From assembly GCA_965224245.1 (NCBI GenBank), contig OZ245046.1:3744001-3808000 (forward strand): DNA of 64,000 nucleotides, given 5' to 3'. Positions 1 to 64,000 of the stretch are shown here, in pieces; position 1 is the stretch's first letter; the number at the start of each line of letters is the position of its first letter. The notes beneath the pieces are model-generated. The model was not told the DNA's origin, did no database searches, and was given only the letters and a program-made list of their open reading frames with translations. Source of the DNA: Candidatus Eiseniibacteriota bacterium. Its GTDB lineage: Bacteria > Eisenbacteria > RBG-16-71-46 > CAZAMP01. The translations under genes and the position numbers were made by a program.

Positions 1-701
1 AGATCGAGCTCGCGTCGGGCGCGATCACCCGGCTCACCGACGACGATGCCGACGAGCACAGCCCGGCCTGGTCACCCGACGGCGTGCGGCTGGCGTACTC
101 CGACGGAGACGGCGTCCTCGTGTGGACGATCGACGGGGAGCGTCCGCGGCGGCTCGTCACCCTCGACGGCGGGGCCGAGTACGTGACGTGGACGCGGGAC
201 GGACGGGTCGCCTACCAGGCCCGATCGGTTCGCGGCAGGGGTCTCGTCGCCATCGATCCTGACCGCCCCGGATCCGAGCCGGTCGCCCTCGTCGAAGGCG
301 CGACCGGCGCGACGCTCTTCCAGCATGCCTGGTCGCCGGACGGACGTGTCCTCGCGGCGGCCGGCAACCGCTCGGCGTCGGGCGACCTTCGCGTGTGGCG
401 CCTCGACCTGTCGGACGGCGTCGAGCATCTACTCTACGACGGATGGGCGGCTCCGGTGGCCTGGTCGAGTGACGGGCGCCGCGTGTACCTGGTGACCGAC
501 GATCCGGCCCTCCGGTCGTCGGCGGCGTCGGTGTTCCTCAGCGTCCCCGCGGACGGCGGCGCCGGCGAGACGCTCTTCGAGCTGCCCGGCCGGGTGGCCG
601 GCTGGTGGAACGTCTCGATGAGCGCGGATGGACGGCGCATCATCGCGGCGATCGCGAATCGCAGCGAGGACGTCTGGCTCCTGGACGGGCTCGCGCTGTG
701 A
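1..701 (+). CDS. C-terminal part of a PD40/TolB-like beta-propeller protein (5' end outside window; possibly a Ser/Thr kinase-TolB fusion)
   Basis: Repeated 'WSPDG/WSSDG/SADG' PD40 motifs; the frame is open from the window edge; stop TGA at 699-701 overlaps the next GTG. Confidence 0.75.
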   Translation, partial: IELASGAITRLTDDDADEHSPAWSPDGVRLAYSDGDGVLVWTIDGERPRRLVTLDGGAEYVTWTRDGRVAYQARSVRGRGLVAIDPDRPGSEPVALVEGATGATLFQHAWSPDGRVLAAAGNRSASGDLRVWRLDLSDGVEHLLYDGWAAPVAWSSDGRRVYLVTDDPALRSSAASVFLSVPADGGAGETLFELPGRVAGWWNVSMSADGRRIIAAIANRSEDVWLLDGLAL

Positions 702-1300
702 GCCGCGACGACACCGGGCCCGGAGCGGCCGACCCGGGCGCGGGACCGCCGGAGGTGCCGCCCTCTCCGACGGTCGAGGATCTGGTACCGGATCTCTACC
801 ACGAGCTCAAGCGCCTGGCGCGTTCGATGATGCGAGGCGAGCGAAACGACCACACCCTCCAGACGACCGGGCTCGTGAACGAAGCCTGTCTTCGGATGTT
901 GCGCCTTCGCGAGGTCGCGCCGTCGGATCGCCGCGCGTTCTTCGCGATGGCCGCACGAGTCATGCGCCGCGTGCTCGTCGACTACGCGCGGCGCCGAAAC
1001 GCCGGGAAGCGGTGGCCGGCCGCCGAGCGGGTCGCGTTCGATCGCATCGAGGAGGAGGCAGGCTCGTTCTTCGGCTATCCGAACCTCCAGTTCACCGAGC
1101 TCGAGGACGCCCTGATCCGCCTGTCGGACGCGCATCCGAGGCAGGGCCACGTCGTGGAGCTGCTCTACTTCGTCGGGCTCACGCAGGCCGAGGCGAGCGC
1201 GGTGCTGGGCGTGACGACCCGCACCGTCGAACGGGACTGGCGCTTCGCCCGCCTCTGGCTAATCGACGCGATGCTGGACGCGACCGAGCGCGCACCCTGA
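698..1300 (+). CDS. ECF-type RNA polymerase sigma factor (TIGR02999-like)
   Basis: 'LYHELKRLA...HTLQTTGLVNEACLR...RAFFAMAARVMRRVLVDYAR...VVELLYFVGLTQAEASAVLGVTTRTVERDWRFARLWL'; GTG at 698 forms a GTGA overlap. Confidence 0.9.
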   Translation: MSRDDTGPGAADPGAGPPEVPPSPTVEDLVPDLYHELKRLARSMMRGERNDHTLQTTGLVNEACLRMLRLREVAPSDRRAFFAMAARVMRRVLVDYARRRNAGKRWPAAERVAFDRIEEEAGSFFGYPNLQFTELEDALIRLSDAHPRQGHVVELLYFVGLTQAEASAVLGVTTRTVERDWRFARLWLIDAMLDATERAP

Positions 1301-1347
1301 ACGTGAGGACGTTCACGCCAGCAGTGCGCGCGCGTGCCGGTGCGGAC

Positions 1348-2985
1348 CTACTTCTTGCGGCGCTCCCGGCGATCCGGCGCCGTATCGGGGTAGAACGAGT
1401 CGGCGCCGTCGTGCCACGACTCCCAGCCATCGTTGGTGCCCGGGGTCTCGAACCGGTTGATGCTGGTCAGGCCGGCCCCGCTCGAGGTCACCGTGAAGTC
1501 GAACACGTGCCAGTACTCGGTCTCGGTCCCGCGGGCGGTGGCCGCGTCGAACGTCCGGGTCTGACCGCCGATCTCGGCCCGCACGATCGTGGGTGACGAC
1601 TTCATGCTGCCCTCGTCGGAGTAGCGCTGCACCCAGTACTCGTACTTCCCCGGATACGCACGGAAGCTCGAGATGATCTCGGGGCCGAACGATCCGGTGT
1701 CGTCGGTGTCGATGAGCGTGAACGGATCGTCGGCGAGATCACCCTCGTTGTAGTAGCAGACGTGATAGTAGTCGTAGTTCAGCCCATCGATCGACCAGTC
1801 GACGGGGATGAAGAGGTGGGCGTCGAGATCGTCGGGGACCTCGCCCCAGCTCAGCGTGATCGTGAAGGCCGGCTCGAGCAGCGTCAGCGTCTTCGCCAGC
1901 TCGACCGGACACTCGGTGCCGAGGATCGCCTGCGCGGGATCGCTCGCGTAGCTTCCCTTGATGGCGTACACCTCGGCCGAGGAGTTCAGCATGGCGCGTA
2001 CGTCGAAGCGGCCGGCCGCGTCGGTGTAGGCCTCGTCCAGGAAGGCCACCGAGATCCCGCGCGAGAACACCCGGGCATCCATGACGGGCGCCCCCTGTGC
2101 GCTCACGACGGTTCCCGTGATCGAGCAGATCTCCTCGATCGGCAGGTCCCAGTTCCAGATCGTGAAGTGCTCGACGTCGGCGGTGTAGCCCCCCCCGTCG
2201 AGCGTGGCGGCGCCCTCCTCGATCCAGACCCCCTCGGTCTCGTCGAAGTACCACATTGGAACGCTCTCGGGCATTCCGGCCAGGGGCCCGTCCACGACGT
2301 CCAGTCGCAGCTCCGCGGACGCACCGTCGTCGAGCGCCAGCGCCGCGCCGGTCGCCGCGTCGGTGATCGCGACCGACATGTACCCGAACGACTGGAACGG
2401 CACGACCGAGCCGTCGGTGCGGCGCCCCTCGAACCGGCCCGAGAAGCCGTCGAGGAATCCGGCCTCCTCGGGCAGCGACGCCAGCATCGAGACCTCCGCG
2501 TCGCCGTCGAACGCCGCTCCGCTCGCGGTGACCAGCGTGCCCGCGCCGAACACGACCGTGCCGACGCCGTTGCCGGTCGCGACCTCGGCGCCGGTCGCGG
2601 CATCGAACACCTCGGTCTCGATCGGCAGGAGCACGACGTGCTCGAGATGGGTCGTCTGCGCGTCCAGCACGGAGATCGACCGGTACGTGGGCGCGTATCC
2701 GTCGCTCTCGACCGACACCACCACGTCACCGGCGCCGATGTCGCCGAGCACGAAGTACCCCTCCTCGTTCGTCCGCGTGCTCTTCGTGCCGACGCGGACC
2801 TCGGCGTTCTCCAGCCCGCCGGAGGTGGTTTCCACCACGCCGCTGACCGTGCCGCGCGGCACCGCGGGCGTGTCGGGGCCCGAGGGCTTGTCGTCGTCCG
2901 AGCACGCGACGACCAGGAGCGACGCGAACGTGACGAGGGTGAAGGAACGTACCAGGCCGATGCCCGATTGCGTGACGTGGTTCAT
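1348..2985 (-). CDS. Lipoprotein with carboxypeptidase-regulatory-like domains and a C-terminal YfaP/DUF2135-like domain
   Basis: Start MNHVTQ with GGGGGA RBS; lipobox 'LVVAC'; 'TNEEGYFVL', 'HFTIWNWD', 'DLDAHL...DTDDTGSFGPEII'. Confidence 0.7.
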   Translation of the reverse strand: MNHVTQSGIGLVRSFTLVTFASLLVVACSDDDKPSGPDTPAVPRGTVSGVVETTSGGLENAEVRVGTKSTRTNEEGYFVLGDIGAGDVVVSVESDGYAPTYRSISVLDAQTTHLEHVVLLPIETEVFDAATGAEVATGNGVGTVVFGAGTLVTASGAAFDGDAEVSMLASLPEEAGFLDGFSGRFEGRRTDGSVVPFQSFGYMSVAITDAATGAALALDDGASAELRLDVVDGPLAGMPESVPMWYFDETEGVWIEEGAATLDGGGYTADVEHFTIWNWDLPIEEICSITGTVVSAQGAPVMDARVFSRGISVAFLDEAYTDAAGRFDVRAMLNSSAEVYAIKGSYASDPAQAILGTECPVELAKTLTLLEPAFTITLSWGEVPDDLDAHLFIPVDWSIDGLNYDYYHVCYYNEGDLADDPFTLIDTDDTGSFGPEIISSFRAYPGKYEYWVQRYSDEGSMKSSPTIVRAEIGGQTRTFDAATARGTETEYWHVFDFTVTSSGAGLTSINRFETPGTNDGWESWHDGADSFYPDTAPDRRERRKK

Positions 2986-3231
2986 CGAATTCCCCCGCGT
3001 TGGCCGGATACCGGTGCGATCGCACCTCGAGGATCCGGCGGTCACGTCGTCCGAGGGCGTCCCGTCGCTCGGATGACGCGGCGATGCTGCGATCAGTTCA
3101 CGCGAGCCCATGCGTCCGGTGTCGAGATGGGAACGCCGCCGGCCGTTGCTCGCACGCGGACGCATCTTACGCCAGTCGCCCGCGAGACGAGACAGAATTC
3201 GCGGCGGAGCCTCGGCGCGTCGACTCGACGA

Positions 3232-5688
3232 TCAGCGCAGGATGACGATCGACCGCCGGGACGATGCGCGCCCCACGCGGAGCTCTAGCACGTATCGGCC
3301 CGGTGCCACCGCGCGACCGGCGTGGTCCCGGCCGTCCCACGACAGCACGGACGCTCCCCCGGGCAGCGCCCGATCCACGAGCACGGCCACGCGGCGACCG
3401 GCCACGTCGTACACGGTCAGGCGTGCGGCGCCGGCGCCCTCGGGCACGGTGAAGGGTATGACGGCCCGCGCCCCGAAGGGATTGGGGGCGACCGGTCCCA
3501 GGCGCGGCACGCTCGGAGGCTCGATGGGCGCGACGTCGGGGGGATCGCCGTCGATCGGCGTGTAGTCGATCGGCACGAGGAGGTCGGCCCCCGAGAACAC
3601 CTCGACGTCGTCGATTCCGGCCTCCACGATCGACGGCGCGCCGCGATCGGCCACGACGAACCGCACCTGCATCGTGCTGGTGACGTCGGCGTAGCGCCAG
3701 AGCTCGTAGTTGATCTGCGTCCACGTCCGGTCACCCTCCGACCGCGTCTCGATCTCCGACCACGTCGCGCCCCCGTCGCTGGAGACGCTGACGATCAGCG
3801 CGTCGCCGTCGGGCGACTCTCCGGCCGCGCTCGCCTCCAGCTCCAGCCAGCGGTAGTAACGGAAGATCGGATCGACGACGCCGGAGAGATCGAGGACCGG
3901 GCTGGTCAGCGTGGTCTGGCCGCCGTCCACGTCGGCGGCGTCGAGCCAGTCGCCCTCGGTGCCGTTGCCGGTGATGAACGCGTTCACGAAGGGTCCGGGC
4001 GTGTCGTCGCGGTCGGACTGCACGTCGCCCGCACCGGACCCGACCGGTGCCGCACGCTCCCAGACGCCGGCGGTCGCGTCGTCGCCCGGCGAGCCCACGG
4101 TCCAGCCGCGATCGGATTCGAAGGAGTCGAAGAACGCCGCGCCGGGCAGCGTGACGTCGCGCCGCATGTCCTGGCCGGCCTCGACCGCGATCTCGAACTG
4201 CACCGGCGTCCACCCGAACCGATCCACCTCGACCACCCACACGCGGGCAGGCACGTCCTCGATCGCGTAGGACACGAAGGACGGCACCGAGACCCCGGTG
4301 CCCAGAAGCCGGACGTACGTTCCGTCGGGTGCCCGGGAGGCGCCCCCGATCCTCTCCCCGGCCATCGCGGGCATGGCCGGTGCGAGCGCGCCGAGCTCGA
4401 TCGATCCGTGGAACGACCCCGTCGGTCTCCGCTCGAGCGTGATGTCGAGGACCACGTCGTCCAGTGCGCTGGACTCGACGTGCCGCGATCGATGCCCGAA
4501 CGCGGCCACGTCGAACGCGAACGCGCCCGGCGAGACCGAGATCGCATACACGCCGTTCGGGTTCGTCGTGGCCATCCGCTCGCTCCCGGCGACCTGGACG
4601 AGCGCATCGGGAACCGGCTCCCCGGAATCGCTCCGGACGACGCCGCTGACGCTCACCCGGAGCGGTCCCACCTCGGCGATGCGCAGCCCCATCGCGTCCA
4701 GCAACACCACGTGACGGCCCGCCGGGGTGACGGCCGCCTCCAGCGCGACCACCGGCAGGCCATCCCGGAGCGCCACGCTCGAGACGCGCTCCGGATGGGC
4801 GGGATCGGATACGTCGAGAACCTCCACGCCGGCCGCGCCCCACGAGACGAACGCGAGCGACCCGACCACCGAGACGTCGAGGGCGGTCGCGCCGGGCGGT
4901 CCGACCCGGGCCTGGATGATCGACCAGTCCTCGGTGGAGGTCGCGTCGAGCACCATCAGCCGGGCCGGATCGGTGCCCCCGTCGACCACGAACGCGGTGC
5001 GATCGGCGTTCAGGTGCACCGCCACCGGCGCCATCGATGGGTACGTGCACCACCCGTTCAGACGCAGGCGATCGGAGCCCGTCGCGACGTCGATGACGGC
5101 GATCCCACCCGCGGCGAGACCGAGCGCCCGCGCGCCGGTCTGCACCAGCCGCGTGATCGCGGCCTCCGCGAACACCGGCGGGTCCTGCTCCACGGGATCG
5201 GAGGGATCGAACACCGCGAACGCGCGGAGCCCCTCGGGGGTGGCAGCGTAGAGGAACCCGAAGGGATCGCAGGCCAGATCGGTCGCCGACTCGAGGAGTC
5301 CGTCGGGAAGGGTGTCGACGAGCGCCGGGGTCGTGCACCCCACGAGACGATCCAGTCCGCCCCCCGTGGACGACGCGGAGAAGTAGCCGACCTCGCAGGG
5401 GATGACCACCCGGCGATCGGACGCCGGAAGCGCCACCGTCGCGCTGTCGGCCGGGGCGGCGGGGTCGGTCCAGTCGACGAACACGATTCCGTCGGCGGTG
5501 CCGACGGCGGCCGTGACGCAGTCCCCGGAGAGCACGAGCGTCTGGCCGCCGGTGATCGGAAGCTCGCCCACGATGGCCAGCGTGTCGGCGCCCGCGCTCG
5601 CCGAGGACGTCGCCGCCGATGCCGATGCCGTGATGCCGGCCGCGACCATCGCCGCGCCGAGGTGGAGCCGTGCCGCGTGCCTCGTCAT
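3232..5688 (-). CDS. Secreted multi-domain protein (LVIVD-like repeats, carboxypeptidase-regulatory-like, jelly-roll domain, C-terminal FlgD-Ig)
   Basis: Signal peptide MTRHAARL...ASA; 'GVEVLDVSDPAHP'; C-terminus 'APNPF...VYDVAGRRV...WDGRDHAGRAVAPGRY...IVILR'. Confidence 0.75.
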   Translation of the reverse strand: MTRHAARLHLGAAMVAAGITASASAATSSASAGADTLAIVGELPITGGQTLVLSGDCVTAAVGTADGIVFVDWTDPAAPADSATVALPASDRRVVIPCEVGYFSASSTGGGLDRLVGCTTPALVDTLPDGLLESATDLACDPFGFLYAATPEGLRAFAVFDPSDPVEQDPPVFAEAAITRLVQTGARALGLAAGGIAVIDVATGSDRLRLNGWCTYPSMAPVAVHLNADRTAFVVDGGTDPARLMVLDATSTEDWSIIQARVGPPGATALDVSVVGSLAFVSWGAAGVEVLDVSDPAHPERVSSVALRDGLPVVALEAAVTPAGRHVVLLDAMGLRIAEVGPLRVSVSGVVRSDSGEPVPDALVQVAGSERMATTNPNGVYAISVSPGAFAFDVAAFGHRSRHVESSALDDVVLDITLERRPTGSFHGSIELGALAPAMPAMAGERIGGASRAPDGTYVRLLGTGVSVPSFVSYAIEDVPARVWVVEVDRFGWTPVQFEIAVEAGQDMRRDVTLPGAAFFDSFESDRGWTVGSPGDDATAGVWERAAPVGSGAGDVQSDRDDTPGPFVNAFITGNGTEGDWLDAADVDGGQTTLTSPVLDLSGVVDPIFRYYRWLELEASAAGESPDGDALIVSVSSDGGATWSEIETRSEGDRTWTQINYELWRYADVTSTMQVRFVVADRGAPSIVEAGIDDVEVFSGADLLVPIDYTPIDGDPPDVAPIEPPSVPRLGPVAPNPFGARAVIPFTVPEGAGAARLTVYDVAGRRVAVLVDRALPGGASVLSWDGRDHAGRAVAPGRYVLELRVGRASSRRSIVILR

Positions 5689-5804
5689 GTCATCCCCCGT
5701 CGGCGGTTCCCGACGGCACCGCCGGACCCAGCGCCCGCCTCGTCGCGGACCCCGATCCGGTCGCCACCCCGATGACGACCGGGGCACGGTCGTCGTCTCG
5801 TTCG

Positions 5805-7379
5805 TCAGCCGGCCATCCCATCGCGCGCGTCCATCGTCATGCGCCCGTCGACGCGCGCATCGATCGTGCCGGCCTTCCGCACGGCGTCCTCGATCACGTC
5901 GGCCACGCGCGCGCCGAGGTTCTCCGTCCGGCGCGGCACGAAGCCGAGGTAGCGCTCCGCGTTGCCGACGGCCACGTAGTCCACGCTGGCCCCGGTGTAC
6001 ACGCGCTCGGGATCCACCGGCTCACCGCCGACCGTCACGTCCAGTAGCTCGACGTCGTCGCCGTCGACCGCGTAGCGGTAGCGAAGCCCGGCGATCTGCA
6101 GGATCCCGTGCGTCTCGAACGCCGCCGCGCGAGCGTTCTCCCGGGCGAGCAGCATCAGCTCGGCCCCGGTGCATCCGAAGGTCGTGACCACGTTGTCGAA
6201 CGGAAGGATCTCCTGCACGTCCAGCCGCGTGATCGGCCCCACGGAGAGGTCCTTGCGGATCCCGCCGGAGTTCAGCACACCAAAATCGGCCTCGGAGAAC
6301 ACGCGCACCTGCTCGGCCAGCCAGTTGCCGATGTTGGACTCGGCGTGATACTCGCGCCGCCAGGCGGTGGCCAGGCGGCCGATCACGGCGCCGAAGTCCT
6401 CGGTGATCTTCGCCTCCCAGCGCGCGACGAGCGAGCGAAGCTCGGGATCCCCTCCGTCGCGCGGCCACAGCTCGATCAGCTCACCGGTGTGCGAGATGAC
6501 CCGATCCTGTTCGACCACGAGATCGAGCCGACCCAGGTTCCGGTTGTGCGCACCGGCCTGCACGATGATCACGCCGTTCTCGACCGCCGGATCGGAGAGT
6601 CGCGTGTGGCTGTGCCCGCCGACGATCACGTCGACACCGGCCACCTCTCGCGCGAGCTGCCGGTCCCCGTCCACGCCGATGTGGGTGAGGAGCACGATCA
6701 GGTCGGTACGATCGTCGATGGCGGCCACGGCCTTCCGGGCCTCCTCGACCATCGACGTGACCTTCGTGCCCGCCAGCATCCGGGGCGCGGCCACGCCGTA
6801 GAGATCCTCGGTCATCAGCCCCACGATCCCGACCCGCACCCCACCGCGCTCGACGATGGTGTACGGGGCCCCGGCCGTGAGCCCGCCCCGCGGTCGATAC
6901 ACGTTGGCACACAGGAACGGCGCCTCGATCCGACCCGCGAGCTCCTCCAGCGCTTCCAGGCCGTGATCGAACTCGTGGTTGCCCAGGCAGATCGCGTCGT
7001 AGTCGAGCGCGTTCATCATGTCCACGAGCGCGCCGCCCTCGACCCCGCCGACCTCGTAGTCGCAGATGGGGTTGCCGGTCATGAAGTCGCCGGCGTCCAC
7101 GAGGATGGACGGTCCCTTGGCGCGCTCCTCGACCACGTACGCCGACAGGTTCGCCATGCCCCCGATGGGCGGGTTGCCGTCGCGCCAGGTGGCCGGCGTC
7201 GTGGTGAACTTCCCGTGAATGTCGTTGGTGTGGAGGATCGTGAGCGATCGGGGACCCGAGTAGCGGGGCTGGGAGCTGCAGCCGACGAGGGCGGCCACGG
7301 CGGTCGTGACGAGCGCGATGCACAGTACTCGAACCGGGTGTGAACGACGGATCATCGAGAGTCCTAGGGTCGGGTTCAT
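5805..7379 (-). CDS. Bifunctional UDP-sugar hydrolase/5'-nucleotidase family lipoprotein
   Basis: 'ILHTNDIHG', 'DAGDF', 'GNHEFD', 'GGHSH', 'NSGGIR', 'ILPFDN'; lipobox 'LVGC'. Confidence 0.92.
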   Translation of the reverse strand: MNPTLGLSMIRRSHPVRVLCIALVTTAVAALVGCSSQPRYSGPRSLTILHTNDIHGKFTTTPATWRDGNPPIGGMANLSAYVVEERAKGPSILVDAGDFMTGNPICDYEVGGVEGGALVDMMNALDYDAICLGNHEFDHGLEALEELAGRIEAPFLCANVYRPRGGLTAGAPYTIVERGGVRVGIVGLMTEDLYGVAAPRMLAGTKVTSMVEEARKAVAAIDDRTDLIVLLTHIGVDGDRQLAREVAGVDVIVGGHSHTRLSDPAVENGVIIVQAGAHNRNLGRLDLVVEQDRVISHTGELIELWPRDGGDPELRSLVARWEAKITEDFGAVIGRLATAWRREYHAESNIGNWLAEQVRVFSEADFGVLNSGGIRKDLSVGPITRLDVQEILPFDNVVTTFGCTGAELMLLARENARAAAFETHGILQIAGLRYRYAVDGDDVELLDVTVGGEPVDPERVYTGASVDYVAVGNAERYLGFVPRRTENLGARVADVIEDAVRKAGTIDARVDGRMTMDARDGMAG

Positions 7380-7637
7380 GGGGGCCGCGACGGGCGCGGC
7401 GTGTGGAGAATGATCGCCGAGGAGAATACAGATCCTCGCGCGAGGTGGTCAACGAACCCGGGGGCCGATCCGTGGTCCGGGCCGCGCTCGAACCCCGGGT
7501 CGAGATGCCGCTTCTCGACGCCCTGACGGCAGACGATGGACGCCGCGCGACGCGTCCTCGGCACTCAGCGCGCCGGCAGTGGCCTATATCATTCTACTGC
7601 AATCACTTGGACCGATCGACGAGTGTCCGTCTCGCAC

Positions 7638-9080
7638 TCAGAACAGCACGAGCTTGACGCTCGCCTCGCGGCCGGCCAGACGCGCCTGGAAAAAATAGAC
7701 GCCGCTCGCCAGGTCCGCCAGGTCGAACCCGAGCCGGTTGACTCCCCGGTCCACCGACAACTCCCGCTGGAGCAGGATGCGCCCGGTCGGGGCCACGATC
7801 CGCCCCACGGCCGTCGTCCGGATCGGACTCTCGAGCCGGAAGGTCACCACCCTCGACCGCGTCGGGTTGCCGATGGTGGACAGCCCGAGCTCGACAGGGG
7901 GCAGCTCCACGAGCGCGGGGCGCCGGCAGATGCGAGCGTCCAGCCCGGTCCACGTCCGTTGCCAGCCGACGACGATGCCGCCGTCGCGGGCCAGCGCGAT
8001 GCTCGTGTGCGTGTTCGGGTCCCGCAGGAAGTGTTGCGAGAGTCCGCAGGTGAGGGTGTCCGGAGCCGACCATGTCATCCCGGCATCCTCGGTCGTGAGT
8101 CGAATGAGCTTCGCCCGACCGATGATCGACCCCCCACCGTCCCGAAGATCCGTGTTGCCGAGGACGTGCCAGTGACGCTCCGACTCCATTGCGATCTCCG
8201 GGTAAATCCAGACGTCCGTGTGCGGAGGACTGACGTCCAGTCGCCTCCAGTGGTCGCCATGGTCCGCGGAGTACTGGAGAGCCACGTCGTCATATGGCGA
8301 CGCGGCGAGCAGCACCGCCTTGCGGTAGGTCGCGATGCGGGTCTCGGAATATCCGAGCTCGCTGAACTCGAAGCTCCGGACCTCCGTCCAGCTGCGACCC
8401 TCGTCGGAGGATCGGAACAGGAACACGTTCGACGTCGAGCCCTCCGGGACCCCACGGAAGAGGCAGTAGAGGATCTCGTCCGCAGAGGCGAGCCGCGGCC
8501 GGGTGGCCCCGCTGTCGCCCCAGGGCACCGTCCCGATGCGTCCGATGTCGACCCAGGACGAGGCGTCCTCCGAGACCTCGAAGACGTGCACGGTGTGATC
8601 CGGCACGAGTGGGGCGACGGCCACCAGACCGGCCGGCGTCATCGCGATGTCCGAGATGATCGCGGCGTCCAGCACACGAGGCGTGTACTGCACGTGTCCC
8701 GTGCGGGGGTCCACGGCGGCGGCGTCGATCCAGTTGTCGTACCCCCCCACGTCGTTCCAGGCGACCACGAGGTGATCATCGGTCGCCGTCACTCTTGGCG
8801 CGATGAGCGCGCGATTCCATACGCGCTCGTGCAGTGCGATTGGCGCGGCCGCCACCGAATCCTCATCCAGCTCGACGACGACCACCTGTGAGGTCAGCCC
8901 ACTGAAAGCAACGTACGCAACGAACTCGCCGAGCGACGACACAGATATGATCGGGTCGCGACCTGCGCGTCGGTCAAAGGGTCCTGCGGTGAAGCTGCAC
9001 TGCGCGGCTTCGGCGGCCGCAGAGGCCGCGCAGGCGGTAGTCGCAACGACGAACGCCGCGCTAACGCAGTACGACCGCAC
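7638..9080 (-). CDS. Secreted BNR/Asp-box (sialidase-like) protein with T9SS-like C-terminal domain
   Basis: Asp boxes 'SSDEGRSW', 'SADHGDHW', 'TEDAGMTW'; C-terminus 'NPTRS...DLASGVYF...KLVLF'; N-terminal signal peptide. Confidence 0.7.
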   Translation of the reverse strand: MRSYCVSAAFVVATTACAASAAAEAAQCSFTAGPFDRRAGRDPIISVSSLGEFVAYVAFSGLTSQVVVVELDEDSVAAAPIALHERVWNRALIAPRVTATDDHLVVAWNDVGGYDNWIDAAAVDPRTGHVQYTPRVLDAAIISDIAMTPAGLVAVAPLVPDHTVHVFEVSEDASSWVDIGRIGTVPWGDSGATRPRLASADEILYCLFRGVPEGSTSNVFLFRSSDEGRSWTEVRSFEFSELGYSETRIATYRKAVLLAASPYDDVALQYSADHGDHWRRLDVSPPHTDVWIYPEIAMESERHWHVLGNTDLRDGGGSIIGRAKLIRLTTEDAGMTWSAPDTLTCGLSQHFLRDPNTHTSIALARDGGIVVGWQRTWTGLDARICRRPALVELPPVELGLSTIGNPTRSRVVTFRLESPIRTTAVGRIVAPTGRILLQRELSVDRGVNRLGFDLADLASGVYFFQARLAGREASVKLVLF

Positions 9081-11019
9081 GTTCGACCTCCCCGGGAAGA
9101 TCCGGAATCCGTAGAAACACGACGCCGGATCCCGTCAGCCCGCCGTATGTGTGGCTCCGGACACCTGCCGGGACGAGCCACCGGGCCCGCACCCGCCCCG
9201 TCACGTCATAGGCCTCGACGCGTACGGGCCGCTCGAGTGTGCTGGCGAAGGTCACACGGACCTCTCGCCCACCGATTGCCCACCACGTGTGCCGCGGTTG
9301 CGACCCAGCATCGTCGCTCACCGAAAGAACCTCGTTACCGAGGGGATAGCGACAGAAGATCGGGTAGCCCTGGCTTCCGAACTCCTGGCTGGCTGCATCG
9401 GCACTGACGAGCACGCCCTCCGCGCCGGCGAGGATCGACCGGCCCGCCCCCTGACCGTTGTATGGACCCCACTCGTTCGTCTCGAGGACGTCGAACCACC
9501 GGAAGTCACCGCTCGAGTAGTCGAGCGCGGTGGTCAGCATCAGCTGGAGCCCACCATCGTCGTAGTTTCCGGTGGCGTAGACGAAACTGTCGTGCACCGT
9601 GACTGCCTGGTAGCCCGAGCCCGTCTGGTTCGACCGAGGAGCATCCTCGTAGACGGCGCACCAGACGATCGGCTCCTCGGTGCCGGCGTCGATGTCGCCG
9701 CGGTATCTCAGAACGCCGGGCTTCCTGCCGATCTGCCCCGCCACGATCACGTCGCATCCGACGGTCTCGACGTCGTGTGGCACGAATCGATGGTCCGGAT
9801 CGTAGACGTTCACCAGCCACTCGCTGTGGCCGGTCGCGGCCGAATGGCGCGCCGTGGTCAGCACGTACTCCGTACCGGTCGTGTGCTGGACGTAGCCGAC
9901 CGAGACGGCGATCCCGAAGTCGGACGTGACCCCGATGGAGCCCGCCACCTGATCGACGTCACCGCCGAGCCGCGTGATCAGCTCGGTCCACTCCACCCGA
10001 TCGGTCGACGTGTCGTACGACCAGAGGGTCAGAAAGTCGTCGTCGGTGCTCAGCGAGAGAACGACGATGCCGCTCGTGACCGGGTTCACGGCAGCGGTCA
10101 CGACGACCTGGTAGGACAGAGACGGCAAGCCAGGCACGTCCCAGTCCGAGCTCGCCAGCGACGCGGGAGGAAACGTGAGGAAGAACGGGAGCGCGTCGGT
10201 GGCGTCGAAGAGATCCCGGTAGTACCCGACCACGTGATTGCCCGATGGCGTCCGGAGGACGGCACCGACCCAGGTCTCGTGCTCGAGGACCGTGATTGCC
10301 CCGATGTTGAACGACCCCTGCGCCAGGATGCCACCGTGATCGAGGAGCCCGACGAAGCCATCGGTCATCGAGCCGTCGGACCGTCGTCGAGAGCCCCCGA
10401 CGAGGATCTCGGCGTCCGCCGTGCATGCGAAGTCGTCGGTGTTCAGTACGAACGTGCGCTGGTCCTGGACCGCGTCCGTGTAGAGATCGTACACCGCCTC
10501 GAGCGAATCCACGTCGGGCGCCGTGAACGAGACCGTGTGCTTGGTCGAGCCGAAGGCACCGAACGAGGGATGCGAATACGTCGCCACGCTGCCCGACAGC
10601 ACACGGTTCGCGTAGACAGCGGGCAGCGCCGATCGCCACGATCGAACCTGGATCACGCCCTCCGGGTCGATCTCGGTCACGACGCGCTCGGACCTGGGCA
10701 CCGAGGCCAGATCCACGTCGTGGGTGGCGGACTGCGTGCGGGATACGCCACACATCGAGAACCCACCACCGCCACCGTCCACGCTCGCGATGGCGAGCGT
10801 GCCGCTCGGGAACTCCTCCACGACACCCGCGCTCGAGAACGACGCCCGGAGGGAGTCTCTCGGGTCTCCGGTCAGGCGTATCCTCCCCGTGGCCTGGGGC
10901 GGAATCACGAAGTAGCCGACCGTGACGAGGCTGTCGGTCGACGTCGGGGACTGTGTCGTGGACCAGGTCGTGGCGAAGCCGGTACCCGAGGCCGGCGCAA
11001 GTGACCGCTCATCCGTCAT
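9061..11019 (-). CDS. Hypothetical beta-propeller-like protein with degenerate T9SS/FlgD-like C-terminal domain
   Basis: 652-aa ORF with GGAGGA RBS; C-terminus 'VEAYDVTGRV...SGVVFLR...AVVLR'; overlaps the next gene by 20 bp. Confidence 0.6.
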   Translation of the reverse strand: MTDERSLAPASGTGFATTWSTTQSPTSTDSLVTVGYFVIPPQATGRIRLTGDPRDSLRASFSSAGVVEEFPSGTLAIASVDGGGGGFSMCGVSRTQSATHDVDLASVPRSERVVTEIDPEGVIQVRSWRSALPAVYANRVLSGSVATYSHPSFGAFGSTKHTVSFTAPDVDSLEAVYDLYTDAVQDQRTFVLNTDDFACTADAEILVGGSRRRSDGSMTDGFVGLLDHGGILAQGSFNIGAITVLEHETWVGAVLRTPSGNHVVGYYRDLFDATDALPFFLTFPPASLASSDWDVPGLPSLSYQVVVTAAVNPVTSGIVVLSLSTDDDFLTLWSYDTSTDRVEWTELITRLGGDVDQVAGSIGVTSDFGIAVSVGYVQHTTGTEYVLTTARHSAATGHSEWLVNVYDPDHRFVPHDVETVGCDVIVAGQIGRKPGVLRYRGDIDAGTEEPIVWCAVYEDAPRSNQTGSGYQAVTVHDSFVYATGNYDDGGLQLMLTTALDYSSGDFRWFDVLETNEWGPYNGQGAGRSILAGAEGVLVSADAASQEFGSQGYPIFCRYPLGNEVLSVSDDAGSQPRHTWWAIGGREVRVTFASTLERPVRVEAYDVTGRVRARWLVPAGVRSHTYGGLTGSGVVFLRIPDLPGEVERAVVLR

Positions 11020-11138
11020 TCCTCCGATCCGGTCATGGGGATCGACCGGGGTCCCGTGACGCCGTCGTCACATCGACCCGGCATTGCCGAACGTCATTGG
11101 AGGGGTGTGGAGACGACCTCGATAGGGTGGGCGGCGAA

Positions 11139-11182
11139 TTGAGCCCATTCATTATCGACTAGTATAATACCTATTATCGACT
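11139..11182. promoter_or_regulatory. AT-rich divergent-promoter element: ATTATCGACT direct repeat (11151, 11173) flanking TATAAT
   Basis: TTGAGC(11139)-N18-TATAAT(11163); two exact 10-mers 22 bp apart. Confidence 0.5.
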
Positions 11183-11353
11183 CGAACGACAAGCGCGGAG
11201 TCAGGCTTCGGATCGGGGGGCGTGCGGCGAGTCGACGTCGAACGACACCCGGGTCACGCCGACGGGTCGACTGCCCTCCGAGCAGCGGCAGGTGGAAGTC
11301 GCTCGGATGAGGGCACTTCGCCGGTCCCGATCACCTTTGCTAGACTCCGGCGC

Positions 11354-12676
11354 ATGACATCCGAATCCCCTCGACTGACCGTGGTCGGCATCTATCCCTG
11401 GTGGACGTTCTGGGCGCTCGGCGAGGGCCGCGGCAGCCCGTCCTTCTACCTGTCCCCCAAGGGATTCGTGAACGCCGGGCACCGCATGATCATCGTCCAG
11501 CCCCGGCGGGACAATCCGCCGGGACGGGCCGAGTACCGCGGGATCGAGCTGGTCCGCTACCGGGGCGGGCCGTACACGATCATCGAGGACACCACCCAGA
11601 GCAAGCTCCGCCGCGTGGTGTCGCGCAACTGGATCTACTGGCAGTATCAGGTGGCCGCGTTCGTGGCCGGCGTGCGCGTGTGCCGGCGCGAGAAGCCCGA
11701 CGCGCTGATCGCCTACGGGGATCACTCAACGCCGGTCACCTGGCTCCTCGGGAAGCTCTTCGGAACCCCGACGGTGAACCGCCTGTTCGGGACGTTCCTG
11801 AACCGCTACCTCGAGGGCGGACCCTTCACCCGGCTGAAGCTCCTCTACCACTACATCCAGGTGCTGGGGCTCAAGGTGCCCGCCTCGTACACCGTCCTCT
11901 GCGACGACGGCTCCGAGGGCGACCGGGTGGCCGCCGCGCTCGGCGTGGACCCCGAGCGGTTCCGGTTCTGGCGAAACGGCTCCGATCACTCCCGGTACGA
12001 CCCGGACGTGGACGTGCGCGCGCTTCGCGAGCGCCTCGGGCTGCCGCAGCGGGGGACGCTTCTCTTCAACATCTCGCGCCTCCATCGTGAGAAGCGAAAC
12101 GACCGCATCATCGCCGCGCTGCCGATGGTGCTAGAACGCCATCCGGATACGCGACTCGTCTTGATCGGAAGCGGCGAGGACCGCGACCGACTCGAGACCG
12201 AGGCCCATCGTCTGGGCGTGGATCACGCGATCATCTGGACGGGATCGATCGATCAAGAAAACCTCGGCGACTACATCAACGCGTGCGACGTCTTCGTCGC
12301 GATGTCCGACCGCACGAACGCGGCCAACCCGCTGTTCGAGGCGTGTCTGTCCGGAAAGCCGCCCGTGGTGCTGAACACCGGCGGCACCGGTCGCGCGATC
12401 ACGCACGGGGTCAACGGCTGGCTCGTTCCCGAGGCCAACCCCGAGGCGCTGGGGCCGATGCTGCTCGAGATCCTCGCCGATCCCGACCGCGTGGCGGAGG
12501 TGGGACGGGCGGCGCTCGAGTGGGCGCGCGCGAACGTGCCCACGATCGAGGGGCGCCAGCGCATGGAGGTCGACATCGTCGAGCAGGCCGTGCGCGAGCA
12601 CCGCGCGCGAAAGGGCCTCGGGGATCGGGACCTCACGGTGTCCAAGTCGCCGTTGCCGCCGTCGTCGAAAGCCTGA
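11354..12676 (+). CDS. Glycosyltransferase family 4 (GT-B)
   Basis: 'ISRLHREKR', 'ACDVFVAMS...NPLFEACLSGKP', 'HGVNGWLV'; TGnTAGACT 7 nt before ATG. Confidence 0.88.
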   Translation: MTSESPRLTVVGIYPWWTFWALGEGRGSPSFYLSPKGFVNAGHRMIIVQPRRDNPPGRAEYRGIELVRYRGGPYTIIEDTTQSKLRRVVSRNWIYWQYQVAAFVAGVRVCRREKPDALIAYGDHSTPVTWLLGKLFGTPTVNRLFGTFLNRYLEGGPFTRLKLLYHYIQVLGLKVPASYTVLCDDGSEGDRVAAALGVDPERFRFWRNGSDHSRYDPDVDVRALRERLGLPQRGTLLFNISRLHREKRNDRIIAALPMVLERHPDTRLVLIGSGEDRDRLETEAHRLGVDHAIIWTGSIDQENLGDYINACDVFVAMSDRTNAANPLFEACLSGKPPVVLNTGGTGRAITHGVNGWLVPEANPEALGPMLLEILADPDRVAEVGRAALEWARANVPTIEGRQRMEVDIVEQAVREHRARKGLGDRDLTVSKSPLPPSSKA

Positions 12677-12785
12677 TACGGTCGCGAGCGGCGCTGGCGG
12701 CGGCGTCGCCGGTCGCGCCGTCGGGCCCGCCCGGCGCCGACGATGCCGTTCTCGACCACCCTTCGCCGAGGATCAGCGCGCGCTC

Positions 12786-13619
12786 ATGCCCTTCACTCGC
12801 ACCTCCGACGGCGTTCGACTCTTCTACGAGGTCACCGGCAGCGGCGAGACCGTCCTGTTCGCACACGCCTATCTCGGTCGGGCCGACGTGTGGGCCGGAC
12901 AGCGCATCGCGCTGGCCTCGCGCCTGCGGATCGCCGCGTTCGACGCGCGCGGACACGGCCGCTCCGACGCGCCCGACGACCCCGCGGCGTACAGCCTCAC
13001 GCGCTTCGTCGACGACCTGATCGACGTGCTGGACGCCCTCGAGGTCGAGTCCGCTCACCTGTGCGGGCTCAGCATGGGCGCGGAGACGGTCCTTCACGCG
13101 ATCCTGAGTCATCCGTCCCGCGTGAAGAGCGCCGTGCTGGCCGACGTCGGCACCGGCTCGGAGAACCCCGCGGGCATGCGGGCATGGGCCGACGAGATCG
13201 CCGAGTCGTTCCTGACGGTGGGGTCGGCGGGCACCTATCAGGCCATCCTGGCCGACACCGATCTCCTCGCGGGGCTCGGCATGACGCGCCGGAAGGCCGT
13301 GGAGGGAATGCGGCTCCTGGTCGAGAGCCAGTCCCCGCACGGCATGGCGTACACGATCCGGGGCGTGCTGGCCGACCGCGCGCCCATCTACGAGCTGGGC
13401 GACCGCCTCGCGACGGTGACCCAGCCCGTGCTCGTCATTCGCGGCGCGCTCGACACGCCGGTGGCCCGGCCGTCGCAGTTCCTCGTCGCGCATCTTCCGA
13501 ACGCGCGGGAGGTGGTGATCCCGGGCGTCTCACACGTCACGAACATCCAGGCCCCCGCCGACTTCAACCGCGCGCTGTCGGCGTTCCTCCGCGAGGTCAC
13601 GACCGCGCGACACGAATAG
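12786..13619 (+). CDS. Alpha/beta fold hydrolase
   Basis: 'FDARGHGRS', nucleophile elbow 'GLSMG', 'GALD', 'SHVTN'. Confidence 0.9.
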   Translation: MPFTRTSDGVRLFYEVTGSGETVLFAHAYLGRADVWAGQRIALASRLRIAAFDARGHGRSDAPDDPAAYSLTRFVDDLIDVLDALEVESAHLCGLSMGAETVLHAILSHPSRVKSAVLADVGTGSENPAGMRAWADEIAESFLTVGSAGTYQAILADTDLLAGLGMTRRKAVEGMRLLVESQSPHGMAYTIRGVLADRAPIYELGDRLATVTQPVLVIRGALDTPVARPSQFLVAHLPNAREVVIPGVSHVTNIQAPADFNRALSAFLREVTTARHE

Positions 13620-13648
13620 GACTCCCGCATGCTCGTCCGGCGCATCTC

Positions 13649-14842
13649 GTGATCGGCGCACCCATCACCGACGGCGTCGGTCGGATCACCCGCTACCACG
13701 GCGTGATCAAGTGGCCCGGCGGCAAGCACCGGGAGCTACCCGTGCTCCGCCCATACATCGGCGAGCTGGAAGGCCGCTGGGTCGAGCCGTTCGTGGGTGG
13801 GGGATCGGTCTTCCTGGCGCTGGGAACCGATCGCGAGGCGCTGGTCAACGACGCCGACCCGGATCTGATCGCGTTCTACCGGGCGATCGCGTCGCGCGAC
13901 CCCGAGCTCGTGGAGGCGCTCGGCGCGCTCGTCTCCGACTGGGCGCACCTGGGCGAGCTGGCACACGCGCTGGGTAGCTCCCTCGGAGAGCGCCTCTCGA
14001 CGTTTCGACGCGAGCCACTGACCGCGGACGAGGTCGCACGGCACGCTCCGGCCCGGGACCTCGGCTCGTTCCACGCGCGCGATCCCGTCGGCGCGCTTCA
14101 TGCCCGGATCGTCGCCTCGGTCACCGACAAGTTCGCACGGCTGACGCGCCTCGAGCACAAGCACCGCGTGACGTTCTCACCCGATCAGCTCGCCGTGCAC
14201 CTCGAGACCGCCGTCCGCGCCGGGTACTACTATCACCTTCGCGACGGCGAGCCGGCCGGCACGCCGGGCGCCCGGAGCGCCGAGTTCTTCTTCGTGCGTG
14301 AGTTCTGCTACGGATCGATGTTCCGCTACAACGCCGAGGGGAAGTTCAACATCCCGTACGGCGGGCGCGCCTACAACCGGAAGGGCTTCGCCGCCAAGGT
14401 CGCGTTCGTCACGTCGGACGCACTGGCGGGGGCTCTGGGGTCGGCAGCCGTCCACCTGGGCGACTTCGACGCGTTCTTCGACGCGGTTCGCGATCGTCTC
14501 GCGCCCACCGACTTCGTGTTCCTCGACCCGCCATACGATTCGGACTTCTCGGCCTACTCGAACCGCGCGTTCGACGTGGCCGATCACGAGCGCCTGGCCG
14601 CGAGCATCGGGGGCCTGCCGTGCCGGTGGCTGCTGGTGATCAAGAAGACGCCCGAGGTGGTGCAGACGTACGGTCACCTGGCCGGGCGGCCGGACGTGCG
14701 GTCCGCCACGTTCGCCAAGACGTACACCTACAACGTCCGCGGACGAAACGAGCGGCGGACCGAGCACTGGGTGCTGGCCCGCTCGGAATCGACGCGGAAG
14801 ACGTCCCGCCGAGCGCCTCGCCACCGCGAGCGATCCCGGTAA
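13649..14842 (+). CDS. Dam-family (D12 class) DNA adenine methyltransferase
   Basis: 'IKWPGGK', SAM-binding 'EPFVGGGSVF', 'FRYNAEGKFNIPYG', catalytic 'FLDPPY'. Confidence 0.9.
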   Translation: MIGAPITDGVGRITRYHGVIKWPGGKHRELPVLRPYIGELEGRWVEPFVGGGSVFLALGTDREALVNDADPDLIAFYRAIASRDPELVEALGALVSDWAHLGELAHALGSSLGERLSTFRREPLTADEVARHAPARDLGSFHARDPVGALHARIVASVTDKFARLTRLEHKHRVTFSPDQLAVHLETAVRAGYYYHLRDGEPAGTPGARSAEFFFVREFCYGSMFRYNAEGKFNIPYGGRAYNRKGFAAKVAFVTSDALAGALGSAAVHLGDFDAFFDAVRDRLAPTDFVFLDPPYDSDFSAYSNRAFDVADHERLAASIGGLPCRWLLVIKKTPEVVQTYGHLAGRPDVRSATFAKTYTYNVRGRNERRTEHWVLARSESTRKTSRRAPRHRERSR

Positions 14843-14877
14843 ACGACGCGGAAACCCACCGAGCGCACGCTCGCAGA

Positions 14878-17520
14878 CTAGACGCGAATGACGGTGGGAG
14901 GCTCCCGCGAGAAGCACGTCGCGTCGAGCAGGCTCTCGTGGCACGTGAAGTACAGGATCTGATGGGTCGCCGCGACGTCCGAGATCACCTCCAGCGCCCG
15001 CTCCAGGCGCGCGGGATCGAAGTTCACCAGCACGTCGTCCATCACCACCGGAAGCGCCGGGCGCGTGGCCACCGACTCGCGGATGACCGCGAGGCGAAGC
15101 GCCAGGTACAGCTGCTCGCGCGTGCCGCGACTCAGCGCCTCCGGCGCGAGCCGATCCCCGTTCGCGCGCTCGCAGATGAAGCGGGTGGCGCCGGGCTCGA
15201 CCGGCCGGAGCACACGGTCGAACGCCCCCTCGGTCAGCCGGCGGAAGTACGTGCTCGCCGTGCGCATCACGGCCGGCTGGTGCCGCTCCTGGAACCGCTC
15301 GGCCGCCTCGTCGAGCAGCACGGCGGCCGCCCTGTGGATGGCCCAGTCGGCCGCCACACGATCGACCTCGGCCACGAGCTGTGCATCGCGCTGGCGGAGC
15401 TCGGACGCGCGATCGCTCTCGCGCACCGCAGCGATGCGGCCGGCCAGCTCGCCCAGGGTCACGCGGGCCGCATCGAGGGCCGCGGTCAGCTCCAGGGTCT
15501 CGGACGTCAGCGCCGCGACCCGCTCCCGTGCGGCGGCGAAGTCGATCTCGGCCAGCTCGGTGACCGCACGAACGGCGACACGACCGCCGGCGGGGTCCGC
15601 GTCGTCGGGCGCATCGACGACGGTGTCGCCGAGGCGACGCGCGAGCGCGAGCCGCTCGGTCCGGCTGGCCCGCTCGTCCCGAGCAGCGGCGAGGCAGCGC
15701 TGGAACGCCTCGTCGGAGTCGCATCCGAACGACGCCCACAGCTCCCCGAGCTCGCCATCGGCGTGGTCGAGCCGCCGGCGGACCGTCTCGAGATCCTGTG
15801 CTCGCGCCGACACCCTTCGCTCCGCCTCGTCGCGGGCGGCCTCGGCCGCGCCCGCGTCGCGCATCGCGTCCACGATCGCATCGACGGTCGCGACGACGTC
15901 GATCTCGTCGCTGCCGGCATGCGCGACCCGGCATCCGACCGCGTCGTGGTCCCGGCACCACGTCCCGACACGCTCGGCGGCGTGGGCCAGCGAACGCTCC
16001 AGGCGTGCGCGCTCGTCCACGCGCTCACTCATCGCCTCCGCCGCGGACTCGATGGCGAGGATCTCGCGCAGCACCTCGCCCGCCTCGCCGGGCGTGAGCG
16101 ATTCGGCCAGACCGAACGTCGCGAGCGCCGCCCGCCAGTCGGTGTCCCCGCGCCTCGATCGCCACCAGTCGGCGATCCACGAGCCCGCGCCCACGGCGAG
16201 GATCAATGCGAGCACGACGCTGAGCACGGTGGCCACGTGACCGACCAGAGCCGCCACGATCGCCCCTCCGAGCATCGCCACCGCGATCCCGATCAGTGCC
16301 GCACGCGTCCGGCGGCGACGGCGTCCGAGACGCCCCATGTCGGTGGCGGCCGCGCGCGCGTTGAGGCTCCGGCAGGCCTCGCGCGCCCGCTCGCTCGTCA
16401 GCACCGCATCCCGGTCGCCGAGCACGGGAGCCAGCGCCCGTCGTCGCGCCTCGAGAGCCGACGTGGCCTGGCGGATCTCGTCCTCGACCGCGAGCGCGCG
16501 CGTGCGGTCGCGCACGACGGCGTCGCGAAGCCCGGTGAGCCGGGCTCGGTCCGCCCGTGCAGCGAGCAGCGGCGTCCGCACGACGATCGCGTCACGCTCG
16601 GCGGTGGCCCGCGCGAGCTCGGCCTCGGCCGCCGCCAGTCGTGAGCGCGCCTCGGCACGAGCCTCCACGAGCGCCGCCGCCACGCGCTCGACCTCGGGGT
16701 CGGGTAGCTCGGCGTCGCCGGCGGACGCATGCCGCGCGCGAGCGGCATCGAGCTCGCGGTATCGCCGCCAGTCGGGCTCGATCGACACCAGCTGCCGGCA
16801 GGACTCGAGCTCGGCACGGCGCGATTCGAGCTGCGCGTCGATCTCGCCGATGCGACCGCGCGTGGCGAGGTGCTCCTCCTCCCAGGCCGACACGCTGGCC
16901 GCCTGCGCGTCCAGCCGACGGCGCTCGGCGCGCACTCGATGGAGCTCGTCCACGAGGTCGTTCAACCGCCCGCCCGATCGCGGGCGAAAGAGTGCCTTCA
17001 CTCGCGACTCCAGCGTCTTGCGCACGCGATCCAGCCGGCGGGGATCCATGCCGGCCGAGGCACCGAACAGATAGTCCTCGAGCTCGCGTCCCGTGAGCGC
17101 CTTCGCATCGCTCAGCTCGCGGAGACCGAACGCGTGCACGTGCTCGACGTACGCGGGTGTGACGTCGCCGACGACCGCGTCCAGCCACTCGGGCGACACC
17201 GGATGTCCGGCCTCGGTCTCGACGTGGCGCTCGCCGCGGCGGGTGCGTCCCTCGGTCAGCGTGAGCCGCACCCGGGTGCCGTCGTCGTCCTCGATCGTCG
17301 CCCATCCGCCGTGGCAGCCCCCGGCGAGCGGCTCGCGACGCTGATGGTGGTCGCGGCGGCGCGTCTCGAACCCCACGAAGAGGGCACGGATGAAGTCGCG
17401 CAGCGTGGACTTCCCCGCCTCGTTGGGTCCCACCAGGACGTTCAGCCCCGGCGCGAACGGCCCGACCCGGCGGTCGTGGTGGATTCCGAACCCGTCGACG
17501 TGGATCTCGTGCAGTCTCAC
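14878..17520 (-). CDS. yhaN: YhaN-like SMC/Rad50-type ATPase (AAA_27) with internal TM hairpin
   Basis: Walker A 'GPNEAGKST', coiled coil, signature 'LSRGTREQLYLALRL', Walker B 'VMDDVLVNFD', 'FTCH'; GTG 17520 overlaps the upstream stop. Confidence 0.88.
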   Translation of the reverse strand: MRLHEIHVDGFGIHHDRRVGPFAPGLNVLVGPNEAGKSTLRDFIRALFVGFETRRRDHHQRREPLAGGCHGGWATIEDDDGTRVRLTLTEGRTRRGERHVETEAGHPVSPEWLDAVVGDVTPAYVEHVHAFGLRELSDAKALTGRELEDYLFGASAGMDPRRLDRVRKTLESRVKALFRPRSGGRLNDLVDELHRVRAERRRLDAQAASVSAWEEEHLATRGRIGEIDAQLESRRAELESCRQLVSIEPDWRRYRELDAARARHASAGDAELPDPEVERVAAALVEARAEARSRLAAAEAELARATAERDAIVVRTPLLAARADRARLTGLRDAVVRDRTRALAVEDEIRQATSALEARRRALAPVLGDRDAVLTSERAREACRSLNARAAATDMGRLGRRRRRTRAALIGIAVAMLGGAIVAALVGHVATVLSVVLALILAVGAGSWIADWWRSRRGDTDWRAALATFGLAESLTPGEAGEVLREILAIESAAEAMSERVDERARLERSLAHAAERVGTWCRDHDAVGCRVAHAGSDEIDVVATVDAIVDAMRDAGAAEAARDEAERRVSARAQDLETVRRRLDHADGELGELWASFGCDSDEAFQRCLAAARDERASRTERLALARRLGDTVVDAPDDADPAGGRVAVRAVTELAEIDFAAARERVAALTSETLELTAALDAARVTLGELAGRIAAVRESDRASELRQRDAQLVAEVDRVAADWAIHRAAAVLLDEAAERFQERHQPAVMRTASTYFRRLTEGAFDRVLRPVEPGATRFICERANGDRLAPEALSRGTREQLYLALRLAVIRESVATRPALPVVMDDVLVNFDPARLERALEVISDVAATHQILYFTCHESLLDATCFSREPPTVIRV

Positions 17521-18770
17521 TCGTCGGACTCCAGAAGCTCGACGGCCAGGTCGGCCGCCTTGGACACCACGACCTCGAGCTCGGCCCCGGTGGGGGCGTA
17601 GCGGCGCCGCACGTCGGCCAGGGGGCGTTCCACGTCGCGGATGGCCTCGGACACGCGATCGGCGACACCGTCGCCGGCGAGGATCTCGCCCGCGATCTCC
17701 CGGACCTCGCCGGCGATCGTGGGCGTCCGGGACGCTCGCGCCGCCACCGGCGGGCGGGTCGCGACGGTCACGCTCTCGACGACGACGAACCCGCCCTCGT
17801 CGGTGAGGTCGCGCTCGACGTCGCGCAGCACGTCGTCCAGACATCCCGGGACCGCCAGTGCCCGGTGCACCGGCCCCTCGCCGGAGATCCGGAGGCACGC
17901 GACCAGCGAGCGGCCGGCCGCGTGGCGGCGCGCGCGCAGCTCGTCGGTGATGCGCCCGACGAGGAACGTCGCGTCGTCCAGCCCCTCGATCGTGACCTCG
18001 ACCGCCTCCCAGCGGACGACGTCCAGCGGCACGAACTCGGGCTCGGGTACGCCGCCTCGGACGCGCACGACGAGGCACCCGCGGGGACCCCGCTCCTTGC
18101 GATGCCGGCCCTGCGGCGTACCCGCGTACACGACGAGGGGATCGGCCCGGCGCAGGACGCTCGGCGCGTGCACGTGTCCGAGCGCCCAGTAGTCGAACCC
18201 CGAGGTCGTCAGGTCCGAGAGCGTGCACGGCGCGTACGGACGGTGATCGGTATCGCCGTCCACGTTGGTGTGCAGGAGCCCGATCGCGAACGGCTCGGTC
18301 CCACGGCGAAAGCGCAGCGCCAGGTTGTCGACGACCTCGCGCCGCGTGAACGAGATCCCGTGGATCCGCGCGACCTCGAGCCCGCCCCGGCGGAGCGGCA
18401 CCGACGAGACCCGGCCGCCGAACACGTGAACCCCGGCGCCCCATCCCCGGGTGGAGCCCGGCGAGAGCGGATCGTGGTTGCCGTGCACGACGAACGACGG
18501 GATGCCGCGCGCCGCCAGCGCACTCAGTCGTTCCCGGAATCGGTGCTCGGCCCGGAGGCTCCGGTCGTCGGCGTCGAACACGTCGCCGGCGATCAGGAGC
18601 GCATCGGCGCCGACGCGCTCGCAGAGGGCCACGACGGCGTCGAACGCGGCGAACGTCGCGTCGACGAGCGCGGCCTGCACGTGAGGGTTCGACTGCCGCC
18701 CCAGCCCCACGAACGGGCTGTCCAGGTGCAGATCCGCGGCGTGGACGAACGTGAAGTCGGTCGCGCTCAC
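17517..18770 (-). CDS. yhaO: YhaO-like Mre11/SbcD metallophosphoesterase (DNA repair exonuclease)
   Basis: 'HAADLHLDS', 'AGDVFD', 'GNHD', 'YWALGHVH', 'GTPQGR'. Confidence 0.9.
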   Translation of the reverse strand: MSATDFTFVHAADLHLDSPFVGLGRQSNPHVQAALVDATFAAFDAVVALCERVGADALLIAGDVFDADDRSLRAEHRFRERLSALAARGIPSFVVHGNHDPLSPGSTRGWGAGVHVFGGRVSSVPLRRGGLEVARIHGISFTRREVVDNLALRFRRGTEPFAIGLLHTNVDGDTDHRPYAPCTLSDLTTSGFDYWALGHVHAPSVLRRADPLVVYAGTPQGRHRKERGPRGCLVVRVRGGVPEPEFVPLDVVRWEAVEVTIEGLDDATFLVGRITDELRARRHAAGRSLVACLRISGEGPVHRALAVPGCLDDVLRDVERDLTDEGGFVVVESVTVATRPPVAARASRTPTIAGEVREIAGEILAGDGVADRVSEAIRDVERPLADVRRRYAPTGAELEVVVSKAADLAVELLESDE

Positions 18771-19501
18771 AGGTCGATCCGGTGCAGCATCTCGCGCGAA
18801 CGGTCCTTGCCCCAGTACTCCTCTTCGGGCGAGGACGAGCGCGAGACGAAGAGCGCCACGCCGATCAGGTACGCGTAGAGCGCGCACACGAAGGACAGCG
18901 AGACCCACCACGGCAGCTGGCCCAGCCACATCGCGTCCAGCAATGCGCTGGGCGAACCGTGCGTGGGCACGTGGTGCATGGTCAGCTTCAGGATCCAGCA
19001 GACGGCTAGGAGGACGAACAGCGGGACGTAGTTCCGCATCAGCCGCGCCCGGAGCGCCTCGTGGTAGGTGATCTTGAAGGCCGGATGGAGGAGATCCTCG
19101 GCCACGAGCGCGCCCCATGCGGAGATCGGGCTCTCGAGATCCCGCCTGAGGATGGGTCCCATGAAGTTCTCCTCCAGCATCCGCGTGCGGGCACGCCAGA
19201 CGTCGAAGAAGCGGAATCGCCGGGCCTCGATCGACAGGTACGTCATCACCAGCGCCATCCCGGCCAGGATGCCCGCATGCGAGTGCGTGGGGTCGGAGAG
19301 GCTGAACGTGACGAGACCCATGACCGAGATGATCGACCAGTTCGTCGTCGTGTCCAGCCGGATGCGCCAGAGCGTGGCGCGGTGAAGCTCTCCGCGATAG
19401 AAGTGCACGAGCGCCGAGATGTACTCCGCTCGCGAGAGCGGCGTCTTCTCGAAGTCGGGTACCGAGATGTCCTTGTCTTCGCCGGGATACCGATCCACCA
19501 T
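18767..19501 (-). CDS. DUF2270 integral membrane protein
   Basis: 'HFYRGELHRATLWRIRLDTTTNWS', 'EARRFRFFDVWRAR'. Confidence 0.85.
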   Translation of the reverse strand: MVDRYPGEDKDISVPDFEKTPLSRAEYISALVHFYRGELHRATLWRIRLDTTTNWSIISVMGLVTFSLSDPTHSHAGILAGMALVMTYLSIEARRFRFFDVWRARTRMLEENFMGPILRRDLESPISAWGALVAEDLLHPAFKITYHEALRARLMRNYVPLFVLLAVCWILKLTMHHVPTHGSPSALLDAMWLGQLPWWVSLSFVCALYAYLIGVALFVSRSSSPEEEYWGKDRSREMLHRIDL

Positions 19502-19535
19502 GCCGTACGCGTCTCTCTTCCGTCTGCTCGCGGCG

Positions 19536-20201
19536 CTAGGGCAGCGAGATCCCGACCCGGATGGGGATCATCCGCATGGAGCCACCGTCGGCGTTGATCA
19601 CGACGAACATCAGCTCGCCCCACAGCCCCGCGTTCTCGCCAAGTGGAAACCGGGCGCCCGCCCCCAGATGCACGCCGATCCCGCTGTCGTCGGGGATCAC
19701 GAGATCGGCCGGATCGACCTGGTCGGCGATCCCGGTGTCGCCGGGATCGGTGATGACGATGGCGTCGACGACCCAGTCGTAGTAACCGAGACCGCCTTTG
19801 AGGTACCCGACCGTCGAGCGATCGATCGGGTAGTCCCAGATCGCGCTGACCGTGAAGCCGAGCGTCTCGATCTGGCCGCCTCGGAGGAACCGATCCGGAT
19901 CGCTGGGGATGATCTCGCGGGACGCGAAGAAGTCGCGCGCGTCGACGTCGTTGGCGGCGTACTCCACCGAGCCCTCGATGCTGAGCCGCTCGCCGATGCG
20001 ATAGCGGAGCCCGCCGTACACGTCGAGCCCGGCGCGCCGGGACGTGGCCTGCGGGGCGTCGCCGGTCAGCGTCAGGTAGCCGACGCCGCCGACCCCGTGC
20101 AGCTTCCCCCCGGCCGCGGCGGCCTCGCGCCCCCCACCGGCGAGAATGGCCGACACGAAGAGACCGATCCCGATGCTCGATCGAATGGCGCGTGTGGTCA
20201 T
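19536..20201 (-). CDS. Outer-membrane beta-barrel protein (OmpW/porin-like)
   Basis: Signal peptide MTTRAIR...AAA; amphipathic strands 'GYLKGGLGYY', 'GVHLGAGARF', C-terminal 'IPIRVGISLP'. Confidence 0.7.
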   Translation of the reverse strand: MTTRAIRSSIGIGLFVSAILAGGGREAAAAGGKLHGVGGVGYLTLTGDAPQATSRRAGLDVYGGLRYRIGERLSIEGSVEYAANDVDARDFFASREIIPSDPDRFLRGGQIETLGFTVSAIWDYPIDRSTVGYLKGGLGYYDWVVDAIVITDPGDTGIADQVDPADLVIPDDSGIGVHLGAGARFPLGENAGLWGELMFVVINADGGSMRMIPIRVGISLP

Positions 20202-20447
20202 CGCCCCTCTCCCAAGGTCCTTCCCCCGGCGGCCGGCGTCGTGGCGCGGGCGCGCACCGACGGGCCGTAGCATACGTGGCACAGGCCCGTGGTGCCAGCG
20301 GTCACGCCGGGTTCCGACCGGTGGTCCGCACGCGCGCTGGGCCCGCGGACCGAACGGCCGCTCGTGCCCCAGGGCGCGTGATCCCGTAGAATGCGGCACC
20401 GTTTCGGCGGAGGCGCGGCCGCGACGCGCCCCGTCTGGAGGTGCGCC

Positions 20448-21725
20448 GTGCGGATCGCCATGCTCGTCTACAACGACTTCGTCGCGGACATCCGCGTCCA
20501 CAAGGAAGCGCGCGACCTGACGGCCGCGGGCCACGAGGTCCTCGTGGTGGCGACGCGCTCGCGGGCGAGCCTCCCCGAGCACGAGGTCACCTCCGCAGGC
20601 TACGAGGTCCGCCGCGTGCCGATCTCGGCGCGCTGGCGCACCGAGCTCCGGGGTCCCCTCGATCGCGTGGCCGACCGCCCGACGTCCTGGTTGGGCCGGG
20701 CCGTGGACGCCGTGAGGCAGAATCCCGTGCGGCGCCGAATCGTCGCCGATCGCAACCGGAAGCGATTCGGGAACGGCGCCCGTGAGGTCGTGGCAGCGTG
20801 GCGACCGGACGCCGTGCACGCACACGATCTCGACACGCTGGAAGCCGGCGTCGATCTCGGACGCCGGCTCCCGACCCCCGTCGTCTACGACTCGCACGAG
20901 CTCTGGCGGGCCAACAACTTCATCCAGAAGCTGCCCGGGAGGTACCGGCGGCGCTGGCAGCGCCTCGAGACCGAGCTCGTGGGGCGGGTCGACGCGATCA
21001 TCCTGACCACCGAGGGACGGGCCGAGCAGTTCCGGCAGTGGTATCCCGGCACCGATCCCATCGTGGTCATGAACTGCCAGGACGGCGCCCCGACGCCGCG
21101 GACGCGCTGGCTCTGCGAGCGCCTGCCGATCGGCGACGACGCGCGAGTGCTGATCTACCAGGGTCTCGTGCACCGGGATCGCGGTGTGTTCGTCGCGCTG
21201 GACGCGCTGGAGCGGCTGGGGCCGCCGTACGTTTACGTGGCGATCGGCCCCGGCGGCGACGTGGCCGAGCTCCGGCGCGAGATCGAGCGTCGCGGCCTCT
21301 CCGATCGCGCATTCGTCCTGGACCCGGTCTCGCACGACGACCTGGCCGACGTGACCGCCTCGGCCGACATCGGCCTCAGCCTGGTCCAGAACACGAGCCT
21401 CAGCTACTACCTGTCGGCACCCAACAAGCTGTTCGAGTTCATGCGGGCCGGGCTTCCCATCGTGGCCAGCGACTTCCCCGAGGTGCGGCGCGTGTTCGAG
21501 GGAGGCGACCTGGGCGAGCTCGTGGATCCGGCGAGCGCCGACGCGGTCGTGGAGGCCGTCCGGCGCATCGACGCGGATCCGGACCGGGCCTCGCGCATCG
21601 AGCGCGACGCTCACCGGCTCCTCTCCGAGCGGTACAGCTGGCGAGCCCAGATGCACAGCGTGCTCGTGATCTACGAGTGGCTCGCCTCCCGCTCGGGCGC
21701 GCGCGCCGCGCGGACCGATGGCTGA
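20448..21725 (+). CDS. Glycosyltransferase family 4
   Basis: 'DIRVHKEA', 'HAHD', 'YDSHE', 'PNKLFEFMRAGLPIVASD'; GGAGG RBS before GTG. Confidence 0.9.
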   Translation: MRIAMLVYNDFVADIRVHKEARDLTAAGHEVLVVATRSRASLPEHEVTSAGYEVRRVPISARWRTELRGPLDRVADRPTSWLGRAVDAVRQNPVRRRIVADRNRKRFGNGAREVVAAWRPDAVHAHDLDTLEAGVDLGRRLPTPVVYDSHELWRANNFIQKLPGRYRRRWQRLETELVGRVDAIILTTEGRAEQFRQWYPGTDPIVVMNCQDGAPTPRTRWLCERLPIGDDARVLIYQGLVHRDRGVFVALDALERLGPPYVYVAIGPGGDVAELRREIERRGLSDRAFVLDPVSHDDLADVTASADIGLSLVQNTSLSYYLSAPNKLFEFMRAGLPIVASDFPEVRRVFEGGDLGELVDPASADAVVEAVRRIDADPDRASRIERDAHRLLSERYSWRAQMHSVLVIYEWLASRSGARAARTDG

Positions 21726-22507
21726 TGGTCCGGCGCTACCAGCACTCGATCTTCGCGCGCCAGTACGACCTCAGCGAGGGCGACGCGTCCCACCTCGGCG
21801 ATCGGGAGTGGTACGCGTCGCATCTCGCCGGGATCGGCGGACCTCTGCTCGAGATCGGCGCCGGCACCGGGCGCGTCACGCGAACGCTCGTGGCCGCCGG
21901 GGCGTCGGTGATCGCGCTCGACCTGGGCGTGCCGATGCTCCGGATCCTCGGGGAGCACCTGTCCGCGCGGGGGCTGGCGTGTGTCCGCGTCGCGGGCGAC
22001 TGCCGGCGCCTGCCGTTTCGCGGCGGGTCCGCGGCGTCGGCCGAGCCGATGTCGGGCGCGTTCTCGGCGTACAACTCGCTCGGGTGTCTTCTGGATCGAG
22101 CCTCGCTGGCGGCCGCGTTCACCGAGATCCGGCGCGTGCTGCGGCCGGGTGCCCCGCTGCTGTTCGACGTGGCCGATCATCGCCCGGGCGATCTCTCCAC
22201 CGAGCCCAGGACGTTCGACTGGGAGACCTGGACCCACGAGGACGGCACGTGCATCCGGCGCCGCACGACGCTGCGCCACGACGAGCGGGCCGAGTGCATC
22301 CGGCTGCGCTACGACTTCCGCTGGCTGGACGCCGGAGGGAACTCCGGCGACGAGAAGGTTGCGTTCGCGCTCAACACCTGGTCGCCGAGCGTGTACGTGG
22401 ATTCGCTGCGTGCGGCCGGGTTCGCGGTGCTCGGCGTCGAGGATCGGACGCTCGAGGGTCGACAGGGTCGTGAGCGCATGTGGGCGTTCGTCCGGGCGAG
22501 CGCGTAG
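21725..22507 (+). CDS. Class I SAM-dependent methyltransferase
   Basis: 'LLEIGAGTGRV', 'LRPGAPLLFD'; TGATG coupling with the upstream GT. Confidence 0.85.
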   Translation: MVRRYQHSIFARQYDLSEGDASHLGDREWYASHLAGIGGPLLEIGAGTGRVTRTLVAAGASVIALDLGVPMLRILGEHLSARGLACVRVAGDCRRLPFRGGSAASAEPMSGAFSAYNSLGCLLDRASLAAAFTEIRRVLRPGAPLLFDVADHRPGDLSTEPRTFDWETWTHEDGTCIRRRTTLRHDERAECIRLRYDFRWLDAGGNSGDEKVAFALNTWSPSVYVDSLRAAGFAVLGVEDRTLEGRQGRERMWAFVRASA

Positions 22508-22520
22508 GGCCGTCGCGAGG

Positions 22521-23906
22521 TTAGCCGTCGAGCGGTGGAATGAGTGGCGAGGGCGCATCGCGAGGCGGCGTGGTCCATCCGTCCAGCCGGCGAGACATCC
22601 ACCAGCCCACCGGTCCCTCGCCGAGATAGAGCACGGCGAGAGGTAGGAGCTTCAGCAGCCCGCGTTTCGCGGTGTTGTCGATGCTCGCCGCCGGCACCAC
22701 CGTCGCCATGGCCCACATTCCCGCGAGCACCACCAGCACCCAGAGGAGATAGGTGATCGCGCGTGCGCTTCGGAACACGACGACGCCAATGGCCACGCCC
22801 ACTCCCAGAAGGATCGGGACCGAGCCGTAGAGCTCGGAGGCACCCACCAGCCGGAGAAGCCGAGCGCCTGTCGGCAGCCAGTCGGCAGGCAGCCAGGTCC
22901 AGTCGAGGGTCGTCGTCCCCGGCTGGTCGAGAACGAGGGGAATGTAGAGGCCGTGCCAGACGGCCACCGCGATCGCCGGTCCCACGAGCAGCCCGCCAAA
23001 CGCACGGAGACGCGGGGACTTGCCTTGGACACGGGGCGCGAGAGACACGCTCGCGGCCGCCCCGACGACGACCAGGGCGATCGTCTCGGAGCGTGTCCAC
23101 GTCGCCAGTCCGAAGAACAGCGACGCGAGGACCAGCCGCCGATCGGGCGTCGCACCTCCCTCGGCCCAGTCGTGGACGAAGCCGACACCCATCGCCAGGA
23201 AGACGGCGTTCGCCAGATCCGTCGACACGAGCCACGAGCTCGAGAACCAGAGGGGCGCCGACACGAGAACGGACACCAGAACCGCTGCCACCGCGGGATG
23301 ACTCCGGTCTCTCAATCGTCCCCAGCCCCAGAGCGCCGCGGCGGCGAAGAGCAGCCCCGGCCACAGCTTCCCTTCCGGCAGCCCGGCGAGCCGGAACGCG
23401 ACCTGCATGAGGGCGCTGAACGGGGCGTAGAACGGCTGGTTCGACCGGTAACCGTCCAGGGCCGGCCCGAACACCTGTGAGTCGAGGGTCCCGTCCGCCA
23501 GAGCTTGCTTGGCCACGAGATCCATCCCCAGGATCGCGTCCTGGAAGATCACCGGCGTGGCGAGGTTCTGATGGAGACTGAGAACGATCATCGGGACGAC
23601 CACGAGCATGGCGACTGCATCCGCCGGGTGCGGTGACCGAGATCGTCGATCGGGGCACGACGGAATCCCGCGTGCGACGAGCAACAGGGCGAGACCGCTC
23701 ATGAGAAGCAACGCGCCCAGGACCTGATCCGGTCGTCCGAGCGAGAGCCCGATGAGATCCAGACCGAGAATCCCGATCGAGACGCCACCCATGCCCAGTG
23801 CTCCGGACAGACCCAGTCGTTCGAGCCGGGAAGCGGAGGGGCACAGCCGGCGAACCGCCGCCGCCCCACAGACCCCGATGGCGAGCAGCAGCATGACGAG
23901 GCTCAC
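22521..23906 (-). CDS. Polytopic membrane protein, GT-C/ArnT-like
   Basis: About 11-12 hydrophobic segments; 'FQDAILGMDLVAK' loop, 'TDLANAVF', 'WTRSE' resemble GT-C/DUF2079-type proteins. Confidence 0.55.
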   Translation of the reverse strand: MSLVMLLLAIGVCGAAAVRRLCPSASRLERLGLSGALGMGGVSIGILGLDLIGLSLGRPDQVLGALLLMSGLALLLVARGIPSCPDRRSRSPHPADAVAMLVVVPMIVLSLHQNLATPVIFQDAILGMDLVAKQALADGTLDSQVFGPALDGYRSNQPFYAPFSALMQVAFRLAGLPEGKLWPGLLFAAAALWGWGRLRDRSHPAVAAVLVSVLVSAPLWFSSSWLVSTDLANAVFLAMGVGFVHDWAEGGATPDRRLVLASLFFGLATWTRSETIALVVVGAAASVSLAPRVQGKSPRLRAFGGLLVGPAIAVAVWHGLYIPLVLDQPGTTTLDWTWLPADWLPTGARLLRLVGASELYGSVPILLGVGVAIGVVVFRSARAITYLLWVLVVLAGMWAMATVVPAASIDNTAKRGLLKLLPLAVLYLGEGPVGWWMSRRLDGWTTPPRDAPSPLIPPLDG

Positions 23907-24556
23907 GGTCTCGCCGCCTCGCCGGCGTACTCGTGCCGGACGGCGGCCCGGTCGTCGGCGTCACTCAGCTCGGCAATGGCCAGGGATGGACGACCGTCGC
24001 CCGCCACCACGACGACGGCGGCTGTGGCGGTATCGGTGCGAGGACCTCGGAGAAGAACGCAGCGCACGGGTCCCGCCACGTAGAAGACCCACCGCGGGGT
24101 GGCCCACAGCACGTCCGAGGACGGAAACCACCGCCGCAGGTACGGAGTCGGCGGGAGCAGCAGCGTCTCGGACGAGTCGATCTGCGTGCCCACGAAGCGG
24201 GCGGCTCTCTCGTTGAACCCCAGGTATCGCTCGCGCCACGCGATCGGATCGCGCCACTGATCGGCGATCGACGTGACCGAGAGATCTCGACATTGCGCGG
24301 TCAAGCGGTGCCGAATGACCTGCTGGTCGGGCAGCAGCGCGTAGATGGAGACACAGGCCGCAGCCACCGCGGCGGAAGACCACCGAGAGCGCCGGGCGCG
24401 GACGAGCACGTTCCGGATGTCTGGCGCCCGCTTCCGCGACGATCTCGTGATGGTGCCCTCTCCTCGGTGCCGTTCGACCCGCAAGGTCGGGCATCGTCGC
24501 ACCGTGAGCCTGATCGGTCGGTACACGCCGCGGTCCGAAGTGCTCGCTGCGCGCAC
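23903..24556 (-). CDS. Hypothetical membrane-anchored protein (start uncertain, possibly GTG 24409)
   Basis: One hydrophobic segment; its stop overlaps the start of the 22521..23906 gene (GTGA). Confidence 0.45.
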   Translation of the reverse strand: MRAASTSDRGVYRPIRLTVRRCPTLRVERHRGEGTITRSSRKRAPDIRNVLVRARRSRWSSAAVAAACVSIYALLPDQQVIRHRLTAQCRDLSVTSIADQWRDPIAWRERYLGFNERAARFVGTQIDSSETLLLPPTPYLRRWFPSSDVLWATPRWVFYVAGPVRCVLLRGPRTDTATAAVVVVAGDGRPSLAIAELSDADDRAAVRHEYAGEAARP

Positions 24557-24700
24557 GGATTCTCACACGAATGCACCGTGAGGAGAAGACCGGTGTATCT
24601 CTCTCCAACGTACTGGCGGCCCCCGCCGGCAGGGCAATGCTCGTTGGTGCCCCCCACGCCGACCCTGCTATCATTCGGTCCGCTCCAACCGAGGCCCTCG

Positions 24701-27700
24701 ATGACGCAATCGACGCGCGATCACATCCTGGCCCGCGCCGCCGACGATCCCGGCTTTCGCCGGCTCCGGAAGCTCGTGCGCGCTTCCGGGGAGTCCATTC
24801 TTCTCGCCGGCGCCCGCGGCGGCTCGCGCTCGATCGGCGTGGCCCTCTCCATTCGCGAGACCGAGCGCCCGCACCTCGTGATCACGCAGGACCTGCCCCG
24901 CGCCCAGTCGCTCCGGCAGGACCTGACCTATCTCCTCGACGACGTCCCGGTCGAGCTCTTCCCGGAGATCGACATCGGCGTCTACACGCACGGCATCGCC
25001 GGCATGGGCGTTCGCGCCGCGCGGCTGGAGGCGCTCTCCGCACTGGCGAAGGGATCTCTCCGCGTGCTCGTGGCCCCGCTCGAGGCGGTGCTCCTGCGCG
25101 TGCCGCGGCCCGCGCACGTCGAGCGGCACCAGCTCACGCTGGCCGTGGGAACCGAGACCCCGCTCGACGACATCCTCGTCGCGCTGGACGACCTCGGCTA
25201 CCAGCACCGGCCGATGGTCGAGGAGCACGGCGACTACAGCCGCCGCGGCGGGATCGTCGACTTCTACAGCTTCGGACAGGACAACCCGATCCGGATCGAG
25301 CTGGACGGCGACGAGGTGGCCAGTATCCGCGCGTTCGACGTGGGCACGCAGCGCTCGGTGGCCACGATGGATGCGATCACGGTCCTGCCCACCGACGAGA
25401 TCCGGCTCACGGTGGCCGAGCTCGAGGAGGCGCGCGAGCGGCTGGAGGGTCTGCACCCCGAGGGAGCCGAGGGTGCCGACCGGCTGATCGACGACCTCGC
25501 GTCGCGCCGCGACGTGGAGGGCGCGAACTGGCTGGGCGGACTCTTCCCCGATCACCTGGGCACGCTCTTCGACTACTTCCCCGACGACACCCTCGTCGTG
25601 GTGGACGGACCGAAGACGCTTCTCGACACGATCGACGGGCACGAGTCGGACTACCGGCAGTCCTACGACGACGAGGTCAACCGCGGGCGGTTCTTCGCCG
25701 CCCCCGAGGCGAACTTCCTCTTCCGCCAGGACTTCACGACGCGGCTGATCCGCTTCGATCAGCTGATCCTGCCCGGTCCGACCGACGAGAAGGACCGGGG
25801 CGTGGGCAAGGCGGGACTCACCGGCGTCGCCGTGAACTCGCTTCCGTCGGAGGGCTTCGGGCGCAACATGAACCTCCTCCGCGAGTCCGTCGACGCGCAT
25901 CGGAAGGCCTCGCGCGACGTCTACATCCTCTGCGAGTCCGACGCGCACCGCGAGCGGCTCGACGAGCTCCTCGAAGACAACCCCGCTCACGTCGACGTGG
26001 GCAGCCTCGGCGAGGGGTTCACGCTCCCCGACGTCGGCTTCGCGGTGATCGTCGACCACGAGATCTGGGGCCGGCAGCGCCGATCCCGCCAGCGCTCGCG
26101 CCGGTTCAAGCGCGGGCTGCTCCCGCAGGAGCTCCAGTCGCTGAAGCCCGGCGACTACGTCGTCCACATCGAGCACGGCATCGGCACCTATCGCGGCGTC
26201 GAGCACCTCGACCTCGGCGGCCACGTGACCGACTGTCTCCTGATCGAGTACGCGCGCGGCGACAAGCTCTACGTCCCCGCCGACCAGCTGGACCTGATTC
26301 AGCGCTACTCGGCGGGCGAGGGCGCCAAGCCCACCGTGAACACGATCGGCGGCACCGGCTGGCAGAAGCTCAAGAGCCGGGTCAAGAAGCGCATCAAGAT
26401 CATGGCCGAGGAGCTGATCCAGACCTACGCGAAGCGCCGCGCGCATCCGGGCCACGCGTTCGCGCCGGACACCGGCTGGCAGTACGAGATGGAGGCGGCG
26501 TTTCCGTACGACGAGACGCCCGATCAGCTCTCGGCCATCGCCGACGTCAAGAAGGACATGGAGTCGTCGCGTCCGATGGATCGTCTGGTCTGCGGCGACG
26601 TCGGCTTCGGGAAGACCGAGGTGGCCATCCGCGCCGCGTTCAAGGCGGTCATGGACGGCAAGCAGGTGGCCATCCTGGTCCCGACGACGCTCCTGGCCGA
26701 GCAGCACCTCGAGACGTTCCAGGAGCGCATGAAGAGCTTCCCGATCAAGATCGACATGATGAGCCGCTTCCGCACCACCAGGCAGCTCGCCGCCACCGCC
26801 GAGCTGGTGGCCACCGGCAAGGTCGACGTTCTCATCGGCACGCACCGCATCCTGTCCAAGGACGTCAACTTCAAGGACCTCGGCCTCCTCGTGATCGACG
26901 AGGAGCAGCGCTTCGGCGTCCGGCACAAGGAGGTGCTGAAGAAGCTCCGCTCCCAGGTCGACGTGCTGACCCTGACCGCCACGCCGATCCCGCGCACGCT
27001 CCACATGTCGCTGATGGGTGCGCGGGACATGTCCACCATCAACACGCCACCCCGCGACCGGTTGCCGGTGCACACCGAGATCGTGAACTTCGGCGAGGAC
27101 GTGATCGTGGAGTCGCTCCTCGGCGAGGCCGACCGCGGCGGCCAGGCGTTCTTCGTGCACAACCGCGTGCAGACGATCCAGGAGATGGGCATCTATCTGT
27201 CGAAGCTCGTGCCGGAGCTCCGGATCGGGATCGCGCACGGACAGATGCCCGAGCGTCAGATCGAGCGCATCATGCTCGACTTCCACGCCCGCAAGTACGA
27301 CGTCCTCCTGACCACGATGATCATCGAGAGCGGGCTCGATATCCCGTCGGTGAACACGATCCTGATCAACCGCGCCGATGCGTTCGGGCTCGGACAGCTC
27401 TACCAGCTCCGCGGCCGCGTGGGGCGCTCGGCCCGGAAGGCGCACGCGTTTCTGCTCGTCCCGCGCGACCAGGCGCTGACCGAGACCGCGCAGAAGCGCC
27501 TCCGCGTGATCGACGAGCTGGAGGAGCTGGGCTCGGGCTTCCAGCTCGCGATGCGCGACCTCGAGATCCGCGGCGCGGGCAACATGCTCGGCGGGGAGCA
27601 GAGCGGCTTCATCGTGAACGTCGGGTTCGACATGTACTGCCGTCTCCTCGACGAGGCGGTCCGCGAGCTCAAGGGACTGCCGCTGGAGGACGGTCAGAAG

Positions 27701-28180
27701 ACGCCGATCACCACCGACGTCGAGGCGTACCTGTCCGACGACTACGTGCCCGACCGGGCGCTGAAGGTGCGTCTCTACAAGGCGCTGGCCGACACCTCGG
27801 AACTGAGCGAGATCGACGAGATCGAGGCGGAGCTGCGCGACCGGTTCGGTCCGTTGCCCGAGGCCGGGCAGTGGCTCGTGGACCTCCGGCGCGTGCGCCT
27901 CGTGGGCACGGCGCTCGGCGCGTCGGCGATCGTCTTGCGGAAGGGTCTCTTCGAGGTCACGTTCGAGCGGGAGATGACGCGCGAGGAGGTGCGCGCGCTC
28001 CTGTCGGCGACGAACGTGCCCGTGGAGTTCAGCGCGACGGGGAGCCACGGGTTCCGGATCAGCCGGTTCCGGGAGGGATCACCGGCGGAGGCGCTACGGC
28101 TGTTGCGGGCGGTGGCCGCGGTCGCGACGGCCGCCGGCGAGGGCTCGTCGGCGGCGACGGTCGGCGCGGACCACCCGTGA
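24701..28180 (+). CDS. mfd: Transcription-repair coupling factor Mfd
   Basis: UvrB-like N-terminus 'RGGIVDF', CarD/RID 'VVHIEHGIG', 'CGDVGFGKTEVA', 'DEEQRFG', 'TATPIPRTL', 'QLRGRVGR', 'RDLEIRGAGN', TRCF C-terminus. Confidence 0.98.
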   Translation: MTQSTRDHILARAADDPGFRRLRKLVRASGESILLAGARGGSRSIGVALSIRETERPHLVITQDLPRAQSLRQDLTYLLDDVPVELFPEIDIGVYTHGIAGMGVRAARLEALSALAKGSLRVLVAPLEAVLLRVPRPAHVERHQLTLAVGTETPLDDILVALDDLGYQHRPMVEEHGDYSRRGGIVDFYSFGQDNPIRIELDGDEVASIRAFDVGTQRSVATMDAITVLPTDEIRLTVAELEEARERLEGLHPEGAEGADRLIDDLASRRDVEGANWLGGLFPDHLGTLFDYFPDDTLVVVDGPKTLLDTIDGHESDYRQSYDDEVNRGRFFAAPEANFLFRQDFTTRLIRFDQLILPGPTDEKDRGVGKAGLTGVAVNSLPSEGFGRNMNLLRESVDAHRKASRDVYILCESDAHRERLDELLEDNPAHVDVGSLGEGFTLPDVGFAVIVDHEIWGRQRRSRQRSRRFKRGLLPQELQSLKPGDYVVHIEHGIGTYRGVEHLDLGGHVTDCLLIEYARGDKLYVPADQLDLIQRYSAGEGAKPTVNTIGGTGWQKLKSRVKKRIKIMAEELIQTYAKRRAHPGHAFAPDTGWQYEMEAAFPYDETPDQLSAIADVKKDMESSRPMDRLVCGDVGFGKTEVAIRAAFKAVMDGKQVAILVPTTLLAEQHLETFQERMKSFPIKIDMMSRFRTTRQLAATAELVATGKVDVLIGTHRILSKDVNFKDLGLLVIDEEQRFGVRHKEVLKKLRSQVDVLTLTATPIPRTLHMSLMGARDMSTINTPPRDRLPVHTEIVNFGEDVIVESLLGEADRGGQAFFVHNRVQTIQEMGIYLSKLVPELRIGIAHGQMPERQIERIMLDFHARKYDVLLTTMIIESGLDIPSVNTILINRADAFGLGQLYQLRGRVGRSARKAHAFLLVPRDQALTETAQKRLRVIDELEELGSGFQLAMRDLEIRGAGNMLGGEQSGFIVNVGFDMYCRLLDEAVRELKGLPLEDGQKTPITTDVEAYLSDDYVPDRALKVRLYKALADTSELSEIDEIEAELRDRFGPLPEAGQWLVDLRRVRLVGTALGASAIVLRKGLFEVTFEREMTREEVRALLSATNVPVEFSATGSHGFRISRFREGSPAEALRLLRAVAAVATAAGEGSSAATVGADHP

Positions 28181-28242
28181 TCGCACCGGAGTGCGGGCGG
28201 CTGCACGCGTAGGATCCGCATTGCTTCGGAGACGGTGGCGCC

Positions 28243-29403
28243 TCACACGAGCTGATCGATCGAAGTCCACGGGATCGCTTGCACGCCCGGCGCCAGCCCC
28301 CCGCCGGGGACGGCGGACGTCACGGGTCGATGAACGACGGCAGCCGATACGTCGTACCGCTCCACCACCCTCGACAGCGTGGCGATCGGCTTCGCCATGC
28401 TCGGTGTCGGCGTCCGAGTCGCCTTCGCCTCGACAAGCGACAGCCCCGTCGCACCATGCGGGATCACGAAATCGACCTCGAGTCCCTGCCGGTCGCGAAA
28501 GTGGTAGATCGCCCGTGCCCGACCCGAGTGAATCTGCGATTTCACGATCTCCGACGCGACCAACCCCTCGAAGAGCGGCCCCAGGAACGGTGAGCGCTCG
28601 AGTATTTCATCCGAATCGATCCCGAGCAGGTGCGCGGCGAGGCCCGAGTCGGCGAAGTAGAGCTTGGGTGCTTTCGTGATTCGCTTGCCGAAGTTCTCGA
28701 AGAACGGCGGCACGACGATGATCTGCGCGGTGATCTCCAGCACGCCGATCCACTCGGAGATCGTCGGCACCGACACCCCGAGCGGACCGGCGAGTGCGGT
28801 CTTGTTCAACAGCTGCCCCATGCGGGTCGCGAGGAGCGCCAGGAACCGGCGAAACGTCGCCAGGTCCTTCACGGCGAGCACCGATCGGACGTCGCGCTCG
28901 AGGTAGGTCTGTACATAGGAGCGAAACCACAGATCGCGGGTGGACGGCCGTGCGATCACCTCCGGGTAGCCGCCCCCGAGGAGTGACACCCGCGGCTGTT
29001 CCGAATGTGAGAACGGCAAGAGCTGAAAGATCGCCGCCCTGCCGGCCATGGACTCCGAGACTCCCCTCATGAGGGCCGCCTCCTGCGACCCGGTGAGAAT
29101 CCACTCCCCGGTCGTCCCGGGCGATGCGTCGATCTCGCTCCGGATGTAGTTCAGAAGCTCGGGGGTGTTCTGGATCTCGTCCAGAATCACGGGACGGGAG
29201 AGCGCGTCGAGAAAGCTCCTCGGGTCACTCCGAACCCGGTCGACGACGTCGGGATCTTCGAGCAGCACGTAGTGAGCGCTCGGCAGGCAGTGCCGGAGGA
29301 GGGTCGTCTTTCCGGATCGCCGCGGACCCGTGACGATGAGCGCGGGGAAGCCGCCAAGTGCCCTTTGCAGCTCGAGTTCGAGGCGACGACGAATGTACTT
29401 CAT
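28243..29403 (-). CDS. AAA_14 ATPase with DUF4143 (PD-(D/E)xK-like) domain
   Basis: 'GPRRSGKTT', 'LDEIQ', 'LTGS', 'ESMAGR', 'GGYPE', 'KAPKLYFADSG', 'EVDFV...VEAK'. Confidence 0.92.
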   Translation of the reverse strand: MKYIRRRLELELQRALGGFPALIVTGPRRSGKTTLLRHCLPSAHYVLLEDPDVVDRVRSDPRSFLDALSRPVILDEIQNTPELLNYIRSEIDASPGTTGEWILTGSQEAALMRGVSESMAGRAAIFQLLPFSHSEQPRVSLLGGGYPEVIARPSTRDLWFRSYVQTYLERDVRSVLAVKDLATFRRFLALLATRMGQLLNKTALAGPLGVSVPTISEWIGVLEITAQIIVVPPFFENFGKRITKAPKLYFADSGLAAHLLGIDSDEILERSPFLGPLFEGLVASEIVKSQIHSGRARAIYHFRDRQGLEVDFVIPHGATGLSLVEAKATRTPTPSMAKPIATLSRVVERYDVSAAVVHRPVTSAVPGGGLAPGVQAIPWTSIDQLV

Positions 29404-29404
29404 G

Positions 29405-29438
29405 TGACATTTCTAAGGTGTTACTTAAGATTTGTCAA
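29405..29438 (-). promoter_or_regulatory. sigma70 promoter for a probably leaderless DUF4143 gene, inside an imperfect palindrome
   Basis: Minus strand TTGACA-N17-TAGAAA-N6-ATG; TGACA...TGTCA inverted ends. Confidence 0.6.
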
Positions 29439-29489
29439 TACTGAACGCCGACGACTAGACGACCGGACAGGCTACGGGGCTCGTCATCT

Positions 29490-29920
29490 CCATGACACGG
29501 GCATCCCACGCGGGATGTGATGGTGACGGGCTGGACCCTCTGCACCGGCGGACCCGAGCAGCTCATCGAAAGCTGGCCGGCATCGGGTCCGGCATCCGGG
29601 TCGCGTGGCCCGGCGGGGAGAAACCCCCGACATGGGAGTTCGTGAAGCTCGGCTACCCTCGATTGCACCGTGCGTCGGGTTCCTCGACCAGACGCCCTCT
29701 CCGGGACAGGCATTCGCGAGGATGTTCGGCGATGGCGGTGGGGTGTACGAGATCCTGCCAGAGGGACTCGCAAGGCCGACCTGAGCGGTATCTTCGGCTT
29801 CGACGTCGGTGAGGGGGAAGGCCTGCGCGTCGTGGACCCCGGTGGAGACGGGGATCGGGGGGCGAGGCGGAGCCCCGACTCGATCGAACCGTCGTCCGCA
29901 TCCATCGCGCGCGCCACTGA
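29490..29920 (+). pseudogene. Possible frameshifted gene remnant
   Basis: Protein-like pieces in different frames: 'GWTLCTGGPEQLIESWPAS' / 'SGIRVAWPGGEKPPTWEFVKLGY' / 'FGDGGGVYEILPEG' / 'ADLSGIFGFDVGEG'. Confidence 0.3.
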
Positions 29921-29945
29921 TGCCGGATCTCAGCGACTCGGACAT

Positions 29946-29981
29946 GGAAACGGCCCGCTCCCCGCGTCGCAAACGGGCCGT
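29946..29981 (-). terminator. Putative intrinsic terminator after rpmG
   Basis: ACGGCCCG / CGGGCCGT inverted repeat followed by a short T run on the minus strand. Confidence 0.4.
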
Positions 29982-30023
29982 CGAACGGGCTCGATGGAAG
30001 GGCGAGAACGCGAAGGACCGCGC

Positions 30024-30176
30024 CTACAGCTTGGCTTCCTTGAACAGCACGTGCTTGCGCGCCCGGGGATCGTACTTCTTGATCTCGATCTTGTCCGGGT
30101 GCTTCCGCTTGTCCTTCTTCGCGATGTAGAAGTAGCCGGTGCCGGCCGTCGAGACGAGCTTGATCTTCTCACGCAT
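30024..30176 (-). CDS. rpmG: 50S ribosomal protein L33 (zinc-free type)
   Basis: Translated by hand: [50 protein letters not shown] (too short for the ORF track). Confidence 0.97.
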
Positions 30177-30185
30177 GATCGCCCC

Positions 30186-30422
30186 CTACACCTTCTCGCC
30201 GCGCGCGCGCATGTCGGAGAGCACGCGCTCGATCCCGACCTTGTCGATGATCTTGATGCCCCGCGCGCTCACGCGCAGCCGAACCCAGCGACGCTCGTTC
30301 GCGACCCAGAAGCGGCGCGACTGCAGGTTCGGCAGAAAGCGACGCTTGGTCTTGTTGTGCGCGTGCGAGACGTTGTTGCCCACACTCGGGCGCTTCCCGG
30401 TTACCTGACAGACTCTCGACAT
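30186..30422 (-). CDS. rpmB: 50S ribosomal protein L28
   Basis: [33 protein letters not shown]...; GGAGGA RBS. Confidence 0.98.
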
Positions 30423-30884
30423 GGCTTCCTCCGCGGTCGAGTCGATCCGCTTTCGGCCGCGTGGCTCGATGGTTGGCGTGCGCTGGGCACGGACGACCTG
30501 AATCAGGGCGAGGAGTGTACACCGATCCCGCGGACGGTGTCCACGGCTGGACGCCGATCCGGCCGGGAGCCCCGCCGTTCCGCGTAAGATATTGTCATAT
30601 TGCTGTTTAGAGAGACACCCGGATACCCACACGGGCGATCCGAGCGCCGGGGTGCCCACCGGGGGCGGTGCCCGGCCAGCACCCGGCCGCCGCCCGGCAG
30701 CCGCCCGATCGCCGCCCGATCGCCGTCCGAAGACCGTTGGGGCCCCCACCGGCAACGCCTCGGCGGCCCGCGCTGGACCCACGACGCCCCGGAACCGGTG
30801 GCCGCGCGCGGAGGTTGCAAACGGATCGGACAACACGCAGAGTCGACTCGGACGGCGTCACCCCATCGGTCGAGAGGGACCTCG

Positions 30885-33446
30885 ATGAAACGGAAGCGGC
30901 GTGTTCTGACCATCCTCCTGGCGATCCCGGCAGTGCTGGTGCTGCTCATGGTCGCCGGCGTCCTCCTGATCCCCCGTGACCGCCTCGTGGAGCTGGCGCT
31001 CGATCGCGTCCGCGCGTCCACGGGACGCGAGATCGAGGTCGGGACGAAGAACGTGCGGCTCTTTCCGAACGTCGCGGTCACGCTCGGGGACGTGAGCTTC
31101 GGAGAGCGCGCCGAGCCCAACAAGCCGCGCCTGGCCGCCGACGAGATCTCGTTCGGGCTTCCCCTGAGGCCCCTCCTCCAGCGGAACGTCGTGCTCGACG
31201 GCGTCCGCATCGTGAACCCGGTGGTCGACATCGTCCTGTCCGAGACCACCGATGGAGCGGTGCCGACGCCGACCGCCCCCGAGGCCGAGGGAGCCGCCGA
31301 CGTCGCGATCCGTCAGTTCGACATCGTCGGCGGCGCGGTGCGGGTCCGCCGCGCGGACGGGACGCTCCTGGCGTCGCTCGGCGGGCTGTCCGAGCAGCTC
31401 TCGGCCACCGCGTCGCGCGCGGGCATGATCAGCCTCACCGGCACCACCACGCTGGACACGCTCCTGGTGTACCTGCCGGCCGGACGGCTGGGCGACGGGC
31501 TCTCGCTCACGCTCCAGAAGACGCTGAGCTACGACGTGGCGACCGACGTCCTCGAGCTCGACGAGGTCACGCTGAGCCTGGCCGGCGTCCCCATCGGCGT
31601 CCGGGGCCGGGTCACCGAGGTCCGCGAGAACCCGACGGCCGACCTCCGGCTCGAGGGCGGCCCGGCGGAGGTGGCGAGCCTCCTCGGCCTCGTCCCGAGT
31701 CAGCTCTTCCCGGAGATCGCCGGGGTCGAGTCTTCGGGACGCTTGGAGGTCACGGGGTTCCTGGCCGGACCGCTGCAGACGCCGGGCGGGCCGGCGTTCG
31801 ACCTCACGCTCACCCTGGACGACGGCGAGCTGCGATACCCGGGTATCGCCGACCCGATCCGGTCGATCGCGCTCGAGGCCCACGCGACGCCCACCGACAT
31901 CGCCATCCAGTCGTTCCGGGCCGAGGTGGCCACGAGCCGCATCGCCGGCCACGCCAGCATCCACGACTACCGGAACGACCCCGCGTACACGCTCGCCATC
32001 GACGGCGACATGGCGCTCGCGGATCTGGTCGCGTTCAACCCGGCGCTGGACTCGCTCGCGCTGGGAGGGCGCACGGCCGCACAGATCGTCGTCGAGGGCC
32101 AGGGCCAGGATCCCGACGCGGCCGTCATCAGCGGCACCGCGCGCGCCGAGGACGTCTCGATGCGTGCGGCCCAGCTCCGGGTGCCCGTCACCGCGGTGAC
32201 CGGCGACGTCGTGATCGACGGGCGGACGGTCACCACCGACGGCATCAGCGCCAGGCTCGGCAAGAGCGACGTGACCGTTCGCGGGCGTATCGACGACTTC
32301 CTCGCGCTCGACCCGCGTCGCACCGATGCCGGACGCGCGACGGCCACGCTCGACGTCACGTCCGCGCTCCTCGACGTGGACGAGTTCATGCCGCCGCGCC
32401 CCGAAGGCGACGGCGGAGCCACCGAACGCGTGCCTCCCGCCGAGCCCCTCCTGCCGGAGCTACCGAGGCTCGACGGCCGCGCGGACGTGACGATCCAGCG
32501 ACTGCACTACGACCGTGCCGACGCGGAGAACGTCCGCGGCACGCTGAACCTCTCCGGCAACGAGCTGACCATCGACAACGCCACCGGCGACGTCTTCGGG
32601 GGCAAGATCGCCCTCGGCGGCACGGTGGATCTCGCCGCGCGCGAGGCCCCGGCGTTCGACGTCCAGACGACGGTCACCGGGTGCAGCCTCCGTCAGGTCA
32701 TGGCGTTCAATCGTGGGCTCGATCGCTTCAGCGGCATCGCCGAGCACATGGACGGCACGATGTCGTCGACCTCGCGGCTCCAGGGACGACTCGACTCGGG
32801 GCTCCAGCTCGACAGTCCGGCGCTGAGCGGCCTCGGTGACGTCGAGGTCACGCAGGCCACGCTGCAGCGCTATCCGATCCAGGAGCAGCTCGCGCGATAC
32901 CTGGGCGCCGATGCGATGCGCCAGCTCTCCGGGCTCGACCTCCTCCAGCCGTTCCGGATCGAAGACGGGCGCCTCACGTTCGACGGGCTCTCGATCACCG
33001 GGAAGTCGCTCTCGGCGAGCGGAAGCGGCTGGACCGACATCACCGGCAAGTACGCGCTGACGCTCGACCTCCTGCTGCCGCGCGCGATGGCCGCCGGAGT
33101 GGGGTCCAGGCTGTCCCCGGAGCTGTCCGGGCTCGTGCTCGCCGGCGACGATCCGACCATCATGCTCCCGGTGACCGTGTCGGGATCACGCGGCGGAAAC
33201 GCCGAGGTCACGATCGACACCGGGAAGCTCGGCGAAGATGCGAGACGGCGCGCCGCCGCGCGCCTGGCCGAGGAGAAGGCGCGTCTCGAGGCCGAGGCGA
33301 AGGCGCGCGCGGAGGCCGCCGCGGCCGAGCTGCTCGGGCGTGACACCGCCGACACCACGCGCGTCGAGACCCTCGTCGAGGACGAGGTCAAGGGACGGGT
33401 GAAGGACGCGCTGGACGGGCTGTTCGGAAAGAAGAAGAAGAAGTAG
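30885..33446 (+). CDS. AsmA-family (bridge-like lipid transport) protein
   Basis: N-terminal anchor MKRKRRVLTILL..., 'STGREIEV...VRLFPNV...LRPLL...VRIVNPVV', repeated beta-taco segments, C-terminal 'LDGLFGKKKKK'. Confidence 0.85.
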   Translation: MKRKRRVLTILLAIPAVLVLLMVAGVLLIPRDRLVELALDRVRASTGREIEVGTKNVRLFPNVAVTLGDVSFGERAEPNKPRLAADEISFGLPLRPLLQRNVVLDGVRIVNPVVDIVLSETTDGAVPTPTAPEAEGAADVAIRQFDIVGGAVRVRRADGTLLASLGGLSEQLSATASRAGMISLTGTTTLDTLLVYLPAGRLGDGLSLTLQKTLSYDVATDVLELDEVTLSLAGVPIGVRGRVTEVRENPTADLRLEGGPAEVASLLGLVPSQLFPEIAGVESSGRLEVTGFLAGPLQTPGGPAFDLTLTLDDGELRYPGIADPIRSIALEAHATPTDIAIQSFRAEVATSRIAGHASIHDYRNDPAYTLAIDGDMALADLVAFNPALDSLALGGRTAAQIVVEGQGQDPDAAVISGTARAEDVSMRAAQLRVPVTAVTGDVVIDGRTVTTDGISARLGKSDVTVRGRIDDFLALDPRRTDAGRATATLDVTSALLDVDEFMPPRPEGDGGATERVPPAEPLLPELPRLDGRADVTIQRLHYDRADAENVRGTLNLSGNELTIDNATGDVFGGKIALGGTVDLAAREAPAFDVQTTVTGCSLRQVMAFNRGLDRFSGIAEHMDGTMSSTSRLQGRLDSGLQLDSPALSGLGDVEVTQATLQRYPIQEQLARYLGADAMRQLSGLDLLQPFRIEDGRLTFDGLSITGKSLSASGSGWTDITGKYALTLDLLLPRAMAAGVGSRLSPELSGLVLAGDDPTIMLPVTVSGSRGGNAEVTIDTGKLGEDARRRAAARLAEEKARLEAEAKARAEAAAAELLGRDTADTTRVETLVEDEVKGRVKDALDGLFGKKKKK

Positions 33447-33458
33447 TAGTAGTAGTAG
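33429..33458 (+). repeat. (AAG)5(TAG)5 compound trinucleotide repeat: five Lys codons then five in-frame stops
   Basis: aagaagaagaagaagtagtagtagtagtag read directly. Confidence 0.95.
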
Positions 33459-33502
33459 CGCCGGGCGACATCCGCCCTCACCGTGCCGCGTCCCGCAGCA
33501 CG

Positions 33503-34339
33503 TCACTCGTCGGGCGAGAGCTCCGCGAGCTGCCACGGCGCCGGCTCGTGGCAGGGCCAGAGTCGAGCCCGGAAGCTCGTCTCGGGCTCGGCGGCCCGGC
33601 GTGCGATCCGAACGCGTGCGATGTCTTCCAGCGACAGCTCCACCGCACCCCCCAGGTCCACGAACCCGCCGATCGCCGCGATGCTCAGCGGCCGCCCGCG
33701 ATCGGCATCCTGCGACATCGCTCGCGTCGGGTGATCCTCGGGACGCGCATGAAGCGCCTCGAGCACCGACCCGAGGCGCCGGGCTTCCGATCGTGCGACG
33801 TACACGACGGCGAAGGCATCGAGATCGTCTCCCGGCCGCACGTCCGAGACGGACCACGTGGCACGCGTGCCGGTCGCCGCGTCGGGGACGTCGGGACTCA
33901 CCGCGTCGGCCGCCGCGAGCGGGGCATTTGCGGCGATCGCGGCGATCGGGTCGATCGCGGCGACCACGGCGCGGAGCGCGTCGGACACACCATCACGTCC
34001 GATCACGCCGATCCGGATCTCCGGCCGGCCGCGCTCGACGGCGGCCGCCATCTGGGTCACGTAGCCCGCGACGACGAGTGCGGTCTCGTCGGTCCGGAGC
34101 TCATCCGGGCTTCGCCAGCCGCGGCGACGCCCGCTCTCGGCCACGTACCGGAATCCGGGGGGATCCACCGGGCCGCTCGACGGGGCACGAGCCACCGATC
34201 GCGGGGTCGCCACGCGCGCCTCGGCGTCCGGGGCCGGCGTACCGGCGGCGGCCGCCGCCGCGAGGGACGCGGCGACGAGGATCGTGAGACCGAGCGGTCC
34301 GAGCTGACGAGTCGACGGTGTCATGCGCACTCTGGCCAT
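33503..34339 (-). CDS. Divergent YfiR/DUF4154-family periplasmic protein
   Basis: Signal peptide; 'IRIGVIGRD', 'VVYVARSE', 'LSIAAIGGFVDLGGAVEL' resemble YfiR. Confidence 0.55.
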   Translation of the reverse strand: MARVRMTPSTRQLGPLGLTILVAASLAAAAAAGTPAPDAEARVATPRSVARAPSSGPVDPPGFRYVAESGRRRGWRSPDELRTDETALVVAGYVTQMAAAVERGRPEIRIGVIGRDGVSDALRAVVAAIDPIAAIAANAPLAAADAVSPDVPDAATGTRATWSVSDVRPGDDLDAFAVVYVARSEARRLGSVLEALHARPEDHPTRAMSQDADRGRPLSIAAIGGFVDLGGAVELSLEDIARVRIARRAAEPETSFRARLWPCHEPAPWQLAELSPDE

Positions 34340-34555
34340 GGTTGGCGAGGATCGACGAACGGATGCGGTGACGGAGCGTCACCACGGACATCCGGCCGGA
34401 GCGGCGAGCCGGCGGCCACCAGTGAGGATCGGACGCTCACCTCTGAACTTGAACGCTTTCCGGGCGGATCCCGCGCTCGGGGCCACTCGCCTGCTCGACC
34501 GCCCGAGGTCGTCCGTCCGAGGCGGTTCCGAGCCACGCCGTGCGCCGGTCGGCAC

Positions 34556-34579
34556 GTGTAGTTGTTACAGGACCTGTGA
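34556..34579. promoter_or_regulatory. Putative sigma54 enhancer (UAS), copy 1: GTGTAG-N6-CAG-N4-TGTGA
   Basis: Same pattern as 37879-37902; about 140 bp upstream of the sigma54 site at 34699. Confidence 0.5.
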
Positions 34580-34698
34580 AATCAACCGACCCGTCCGGGT
34601 GAGCCGATCGCTGCACGGCCCCCCGGGGCACGGGTGAAGACTCCGCAACGCATTCGATTGCCTGCAGTTAGACCGGACACCCAGATCCGTGGTGCGCG

Positions 34699-34714
34699 TG
34701 GCAGGCTCCTTGCG
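34699..34714 (+). promoter_or_regulatory. sigma54 -24/-12 promoter for the DUF1328 gene
   Basis: TGGCAGGCTCCTTGCG (GG-N10-GC). Confidence 0.7.
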
Positions 34715-34774
34715 ACATCATCGGAGCCGAGCAACGACGGACGAGTGTGTACCCCACACGGATGGGAGGATCCC

Positions 34775-34948
34775 GTGCTTGGACTTTCGATCACCTTCTT
34801 CCTGATCGCGCTCGTGGCGGCGGTGTTCGGGTTCGGCGGCATCGCCGCCGGCGCCGCGGGCATCGCGAAGCTCCTGTTCTTCATCTTCCTCGTGCTGTTC
34901 GTGGTGTCGATGATCGCGCGTGCGCTGCGGGGACGATCGGTCATGTAG
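34775..34948 (+). CDS. DUF1328/UPF0391 small membrane protein (YtjA-like)
   Basis: '[35 protein letters not shown]'; GGAGGA RBS. Confidence 0.92.
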
Positions 34949-35169
34949 CGTCCCACATCGGCGCCGATGCGTACCGCCGCGTCGGCGCCGATCGCATCCC
35001 GGCCCGCGGTGAACCCACCCCGCTCGACCGTGCGTCCCACCCTGCATCCGGAGGCGGAACGGAGCTCCCGCTCCGTAACCGCCCCCGGCACCTCGCCGGT
35101 CCCGCGCGACGGCGGGCTCGTTTCGTCCTCGACCGGAGGCTCGACCCTGCTCGTCCAGGTCGCGTCGCG

Positions 35170-35664
35170 TCAGTGGAACGTCCACCCCACGGTCAGCTCG
35201 AGGTCGGGCTGATCGATGAGTCCCAGCCGACTCTCGACGAAGAACGAGCTACCGCTCCGAAGCCCCTTCTCGATCCCTCCCACGGCGGACAACCCCACGT
35301 CGGTGTGCGAGTCGTCGCCGCGATCGCGGCCGCCGTCGTGGTTCACCACCACGATCCCCAGGCCGCCCCCCAGATACGGGCTCCAGGCCTCCCAGTTCTC
35401 GGCGAACCGGTACGTGCCCTCGAGCGCGTTGATCGAGATGACGGTCACGTCGTCCCCGACGCCGAGCTCCACGCTGGGCTGGTAGCGAACCCGATCGAAC
35501 AGACGCCCCGCATTGATGTGCACGCCACCGGTCACCTGATCGGGATCGATGCGCAGCCCGACGCGCGGGCCCCATCCGGAATGGCCCGTGGCGGGCTCGT
35601 CGGCGCCGGCGGGTACGGCGGCCATCGCCAGGACGAGTGCGGTAGCCGTCAGTCGTTGCGTCAT
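35170..35664 (-). CDS. Small outer-membrane beta-barrel protein
   Basis: GGAGG RBS, signal peptide MTQRLTATALVLAMAAVPAGA, 'GPRVGLRIDPDQ', 'PYLGGGLG', C-terminal 'VGWTFH'. Confidence 0.75.
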   Translation of the reverse strand: MTQRLTATALVLAMAAVPAGADEPATGHSGWGPRVGLRIDPDQVTGGVHINAGRLFDRVRYQPSVELGVGDDVTVISINALEGTYRFAENWEAWSPYLGGGLGIVVVNHDGGRDRGDDSHTDVGLSAVGGIEKGLRSGSSFFVESRLGLIDQPDLELTVGWTFH

Positions 35665-36077
35665 GATTGCCTCCATGGCTTGGGGGTGAACCGCACGTCG
35701 TGTGGGCCTCACGCCGGCGACCGGTCCGTCGGGTCCTCGCCGGTCCTGGCGGCGCGACGCGCCGAGTACGCCGCGCGTCGAACGTGGCGTACGGGCGCCG
35801 GAAACCGCATCCCGTCGAGTGACCGTTCGTGTAGACACCCGCGTGACGGCACCGGTCACACCCTCGTGGACCGACTGCGTGGGCACGGGCGAGCGAGCCG
35901 ACTCGGTGCGGGCGTGCGATCGTGTGAAGCCCGGGCGGCGCAGAACATGCAGAACATCTTGCGTGACGAGGCCGGAACGGATCCGGTGACGCCGCGCGAC
36001 CGCCGGTCTGCCGGTGGCCGCGCGGGCTGGACCGGCTCCCAACCCCGCGAACGGACGCGGCGGGAGCCGAACCCGAG

Positions 36078-36638
36078 CTAGCTTCGAACCGACAGTCGCG
36101 CCGGCTCGACGATGTGAACCGCGAGCCTTCGCCCGCGGGGAAGCTCGACCGCTCCGCTCTCCGCGGCGGGGACGATGACCACGTCGGCGGTCTCTTCCGT
36201 CGTACCCGCCTCCGCGGCGCCGGCATCGACGCCGCTCGCCGTGCGTGTCGTCGCGTCACCCGGCGGCGACACGTCCGGCGAAGCGGCCACGAAGGCGATC
36301 GGGCGCGTCTCGATCTTGCTGGACCGGTCGGCATCCGTGTCGATCTCGCGGAACAGGAGCGTGATCTTCTGCGTCCCGATCGGATCGACGTGCACCACCT
36401 GCGCGTCCAGCCGCGTCCCCGCGGGCAGGAGCAGGTCCGAGGCGTCGTCGTACAGCGGGGCCATCAGCGTCGCGTGCACGATGTCTCCGGGGCGATGTTC
36501 CTCGGACGTCACGTCCTCGCTGAGCATCACGATCATCGTCGTTCCGGCCGGAACGACCTTCTCCGTCGTCGACGATTCGCACGCGGCGGTGGCACAGAGC
36601 GCCACCACGAGGCTCGCACGTCTGATGAGGGTCACCAT
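36078..36638 (-). CDS. Hypothetical lipoprotein with a TrbI/VirB10-like beta domain
   Basis: Lipobox 'TAAC'; 'VPAGTTMIVML', 'LPAGTRLDAQV', 'VELPRG' repeats. Confidence 0.6.
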   Translation of the reverse strand: MVTLIRRASLVVALCATAACESSTTEKVVPAGTTMIVMLSEDVTSEEHRPGDIVHATLMAPLYDDASDLLLPAGTRLDAQVVHVDPIGTQKITLLFREIDTDADRSSKIETRPIAFVAASPDVSPPGDATTRTASGVDAGAAEAGTTEETADVVIVPAAESGAVELPRGRRLAVHIVEPARLSVRS

Positions 36639-36659
36639 CGTCGTCACCTCCTCACGCGG

Positions 36660-37628
36660 TCATTCCGGGTCATCGGTTTCGTCGGTGGTCTCATCGACGG
36701 CGGCCACGCGATCGTCACCGGTGGGCTCGCTCAGGCTCTCGAGGTTGGCTCGGGCTCGCTCGCTGCCTGCGGCGGCCGCCTCCTCGAACACGGCTCTCGC
36801 CTCGTCGACCCGGCCGCTCCGCTCCAGCGCGACGCCGAGGTTGTTCAGCACGTAGGCCGGCAGCATCTGCCCGGTCCGAGCGGCGGTGGCTCGTGCCTCC
36901 TCGAGGCTCGACGCGGCCCGCTCGTACTCGCCGCGCATCAGCAGCACGTACCCGTGATTGTTCCGGGCGTACAGGTTGGCGCCATCGAGCTCGCAGGCCC
37001 GGCGAAACGCGGTCTCGGCCTCGTCGAGGCGCTCGGCGGACAGGAGAGCGCGGCCCCTGACGTTCCAGGCGATGCTCGACGAGTCGTCGAACGCCGTGGC
37101 CTGGGCGCTCAGATCCAGCGCGCGGTCCACGTCGGGCGGCTCGACGTCCAGGAGGGCGCGGCTCAGATTCACCCGGACATCCCGCTGCATCGCGACGTCC
37201 TCGGCGAACGCCCCGAGGAGCGGCTCCAGGAGTCGCTGTGCCTCGCGTGCACCGTCGGGTCGGTGGAGCGCCTCCATGGCGTCGGCGTAATCCCGGCGGG
37301 CGTCCTCGGCGCTCGGGGTGTCGCTGACGTTCGCGGACGTGGGTGCGTCTTCGGCCGGCTCGGAGCCGGCCGATGGGTCGGTCGTCACGGCATCGTCCGA
37401 CGGCGCACCGGCCGACGATGCGTCAGCCGGCGGCGCATCCTCCGATGGCGTGGCGGGTGTCGTCGCGGGCTCCTCCGCCGCCGGCGGCGTGACCTCCGGC
37501 GCCTCGTCGTCCATTCGAACGCCGGCGGTGGACTCGCGTCGCTTGGCCTCGGAGGGCGTGCCGATCGAGCAGACCCCGATGGCAATCAGCGCTGCCAGCG
37601 GCAGCAGCACGGCTCTCGTGTTCGTCAT
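36660..37628 (-). CDS. Secreted tetratricopeptide-repeat protein
   Basis: Signal peptide, acidic linker, TPR motifs 'AWNVRGRAL', 'ARNNHGYVL', 'VLNNLGVALE'. Confidence 0.8.
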   Translation of the reverse strand: MTNTRAVLLPLAALIAIGVCSIGTPSEAKRRESTAGVRMDDEAPEVTPPAAEEPATTPATPSEDAPPADASSAGAPSDDAVTTDPSAGSEPAEDAPTSANVSDTPSAEDARRDYADAMEALHRPDGAREAQRLLEPLLGAFAEDVAMQRDVRVNLSRALLDVEPPDVDRALDLSAQATAFDDSSSIAWNVRGRALLSAERLDEAETAFRRACELDGANLYARNNHGYVLLMRGEYERAASSLEEARATAARTGQMLPAYVLNNLGVALERSGRVDEARAVFEEAAAAGSERARANLESLSEPTGDDRVAAVDETTDETDDPE

Positions 37629-37750
37629 CGCTCACCTCTGCTATCGTGGGCAGCCCCTCGCTCGCCGATTCGATTCGGTCTGCGCGGCACGAGCCGCCGT
37701 CGGGCCTCGATTCGGGATGCCGTTCCCGACTCCTCGTCGATCCCGTGAAG

Positions 37751-37766
37751 CGCAAATGACGTGCCG
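37751..37766 (-). promoter_or_regulatory. sigma54 -24/-12 promoter for the TPR-lipoprotein genes
   Basis: Minus strand CGGCACGTCATTTGCG, close to consensus YGGCACGnnnnTTGC. Confidence 0.75.
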
Positions 37767-37878
37767 ACCGCCTGAACGGGGACCTGGGCCACGCCAAGGC
37801 CGTGTCGCGACGGCGGATGGGTCGGGCTGCACCGTGGGAGACCGTTCGGCTCGAACCGGCCGGCGGCCGACCGGGATC

Positions 37879-37902
37879 GTGTAGGAACTCCAGAGCGTGT
37901 GA
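37879..37902. promoter_or_regulatory. Putative sigma54 enhancer (UAS), copy 2
   Basis: GTGTAG-gaactc-CAG-agcg-TGTGA between two divergent sigma54 sites. Confidence 0.5.
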
Positions 37903-37976
37903 GGATTTCACGGATGAACCGAGACGTTCTCGGGGCCTGGATCCGCCATCCGGGCGATACGAGTCGCCGTCGAGCC

Positions 37977-37992
37977 TGGCATGCATCTCGCA
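37977..37992 (+). promoter_or_regulatory. sigma54 -24/-12 promoter for the OmpA-family gene
   Basis: TGGCATGCATCTCGCA (GG-N10-GC). Confidence 0.6.
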
Positions 37993-38062
37993 TGAACCTC
38001 GGGGTGTCGAAGTCGCTCATGCGTGACCCGCGCACACCGCGACACAACCGAGGAGTATTCCG

Positions 38063-38692
38063 ATGCGCAACAAAGACATGCGGTCAATCCTGCTCGTGGC
38101 CCCCCTCGTGCTCCTGGGCTGCGCGACCAAGGGCTACGTGCGTGAGCAGGTGGCCGCGATGGAGCACGACATGAATCGGGTCGAGCAGAGCCTGTCCCAG
38201 CAGGTCCAGGACGCGAACGGTCGGGTCGCGGGGCTCGAGGCCTCCACGGGTCGGATGAACGCCAGCATCGACGAGGCCCGCCGCCTCGCGCTGGGGGATG
38301 TCGACCTGACCGAGGTCGATCGGTGCCGGGTCTACTTCGCGTTCGACAGCGACCAGATCCGGGCCGACCAGAAGGCGGCGCTGGACCGGGTCGCCACGTC
38401 GCTCGAGGCGAATCCGCGACTCGTCGTGAACGTGTTCGGATTCACCGATCCGACCGGCTCGGCCGCGTACAACGCGGAGCTGGGACGTCGGCGCGCCGAA
38501 GCCGTGATGCGCTACCTCGTGGACCACACGGGTGACGCACTCCGCCGGTACCAGATGCTGAGCTTCGGCGAGGATGCCCCGGCGCGCGAGCGCGAGTCGC
38601 TCGGCACCGAGAACGAACGACGGCGGCAGGCGCTCGTCGTGCTGCTGGAGGCCGAGCTGGCCGGGGAGCGCTCGGATCTGACGCAGCAGTAG
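38063..38692 (+). CDS. OmpA-family peptidoglycan-binding lipoprotein
   Basis: Lipobox 'LLGC', 'ATKGYV', 'VYFAFDS', 'GFTDPTGSAAYNAELGRRRAEAV', 'SFGE'. Confidence 0.9.
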   Translation: MRNKDMRSILLVAPLVLLGCATKGYVREQVAAMEHDMNRVEQSLSQQVQDANGRVAGLEASTGRMNASIDEARRLALGDVDLTEVDRCRVYFAFDSDQIRADQKAALDRVATSLEANPRLVVNVFGFTDPTGSAAYNAELGRRRAEAVMRYLVDHTGDALRRYQMLSFGEDAPARERESLGTENERRRQALVVLLEAELAGERSDLTQQ

Positions 38693-38731
38693 GACGGGGT
38701 GGCGGTGGCGCGCCGGGGGCGCCACCGCACG

Positions 38732-39181
38732 CTACTCGTCGATCAGCTCCTCGGCGAGCAAGCGCGCCTTGCGGGACAGGCTCGCGGCGGCCGCCGGATC
38801 GTCGTCCGCGAGCGCATCACGGGCCGACGCCACCAAACGCTCCAGCACCTGGCGCCTGTCGGCCTTCTCCTCGGGGAGCGTCATGCCGGCCAGCGCACGC
38901 GTCACCTCGGCCACGCGCGCGAGGTCGTTTCGCGCCTGCTCGAAGAGGCGGACCTGCTCGTCGTCGGACAGCGCCACCGATACCGACTCCAGTGACTCCC
39001 GGACCTCCGCCGGCGCGGCCTCACTCGTCGCCGCGGTGGAGTCGGGCGCGGCCACCGGCCGGGAGGCGTCCGTGGCCGGCGTTCCGGAGCCCGGCGCCGT
39101 CTGCCGTCGAACGGCCGAGCACGCCGTTCCCATCGCCAGAACGGCCACCAGTCCGGTCAGCATCACGCGTCGTGCGCGCAT
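38732..39181 (-). CDS. Small helical lipoprotein co-transcribed with the two-component pair
   Basis: Lipobox 'GTAC'; C-terminal 'ASLSRKARLLAEEL'; overlaps the end of the kinase gene. Confidence 0.65.
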   Translation of the reverse strand: MRARRVMLTGLVAVLAMGTACSAVRRQTAPGSGTPATDASRPVAAPDSTAATSEAAPAEVRESLESVSVALSDDEQVRLFEQARNDLARVAEVTRALAGMTLPEEKADRRQVLERLVASARDALADDDPAAAASLSRKARLLAEELIDE

Positions 39182-40617
39182 GGAAGCTCCATGATGAGCG
39201 TCGTCCCGGTCGGGCCCGTTTCCAGCCGGACCTGGCCGCGGTGCAGCTCGGCCGTCTGGGCGATCAGCGCGAGCCCGATGCCGCTGCCCTTCGGTCGCGT
39301 GGTGAAGTACGGATCGAACGCCTGTCGACGGGTCTCGGCCGTCATCCCCGGACCATTGTCCGACACCCACATCCGAACCGACGTCGCGTCCCGCGCCGCC
39401 GCCAGCACGATGCGGCCGTCCGTGCGTCCCTCGAGCGCCTCCAGGGCATTCTGGATCGCATTGCCGAGTGCCTGTTTCACGACCAGCGCGTCCATCTCCA
39501 CCACACCCGGGGCGTCGGCTTCCACGACCAGCTCGACGGATTGCAGATGCGCCCGAGCCTCGACGTCGTGGCCGACGTCACGCAGCAGCGCGTGAACGTT
39601 CGTCGTCTCGACGTTCAGCGCGCCGACCGACGCCATGCGCAGAAAGCCCGTGACGGACCCCTCGACGCTCTGGATGGCCCGTCGCGCCCGGTCGAGCGTA
39701 GCATCCCGCTCTTCCCCTGTCTGTGACGCCGCGACCGCGAGCTCGAGGCTGGCGCGCTGCAGGTGGTTCCGGAGCTCGTGGGCGACACCGGACGCCATTC
39801 GACCCAGGCGATCCAGCACGGTGGACACCTGCGGCGACCCCGGTACGGCCCCGCGCTCGGCATCCGCGGACTCCCGGAACCGGTCTCCGAGGACGTTGAG
39901 GGCCTGGGCCAGGCGAGTGAACTCGTCGTGGCCGCGCTCGGAGAGGCGAACGTCGAGCTGTCCCTCGGTGAGGGCCCGGACGCCGGCCTCGAGCTCCCGC
40001 ACGCGACCGGTCAGGACGCGCGACACCAGAATGCCCGACACCAGCGCGAGCACGACCGCGGTCACCGCCGTGACCAGCCCTCGGGACATCGCATCCTCCA
40101 CCGACGTCCACAGGAATGTGCCCGACATCACGACCTGGACCGTCGCGAACGGCTGGCCGTCGTGGAGCAGGCTCGTCTCGCGCTGGTAGTCGGGCGCGCG
40201 GCGATGGAGCTCCCACAGCGTGGCCACCGCCGCGCGCATGCTGCGAACGTCGGGAAGGGGCGCATGCGCCTCCGAGCGGGTGCCGATGCTCGCGGAGTCG
40301 GTGTGCGCCACGTACCACCCGTTGGGATCGGTCACCGCGACGCTGATGATCGACGGCGCGAGGACGATGGCATCGTCGAAGGTCGCGGCGAGACCGGCGG
40401 AGCGCCGGGCGCCGCTCAGATCGGTGCCCGACGCCGCGGACGTGAGTCGAGCGAGCTCACGCCGGACGGCGCCGGTGACGAGATCGGCCTCCGTCGACGC
40501 CTGCCGGGCACCGAGCTGCACCGCGCTCGTCAGACCCAGAAACCCCGTGACCGCGATCAGCACCGCCGCGAGCAGGACAAACGCGGTGAGCTGCCGCGCC
40601 CGCCAGCCGAGCGTCAT
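39163..40617 (-). CDS. Membrane HAMP sensor histidine kinase
   Basis: Two TM segments, HAMP 'DEFTRLAQALN', H-box 'AHELRNHL', 'NALEA', 'DNGPGM', 'FTTRPKGSGIGL'. Confidence 0.92.
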   Translation of the reverse strand: MTLGWRARQLTAFVLLAAVLIAVTGFLGLTSAVQLGARQASTEADLVTGAVRRELARLTSAASGTDLSGARRSAGLAATFDDAIVLAPSIISVAVTDPNGWYVAHTDSASIGTRSEAHAPLPDVRSMRAAVATLWELHRRAPDYQRETSLLHDGQPFATVQVVMSGTFLWTSVEDAMSRGLVTAVTAVVLALVSGILVSRVLTGRVRELEAGVRALTEGQLDVRLSERGHDEFTRLAQALNVLGDRFRESADAERGAVPGSPQVSTVLDRLGRMASGVAHELRNHLQRASLELAVAASQTGEERDATLDRARRAIQSVEGSVTGFLRMASVGALNVETTNVHALLRDVGHDVEARAHLQSVELVVEADAPGVVEMDALVVKQALGNAIQNALEALEGRTDGRIVLAAARDATSVRMWVSDNGPGMTAETRRQAFDPYFTTRPKGSGIGLALIAQTAELHRGQVRLETGPTGTTLIMELPCAHDA

Positions 40618-42050
40618 CGCGCCCCGTCCTCGTCCGGTGCGCCCGAGGTCCCACCGCGGGCCGCCCCTCGCCGCTCGAGCACACCGTAGTCGTGGAGACG
40701 CGTGTAGAGGGTCTTCACGCTGATCCCCACGACCTCCGCGGTCCGCGTCTTGTTGCCGTCGTTGGCCTCCAGCGTGGCGAGGATGATCGCCCGCTCGGCG
40801 TCGGCGAGCGTCGTCCCCACCGGGACCACGACCTCGTGCACGCTCCCGTCATCCCGAGAGGGCTCCGGACGGTGCACGGATCGATGGGACGGCAAGTGCT
40901 CGGGCAGGATCTCGCCGACACCGCACAGGATGACGGCGTGCTGGACGGCGTTGCGAAGCTCGCGGGCATTCCCGGGCCAGTCCTCCGCCTTCAGGTGCTC
41001 GAGCGCCTGCGGAGAGATTCCCGTGACCCGCGCGCCGTCCGACTCGCGGAACAGCTCCAGGAAGTGCATGGCCAGGAGCGCGATGTCGTCCCTTCTCTCT
41101 CTGAGCGGCGGCACCCGGAGCGTGAACACGTTCAGCCGGAACAGGAGATCCTCGCGGAAGGCGCCGTCGCGAATGCGGGCCGCGATGTCGGCGTTGGTGG
41201 CGGCGATGACGCGCACGTCGACCTCGATCTCTCCCGAGCCCCCCACGCGCCGCACCTTGCCGTCCTCGAGCACGCGAAGGAGCTTGGTCTGGAGGTCCGC
41301 GGGCATCTCCCCGATCTCGTCCAGGAACAGCGTGCCTCCGTCGGCCTGCTCGAAGCATCCCGCGCGGGCGGCGGTCGCGCCGGTGAACGCGCCCCGCTCA
41401 TGGCCGAAGAGCTCGCTCTCCAGGAGCGTCTCGGGAATGGCACCGCAGTTGATCGGGACGAAGGGCTTCTGCGCGCGGGGGCTCTCCCGGTGGAGCGCGC
41501 GGGCCACGAGCTCCTTCCCGGTTCCGCTCTCGCCCTGGATCAACACCGATGCACGGGTGGGAGCGACCTGCTCGACCAGTCGGAACAGCTCGAGCATCGC
41601 CGGCGACTGGCCGACCATCGCGTCCAGCCGTCCCTCGCGGCTCATCAGTCGCCTGAGCTCGCGCACCTCGCGCCGCAGCTGGGCGCGCTCCAGACCGCGC
41701 TCGATGACCACGAACAGACGTTGAGGCTCGATCGGCTTCACGAGGTAGTCGAACGCACCGCGTCGGGTCGCCTCCACGGCGCTCGTGATCGACCCGTGGC
41801 CGGTCAGGACGAGCGTCGTGGCGTCCACGCCTCGACTGTCGAAGTCACCCAGAAGCTCGAGACCCGACCGATCGGGGAGATCCAGATCGACGACGACGAG
41901 ATCGGGCGGCGTGGCCAGAGCCCGCTCGATCGCGCGGGCCGCGTCGGGTGCCTGGTCGACCGCGTAGCCGTGACCGGACAGGAGGCCGGCCAGGCCCCGC
42001 CGGAGACCGTCGTCGTCGTCGACGAGGAGGATGCGTGGATGGTCGCTCAC
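40614..42050 (-). CDS. sigma54-dependent NtrC-family response regulator
   Basis: Receiver 'ILLVDDD', 'GESGTGKE', 'ESELFGHERGAFTGA', 'LFLDEIGE', 'WPGNAREL', Fis HTH 'GNKTRTAEVVGIS'. Confidence 0.96.
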   Translation of the reverse strand: MSDHPRILLVDDDDGLRRGLAGLLSGHGYAVDQAPDAARAIERALATPPDLVVVDLDLPDRSGLELLGDFDSRGVDATTLVLTGHGSITSAVEATRRGAFDYLVKPIEPQRLFVVIERGLERAQLRREVRELRRLMSREGRLDAMVGQSPAMLELFRLVEQVAPTRASVLIQGESGTGKELVARALHRESPRAQKPFVPINCGAIPETLLESELFGHERGAFTGATAARAGCFEQADGGTLFLDEIGEMPADLQTKLLRVLEDGKVRRVGGSGEIEVDVRVIAATNADIAARIRDGAFREDLLFRLNVFTLRVPPLRERRDDIALLAMHFLELFRESDGARVTGISPQALEHLKAEDWPGNARELRNAVQHAVILCGVGEILPEHLPSHRSVHRPEPSRDDGSVHEVVVPVGTTLADAERAIILATLEANDGNKTRTAEVVGISVKTLYTRLHDYGVLERRGAARGGTSGAPDEDGAR

Positions 42051-42200
42051 CGGGCTGATCGCCTCTCGTGCGCGGGCGGCGTGGCGTGGCAGGACGACGT
42101 CCGGAAGACAGTAGCACGCTGACCGGACGGCGCGAACTGTTCGGATTCGGCGAGCGCGGCGAAGGGGGGTGGCGGGCGCCTCGGACGCCCGCCGCACCCG

Positions 42201-45146
42201 TCAGCGAAGAAGCACCACCCGGCGGGACTGCGATACCCCGCCGGCATCCAGCCGGTAGAAGTACGTACCCGGCGCAACCGGTCGGGCGAGGTCGTCGTTT
42301 CCGTCCCAGCGCACCGTGTAACGCCCGGCGTCCCGCACGGCATCGTCCAGCGACCGCACCCGGCGGCCGCCGGTGTCGTAGATCGTCACGCGAACGCGCG
42401 CGCGGTGCGCGATCGCGTACGAGATGAACGTGCCGCTCGTCGCGGGGTTCGGGGTACTCGGGTAGAGCGCGTGTGCGAGGGGAACGGACGTGGCGGGAGG
42501 CGTCTCGGGCTCGGTGGGCGTGCCGTCGAATCGGGTCACGTTCAGGACCTGATCGGACGCGACGTCCGTGAGATCGGTGCCGGTGCCGTCGGGCCAGCGC
42601 ACCGAGACCCGATCGACGAGTGACGCCTGATCCAGCCCGAAGCGAACCGCGGACGGGTCGTGCCCTCCCAGCCCCGAGCCGGACCCGACGACGCGCGACT
42701 GTACCGAGCCCTCCACCTGGACCTCGACGCGGGCGCCCACGCCACCGCTCGGATCGTCAGGGGCGATCAGCGTGACGCCCAGCCACCGGCGGAGCGGCGC
42801 CTGGCTCTTGAACAGACGGTTGGACCCGCCGTCGTCCGCGACGAACACGTCCGGGCGACCGTCGGCGTCGACGTCGGCCACGGCCAGGCTCAGGGCCGTG
42901 GTCATGCCCTCGAAGTTGAGTCCGGTGACGTCGATGAAGCCGTCGAGCGCGTCGTTGCGGATCAGCCGCACGCCGGTCACGTCGTCGGTCAGGACGAGAT
43001 CGAGCCGCCCGTCGGAGTCGTAGTCGAGCCATGCGGCATCGAGCGAGCCACGTGGCTCGCCGAGGGGGCTGTCGGGTGCGACGTCGATGAGCTCTCCGTC
43101 GTCGTTTCGGTACAGCGCGTCGGCCACGTCGAGACGCGTCACGAACAGGTCGGGATCCCCGTCCCCGTCGTAGTCTCCGAACGTGGCTCCGATCGACCGG
43201 CCGTTGCCGGTCTCGGGCGTGAGCTGGACCGCGGTGAACACGCCGCCCTCGTTGACGAAGAGCCGCTCGCCGTCGTCGAAGTTGGCCACCGCCAGATCCA
43301 GATCGCCGTCCAGATCGACGTCGGCGAACGCGGCGCCCGAGGACCGCCCGTCGTCGTCGAGGCCCAGCTCGGCCGAGATCTCGACCCAGACGCCACCACC
43401 GTCGTTCCGGTACAGCCGGTTCGCCTGACCGAAGTTCGTCAGGTAGATGTCGACGTCGCGATCGGCGTCGATGTCCACCGCGTACGCGGCGCGACCGGCT
43501 CCGCTGTGATCCAGAGGCGCGACGGTCGCGTCGGTGAACGCACCGGTTCCGTCGTTGATGAACAGACGGTTGGCGCTCCCGCTCTCGACCACGTACAGGT
43601 CGAGATGCTCGTCGCCGTCCACGTCGGCGAACAGCGCCGATCGCGATGGCCCCTCGTCCGCCACCGGGGTCTCGGCCCCGATCTCCACGAACGTGGCGTC
43701 GTCGTTCCGATACAGGAGGTTGGCCGCCCCCTCTCTGGGCACGTACAGATCGGGGTCGCCGTCACCGTCGATGTCGCCCCAGGACGGCACGCGCGAGGGC
43801 CCGTCGGCTTCCAGCGCGACCTGCTCGTCACGGGCGAAGAACGGGACCTGGGCCACCAGCGGGTCGAGGACGAACAGTCCTTCGTTCATGTCCGACACCA
43901 CGACGACGCCGCTCGGGTAGTCGGTGAAGACGCCCCAGGCGCCGGCGAACGAGTAGCCCTGCCCGACGGGATGCGTGTCGAAGAAGCCGACCTCGGCCAT
44001 GCGATCGACGTCCGAGACGTCGATGACCCGGAGCCCACTCTGGTAGTTCGCCTCGAACAGGAAGTCACCCCGGACCATGCAGTTGTGATCGCGTGCGGTG
44101 ACGTCGTTGGTCCAGTAGCGAACGTAGACCGGGTTCTCGAGGTCCTCGACGTTGAACACGAACGTGCGCGCGCCCGGCATGCCGGCGTACGGCTCGTCGA
44201 GCTCGTCGTTCACGAACACGTGGCGGCGATCCTCGCTGAGCCAGGTCTGATGGCAGTACGTGAGTCCCGGGTAGGTCGCGCCCAGCGTCAGGATCTCGAT
44301 CGCGGCCTTGTCGGTGACGTCGAGGATCCAGAGGCCTCCCTCCTCCCCGGCCAGGAACGCGATCTCGCGTCCGTCGTACTCGCCGCCGTGGTACGTCACG
44401 ACCTGACAGTCGTGGATGGCGCGGCCGACCCAGTTGCCGGCGTAGACGGGGACCTCGGGATCGGATAGATCCAGGATCCCGAGGTCGCGATACCCGTTGT
44501 CCTGGGCGCCCGATATGTAGAGAAACCCACTCTCCTCGTTGACCGCGATGTTGTGTGCGGTCGTGAACCGGAGCCCGCTGTCGCCGGTGTACGTATCCAC
44601 GTAGCGCACGATGCCGTCGTCGATCTCGGCCAGGTCGACGATCTGGAGGCCCCACGCGGTCTGGTCGGTGACGACGTACGCGTAGTGCTGGTACGTCCGG
44701 ATGTCGCTCCAGGCGGTGTTCGGATGCTCCAGCACGTCCACCACGACCGGATTGCGCGGATCGGTGATGTCGACGAACGCCGTCCGGTTGTTGAGCCCCA
44801 TCAGCGCGTACTCGCGTCCCGAGGGCGACGTGTATCCCCAGACGTCGTTTCCAGCGGAAGCAGGGAGCTCTCCGAACGAGCCCAGGTCCACGTTGGAGAG
44901 GAGCGCGACGCCGCTGGCCGGGTAGCCCCGAGCGATGCGATCGCCCACGCCGGTGACGCCCGGGACGCTCCCGGCGGTGGCCGGGGCGCCGACACCGCAA
45001 GGCGGGCGGCCGAGCGCGTCCGCCGATGCGTCGTCGAGCGCCTCGAGGGGCAAGAGCGCCCCCGCCGTCGTGGTCGTGAGCGCCAGTAGCATCATCACCG
45101 TACCGATCCGGAACTCGAGATCCGGGGAGTCACATCTCACCGTCAT
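42201..45146 (-). CDS. Secreted choice-of-anchor B protein fused to FG-GAP/ASPIC-UnbV and FlgD-Ig domains
   Basis: 'GNDVWGYTSPSGREYA', 'HNIAVNE', 'YCHQTWL...DELDE', 'GAWGV'; repeated 'DxDGDxDLYV'; 'RFGL...VRWPDG'; FlgD C-terminus; GAGGAG RBS. Confidence 0.85.
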   Translation of the reverse strand: MTVRCDSPDLEFRIGTVMMLLALTTTTAGALLPLEALDDASADALGRPPCGVGAPATAGSVPGVTGVGDRIARGYPASGVALLSNVDLGSFGELPASAGNDVWGYTSPSGREYALMGLNNRTAFVDITDPRNPVVVDVLEHPNTAWSDIRTYQHYAYVVTDQTAWGLQIVDLAEIDDGIVRYVDTYTGDSGLRFTTAHNIAVNEESGFLYISGAQDNGYRDLGILDLSDPEVPVYAGNWVGRAIHDCQVVTYHGGEYDGREIAFLAGEEGGLWILDVTDKAAIEILTLGATYPGLTYCHQTWLSEDRRHVFVNDELDEPYAGMPGARTFVFNVEDLENPVYVRYWTNDVTARDHNCMVRGDFLFEANYQSGLRVIDVSDVDRMAEVGFFDTHPVGQGYSFAGAWGVFTDYPSGVVVVSDMNEGLFVLDPLVAQVPFFARDEQVALEADGPSRVPSWGDIDGDGDPDLYVPREGAANLLYRNDDATFVEIGAETPVADEGPSRSALFADVDGDEHLDLYVVESGSANRLFINDGTGAFTDATVAPLDHSGAGRAAYAVDIDADRDVDIYLTNFGQANRLYRNDGGGVWVEISAELGLDDDGRSSGAAFADVDLDGDLDLAVANFDDGERLFVNEGGVFTAVQLTPETGNGRSIGATFGDYDGDGDPDLFVTRLDVADALYRNDDGELIDVAPDSPLGEPRGSLDAAWLDYDSDGRLDLVLTDDVTGVRLIRNDALDGFIDVTGLNFEGMTTALSLAVADVDADGRPDVFVADDGGSNRLFKSQAPLRRWLGVTLIAPDDPSGGVGARVEVQVEGSVQSRVVGSGSGLGGHDPSAVRFGLDQASLVDRVSVRWPDGTGTDLTDVASDQVLNVTRFDGTPTEPETPPATSVPLAHALYPSTPNPATSGTFISYAIAHRARVRVTIYDTGGRRVRSLDDAVRDAGRYTVRWDGNDDLARPVAPGTYFYRLDAGGVSQSRRVVLLR

Positions 45147-45335
45147 TCGTTCGCTCCTCACCGACCGCACCGGGAGTGTCTCTCGCCGCGTGCGGTCACA
45201 CACCCCACCTCATCCCCCGAGCCCGGGATCGCCGGGCTCGATCGTCTTCCGCCAGTCGCCGCATTCTAGCGTATCGCGAGACCGGCCGGCGATTCGCCGA
45301 ACGGATACAGGATTCAGCGATGCTGGCGGTCGACG

Positions 45336-46850
45336 TCAGTCGCGGAGCAGACGGTCGACCGGCGCGAAGTCGTCGGTCAGGGTGATCGCGTGGGGCCACG
45401 GCACCTCGCCGTCGTACACGCGGGCGGCCTCGTCGACGTACTGTGGTCTCGGGACGCGTCCAGCGTCGACGAGCGCCTGCGCGCGCGCGGTGAGCGCGTC
45501 GCGGTCCAGGTGGCGGGGCTCGGTGAGCCCGACCACGACCGTATTGCCCGACCAGTCACACAGGAAGAACGTGAACTCCCGGAATCCGGCCGCCGACATC
45601 GTCTTGACCAGCGCGAAGAGGAAGGCGCTGTCCGGCTCGTCGGCGGGCTCGATGACGTTGTACATCAGGACACCGCCGGGCGAGAGCCGCTCGCGCGCGA
45701 TCTCGAAGAACTCGCGCGTCGTCAGCTGAAACGGAATCGTGTTGCCGTAGCGGCCCGAGTTGTACGCATCGACCACGATGACGTCGAACGTGGACTCGGT
45801 GCTCCGGAGGTACGTACGTCCGTCCGCCACTTCCACGTCCAGCCGCGGCGAGACCGGAAGTCCGAAGAACCGCTCGGCCACGTCCACGACTGCGGGATCC
45901 ACATCCACCGCGTGCACCGTCACGTGGGGGTAGTCGGCCAGGAACTGCTTGGGGCCGGTCGCACCGCCGAGCCCGATGAAGAGGACGTCGTCGATCTCGT
46001 CGCGAAAGAGCCACGCCGAATGGAAGTGCTCGGTGTACTCGTATCCCCCGCTGGCCGGGTTGTCGATCAGCATGCGACTCTGGCGAGTGTCGTCGAACAT
46101 CAGGTGGCGGTATCGTCCGCGATCCACGACGCGAATGTGGTGATAGGCGCTGTCGTGCTCGTACCGGACCTCGCCGAGCGCCGCCGCCGGCCCCACGAGC
46201 GCCGCCGTCGCGGCGACCCCGAACAGGGCCATGAGGGCGACGCCGCGCCTCCGGTGGACGATCGCGGTCACGAGCCCCAGCGCGACCAGCGCGATGGCGA
46301 TCCCCCGGAGCGTGGTGCTGATCGCGACGTGCCCCAGGAGGTAGAACCCGGTGGTCAGCGTCCCCGCGATGCTCCCGAGCGTGGACAGCGCGGACATCCC
46401 GCCGGCCACGTGCCCGGCGCGCGCGACGTCGTGCGTGGACAGGCGGATCGCGATCGGCGTGACCGCGGCCAGGAGCGCCACCGGAAGCGCGAACAGCGCG
46501 ATCGTGGCCACGATCGCGTGAGTGGAGAGCGGCAGCCTCGACGTCGCGACCGCCTCGCTGAGCCCGAGCGAGACCACGGGCACGACGGCGATCAGGAGAC
46601 CGGCCACCAGCGGCGGCCCGGCCAGACTGGAGAGCGCCGGACGTCGATCGCCGAGGCGTCCTCCCAGCGCGTACCCGACGCTCATCGCGCCCAGGAACAC
46701 GGCGATGACCGCCGACGTCTCGCGGAGCGCGGTGCCGAACGTCCGGCCGATGATCCGGAAGGCGAGGACCTCGGTCGACATCAACGTGGCGCCGGCGACG
46801 AACACGACCAGCATCACGAGCGCACGCTGGACCACCGCCGGCCCGCTCAC
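45336..46850 (-). CDS. Fused MFS-like/spermidine synthase protein
   Basis: TM N-terminal half 'GYALGGRLGDR'; 'SAYHHIRV', 'IGLGG', 'DVDPAVV', 'DGR', 'VVDAY', 'LTDDFAPV'. Confidence 0.88.
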   Translation of the reverse strand: MSGPAVVQRALVMLVVFVAGATLMSTEVLAFRIIGRTFGTALRETSAVIAVFLGAMSVGYALGGRLGDRRPALSSLAGPPLVAGLLIAVVPVVSLGLSEAVATSRLPLSTHAIVATIALFALPVALLAAVTPIAIRLSTHDVARAGHVAGGMSALSTLGSIAGTLTTGFYLLGHVAISTTLRGIAIALVALGLVTAIVHRRRGVALMALFGVAATAALVGPAAALGEVRYEHDSAYHHIRVVDRGRYRHLMFDDTRQSRMLIDNPASGGYEYTEHFHSAWLFRDEIDDVLFIGLGGATGPKQFLADYPHVTVHAVDVDPAVVDVAERFFGLPVSPRLDVEVADGRTYLRSTESTFDVIVVDAYNSGRYGNTIPFQLTTREFFEIARERLSPGGVLMYNVIEPADEPDSAFLFALVKTMSAAGFREFTFFLCDWSGNTVVVGLTEPRHLDRDALTARAQALVDAGRVPRPQYVDEAARVYDGEVPWPHAITLTDDFAPVDRLLRD

Positions 46851-48901
46851 GTGAGCCGCACGCGGCCGATGACGGTCTCGGCGATCAGCAGGACGAACGC
46901 CGACATCAGGAGCTCCCGCCAGATCTCGCGCCCGTGGCGCGCCTCCAGCACGGCCTCGCGGATCGGCGTGTCGACGCCGAGGATCCGTACCCCATCGCCC
47001 CAGCGATCGGCGATCTCGCTCACGTCCCGATAGCGGAGATGCCCCTCGGCGCCGTCCAGGTGCACGGCCACCGATCGCAGCGGCTCGCCGTTCATCGTGA
47101 AGCGATAGACGCCCGGCACGTCGGTCGGGTCGGTCCGGACCACGACGCGACCCGATGCAACCTCGGTGCCCAGCGGCAGCTCGCGCCCCGACGGCGTCAG
47201 GCACTGGATGTCGCCGTCGAGGACGTCGGGATCGAACTGCAGCTCGATGGGCTCTCCGGCCCTGAACTGACGGGCGTCGACCGATCCCGAGGCCAGGGAC
47301 AGGATGCTCTGGTGGAGGAATGGGAGGAACGAGCCGCCGGTCGGGAAGTTGCCCCAGCGCAGGTCGGCCGACGAGGTGAACAGCAGGAACCGATCGGCCT
47401 CCACGACGGCCGGCAGCTCGCCGAACCGTGCCAGCACCCGATCGCCGTTCGAGACGCGTGTGCGCACGACCTTCGTGAAGCGGGCCCGCGTCAGCGCCTC
47501 GCCGTAGTCCACCGCGAACCCCTCGAAGAGGGGATGCCCCGGGACCTCGGGCTCCAGCGAGAAGAAGCTCCCGGGCACCGACTCGGGGTCCTCGAGCGTC
47601 ACGTGGCAGAAGCCGTCGAGGACGTTGGTGTTGTAGTAGCGAAGGTCGACGCGGTCTCCGAGAATCACGAAGACACCGGCACCGTCTCGGTGTGCGAGGC
47701 GCAGGCGCTCGAGCACGCCTTCGCTCAGGCGCTCGACGTTGTTGAGGACGAACACGTCGTAGTCCAGGTCGGCCTGCACCGAGAAGTCGCGAAGCGGGAT
47801 CTCCTGGACCGTGAACGTGCGCTCGCCGACCTGCCCCGGCGGATCCAGGGCCAGCCGCACGTAGGGCTCGCGCGCCACGTCGTCGGGCGTGCCGCCGTGC
47901 ACGAGGAGGACGCGAATCGTCTGGCGTTCGCTCGGGGTCACCCATGCCGCGTCATCGGCCGAGAGCGCGTCCTCGGAGATTTGAATCTGAAGCGCTTCTC
48001 CCGACGCCACCGATCGGTTGAGTGCGAGATCGGCGGTGGCCAGATCGGCGGCGGGAACGCGCACCGAGCCCTCCCCCACGAGGTCGTCGCCCGCGAACAC
48101 GCGTACCGGATAGTTCGAGAGCTCCCCGTCGGTGAAGTTGGCCAGGCTGACCCGTACCGCTCCCGAGGTCCCGCTCTGCACGCTCGCCTTCAGAAACGAG
48201 GCGCTGGTGACGGCCACGTTGGGCAAAGACGCCTCGTTCGCGACGGGCACGAGGTAGACCCGGACGTTCTCGGGCAGCTCGGGCAACGCATCCGGATCCC
48301 AGTCGTCCACCTGGAAATCGGATATCACGTAGATCTCGCGATTCAACGTGGACGACCCGGCCGCCCGGCGAGCCGCATCCTCGATGAACACGTCGACCGG
48401 GAGCGGGCGGTACGTGATCGGAGCCCGCTCGGCCCGGGCCATGACGCGCCCGAAGTCCTCGACCGGCGCATCGAACGCCGCGCGCGGGGGATCGGTCGGC
48501 CACACGAGCTGCGTCCGATCGCCTCGTCGGTGGAGCTCGCCGATCTCGGCCAGGCGGTGGCGCGCCACCTCCGCGTGCGACGCCGACTCGGTCGCGGCCT
48601 GCATGCTGAAGGACGTGTCCAGCGCGATCACGCCGGTCGTCGTCCCCGCACCGCTTCCGCCCGATCGCAGCGCCGGCCGCATCATCGCCCCCACCACCAG
48701 CGCGATGATCAGACAGCGCAACGCGAGCAGCAGCCACTGCCGGATCTGGATCCGGCGCCGCTGCCGCCGCGTGACCTCCTGCAGAAACTCCAGGCTCGAG
48801 AACGACTCGCGCCCGGAGCGGCGCCGATTCAGGAGGTGAATCAGGATCGGCAGCGAGACGGCTGCCATCGCGAAGCCGAAGATCGCGTTCAGAAACGTCA
48901 T
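46847..48901 (-). CDS. BatA (aerotolerance N-terminal) plus VWA domain membrane protein
   Basis: 'MTFLN...LPILIHLL...FSSL.FL...LLLALR', 'DTSFSM', 'ISDFQ', C-terminal TM. Confidence 0.88.
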   Translation of the reverse strand: MTFLNAIFGFAMAAVSLPILIHLLNRRRSGRESFSSLEFLQEVTRRQRRRIQIRQWLLLALRCLIIALVVGAMMRPALRSGGSGAGTTTGVIALDTSFSMQAATESASHAEVARHRLAEIGELHRRGDRTQLVWPTDPPRAAFDAPVEDFGRVMARAERAPITYRPLPVDVFIEDAARRAAGSSTLNREIYVISDFQVDDWDPDALPELPENVRVYLVPVANEASLPNVAVTSASFLKASVQSGTSGAVRVSLANFTDGELSNYPVRVFAGDDLVGEGSVRVPAADLATADLALNRSVASGEALQIQISEDALSADDAAWVTPSERQTIRVLLVHGGTPDDVAREPYVRLALDPPGQVGERTFTVQEIPLRDFSVQADLDYDVFVLNNVERLSEGVLERLRLAHRDGAGVFVILGDRVDLRYYNTNVLDGFCHVTLEDPESVPGSFFSLEPEVPGHPLFEGFAVDYGEALTRARFTKVVRTRVSNGDRVLARFGELPAVVEADRFLLFTSSADLRWGNFPTGGSFLPFLHQSILSLASGSVDARQFRAGEPIELQFDPDVLDGDIQCLTPSGRELPLGTEVASGRVVVRTDPTDVPGVYRFTMNGEPLRSVAVHLDGAEGHLRYRDVSEIADRWGDGVRILGVDTPIREAVLEARHGREIWRELLMSAFVLLIAETVIGRVRLT

Positions 48902-49797
48902 CAGTTGAGCCGGCTCCGCTTCTCGAGGTATCGAAAGAGCGCCAGATCGAACGGCGTCGACGTGCTGACGGCCACGTACTCGGCGCCCATCTCACCGCAC
49001 GCGCGGCGATAGCGCGTGGTCCAGGCGCGAAACCGCTCGAGGTAGTCGTCGCGGATCTCCCAGGCGTGCGTGGCCAGCCGCTGCCCGGTCTCCAGGTCCT
49101 CGAACTCGGTCTCGCCGCGGAACGGGAACGTCTCCTCGGCCTCGTCGAGCACGTGGAAGACGACCAGCTCGTGCCGCCCGTGGCGAAATCGCTCCAGCGA
49201 CGCGAGCACCTCGTCGGGCGAGTCCATCAGGTCGGAGAAGACCATCACCAGACCACGCCGGTGAATCCGCTCGGCCACCCGGCGCAGCGCCGGCGCGATC
49301 GACGTCCCGCGACCGGCCTCCGCTCGCTCGAGCTCGGCCAGGATCCGCCGCACGTGGACACCGGTCGAGCGCGCGGGCAGGAGTGTCTGGACGGTCTCGT
49401 CGAACATCATCAGTCCGACGGCGTCGTTCTGGGATTGCATCATGAACGCCAGCCCGCCGGCCAGCAGCGTCGCGTAGCGGAGCTTCGTGACCGCGCCCGC
49501 CGAGCGGTATCCCATGGAGGCGCTCGTGTCCACGATGAGCTGCGCGCGGAGGTTCGTCTCCTCCTCGAACTGCTTGATGTAGTAGCGATCGGTCTTCGCG
49601 TACAGCTTCCAGTCGACGAAGCGCGACGGCTCGCCGGTGTTGTAAGGGCGATGCTGGGCGAACTCCACGCTGAAGCCGTGATAGGGGCTCTTGTGGAGAC
49701 CGGTCAGGAACCCCTCGACCATGAGACGGGCGATCAGGTCCATTCCCGACAGCCGCGAGAGGAACGCCGGGTCGAGATAACTCGACGCCTCGGCCAC
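48901..49797 (-). CDS. DUF58 (VWA-like) protein
   Basis: 'GLHKSPYHGFSVEFAQHRPY', 'DWKLYAKTDRYYIKQFEEETN', 'DTSASM', 'FSDL'. Confidence 0.93.
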   Translation of the reverse strand: MAEASSYLDPAFLSRLSGMDLIARLMVEGFLTGLHKSPYHGFSVEFAQHRPYNTGEPSRFVDWKLYAKTDRYYIKQFEEETNLRAQLIVDTSASMGYRSAGAVTKLRYATLLAGGLAFMMQSQNDAVGLMMFDETVQTLLPARSTGVHVRRILAELERAEAGRGTSIAPALRRVAERIHRRGLVMVFSDLMDSPDEVLASLERFRHGRHELVVFHVLDEAEETFPFRGETEFEDLETGQRLATHAWEIRDDYLERFRAWTTRYRRACGEMGAEYVAVSTSTPFDLALFRYLEKRSRLN

Positions 49798-49798
49798 G

Positions 49799-50812
49799 TC
49801 AGCGCCCCCTGGCCGGCTCGGGCGCCACCTGCTCGACGAGCTGCGAGATCAGATCGTCGGGCGTGACCCGCTCCGCGTCCGCGTTGAAGTTCAGCACCAT
49901 CCGATGGCGCAGGACCGCCGGCGCGACCGCCTGGACATCCTCGTGATTGGGCTGGACGCTGCCCCGGAGCGCCGCGCGCGTCTTCGCGGCGAGCACGAGG
50001 TTCTGGCTGGCCCGCGGTCCGGCTCCCCACGACAGGTAGTTCCGGACCAGCTCGGGCGCGTCCGGTCCCGGACGCGTCGCTCCCACGAGCCGCACCGCGT
50101 ACTCGATCACGTAGTCCGACGCGGGCACCTTGCGCACGAGCGCCTGAAACTCCCGGATGTCCTGGGCGGCCAAGACCTTCTCGAGGGGCTCGGACGCCGG
50201 CCCGGTGGTGCGCCGGACGATCTCGACCTCGTCCCCGGGGCCGGGATAGTCGATCCGGATGTTCAGCATGAAGCGGTCGAGCTGAGCCTCGGGGAGGGGA
50301 TACGTTCCCTCCATCTCGATGGGGTTCTGCGTGGCCAGCACGAAGAACGGCAGGTCCAGATCGAACGTCTGGTTGCCGGCGGTGACCTGACGCTCCTGCA
50401 TCGCCTGCAATAGCGCGGCCTGCGTCTTCGGCGGCGTCCGGTTGATCTCGTCGGCGAGGATCACGTTCGCGAACACGGGCCCCTTGATGAACTTGAAGAC
50501 CCGGTGGCCCGTGCCGACCTCGTCCTCGAGAATCTCGGTGCCCGTGATGTCGGTCGGCATCAGATCCGGGGTGAACTGGATGCGGGAGAACTCGAGGTCC
50601 AGGACCTCGGCGACGCTGGAGATGAGCAGCGTCTTGGCCAGGCCGGGCACCCCCACCAGCAGGCAGTGTCCCCCGGCGAACAGGGCGACGAGCAGCTCGT
50701 CGACCACGGCTTCCTGACCGACGATCACCTTGCGGATCTCGGCTGAGATCCGCGCCCGGCCCTCGGCGAGGCGCGCGATGGCGCCGGCCGCTTCCTCGTT
50801 CGTGTAGCTCAT
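49799..50812 (-). CDS. moxR: MoxR-family AAA+ ATPase
   Basis: 'GVPGLAKT', 'RIQFTPDLMPTD', 'ADEINRTPPKTQAALL', 'ATQNPIE.EGTYPLPEAQLDRF'. Confidence 0.96.
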   Translation of the reverse strand: MSYTNEEAAGAIARLAEGRARISAEIRKVIVGQEAVVDELLVALFAGGHCLLVGVPGLAKTLLISSVAEVLDLEFSRIQFTPDLMPTDITGTEILEDEVGTGHRVFKFIKGPVFANVILADEINRTPPKTQAALLQAMQERQVTAGNQTFDLDLPFFVLATQNPIEMEGTYPLPEAQLDRFMLNIRIDYPGPGDEVEIVRRTTGPASEPLEKVLAAQDIREFQALVRKVPASDYVIEYAVRLVGATRPGPDAPELVRNYLSWGAGPRASQNLVLAAKTRAALRGSVQPNHEDVQAVAPAVLRHRMVLNFNADAERVTPDDLISQLVEQVAPEPARGR

Positions 50813-51047
50813 GTAACCTCCTGCCTCCCGTACCCGCAGCCGTCGCCGGGGTTCCCCGCGAAAACGCCAAACCCTAGCAGCTCTATTCGGTTACGGAAAG
50901 GCGCCGCTCGAGGGAGCCCGGATCGCCCGGTTGTCGACTTTTCGGAACTCCGGTATCCTCTTCCGCATTCCAAACGTGCCGGGTTGCGCGACTTTCGGCC
51001 GGCCTGCCTCCACGAGACGCTGCGCGCACAGAATTCAGGAGTTGCTC

Positions 51048-52148
51048 GTGACCGGATTCAGACTCCGGGTCGCCCTGGTGGGACTTCTCGTCCTCGGCTG
51101 GCCCACCCTCGACGCGGTATCGCAGGTCATTCCGACCCCGTCGCTGGATCAGATCCGTCGGGGAAAGATCCGCAACTATCCGCCTCCAACCGACGACGAC
51201 CTGTCGCTGATCCGGGAAGGACACCGGGTCTTTGCGATGGCCCACCGGTTTCGTTGGCCGCGCATCGAGGAGAAGAACTTCATCCCCACGCTTCTCGTGA
51301 AGGAGGACAGCGAGTATCTGATCGCGCATCTGGCGCCCCCCGACAGCTACTTCCTGACCCAGATCGACGACTTCCACATCGACGTCTTCGGCCAGGACAC
51401 CCGGCACGACTGCACGATCGCGACGGCACGGCCCCTCTACGGGGCGGTGACCGTGATCAAGGGCGAGCCGGCGTGCAACGACGAGACGACGACCGACTGG
51501 CTCTTCGAATACGTGCGCGGCGCGTTCCGGTGGTACCTGATCGAGCACAACGAACTCCTGAAGGTCTCGCGCCTGAACCTGCCGTTCCCCGATCCCAACG
51601 AGGCGTGGAAGGCCGCGTTTCCGTTTCCCTACGACGATCCCGAGGTCATCGCGGCATTTCGCGAGCTGGCCAAGACGGTCAGCGACGTCTTCTGGACCCG
51701 CATCGACGAGCCGCGTGCCGAGCTGCTTGCGGCGTACGCGGGCCAGCGCGCGAACCTGGCTCGCCTCCTCGACGAGCGCACCACGAACCACGGGCTCGAC
51801 GACTTCCTCCGCTACGTCGAGTGGTCCGACGGCCTGGCCCACTTCGCGGCGTACGAGATCATGCACTCGATCGGCCGGCAGCAGGTGCACCAACCGGCCG
51901 ACATCCGGCGCTTCGAGGACTTCAGCACGTACGCGCAATACACGGGCCGGACGATGCGCGTGCGCTACCAGCGGTTCCGCACGCCGACGTCCGATCCGCT
52001 CAGCTACGAGGACCTGGTGATCCTGGGCGCGCTCACCGCCGGCGTCGTGTCGGACCTGTGGCCGGATCAGTCGTGGCGGGCCGAGGTGCTCGAGCGCGAC
52101 ACGTGGCTCGAGGATCTGATGGCCCGCGTCCAGGTTCCCGCGCCGTAG
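51048..52148 (+). CDS. Hypothetical secreted protein
   Basis: AGGAG RBS before GTG, signal peptide, coding-like codon usage; no recognised family. Confidence 0.65.
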   Translation: MTGFRLRVALVGLLVLGWPTLDAVSQVIPTPSLDQIRRGKIRNYPPPTDDDLSLIREGHRVFAMAHRFRWPRIEEKNFIPTLLVKEDSEYLIAHLAPPDSYFLTQIDDFHIDVFGQDTRHDCTIATARPLYGAVTVIKGEPACNDETTTDWLFEYVRGAFRWYLIEHNELLKVSRLNLPFPDPNEAWKAAFPFPYDDPEVIAAFRELAKTVSDVFWTRIDEPRAELLAAYAGQRANLARLLDERTTNHGLDDFLRYVEWSDGLAHFAAYEIMHSIGRQQVHQPADIRRFEDFSTYAQYTGRTMRVRYQRFRTPTSDPLSYEDLVILGALTAGVVSDLWPDQSWRAEVLERDTWLEDLMARVQVPAP

Positions 52149-52172
52149 GGCGGTCGCGGTCCGGAACCGGCT

Positions 52173-53069
52173 TCAGCTCGGCGCCTGCCCCCCGTTCGCG
52201 GGGGTGACGTCGTCGGGAGCGTCCTCCTCGCGTGACGAGAGCCTCAGCAGGTCGATCGCCGCCTCGCGGGGTAGATCGAGCACGCCGGCGAACTCGTCCA
52301 CGCTGAGCCGTCCCTCGTGGATCCCCTCCAGCGCCAGCCCGACCAGCCGCTCGGGGACGAGCGTCTCGCCGCTTCCACCCCAGATGTCGCGCGCGTCGCG
52401 GACGCCCGCATCCACGCCGAGCCACGTGAGGCGGCGCGCGACGAACGACGGGGGCAGATCGGCGTAGTCGGCGATGACGTCCGCGCCGGCGCCCTCGTCC
52501 AGGAGCGGATCGAGCATCGCGGACGGCAACAGGAGATCCTCGGCGAAGAACCCGGCCCGGACCGCCGCCTCGTCCACCAGCGCGTCGTCGGACGACATGA
52601 CCCTCGGCAGGTACGGATCGTTGTCCACGAGGTAGTGTCCGTACAGCTCGGCCAGGACGACCGACCGGCCTCGCGGGTTCAGGTGACTGTTCACCAGGAA
52701 CGCGGGGGCGGTCTCCCCGGCGAACACGAACACACCGCGAGTGTGGCGGCTGAGCGGCATCGCGTAGACGCGCGCGCCGTGCTCCTCGAGTGCGTGGGCG
52801 ATGTCCCGCACCGGCGATTCACGGTGGAGCAGCGCTCGTGCCGCGTCGGCCAGGGCCTCCGCCTCCTCGCGGAGCTGCCGCTCGTCGCCACCGATGGTCG
52901 GAACCTGATGCACGGGCAGGTCGTACGAGAGATCCCCCAGGACGTGCTCCTCGAGATCGGCGTACACCTCGCACGCGTCGAGGAAGCGCGAGACGACGGC
53001 CCGGTCCTCCTCGGCGAGCCACGCGTGCTCGAGCACGTCGCGGCGGATGGGATCGGGGATCTTCGGCAC
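52173..53069 (-). CDS. ImmA/IrrE (M78)-like protein with degenerate catalytic motif
   Basis: 'EAEALADAARALL...PVRDI..ALEEHG...AFLVN', 'LAELYGHYLVD', 'RAGFFAEDLLLP'. Confidence 0.7.
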   Translation of the reverse strand: MPKIPDPIRRDVLEHAWLAEEDRAVVSRFLDACEVYADLEEHVLGDLSYDLPVHQVPTIGGDERQLREEAEALADAARALLHRESPVRDIAHALEEHGARVYAMPLSRHTRGVFVFAGETAPAFLVNSHLNPRGRSVVLAELYGHYLVDNDPYLPRVMSSDDALVDEAAVRAGFFAEDLLLPSAMLDPLLDEGAGADVIADYADLPPSFVARRLTWLGVDAGVRDARDIWGGSGETLVPERLVGLALEGIHEGRLSVDEFAGVLDLPREAAIDLLRLSSREEDAPDDVTPANGGQAPS

Positions 53070-53072
53070 CGC

Positions 53073-53882
53073 TCAGGAACTCCCTCTCGCGCCGGCGGCG
53101 GCGACCAGCGCGCGGACACGGTCCGGATCGACGGGCTGGGTCACGACACCGTTCCGCTTGAGGCTCGTCCCCACGATCACGCCGTCGGCCAGTGCGAGAA
53201 CCTCGCCGACCGACTCCGCGGTCACGCCGCTGCCTACCAGCACGCGGGTACCCGGGCAGGCCGAGCAGACGCGCGAGAGCTCGTCGAGGTCGGCCGCGCA
53301 ACCGGTGCCCGGACCGGTCAGGATGACCGCGTCGGCGCCGCCGCGCTCGACACACTCGGCGACCTCCTCGACCAGCGGACGCACGGCCACGGGGGCCGCA
53401 TGCTTGACCGCGACGTCGGCGAGCACGGCCACTCCGGGGGCCCAACGCGCGCGCTCGCGCACCGTGGCCGCGGCGCGCCCCTGGATGAGCCCCTGGTCGG
53501 TCCAGGCGGCGCCCACGTGGACGTTCACGCGGACGAACCGTCCCCCCGCGGCCACGGCCACCGCGAGCGCCGCGTGTGCGTCGTTCCGGAGGACGTTCAC
53601 GCCCACGGGCAAGTCGGTCTCGCCGGCGACGGTGGTCACGGCTCGCGTCATGGCCGCAATCGTCTCGGGCGGCACGCGGTCCGCGTGGAAGGGCGCGTCG
53701 CCGAAGTTCTCCACGACCAGACCATCGACGCCGGCGCCGGCCAGCGCGGCCGCGTCCGCCCGTGCGGCATCCAGCAGTGGCCCGAGACTCCCCGCGTAGC
53801 GCGGAGAGCCCGGCAGGGACCACAGGTGCACGACGCCGATCACGATCGGGCGGCGCGGGAAGATGTCGTCGAACCTGCTCAT
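53073..53882 (-). CDS. btpA: BtpA/SgcQ-family TIM-barrel protein
   Basis: 'IGVVHL..LPGSP', 'ENFGDAPF', 'GVNVLRND', 'DVAVKHA', 'GSGVT', 'IVGTSLK'. Confidence 0.92.
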   Translation of the reverse strand: MSRFDDIFPRRPIVIGVVHLWSLPGSPRYAGSLGPLLDAARADAAALAGAGVDGLVVENFGDAPFHADRVPPETIAAMTRAVTTVAGETDLPVGVNVLRNDAHAALAVAVAAGGRFVRVNVHVGAAWTDQGLIQGRAAATVRERARWAPGVAVLADVAVKHAAPVAVRPLVEEVAECVERGGADAVILTGPGTGCAADLDELSRVCSACPGTRVLVGSGVTAESVGEVLALADGVIVGTSLKRNGVVTQPVDPDRVRALVAAAGARGSS

Positions 53883-53932
53883 GGGTGCGAGCCTACCCCC
53901 GACGTCCGGGCAAGTCCAAACTCCACTCGTGG

Positions 53933-53961
53933 TTGACCCCGCCCAACGCCCCGCCTAAGGT
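53933..53961 (+). promoter_or_regulatory. sigma70-like promoter for the BMC-T/MBL operon
   Basis: TTGACC-N17-TAAGGT. Confidence 0.5.
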
Positions 53962-54044
53962 GCCCGTCGTCTCGGTTCCGGCCTCCCGGTCACGAACCAC
54001 AACCGCGCCGGGCCAGCGGTCGGCGCGATCAATCGGGGGACGTC

Positions 54045-54662
54045 GTGGTCACGCTCCGGACGTACATCTTTCTCGACGCGCTGCAGCCCCAGCTCGCGTC
54101 GCACATCGGCACCACCTCACGCGGCTTCCTGCCGGTCGCCGGCATGGCGTCGCTGTTCATCGAGATCGCACCGGCCCTGAACGTGGTGCGCCTGATGGAC
54201 GTGGCGCTGAAGGCCACCCGGGTGCAGCCGGCGGTGCAGTTCGTGGAGCGCGCGTACGGCGTCATGGAGGTGCATCACCAGGACCAGGGCGAGGTGCGCT
54301 CGGCCGGCGCGGCCGTGCTCGACCGGATCGGCGCCGCCGAGACCGATCGGATGAAGCCCCGCGTGGTCGCCCGGGAGATCATCCGGAACGTCGAGCCCTA
54401 CCAGGCCCAGCTGATCAACCGCGTACGCTACGGCTCGATGCTGGTGCCGGGCGAGTCGCTCTTCATCTTCGAGACCGAGCCGGCCGCCTACGTCGTGTTC
54501 GCCGCGAACGAGGCCGAGAAGGCCGCCCGGGTGTCGCTGATCGACGTGAACCCGGTGGGGGCGTTCGGGCGGCTGTACATGAGCGGAACCGAGGCCGACA
54601 TCGACGCCGCCGCCGATGCGGCCTCGCGCGCGGTCGAGCGGCTCGAAGGGCGCGAGCGATGA
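54045..54662 (+). CDS. Bacterial microcompartment shell protein, double-stacking trimer BMC-T (CcmP/CsoS1D-like)
   Basis: '[16 protein letters not shown]', 'VERAYG', '[24 protein letters not shown]', 'GAFGRL'. Confidence 0.93.
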
Positions 54663-55309
54663 CGCGGACCGGCGACAGGTCCTCGCTCTTCCTCGAGCGC
54701 ATCGAGAACGGTCCGTTCTTCGTGAACACGTACCTCCTCGGCTGTCGCCGGAGCGGCGAGGCCGTCCTGATCGATCCCGGGCACGAGCAGGACCGCATCT
54801 CCCGGCGCATGACCGAGAGCAGGCTGCGCTACACCGCGATCGTGAACACGCACGGACACATCGACCACGTGGCCTCGGCCAGGCACTTCCAGGATGCGAT
54901 GGAGCTCCCCTTCTGCATGCACGCCGACGACCGGGTGTTCCTGGACGCCCTGGCCGACACGTGTGCGATGTATGGGCTGCCGCCGCTCGAGCCGCCGCGG
55001 CTGGATACCGAGCTGCGGGCCGGCGACACGTACACCGTGGGCGAGGTCTCGTTCACGCTCCGGCACGCGCCCGGGCACTCACCGGGCAGCCTGATCTTCG
55101 ATCTCGGCGAGACGATGATCGTGGGAGACGTGGTGTTTCAGGGATCGATCGGCCGGACGGATCTGCCGATGGGCGACACCGACACGCTTCTCGAGAGCAT
55201 CCGGCGCGAGGTGCTCACGAAGCCGGACGCCGTCACGCTGTGGCCCGGGCACGGTCCCGAGACGACCGTCGGGACCGAGCGCGCCCACAATCCCTTCCTC
55301 CTCGACTGA
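54659..55309 (+). CDS. Metallo-beta-lactamase-fold hydrolase, glyoxalase II/YcbL-like
   Basis: 'NTYL', 'LIDPG', 'THGHIDH', 'PGHSPGS', '[14 protein letters not shown]', 'PGHGP.TT'; ATGA overlap with BMC-T. Confidence 0.92.
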
Positions 55310-56573
55310 TCGCCCCCGGTCCGTCGATCACCTCGGTCCAGAGACGTTCGAGGGCCTCGAGGTGCGCGTCCGGGGTGTGCCGCGTCAGGACGCGATCGCG
55401 CGCGCGATGGCCGAGCCGCCGGGCCAGGAGCTCGTCGTCCGCCAGGCGCGCCAGCGCCTCGGCCAGGTCCGCGGGGACTCTCGCCCGACACAGGAGCCCC
55501 GTCTCCTCGTGCTCGACCAGCTCCGGCAGGCTGCCGAGGTCGTGTGCGACGACGGGCCGGCCGACCAGCATCGCCTCCAGCGCGACCAGCGGCAAGTTCT
55601 CGTAGCAGATCGACGGGACCACCACCGCCCGCGCGCGGCGCATGCGCGCGAGGATCTCGGGCCGATCGCGCCGCCCCAGGAAGCGGACGCGGTCCAGGTC
55701 CCGCGCGCGGTCGACGAGGGCACGTGCCTCGGGCGCGTCGGTCTGGCCGACGATCTCCAGCACGCCCGGTGAGCCGGCCCGCACGAACGCGTCGATCAGC
55801 CGATCCACCCCCTTCTCCGGCGACAGACGACCGGCGTACACGAACGTCGGCTCCCGTCCGGTGTCGGCGATCGAGGGAGCGGCGTCGATCGCGCGGGGAT
55901 CGATGAAGCTCGGGACGTGCACGATCCGCGACGGATCGAGCCCGCCCTCGATCATCTTGTAGCGGAGAAACGCCGACGGCGCGACGAACCGCGCGATCGA
56001 GTCGTGTAGCCGCAGCCGATCGTGCACGGCCATGCCGGCCACCCGCGCCAGCGACACCGCGGCGGACGCGTGCAGGCAACGCTTGCGAACCGCGTGCAGG
56101 CGACTCCCCCCGAGACAGCGCTCGCATGCGCGCTCGCCGTCGAAGAAGAGATAGCACGGCGCGATCAGATGGAAGTCCGAGAGACGCATGACCACCGGCA
56201 CCCCCGCGTCTCGACACGCGTGGAAGATGCTCGGCGAGAGGACGTTCGCGGCGACGATCACGTACACGACGTCCGGCCGGACGTCACGCAGCAGCGCGGT
56301 CAGGCGGCGCCGGGCCTCCATCGAGTACACCGACCGGGCGAGCAGACGCGCCCTGGCCACCGGTCCCCGCACGTCGCGGAGGTACACCGCGTCCGCGTCG
56401 CCCGGTGGCGGAACGAAGTAGGGCTCGTACTCCGACGGCTCGTTCTGGGCGTAGCGAACCGCGAACGGGATCACGTCGTGCCCGTGCTCCTCCAGGAGCG
56501 CCTTCACGTCGAACAGATAGCGCTCGGGGCCGCCGGTCACGTGGTAGCGGTTGTTGACGAGGACTACCCGCAT
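55233..56573 (-). CDS. Glycosyltransferase family 4
   Basis: 'GGPERY', 'GRLSPEKG', 'PSICYENLPLVALEAM', 'GSLPELV'. Confidence 0.92.
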   Translation of the reverse strand: MRVVLVNNRYHVTGGPERYLFDVKALLEEHGHDVIPFAVRYAQNEPSEYEPYFVPPPGDADAVYLRDVRGPVARARLLARSVYSMEARRRLTALLRDVRPDVVYVIVAANVLSPSIFHACRDAGVPVVMRLSDFHLIAPCYLFFDGERACERCLGGSRLHAVRKRCLHASAAVSLARVAGMAVHDRLRLHDSIARFVAPSAFLRYKMIEGGLDPSRIVHVPSFIDPRAIDAAPSIADTGREPTFVYAGRLSPEKGVDRLIDAFVRAGSPGVLEIVGQTDAPEARALVDRARDLDRVRFLGRRDRPEILARMRRARAVVVPSICYENLPLVALEAMLVGRPVVAHDLGSLPELVEHEETGLLCRARVPADLAEALARLADDELLARRLGHRARDRVLTRHTPDAHLEALERLWTEVIDGPGAISRGGRDCGRARSRRSSRDRARATA

Positions 56574-57826
56574 GTTCCCGTTCGCTCGATCCGGTCACGC
56601 CGGCGAGCGGCCGGGTGACGAGCGGTGAGCCATGCATCGACGAGCGATTCCGTCTCGGCAACCATGCGCCGGAGCGCGAACCGGGACGCGGCCACACGGG
56701 CCGCGTTCTCGCCCAGGCGACGCGCCAGCTCGGGCGTCGCGAGCACCCGCTCCATCGCGTCGGCCAGCTCGCGCGGACGGCGGCACGGGACGACCAGGCC
56801 GGTCATGCCGTGCGTGATCAGCTCGGCGCTGCCGCCCGCGTCGGTCGTGACCACCGGCACCGCCAGCGACATGGCCTCCATCAGGAAGTTCGAGCATCCC
56901 TCCCGCTCGCACGAGGGGAGAACGGCCAGATCGCTGGCGCACAGGAGGTCGGCCACGTCGGATCGATGACCCAGAAACCGCACCTGCGTCCCCAGCCCCA
57001 GCCGATCCGCCGCCATCCGGAGCGACGCCTCCAGGGGACCGGTGCCGGCCAGGAGCACCATCGGCCGTACGTCCAGGTCGGCCAGGCGGACCAGTGCCGC
57101 GAGGAGACCCGCATGATCCTTCTTCGGTGTCAGGCTCGCGGCGACCAGCACGACCGGAACGCCCGGCGCGGCGCCCAGCTCGGCCCGGACGACGCCGCGC
57201 GGCCGCCCCGGCGGGGGCCAGTTCGAGGGCAACGCGTTGTAGACGACGTGTGCGTCGGGACGCCGGACACCCCGGCGCCGGAGAAGCTCCAGACCGGCCT
57301 CGGAGTTCGCGACGACGCCGTCGCATCGATCGAGAAGCCGCGACTCGGCCGCGACGAGGAGCCGATGGAGCAGCGAACGCGCCCGGTACGCCGATCCCCG
57401 CTCCGACCCCACCACCACCGGAACGCGGGCCAGCCGGGCCGCCGTGAGGCCGAAGCAGACCCCCGGGGTCAGCCAGCCGTGTACCACGTCGGCTCCTCTC
57501 AGACACGAGACCAGGCGCGGCACGAACGCGACGTCGAAGCGACCGCGGCGACCCACACACGTCACGTGGATGCCCGCGTCGCGAAGCTCGTCCGCGAGAG
57601 CGCCCTCCGCCGAGTCCAGCGTGACGATCGCGGGTGCGAAGCGATCCCGGTCCAGTGCAATCGCGAGCCGGGTCAGCTGACGCTCCGCTCCCCCGCCGCC
57701 GAGCGCGTTCGTGACGAAGACGACGCGCGCGGGACGCCCGAGCGGCGGATCCGGCTCCGGGGTGCGGGTTGCCCGCCACGGCGTCGGGCGGAGCTGCCGC
57801 GCCATCGGACGGAGGTTCGAGATCAC
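56564..57826 (-). CDS. Glycosyltransferase family 4
   Basis: 'GGGGAERQL', 'KKDH', 'FLGHRSDV', 'EGCSNFLMEAM'; start at the GTGA overlap (57826) or ATG 57805. Confidence 0.9.
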   Translation of the reverse strand: MISNLRPMARQLRPTPWRATRTPEPDPPLGRPARVVFVTNALGGGGAERQLTRLAIALDRDRFAPAIVTLDSAEGALADELRDAGIHVTCVGRRGRFDVAFVPRLVSCLRGADVVHGWLTPGVCFGLTAARLARVPVVVGSERGSAYRARSLLHRLLVAAESRLLDRCDGVVANSEAGLELLRRRGVRRPDAHVVYNALPSNWPPPGRPRGVVRAELGAAPGVPVVLVAASLTPKKDHAGLLAALVRLADLDVRPMVLLAGTGPLEASLRMAADRLGLGTQVRFLGHRSDVADLLCASDLAVLPSCEREGCSNFLMEAMSLAVPVVTTDAGGSAELITHGMTGLVVPCRRPRELADAMERVLATPELARRLGENAARVAASRFALRRMVAETESLVDAWLTARHPAARRRDRIERTGTCG

Positions 57827-58887
57827 GATGCTCTCGCCGCGGTGGCCGTCCCCGGGGCGTCCGCGGCCGCCGGACGCGACCCGGGCCGGTAGGCCCGCAC
57901 CACGGACACCGCCGCGGCGGCGAGCATGCCCAGCACGAACGCTCCCAGGGCGCTGCGCGTGCGCATCGGCCCCGCCTTGAACACCGGTGGCACCGCCGGG
58001 TCGAGCACGACGAGCTCGGGCTGGTGATAGGCTTCGTCGATCTTGGCCAGCTCGTACTGCCTGGTGAGCGTGAGGAAGATCTCCTCCTGGATGCGTGCGT
58101 CGCGCAGGAGACGCCCCTCGCGCAGGAGCAGCTCGGGAGACTTGTTGATGCGGACGTTCTGCGCCCGGAACGCTTTCAGCGCCTCCTCGGCCGCGCGGAG
58201 GCGGGTGCGCGTGGAGTCCATCCGGGTCTCGATGAATGCGCGCGTGGAGGCGGCCTCCTCGGTGCTCTGCATGCGCCGAACACGCTCGGCCTCGGCCACG
58301 ATCGCGTTGGCGATGCCCGCGGCGGTCTCGGGACTTCGATGGCGGACCGTCACCGTCCAGATACCGGTGCGGGAATCCGAGTCGGTCCGGATGCTCTCGT
58401 GTAGCCACGCGAGCGCCGAGGCCCGCCCTTGCGCCGGCGTCTTCGCGTCGGCGCGAAACAGAGAATCCAGGGGCGCGTGCATCCCGAGTCTCGGCTGGAA
58501 GAACGGTCGCGCGAGCACGTGCTCGAGCACGCGCCGGCTCGTCACGACGGTCGCGTAGGCCGATGCGCCGTCCCGGCCCGGTAGCGAGATGCCGACCGCC
58601 TGTGCGAGGTCGGTGGCCTTGCCGAGGTCCATCGCCCTCGCCCCCCCGGCCTCGTTCGGCATCAGCGTGACGGACGCGTCGTAGACGTTGGGAATCATCA
58701 GGGACACCCCGGCCGCGACGCCGGCGGCCAGGAGCCCCGTCGCCACGATCAGCCGCAGGTGGCGCCGCAGGATCCGGGTCACCTCCGGCACGTCGATGCC
58801 GAGCGACCACGCGTCGTCGATCCCGCCCTGCCCGTCGGTGCCCGGGATCGCGATCGGGACCGGCGGTCTCCGCTCTCCATGGGACAT
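57823..58887 (-). CDS. Wzz/GNVR polysaccharide chain-length determinant (PCP)
   Basis: N- and C-terminal TM, 'PNVYDAS', coiled coil, 'QYELAKIDEA...VLDPAVPP..KAGP'. Confidence 0.88.
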   Translation of the reverse strand: MSHGERRPPVPIAIPGTDGQGGIDDAWSLGIDVPEVTRILRRHLRLIVATGLLAAGVAAGVSLMIPNVYDASVTLMPNEAGGARAMDLGKATDLAQAVGISLPGRDGASAYATVVTSRRVLEHVLARPFFQPRLGMHAPLDSLFRADAKTPAQGRASALAWLHESIRTDSDSRTGIWTVTVRHRSPETAAGIANAIVAEAERVRRMQSTEEAASTRAFIETRMDSTRTRLRAAEEALKAFRAQNVRINKSPELLLREGRLLRDARIQEEIFLTLTRQYELAKIDEAYHQPELVVLDPAVPPVFKAGPMRTRSALGAFVLGMLAAAAVSVVRAYRPGSRPAAADAPGTATAARAS

Positions 58888-61800
58888 CTACTTCGTGACC
58901 TCGTTGATGAGAAAGATCGTCGTTGCCGCGCCGGAGAGGACGCTGATGACGTCGGCGACGTCTCTCCAGCGACTGCCGTGCGGCGACTCGATCTTGCGGG
59001 GAACCACGATCGTCGTGCCCGGATCCACAGTTGGCCCGTGACGGAGAAAGCCGCCGGTTCCGTGGTCGACGCTTCCGTTGGCACGCTGAACGAGAATGCG
59101 GTCGCCGTCCGCGAACTCGGTGAGCCCGCCGGCGTGCCGGAGGTAGTACTTCACGCCCTCGCCGGCCCGGAAGATCACGCTCGTGGGAAAGCCGACCTCC
59201 CCCACGACCTTGACCGTCTGCGGCGCCTCGGGGATCCGGAGCGCGTCACCGTCCACCAGCGTCAGATCCTCGGGGCCGCCGGGCTCGGCCAGGGCCCGGG
59301 CCAGATCGATTCCGATGCGACCGGCCTCGTTCTGCTCGCGCGTGAAGATGGCCGCCCGCACGTACGCACCCTCGAGCAGACCGCCGGCTCGCTCGATCAG
59401 CTCGGAGAGCGTCTCCCCGGGGCGCGAGAGGCTGTACACGCCGGGGAATCGGACCTCGCCGGTGATGCTGACGTTCTGCTGGCGCTCCCAGCCCGCGCGC
59501 TCGCGCACGTAAACGACGTCGTTTCGGACCAGCATGAACCCTGGTGCCTCGCCGCGACCGTCGTCCCAGCCGAGGACGTCGACCCGGTACACGTCGGACC
59601 GCCGGCGCTCGGCCGACGCGGTGGTGTCCATGCGCGCGACCTCCACGAACCGATCGTACGCGGTCTCACGAAGCCCCCCCGCCATCCGGACCAGATCCGC
59701 GAGCGACGTGCCGCGCGGCAGCGCGTACCGGCCGGGGGCGCGAACCGGCCCCACGATGCGCACCGAGTCGCGCTCGACGAAGTCCCACTGGGAGCGAACC
59801 GTGACGTGATCCCGATCCGCGAGCGCCATGTGCATGTCGGTGTCGTCCCCGAGATCGACCCTCATGATCGCCTCGCGTCGATCGGGATCGCGCCGGACGA
59901 GCTGTACGTCGTGCGTCCGGGCATCCGGGCGCAGCCCGCCCGCCTGGCCGATCGCGGTCCCGAGCGTCATCCCCGATCGCCACGCGACGCGCCCGGGGCG
60001 TCGCACCCCGCGTCCGGTCACCTCGACGTAGCGACCGGTCTCCTCGAGCACCGCGTCGATCGTGATCTGATCACCGTCCCGGAGGGGGAACGGCACCACG
60101 CCGAGGAGCTCGTTCCGCCCGACCGTCTTCAGCTCCCAGCCATAGTCGCGCTCGCCGGTGGCGACGTCGCCCCGAGCCACCCGGCGCACGTTCGCCCGCT
60201 CGAGATAGGCCTCGGCGGTGAGCCCGCCGGCCGCGGCCAGCACGTCGGCGAGCCCCTCGCCCGCCCGCACCTCGTACACCGCCTCTCGAAAGACCTCGCC
60301 GGCCACCCGCACGCGCGCGCCGGCGGTCGGAACGTGTATCGCATCTCCCGACGCGAGCCCCACGTCGTGCGACAGATCACCGGCGAGGAGCACGCGGTAG
60401 AGATCGACCGTGGCCACCGCGCGGCCGTCACGCACGACCTCGATCGCGCGCAGCGTGCCGCTCTCGCGCGGACCTCCGGCGCGGAACAGCACGTCGAGCA
60501 CCGACGCGGTGGCGGTCACGCGATACGCGCCGGGGCGGCCGACCTCTCCGAGCACGAACACCTGGATCGTGCGGACCCTGGCCACCGACAGGTCGAACCA
60601 CGTCGTCGGATCGGCGCCGTCGCGTCCACGAAGCCCCGAGTACACGTCGGCGAGACGGATCTCGAGCTCGTGCTCGAGCACGTCGAGGGCGCGCCCCGCC
60701 ACCGCCACCAGCCCGACGTCCTTGATGAACACGCGCCCTTCGCGATCGACGGGGAGGGTCTCGACGAGCTCGGTGTCGCCCCATACGGTCAGGACCAGCT
60801 CGTCCCCGGGCCCCACGAGGTAGTCGGGTGGAACCCGTCCCCAGTCGAGCGGCGCGAAGCCGTCGGGGGAATCGGTGAAGAGGTCGTAGCCGAACGGGGT
60901 CAGCGCCGTGCTGTCGCGGCGCGCTCCGATCGCGTCGGGATCACGCACCGGCGGCGGGGTCGGGGCCAGCTCGGCGTCGCCGAGCCCCACACCGGACGCG
61001 GACGAGCGGGCACGATCCCGGAGGGAATCCAGCGTCGCACGACGCGCGCTGGACAGCGCGTCCTGGATCGCCCGCGCCTCGACCTCGTCGATGCGGCCGA
61101 CCGAGCCGACCGCGTGGCGGCGCAGCTGCTCGACCTCCGAGTGGCTGAGATCCTGAGCGTGCGACGACCCGAGCGTGGTCAGGAGCGCGGCCGACACGAC
61201 GGCGACGAGTGCCGCCGCGCGCGAGCCCCGGGCCGGCCACGATCGAGACCGGAGCCGACGCACGGCGCCACGCACGGCCGACGGCGTCGCCGCCTCCATC
61301 GCGTCGAGATCGCGATCGGAGAGACGGCCGAGGAGCCGCACCACCGACACGCCGCCGGCGAGCGCCGATGCCAGCAGCACCGGGATCGGGCTCTCGACGA
61401 GCAGCGAGAGCGCCAGCGCCGGGATCAGCGCCGCGCCCACGCGAGCCGCCACCGACGCCGCGAATCGCCAGTCCACGTCGCCGTCACAGATCCGACGGGC
61501 CAGGAGCCGCCCCAGCCCCGTCATCATCAGACCGGCCGCCACGCGGGCACCCGCGATACCCACGAGACCGAACAGGTTCCCGAGCACGAAGACCATCCCC
61601 AGGTTCGTGAGACTGCCCCAGAGCTCCAGGCGAACGGTCTGGCCGGGTGGGGCGGCGACGTAGACGACGCCACCGAGGAGCGCGTGGAGGGCATACAGCG
61701 TCGCGGCCAGGCAGAGCACCGCGAGCACCGGCGCGGCGGCCGGATACCGGCCACCGCCGATCACGTCGACGAGCGAGCCCGACGCGACCGCGATCGACGC

Positions 61801-62733
61801 CGCCAGCGGAACCGTGCCCAGGAGCACGAACCGGGAGCTGCGGCGAAGCGCTGCGCCGATCCGATCGCGCCCGAGCGCCTTCACCGCCGACAGCTTCGGC
61901 AGGAGCGGCGAGACGAGCGCATCGATCACGACCGTCACGTAGTTGAAGAACCGGCACGCCAGGTAGTACGCGGCGAGCGATGCGGGTCCGAGGAGAATGC
62001 CGACCACGAGCTTGTCGGCGTGCATGCTGCCCAGCCGCAGGAATCCGTTCAGGTAGAACGGCAGCGCCAGCCGACCGATCGACTCGACGTCGGGCCGCCG
62101 CGCGGGACCGATCAAGAGCCGCCGGTGCCAGAACGCGAGACCCAGCGTCAGGAAGAGCTCGCCGATCGCGTACGCGAGCACCATCTCCTCGAACCGACCG
62201 GTCCACAGCAGCGTGGCGAGCGCGAGCGCGCGAAGCGGTAGATCGTGCACGATGCGCATCACGCTGACGCTCGCGATCCGATCGAGAGCCGAGACGACGA
62301 GGAGTGACTGCTCGTAGAGACGACCGCTCACCACCGCGAGTGCGAGCGCACGCACGAGCGGCGCATGATCGGGTGAGCGGAGAAAGAGCGCGGCCACGGG
62401 CTCGGGCCGGACGACGAGCACGGCCACCAGCGGTACGAGCGCGAGCGACGGGAGCACGAGCGTTCGTCGAGCGACCCAGCGTGCGCTGGGGGCGTCGCCC
62501 CGCGCCATCGCCGGGGGACCCAGCTGGTACAGCACGCCCACCAGCCCGAACGCCGACACGGTGCCGGTCAGGGCCAGAAACGGCTCCAGGAGCGCCCACG
62601 CGGCCAGCTCGAGCGGGCTGACCCGGCGCGTCAGCACGGCCAGCCAGGTGACGCCGGCGACGGCCATGATTCCCTGAGCCGAGAGAAGCCCCGCGCTGTC
62701 GCGGATCGCGCGAGTGGCTCGGTTGGCATCCAC
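58888..62733 (-). CDS. Fusion ORF: Wzx-like flippase (about aa 1-490) plus SLBB-repeat OPX polysaccharide export protein
   Basis: Flippase 'ADKLVVGILLGPASLAAYYLA'; OPX 'FGYDLF...DYLVGPGDEL...VDREG', six 'V.V.GEV..PG.Y'-type SLBB repeats, C-terminal amphipathic helix; no stop between the halves. Confidence 0.85.
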   Translation of the reverse strand: MDANRATRAIRDSAGLLSAQGIMAVAGVTWLAVLTRRVSPLELAAWALLEPFLALTGTVSAFGLVGVLYQLGPPAMARGDAPSARWVARRTLVLPSLALVPLVAVLVVRPEPVAALFLRSPDHAPLVRALALAVVSGRLYEQSLLVVSALDRIASVSVMRIVHDLPLRALALATLLWTGRFEEMVLAYAIGELFLTLGLAFWHRRLLIGPARRPDVESIGRLALPFYLNGFLRLGSMHADKLVVGILLGPASLAAYYLACRFFNYVTVVIDALVSPLLPKLSAVKALGRDRIGAALRRSSRFVLLGTVPLAASIAVASGSLVDVIGGGRYPAAAPVLAVLCLAATLYALHALLGGVVYVAAPPGQTVRLELWGSLTNLGMVFVLGNLFGLVGIAGARVAAGLMMTGLGRLLARRICDGDVDWRFAASVAARVGAALIPALALSLLVESPIPVLLASALAGGVSVVRLLGRLSDRDLDAMEAATPSAVRGAVRRLRSRSWPARGSRAAALVAVVSAALLTTLGSSHAQDLSHSEVEQLRRHAVGSVGRIDEVEARAIQDALSSARRATLDSLRDRARSSASGVGLGDAELAPTPPPVRDPDAIGARRDSTALTPFGYDLFTDSPDGFAPLDWGRVPPDYLVGPGDELVLTVWGDTELVETLPVDREGRVFIKDVGLVAVAGRALDVLEHELEIRLADVYSGLRGRDGADPTTWFDLSVARVRTIQVFVLGEVGRPGAYRVTATASVLDVLFRAGGPRESGTLRAIEVVRDGRAVATVDLYRVLLAGDLSHDVGLASGDAIHVPTAGARVRVAGEVFREAVYEVRAGEGLADVLAAAGGLTAEAYLERANVRRVARGDVATGERDYGWELKTVGRNELLGVVPFPLRDGDQITIDAVLEETGRYVEVTGRGVRRPGRVAWRSGMTLGTAIGQAGGLRPDARTHDVQLVRRDPDRREAIMRVDLGDDTDMHMALADRDHVTVRSQWDFVERDSVRIVGPVRAPGRYALPRGTSLADLVRMAGGLRETAYDRFVEVARMDTTASAERRRSDVYRVDVLGWDDGRGEAPGFMLVRNDVVYVRERAGWERQQNVSITGEVRFPGVYSLSRPGETLSELIERAGGLLEGAYVRAAIFTREQNEAGRIGIDLARALAEPGGPEDLTLVDGDALRIPEAPQTVKVVGEVGFPTSVIFRAGEGVKYYLRHAGGLTEFADGDRILVQRANGSVDHGTGGFLRHGPTVDPGTTIVVPRKIESPHGSRWRDVADVISVLSGAATTIFLINEVTK

Positions 62734-62743
62734 CGCCGTGCCC

Positions 62744-63892
62744 CTAGCGAGCGAGACCGGCGGCGGGGGCCTCGACCAGCGGCCGCACGATCGTGAGGAG
62801 CTCGTGCATCTGGATCGCGGTTCCCACCGTGATCCGGAGGCAGCCCGACAGCCCCGCCAGGTGAGCCAGGTTCCGCACGAAGACGTTCTTTCCCCGGAGC
62901 GCCTCGCTCAACGACGCCGGATCGTCGGGGCGGATGATCATGAAGTTGGCCGGGGTCGGATGGCACTGGATGCCGATCTCGGTGAGCCCCTTCTCGAGCT
63001 CACTCATGCCCCAGCGCACGTCGGCGCAGTACTCGCGGACGTCCTGATACGCGTCGAGGGCGGCCACCGCGGCCACCTGACCCAGCGCGTTGACGCTCTT
63101 GCCGACGCGAATGCGAGCGAGCACGTCGACGATCGTCGGGTGGGCGACCACGTAGCCGATCCGGAATCCCGCGAGACCGAAGGCCTTGGAGAACGTGCGG
63201 GTCACGAGGAGATTCGGATGCGCGCGCACGAGATCGATCACCGAGCGTTCGGAGTACTCGTGGTACGCCTCGTCCACGACCACGAGCGAGGAGCGATGCC
63301 GCGAGGCGAGGCGGCGAATCACCGTGTCGTCGTACTCGGTGCCGGTCGGGTTGTTCGGGCTCCCCAGGTAGATCAGCCGCGACCCGGGGACGATCGCGTC
63401 CAGCTCGGCCAGGTCCGGATCCAGGGGCGACGTGTAGGTGAAGGCCTCGACGTGCGCGCCGGCGGCCTCGGCGTAGACGCGGAAGTTGTCGTACGTCGGG
63501 GACACGGTGGTCACCCGTGCGCCCGGCTCCAGGTAGGCCCGGGTCACGTACTCCAGCGCGCTGTCGGATCCGGCGAACGTCAGAATGGACTCCGTCGGCA
63601 GACCCGTGTACCCCGACAGCGCGGTCGTCAGCGTCGTCGCGGCCACGTCCGGATACCAGTTGAGCGGTCGCCCCTCGAGAAACCGGCGCACCTCGTGGAT
63701 GACGAGGGCCGGCGGGGACACCGTCGACTCGTTCCAGTCGAGCTTCATCGCGCGCGCCGGATCGACCAGCGAAAGCGCCTCCTGGCTCACGACGGGATAG
63801 GGCCGGATTGCCTCGACCCACGGCGTCGCGGGAATGCGTCCGTCGAGCGGGTCACGAATGGACTTCGCGGTCACCATGATCTCCCAGGCCAT
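62744..63892 (-). CDS. HisC/CobD-like class I/II PLP-dependent enzyme (start may be ATG 63877)
   Basis: 'KLDWNES', 'PNNPTG', 'VDEAY', 'RTFSKAFGLAGFRIG', 'LRITVG'. Confidence 0.88.
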   Translation of the reverse strand: MAWEIMVTAKSIRDPLDGRIPATPWVEAIRPYPVVSQEALSLVDPARAMKLDWNESTVSPPALVIHEVRRFLEGRPLNWYPDVAATTLTTALSGYTGLPTESILTFAGSDSALEYVTRAYLEPGARVTTVSPTYDNFRVYAEAAGAHVEAFTYTSPLDPDLAELDAIVPGSRLIYLGSPNNPTGTEYDDTVIRRLASRHRSSLVVVDEAYHEYSERSVIDLVRAHPNLLVTRTFSKAFGLAGFRIGYVVAHPTIVDVLARIRVGKSVNALGQVAAVAALDAYQDVREYCADVRWGMSELEKGLTEIGIQCHPTPANFMIIRPDDPASLSEALRGKNVFVRNLAHLAGLSGCLRITVGTAIQMHELLTIVRPLVEAPAAGLAR

Positions 63893-64000
63893 TGACGGCG
63901 CGCCGGAACGGCCGCCGCGTCACGGACTCCCCGGCCGAGAACGCCCGGACGCACTGACGCAGCTTGCCGCCGGGCCCGGGGGGTATCTCGTCCACGACGG
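63852..64000 (-). CDS. C-terminal fragment of a CapK/phenylacetate-CoA-ligase-family protein (5' end outside window)
   Basis: Translated by hand: 'VVDEIPPGPGGKLRQCVR', matching the adenylate-forming A10 motif (P..P.GK.R). Confidence 0.55.
   Translation of the reverse strand, partial: VVDEIPPGPGGKLRQCVRAFSAGESVTRRPFRRAVNGLGDHGDREVHS

Follow-up and report, generated by a model that had tools for sequence, protein, structure and literature searches.

A flippase and an OPX-type polysaccharide exporter encoded in one reading frame, with a predicted signal peptide at the junction

The fused gene and its neighbourhood

The reverse strand of the window (the whole 64-kb stretch of DNA that was analysed) contains, at positions 58888..62733, an open reading frame of 1281 codons plus a TAG stop that joins a wzx-type flippase gene to an opx gene. 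The frame starts with GTG and its translation contains no internal stop. The GC3 values, calculated in windows of 40 codons, range from 0.72 to 0.93 in this frame over the whole length and from 0.80 to 0.93 across the junction of the two parts (windows 461–560). Taken together, the list of open reading frames, the stop-free translation and the GC3 profile bear out the single frame of 1281 codons described in an earlier note on this DNA. However, an antisense frame of 1160 aa (58759..62241, forward strand) is also open, which means that, at 72% GC, the length of an open reading frame alone is little evidence. The evidence that the fused frame is coding is its Pfam matches, not its length.

The start at GTG 62733 is supported because residues 5–21 align with the N-termini of two homologous proteins discussed below, P0031 and P0180. 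In the public annotation of the locus, the gene call P0002 (1259 aa) begins 22 codons further in. No Shine-Dalgarno match is present at a distance of 3–13 nt from the start at 62733.

All neighbouring genes described here are also on the reverse strand. As already noted earlier, the next gene begins immediately after the fused one, that is, the stop codon TAG (58890–58888) directly precedes the ATG (58887) of a gene for a Wzz/GNVR polysaccharide co-polymerase of 354 aa without a kinase domain (57823..58887). It is followed by a gene for a GT4 glycosyltransferase (56564..57826), whose GTG start at 57826 overlaps the wzz stop codon (GTGA; ATG 57805 is an alternative start), and by a second GT4 glycosyltransferase gene (55233..56573). 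On the other side, a gene for a class I/II aminotransferase (62744..63892) has its stop codon 10 nt upstream of the start of the fused gene. Neither a Wzy polymerase nor a priming transferase was recognised within the 64-kb window.

Two protein families in one frame

The N-terminal part (aa 1–468; 61330..62733, reverse strand) is a MOP/Wzx-type flippase core with about 14 transmembrane (TM) helices, as revealed by Pfam, an AF2 model and Foldseek. The family PF13440 (Polysacc_synt_3) matches aa 97–333 with 46.1 bits (cut-off 23), and the matches to PF01943 (Polysacc_synt, aa 12–282, 26.6 bits) and to the MurJ Pfam model (17.7 bits) are under the respective cut-offs of 28.2 and 27.4. The NCBIfam MOP flippase model PRK10459 reaches 22.9 of the required 273, and all other NCBIfam matches of the fused protein are likewise under the curated cut-offs. 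In the AF2 model, the pLDDT exceeds 90 from aa 20 to about aa 470. Foldseek matched this model to MurJ with a probability of 1.00 over 473–526 columns and a target TM-score of 0.71–0.79 (for MurJ 7waw, E 2.6e-7 and 504 columns), and to WzxE 9g9p with a probability of 1.00 over 418 columns. The helices were counted from the DSSP string, with the helix 363–415 divided by hand. Counted in this way, the flippase part shows the MOP fold, with two six-helix bundles, two extra MurJ-like helices and both ends in the cytoplasm. The loops of the 14-helix model contain 20 K/R residues on the cytoplasmic side and 4 on the periplasmic side. The core is followed by an Arg-rich cytoplasmic tail with 9 K/R residues (aa 469–505; 61219..61329, reverse strand), which aligns with the C-terminal tail of P0031. 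Putatively, the flippase part flips undecaprenyl-PP-linked repeat units, a function supported by the context of the Wzz, two GT4 and aminotransferase genes.

The exporter part begins with a region (aa 527–610; 60904..61155, reverse strand) for which AF2 predicts helices at aa 531–543 and 550–579 and then a Pro-rich linker of low confidence; no Pfam family matches this region, even at E values up to 5. The Poly_export (PES) domain (aa 634–698; 60640..60834, reverse strand) was found with 52.5 bits at a cut-off of 28, and six stacked SLBB domains follow at about aa 700–1250 (58984..60636, reverse strand), mostly with pLDDT values above 90. Pfam assigns six stretches to SLBB, with 186 bits, and four stretches to SLBB_2. 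The AF2 model of the exporter part (mean pLDDT 83) matches Wza 2j58 in Foldseek with an E value of 7.6e-18, and aa 637–843 match the same protein by sequence (E 1e-12). The exporter part agrees with the Class 1 OPX proteins as defined in PMC9603273 in its Poly_export domain (PF02563) and its number of SLBB domains (1–14 in this class); the class is also characterised by a C-terminal Wza_C helix through the outer membrane. The last feature is a C-terminal helix (aa 1254–1280; 58894..58974, reverse strand), which is present in the AF2 model at low confidence (pLDDT 52–61) and is identical to P0180 in 18 of 28 columns (64%). As modelled, it is possibly a Wza_C-like helix that spans the outer membrane; Wza_C itself had no Pfam match in the last 103 residues at E values up to 5. 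Thus, Pfam confirmed the earlier claims that the flippase and OPX families share one frame and that the OPX protein is complete with PES and six SLBB domains, and the C-terminal helix that had been claimed as well is the one modelled at low confidence.

The junction and its relatives

The two parts are connected by a predicted internal signal peptide (61156..61218, reverse strand), which was delimited by rule-based anatomy and by alignment with P0180 and with a third protein, P0033. It has an h-region at aa 506–522 and a c-region at aa 523–526 (S-S-H-A), and the Arg-rich tail is predicted to serve as its n-region. Judged by simple rules and by our own heuristic, the junction combines a basic n-region with a hydrophobic h-region; positions −3 and −1 are occupied by small residues, and the residue at +1 is not Pro. 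The signal peptide is not N-terminal, as it begins only at about residue 488–506 of 1281, after 14 helices. The string given for the junction in the earlier note corresponds to residues 491–529, and the codons of A526 (61158–61156) and Q527 (61155–61153) place the proposed A526|Q527 cut between nt 61156 and 61155, as had been proposed. AF2 draws an unbroken helix over aa 499–528, with pLDDT values below 50 at aa 522–529. With 17 residues, the h-region is rather long for a signal peptide that is cleaved. The hydrophobic segment is followed by a stretch of 40 residues with 7 D/E and 4 K/R, and this charge distribution is compatible with the modelled topology, i.e., the tail inside and the OPX part outside.

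A second fused protein, P0180, was found on a 13,975-bp contig from another source. It has 1271 aa and is colinear with the window protein over the full length, with 56% identity. The possibility that all relatives have two separate genes, which would have argued against the earlier interpretation, is therefore not realised. At its junction, P0180 has a basic stretch, then a hydrophobic one of 15 residues that includes a Pro, and A-L-A|Q. The residues at −3/−1 are S/A in the window protein and A/A in P0180, and the two proteins share the Leu-Gly pair before the c-region (L521, G522) and have both retained Gln at +1.

The nearest stand-alone OPX protein, P0033 (773 aa), is 52% identical to the exporter part and colinear with it from end to end. 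Its N-terminal signal peptide ends in A-P-A|Q, and A25/Q26 align with A526/Q527, which are invariant between P0033, P0180 and the window protein. The stand-alone flippase P0031 (502 aa) is 46% identical to the flippase part and colinear with it; the alignment covers aa 4–497 of the query. In contrast to the fused pair, P0031 and P0033 are separate proteins, with a stop codon of the flippase and a start and n-region of the exporter. To put the junction into context, 34 stand-alone OPX relatives were examined, 32 with and two without an N-terminal hydrophobic stretch. The uncharged span comprises 22 residues in the window protein and 17 in P0180, compared to 14–30 (median 18.5) in the 32 relatives. 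In 30 of these 32, our heuristic found a small-x-small site followed by Q, whereas no other residue follows such a site in more than 12. Altogether, Q follows 35 of 137 candidate sites, versus 53 of 573 background residues.

The two parts give concordant trees. In the flippase tree, the fused proteins are sisters (support 99/94) and are joined next by the unfused P0031 (99/97), and in the OPX tree they are sisters (99) and are joined next by the unfused P0033 (100). The terminal branches of the fused proteins are 0.41–0.64 changes per column long in both trees, so that the fusion has persisted while the sequences diverged considerably. As the signal peptide of P0033 aligns with the junction and the trees agree, the junction is, judged from the sequences, the former signal peptide of the exporter, retained from a single old fusion. 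This corroborates the signal-peptide anatomy that had been proposed for the junction and extends it by homology to the N-terminal signal peptide of P0033. Because the searches yielded no more than two fused sequences from this lineage, the conserved A-x-A|Q site of the fused pair could reflect inheritance rather than selection. The unfused P0033 has the A-x-A|Q site as well. Taken together, the fused flippase-exporter gene is real but rare, and the comparisons point to a genuine, evolutionarily kept fusion of adjacent wzx and opx genes in a Wzx/Wzy-type polysaccharide cluster.

Proposed processing of the fusion and comparison with known systems

We favour, with some reservation, the explanation that a retained wzx-opx fusion is cut by signal peptidase I into a flippase and an OPX protein. 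The fusion event would have removed the stop codon of the flippase gene together with the start codon and the short n-region of the exporter gene, so that the Arg-rich tail of the flippase would now lead straight into the original h-region and A-x-A|Q site of the exporter. The 14-helix flippase would be inserted co-translationally with both ends in the cytoplasm, aa 506–522 would enter the Sec translocon N-in/C-out like an N-terminal signal peptide, and this hydrophobic segment would thread the OPX part (755 residues) into the periplasm. The likely next step is a cut by signal peptidase I after A526, and the two products would be a 55 kDa flippase with one extra C-terminal helix and a free 82 kDa OPX protein with an N-terminal Gln. 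The latter would oligomerise below and within the outer membrane, in a position above the Wzz-type co-polymerase from the adjoining gene. The benefit of the fusion might be, for example, obligatory co-expression or co-targeting. Wza of E. coli is an octamer, and 1:1 production would be an odd match between an octameric exporter and a presumably low-copy flippase.

Alternatively, the fusion might remain uncut, in which case the hydrophobic segment would be a fifteenth TM helix that tethers the OPX part to the flippase as a covalent link from the inner to the outer membrane. As known from 2J58, the Poly_export base of a Wza-type stack faces the inner membrane. Therefore, in the models, such a tether is geometrically possible via the about 100 N-terminal residues of the exporter, 30 of which form the low-confidence linker (aa 577–608), and the seven stacked domains could bridge the periplasm. 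The modelling of the 17-residue h-region inside one long helix (aa 499–528) also fits an anchor, and fusions of OPX to another inner-membrane part exist, as at least three Wzz-Poly_export entries in Table S3 of PMC9603273 indicate. However, a pure anchor needs neither the small residues at −3/−1 nor the Leu-Gly pair nor Gln at +1, all of which are kept in both fused proteins, and the 15-residue, Pro-containing stretch of P0180 is short for a stable anchor. Moreover, the unfused P0033 likewise has the N-terminal helices and the linker, which thus are not a fusion-specific tether. We consider an uncut fusion unlikely, and the same applies to its consequence that each OPX subunit would be bound to its own flippase, with a ring of flippases beneath the channel. 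If it were uncut, flipping, polymerisation and export would be coupled in one trans-envelope machine consisting of a single polypeptide and Wzz.

A further alternative is that the OPX protein is made mainly from an internal start and that the fusion product is incidental. Three in-frame start codons (ATG 61299, M479; GTG 61275, V487; GTG 61263, V491; together 61261..61299, reverse strand) are indeed located 15–27 codons upstream of the hydrophobic segment, and initiation at V491 would yield a textbook pre-protein. The earlier note had argued against this because it saw no well-spaced ribosome-binding site, and in fact no Shine-Dalgarno match occurs at 3–13 nt, the sole GGAGG (61297–61293) being 17 nt before GTG 61275. 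As an argument, however, this is weak, because many likely starts in the window lack such a match, e.g., 62733 and that of the GT4 gene at 56573, so that its absence at the junction says little. This part of the earlier interpretation is weakened, whereas the two families in one frame and the signal-peptide anatomy of the junction are supported. What makes an internal start quite improbable is that, with no stop codon, each ribosome from 62733 still makes the fusion, that Met479 is not conserved (P0180 has Val in the aligned column), and that the retention of the fusion in two lineages would not be explained. Lastly, two separate genes might have been joined by an error of sequencing or assembly, or by an inactivating mutation of recent date. 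Although no close relative for a comparison at the DNA level was found among 185,579 species genomes, this view is already close to refuted, since the independent protein P0180 is fused in the same way (56% identity), the GC3 profile gives no sign of a shift in frame, and both parts are modelled at high confidence. Moreover, in one frame, the flippase homology extends to about aa 497 and the h-region begins at aa 506, so that a stop, a spacer and a start would not fit in between and a single-base event is excluded.

Capsules, O-antigens and biofilm polysaccharides are products of Wzx/Wzy pathways, in which the link between the steps at the inner membrane and the exit through the outer membrane is still being worked out. 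A flippase-exporter fusion in two lineages at 56% identity would mean a closer partnership than the textbook scheme implies. [quoted passage not shown] If instead the protein is cut, the fusion may still be a 'Rosetta stone' of a direct Wzx-OPX partnership. It is no more than a curiosity if it arose by neutral chance among tightly packed genes. [quoted passage not shown]

The families and folds of the fused protein are the same as those of the separate proteins Wza, WzxE and MurJ, and the locus resembles Wzx/Wzy clusters in its typical neighbourhood of a Wzz-type co-polymerase and GT4 genes. Wza, however, has two SLBB domains instead of six and is a lipoprotein, whereas no lipobox Cys follows the signal peptide of the OPX part. 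The combination of flippase and OPX domains appears in three Oligoflexia proteins in supplementary Table S3 of a 2022 study (PMC9603273); two of them, MBF0314258.1 (835 aa) and MBF0365693.1 (837 aa), both from 'Oligoflexia bacterium', are listed as single proteins in which the families follow each other in the same order. According to these table rows, these two proteins are some 450 residues shorter than the window protein, contain two SLBB domains plus a detectable Wza_C and belong to another lineage; term searches of the main text of that study found no discussion of them, and no protein of 835 or 837 aa was among the 150 matches listed for the window protein. The same domain order in Oligoflexia, as given in the table rows, adds to the case for a Wzx-OPX partnership. 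Other parts of Wzx/Wzy systems do fuse, as exemplified by the PCP-2a protein Wzc, described in PMC12819527 as a fusion of co-polymerase and tyrosine kinase, and by the tabulated Wzz-Poly_export proteins, but with different partners and no flippase.

What Wzx/Wza systems distribute over two polypeptides is contained in one in the window protein. A mechanistic analogue from unrelated families and an unrelated pathway may be the cytochrome b-c1 polyprotein FbcH of Bradyrhizobium japonicum (Thony-Meyer, James and Hennecke, PNAS 1991), in which a polytopic inner-membrane protein and a periplasmic protein, encoded one after the other in one frame, are reportedly separated by signal peptidase at an internal signal peptide. 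The fused flippase-exporter is a naturally occurring bacterial system suited to testing whether signal peptidase cuts at such an internal site when a 14-helix membrane domain precedes it.

The fused reading frame and its surroundings

The fused wzx-opx ORF (58888..62733, minus strand) comprises 1281 codons and is translated without a stop. ORF length alone is little evidence here, because the G+C content around the fused gene is high (about 70-75%) and an antisense 'shadow' ORF of 1160 codons, typical of 72% G+C DNA, lies opposite the fused gene (58759-62241, plus strand). The fused frame is coding, with a GC3 of 0.88 overall and of 0.72-0.93 in all 40-codon windows, those at the junction included. 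In the Pfam search, Polysacc_synt_3 matched above the cut-off at aa 97-333, with weaker matches of Polysacc_synt and MurJ across aa 12-447, and the OPX (outer-membrane polysaccharide export) part contained Poly_export at aa 634-698 and SLBB in six stretches. Every NCBIfam match (PEP-CTERM exporter, EpsE, MOP flippase, and others) scored far under the curated cut-off, so that the fused protein does not count as an equivalog of any named system. Altogether, the absence of a stop, the GC3 values and the Pfam matches bear out the claim of the earlier note that a Wzx flippase and an OPX protein share one frame; the junction string, the placing of A526|Q527 at nt 61156/61155 and the way in which the TAG abuts the ATG of the following gene were also as described there. 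The public call of the gene (P0002, 1259 aa) begins at ATG 62667 rather than at GTG 62733, located 22 codons upstream; GTG 62733 is supported as the start by alignment with a stand-alone flippase (P0031) and with a second fused flippase-OPX protein (P0180).

The fused gene is part of a tightly packed minus-strand operon. The gene of a class I/II aminotransferase (minus strand) stops 10 nt ahead of the GTG, and the start of a gene for a Wzz/GNVR co-polymerase (minus strand, 354 aa, without a kinase domain) abuts the stop of the fused gene. It is followed on the same strand by a GT4 glycosyltransferase gene, starting either with a GTGA overlap or 21 nt further downstream, and then by a second GT4 glycosyltransferase gene, also on the minus strand. 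Among the window's other scanned ORFs, no further flippase or OPX gene was found and no Wzy or priming transferase was recognisable. The polysaccharide cluster may extend past base 64000. An Rfam search of the whole window yielded no match, and hence no rRNA from which an anti-Shine-Dalgarno sequence could be derived.

Three other regions of the window drew attention. At 12743-18444, a D12 N6-adenine methyltransferase domain (PADLOC MTase_II, 3e-47) was recognised in a 699-aa protein that is encoded convergently with a 1188-aa SMC/AAA_27-like ATPase, for which the PADLOC matches, to mad3 (3.4e-12) and GajA/LmuB, were weak and covered the N-terminal P-loop only; this pair may represent a defence island. 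An AAA_14 and DUF4143 protein at 28243-29403 (minus strand) matched the PADLOC candidate system PDC-S01 (4e-99), and the region 46847-50890 (minus strand) harbors an aerotolerance-type operon with a MoxR AAA ATPase, DUF58/VWA and BatA.

The two halves and the junction between them

The AlphaFold2 model of aa 1-640, built from a 20-row alignment, had pLDDT values >90 up to about aa 470, and its top structural matches were the MOP flippases MurJ (473-526 columns) and WzxE (418 columns), with a probability of 1.00 throughout. When helix 363-415 was divided by hand at its Gly-rich middle, giving a 14-helix reading, the cytoplasmic loops contained 20 Lys/Arg residues versus 4 in the periplasmic loops; the flippase tail (aa 469-505) alone contains 9. 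In the ESM Atlas, all clusters returned were flippases of 477-507 aa, with a score of 0.86 (the Atlas line being 0.9, and clusters with <50 members being excluded). Bacteroidota were most frequent among these look-alikes, all at scores <0.9.

For aa 527-1281, the AlphaFold2 model (36 rows, mean pLDDT 83) opens with two helices at the N-terminus and continues with a Pro-rich linker modelled at low confidence (aa 577-608), the Poly_export domain, a series of beta-grasp domains and a terminal 27-residue helix, again of low confidence. For this half, a match to Wza emerged both at the level of the fold (2j58, E 7.6e-18) and in the sequence of aa 637-843 (E 1e-12). Membership of Class 1 as defined in PMC9603273 is no more than suggested, because a Pfam search of the last 103 residues, with E up to 5, detected neither Wza_C nor any other family. 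As modelled, the flippase and OPX halves are both intact. The N-terminal region of the OPX part (about 60904-61155) carries, after the signal peptide, a short helical motif, x-G-[LM]-[ST]-x-x-[EQ]-[VI]-x-x-R-L, that is not covered by any Pfam family; it is present in one copy here and apparently in two copies in more distant OPX relatives.

The origin of the junction is apparent from the nearest unfused relatives. The C-terminus of P0031 coincides in the alignment with the end of the window protein's Arg-rich tail. In the stand-alone OPX protein P0033, the N-terminus is an ordinary signal peptide that ends in A-P-A|Q, and A25/Q26 of P0033 are aligned pairwise with A526/Q527. Thus, essentially the whole flippase up to its natural C-terminus is present, and the OPX protein is there from the h-region on. 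What is absent at the junction is a stop codon, a spacer, a start codon and a few codons of the n-region. The flippase and OPX homologies share one frame and are only about 8 residues apart, for which reason a frameshift-type junction was rejected; nor does this arrangement resemble a one-base sequencing slip. The junction of P0180 differs in sequence and is alike in anatomy, with a basic stretch and then a hydrophobic one of 15 residues, containing Pro-Leu-Gly, ahead of A-L-A|Q. The uncharged span is 22 residues long at the window's junction and 17 at that of P0180, compared with 14-30 (median 18.5) in the stand-alone signal peptides. AlphaFold2 confidence falls <50 exactly at aa 522-529, and Pfam, with E up to 5, gave no match at the junction.

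An N-terminal hydrophobic stretch was found in 32 of the 34 stand-alone OPX relatives. By an ad hoc heuristic, a small-x-small site followed by Gln occurs in 30 of these 32 proteins, any other residue reaching at most 12, and Gln follows 35 of 137 candidate sites versus 53 of 573 background residues. By this heuristic, the OPX family follows the 'Q-rule', which has been described for signal-peptidase I substrates of Bacteroidetes (PMC5837995). Judged by eye, only about two of the window's few secreted-looking proteins have small-x-small|Q, so the rule is not claimed for the organism at large. The 'Q-rule' in the OPX family hints at an FCB-group origin of the family. Comparison of the aligned proteins demonstrates that the junction is a retained OPX signal peptide.

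Fused and unfused relatives

Exhaustive HMMER searching of 1.84 billion cluster representatives, with aa 1-760 as the query, gave 6885 matches at E up to 0.001. Among the best 150 of these, the window's own protein was the only fused one; in the other 149, positions and lengths leave no space for a flippase before the OPX match (the largest offset being 291 residues). Next after the window's own protein among the matches listed were P0031 (502 aa, 46% identity, query aa 4-497) and P0033 (773 aa, 51% identity, query aa 524-759 versus residues 23-252). More remote fusions, among them the Oligoflexia entries discussed below, would score below the matches listed.

A word-index search with aa 380-700 gave 29 matches, of which 28 were OPX-only. 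When a word-index search was scored on the flippase part and limited to proteins of 704-2242 residues, one additional protein emerged, namely P0180 (1271 aa), which stems from a different source (a 13,975-bp contig) and contains both the flippase and the OPX Pfam families. The earlier note had called for a search for the fused architecture in relatives, and here it is found: P0180 is 56% identical to the window's protein and colinear with it from the first to the last residue, with identity highest in the OPX domains (60%), lower in the flippase core (51%) and in the hydrophobic and cleavage segment (43%), and lowest in the tail (30%). Its absence from the HMMER matches listed is presumably due to membership in the window protein's 50% cluster. 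A profile of the two fused proteins, searched with E up to 1e-10, matched both of them and one OPX-only protein, and no third fused member; a scan of genome contigs, with the whole protein or the two-row alignment as the query, found no relative.

In the flippase tree (a careful IQ-TREE run, n=20), the fused pair are sisters with support of 99/94, as they are in the OPX tree (a quick run, n=16, drawing on 14 of the 34 aligned stand-alone OPX proteins; SH-aLRT 99). The branch next to the fused pair is the unfused P0031 in the former and the unfused P0033 in the latter, so that the trees of both halves agree. An assembly error behind the fusion is very unlikely, given the colinear fused protein from a different source and the agreement of the trees. 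The simplest reading of the trees is a single old fusion, retained since. As far as can be judged from these two proteins, the fusion is maintained in two diverged lineages.

Fate of the fused protein and comparison with known systems

In the MOP family, the N- and C-terminus of the flippase are both cytoplasmic, and the Lys/Arg count in the loops agrees with this placement. Because both flippase ends are cytoplasmic, the hydrophobic segment would enter the translocon N-in/C-out, as a signal peptide would, and the OPX part would be delivered to the periplasm, its required place. Signal peptidase I could then cut after A526 and release a separate flippase (55.0 kDa and pI 11, as computed) and OPX protein (81.7 kDa, pI 5.3). 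We consider cleavage at this site the most likely outcome. The earlier note had offered either a self-processing polyprotein or an uncleaved tether; of its reading, the fusion and the signal-peptide origin of the junction are demonstrated, and cleavage is the step that we infer. A trans-envelope tether, with the protein staying uncut, would be geometrically possible, as the Poly_export end of the Wza stack points toward the inner membrane and about 100 residues lead to the hydrophobic segment; we nevertheless rate this outcome as unlikely. Still less probable is a supply of separate OPX protein by internal initiation at ATG 61299, GTG 61275 or GTG 61263. The lack of a ribosome-binding site, on which the earlier note had relied against an internal start, is a weak argument, since many likely starts in the window have none, that of the fused gene included.

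A full-text literature search, including the accessible text of PMC12819527, PMC9603273 and PMC4594306, found no discussion of a Wzx-OPX fusion. In the main text of the large OPX survey (PMC9603273), as far as available, 'fusion' is absent and 'fused' appears twice, in other contexts. The accessible part of its Table S3 contains at least three Oligoflexia proteins with a combination of flippase and Poly_export, among them MBF0314258.1 (835 aa) and MBF0365693.1 (837 aa), both from 'Oligoflexia bacterium', as well as at least three Wzz-Poly_export fusions; in these entries, the joining of OPX to an inner-membrane partner is a recurring rare theme. Neither the survey's tables of 3,662 representative genomes nor those of the myxobacteria show any such fusion. 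From the Oligoflexia proteins, as entered in that table, the window's protein differs in its length (1281 aa, with six SLBB domains) and lineage (PMC9603273).

Thus, the flippase-OPX domain combination is already on record, yet without a study found in the literature. The present analysis adds to this record by demonstrating the junction to be a retained signal peptide and the fusion to be kept across two diverged lineages. The predicted cut at A526 would parallel the cytochrome b-c1 polyprotein (FbcH) of Bradyrhizobium japonicum, which is reportedly a precedent for the processing of a polyprotein from one gene.
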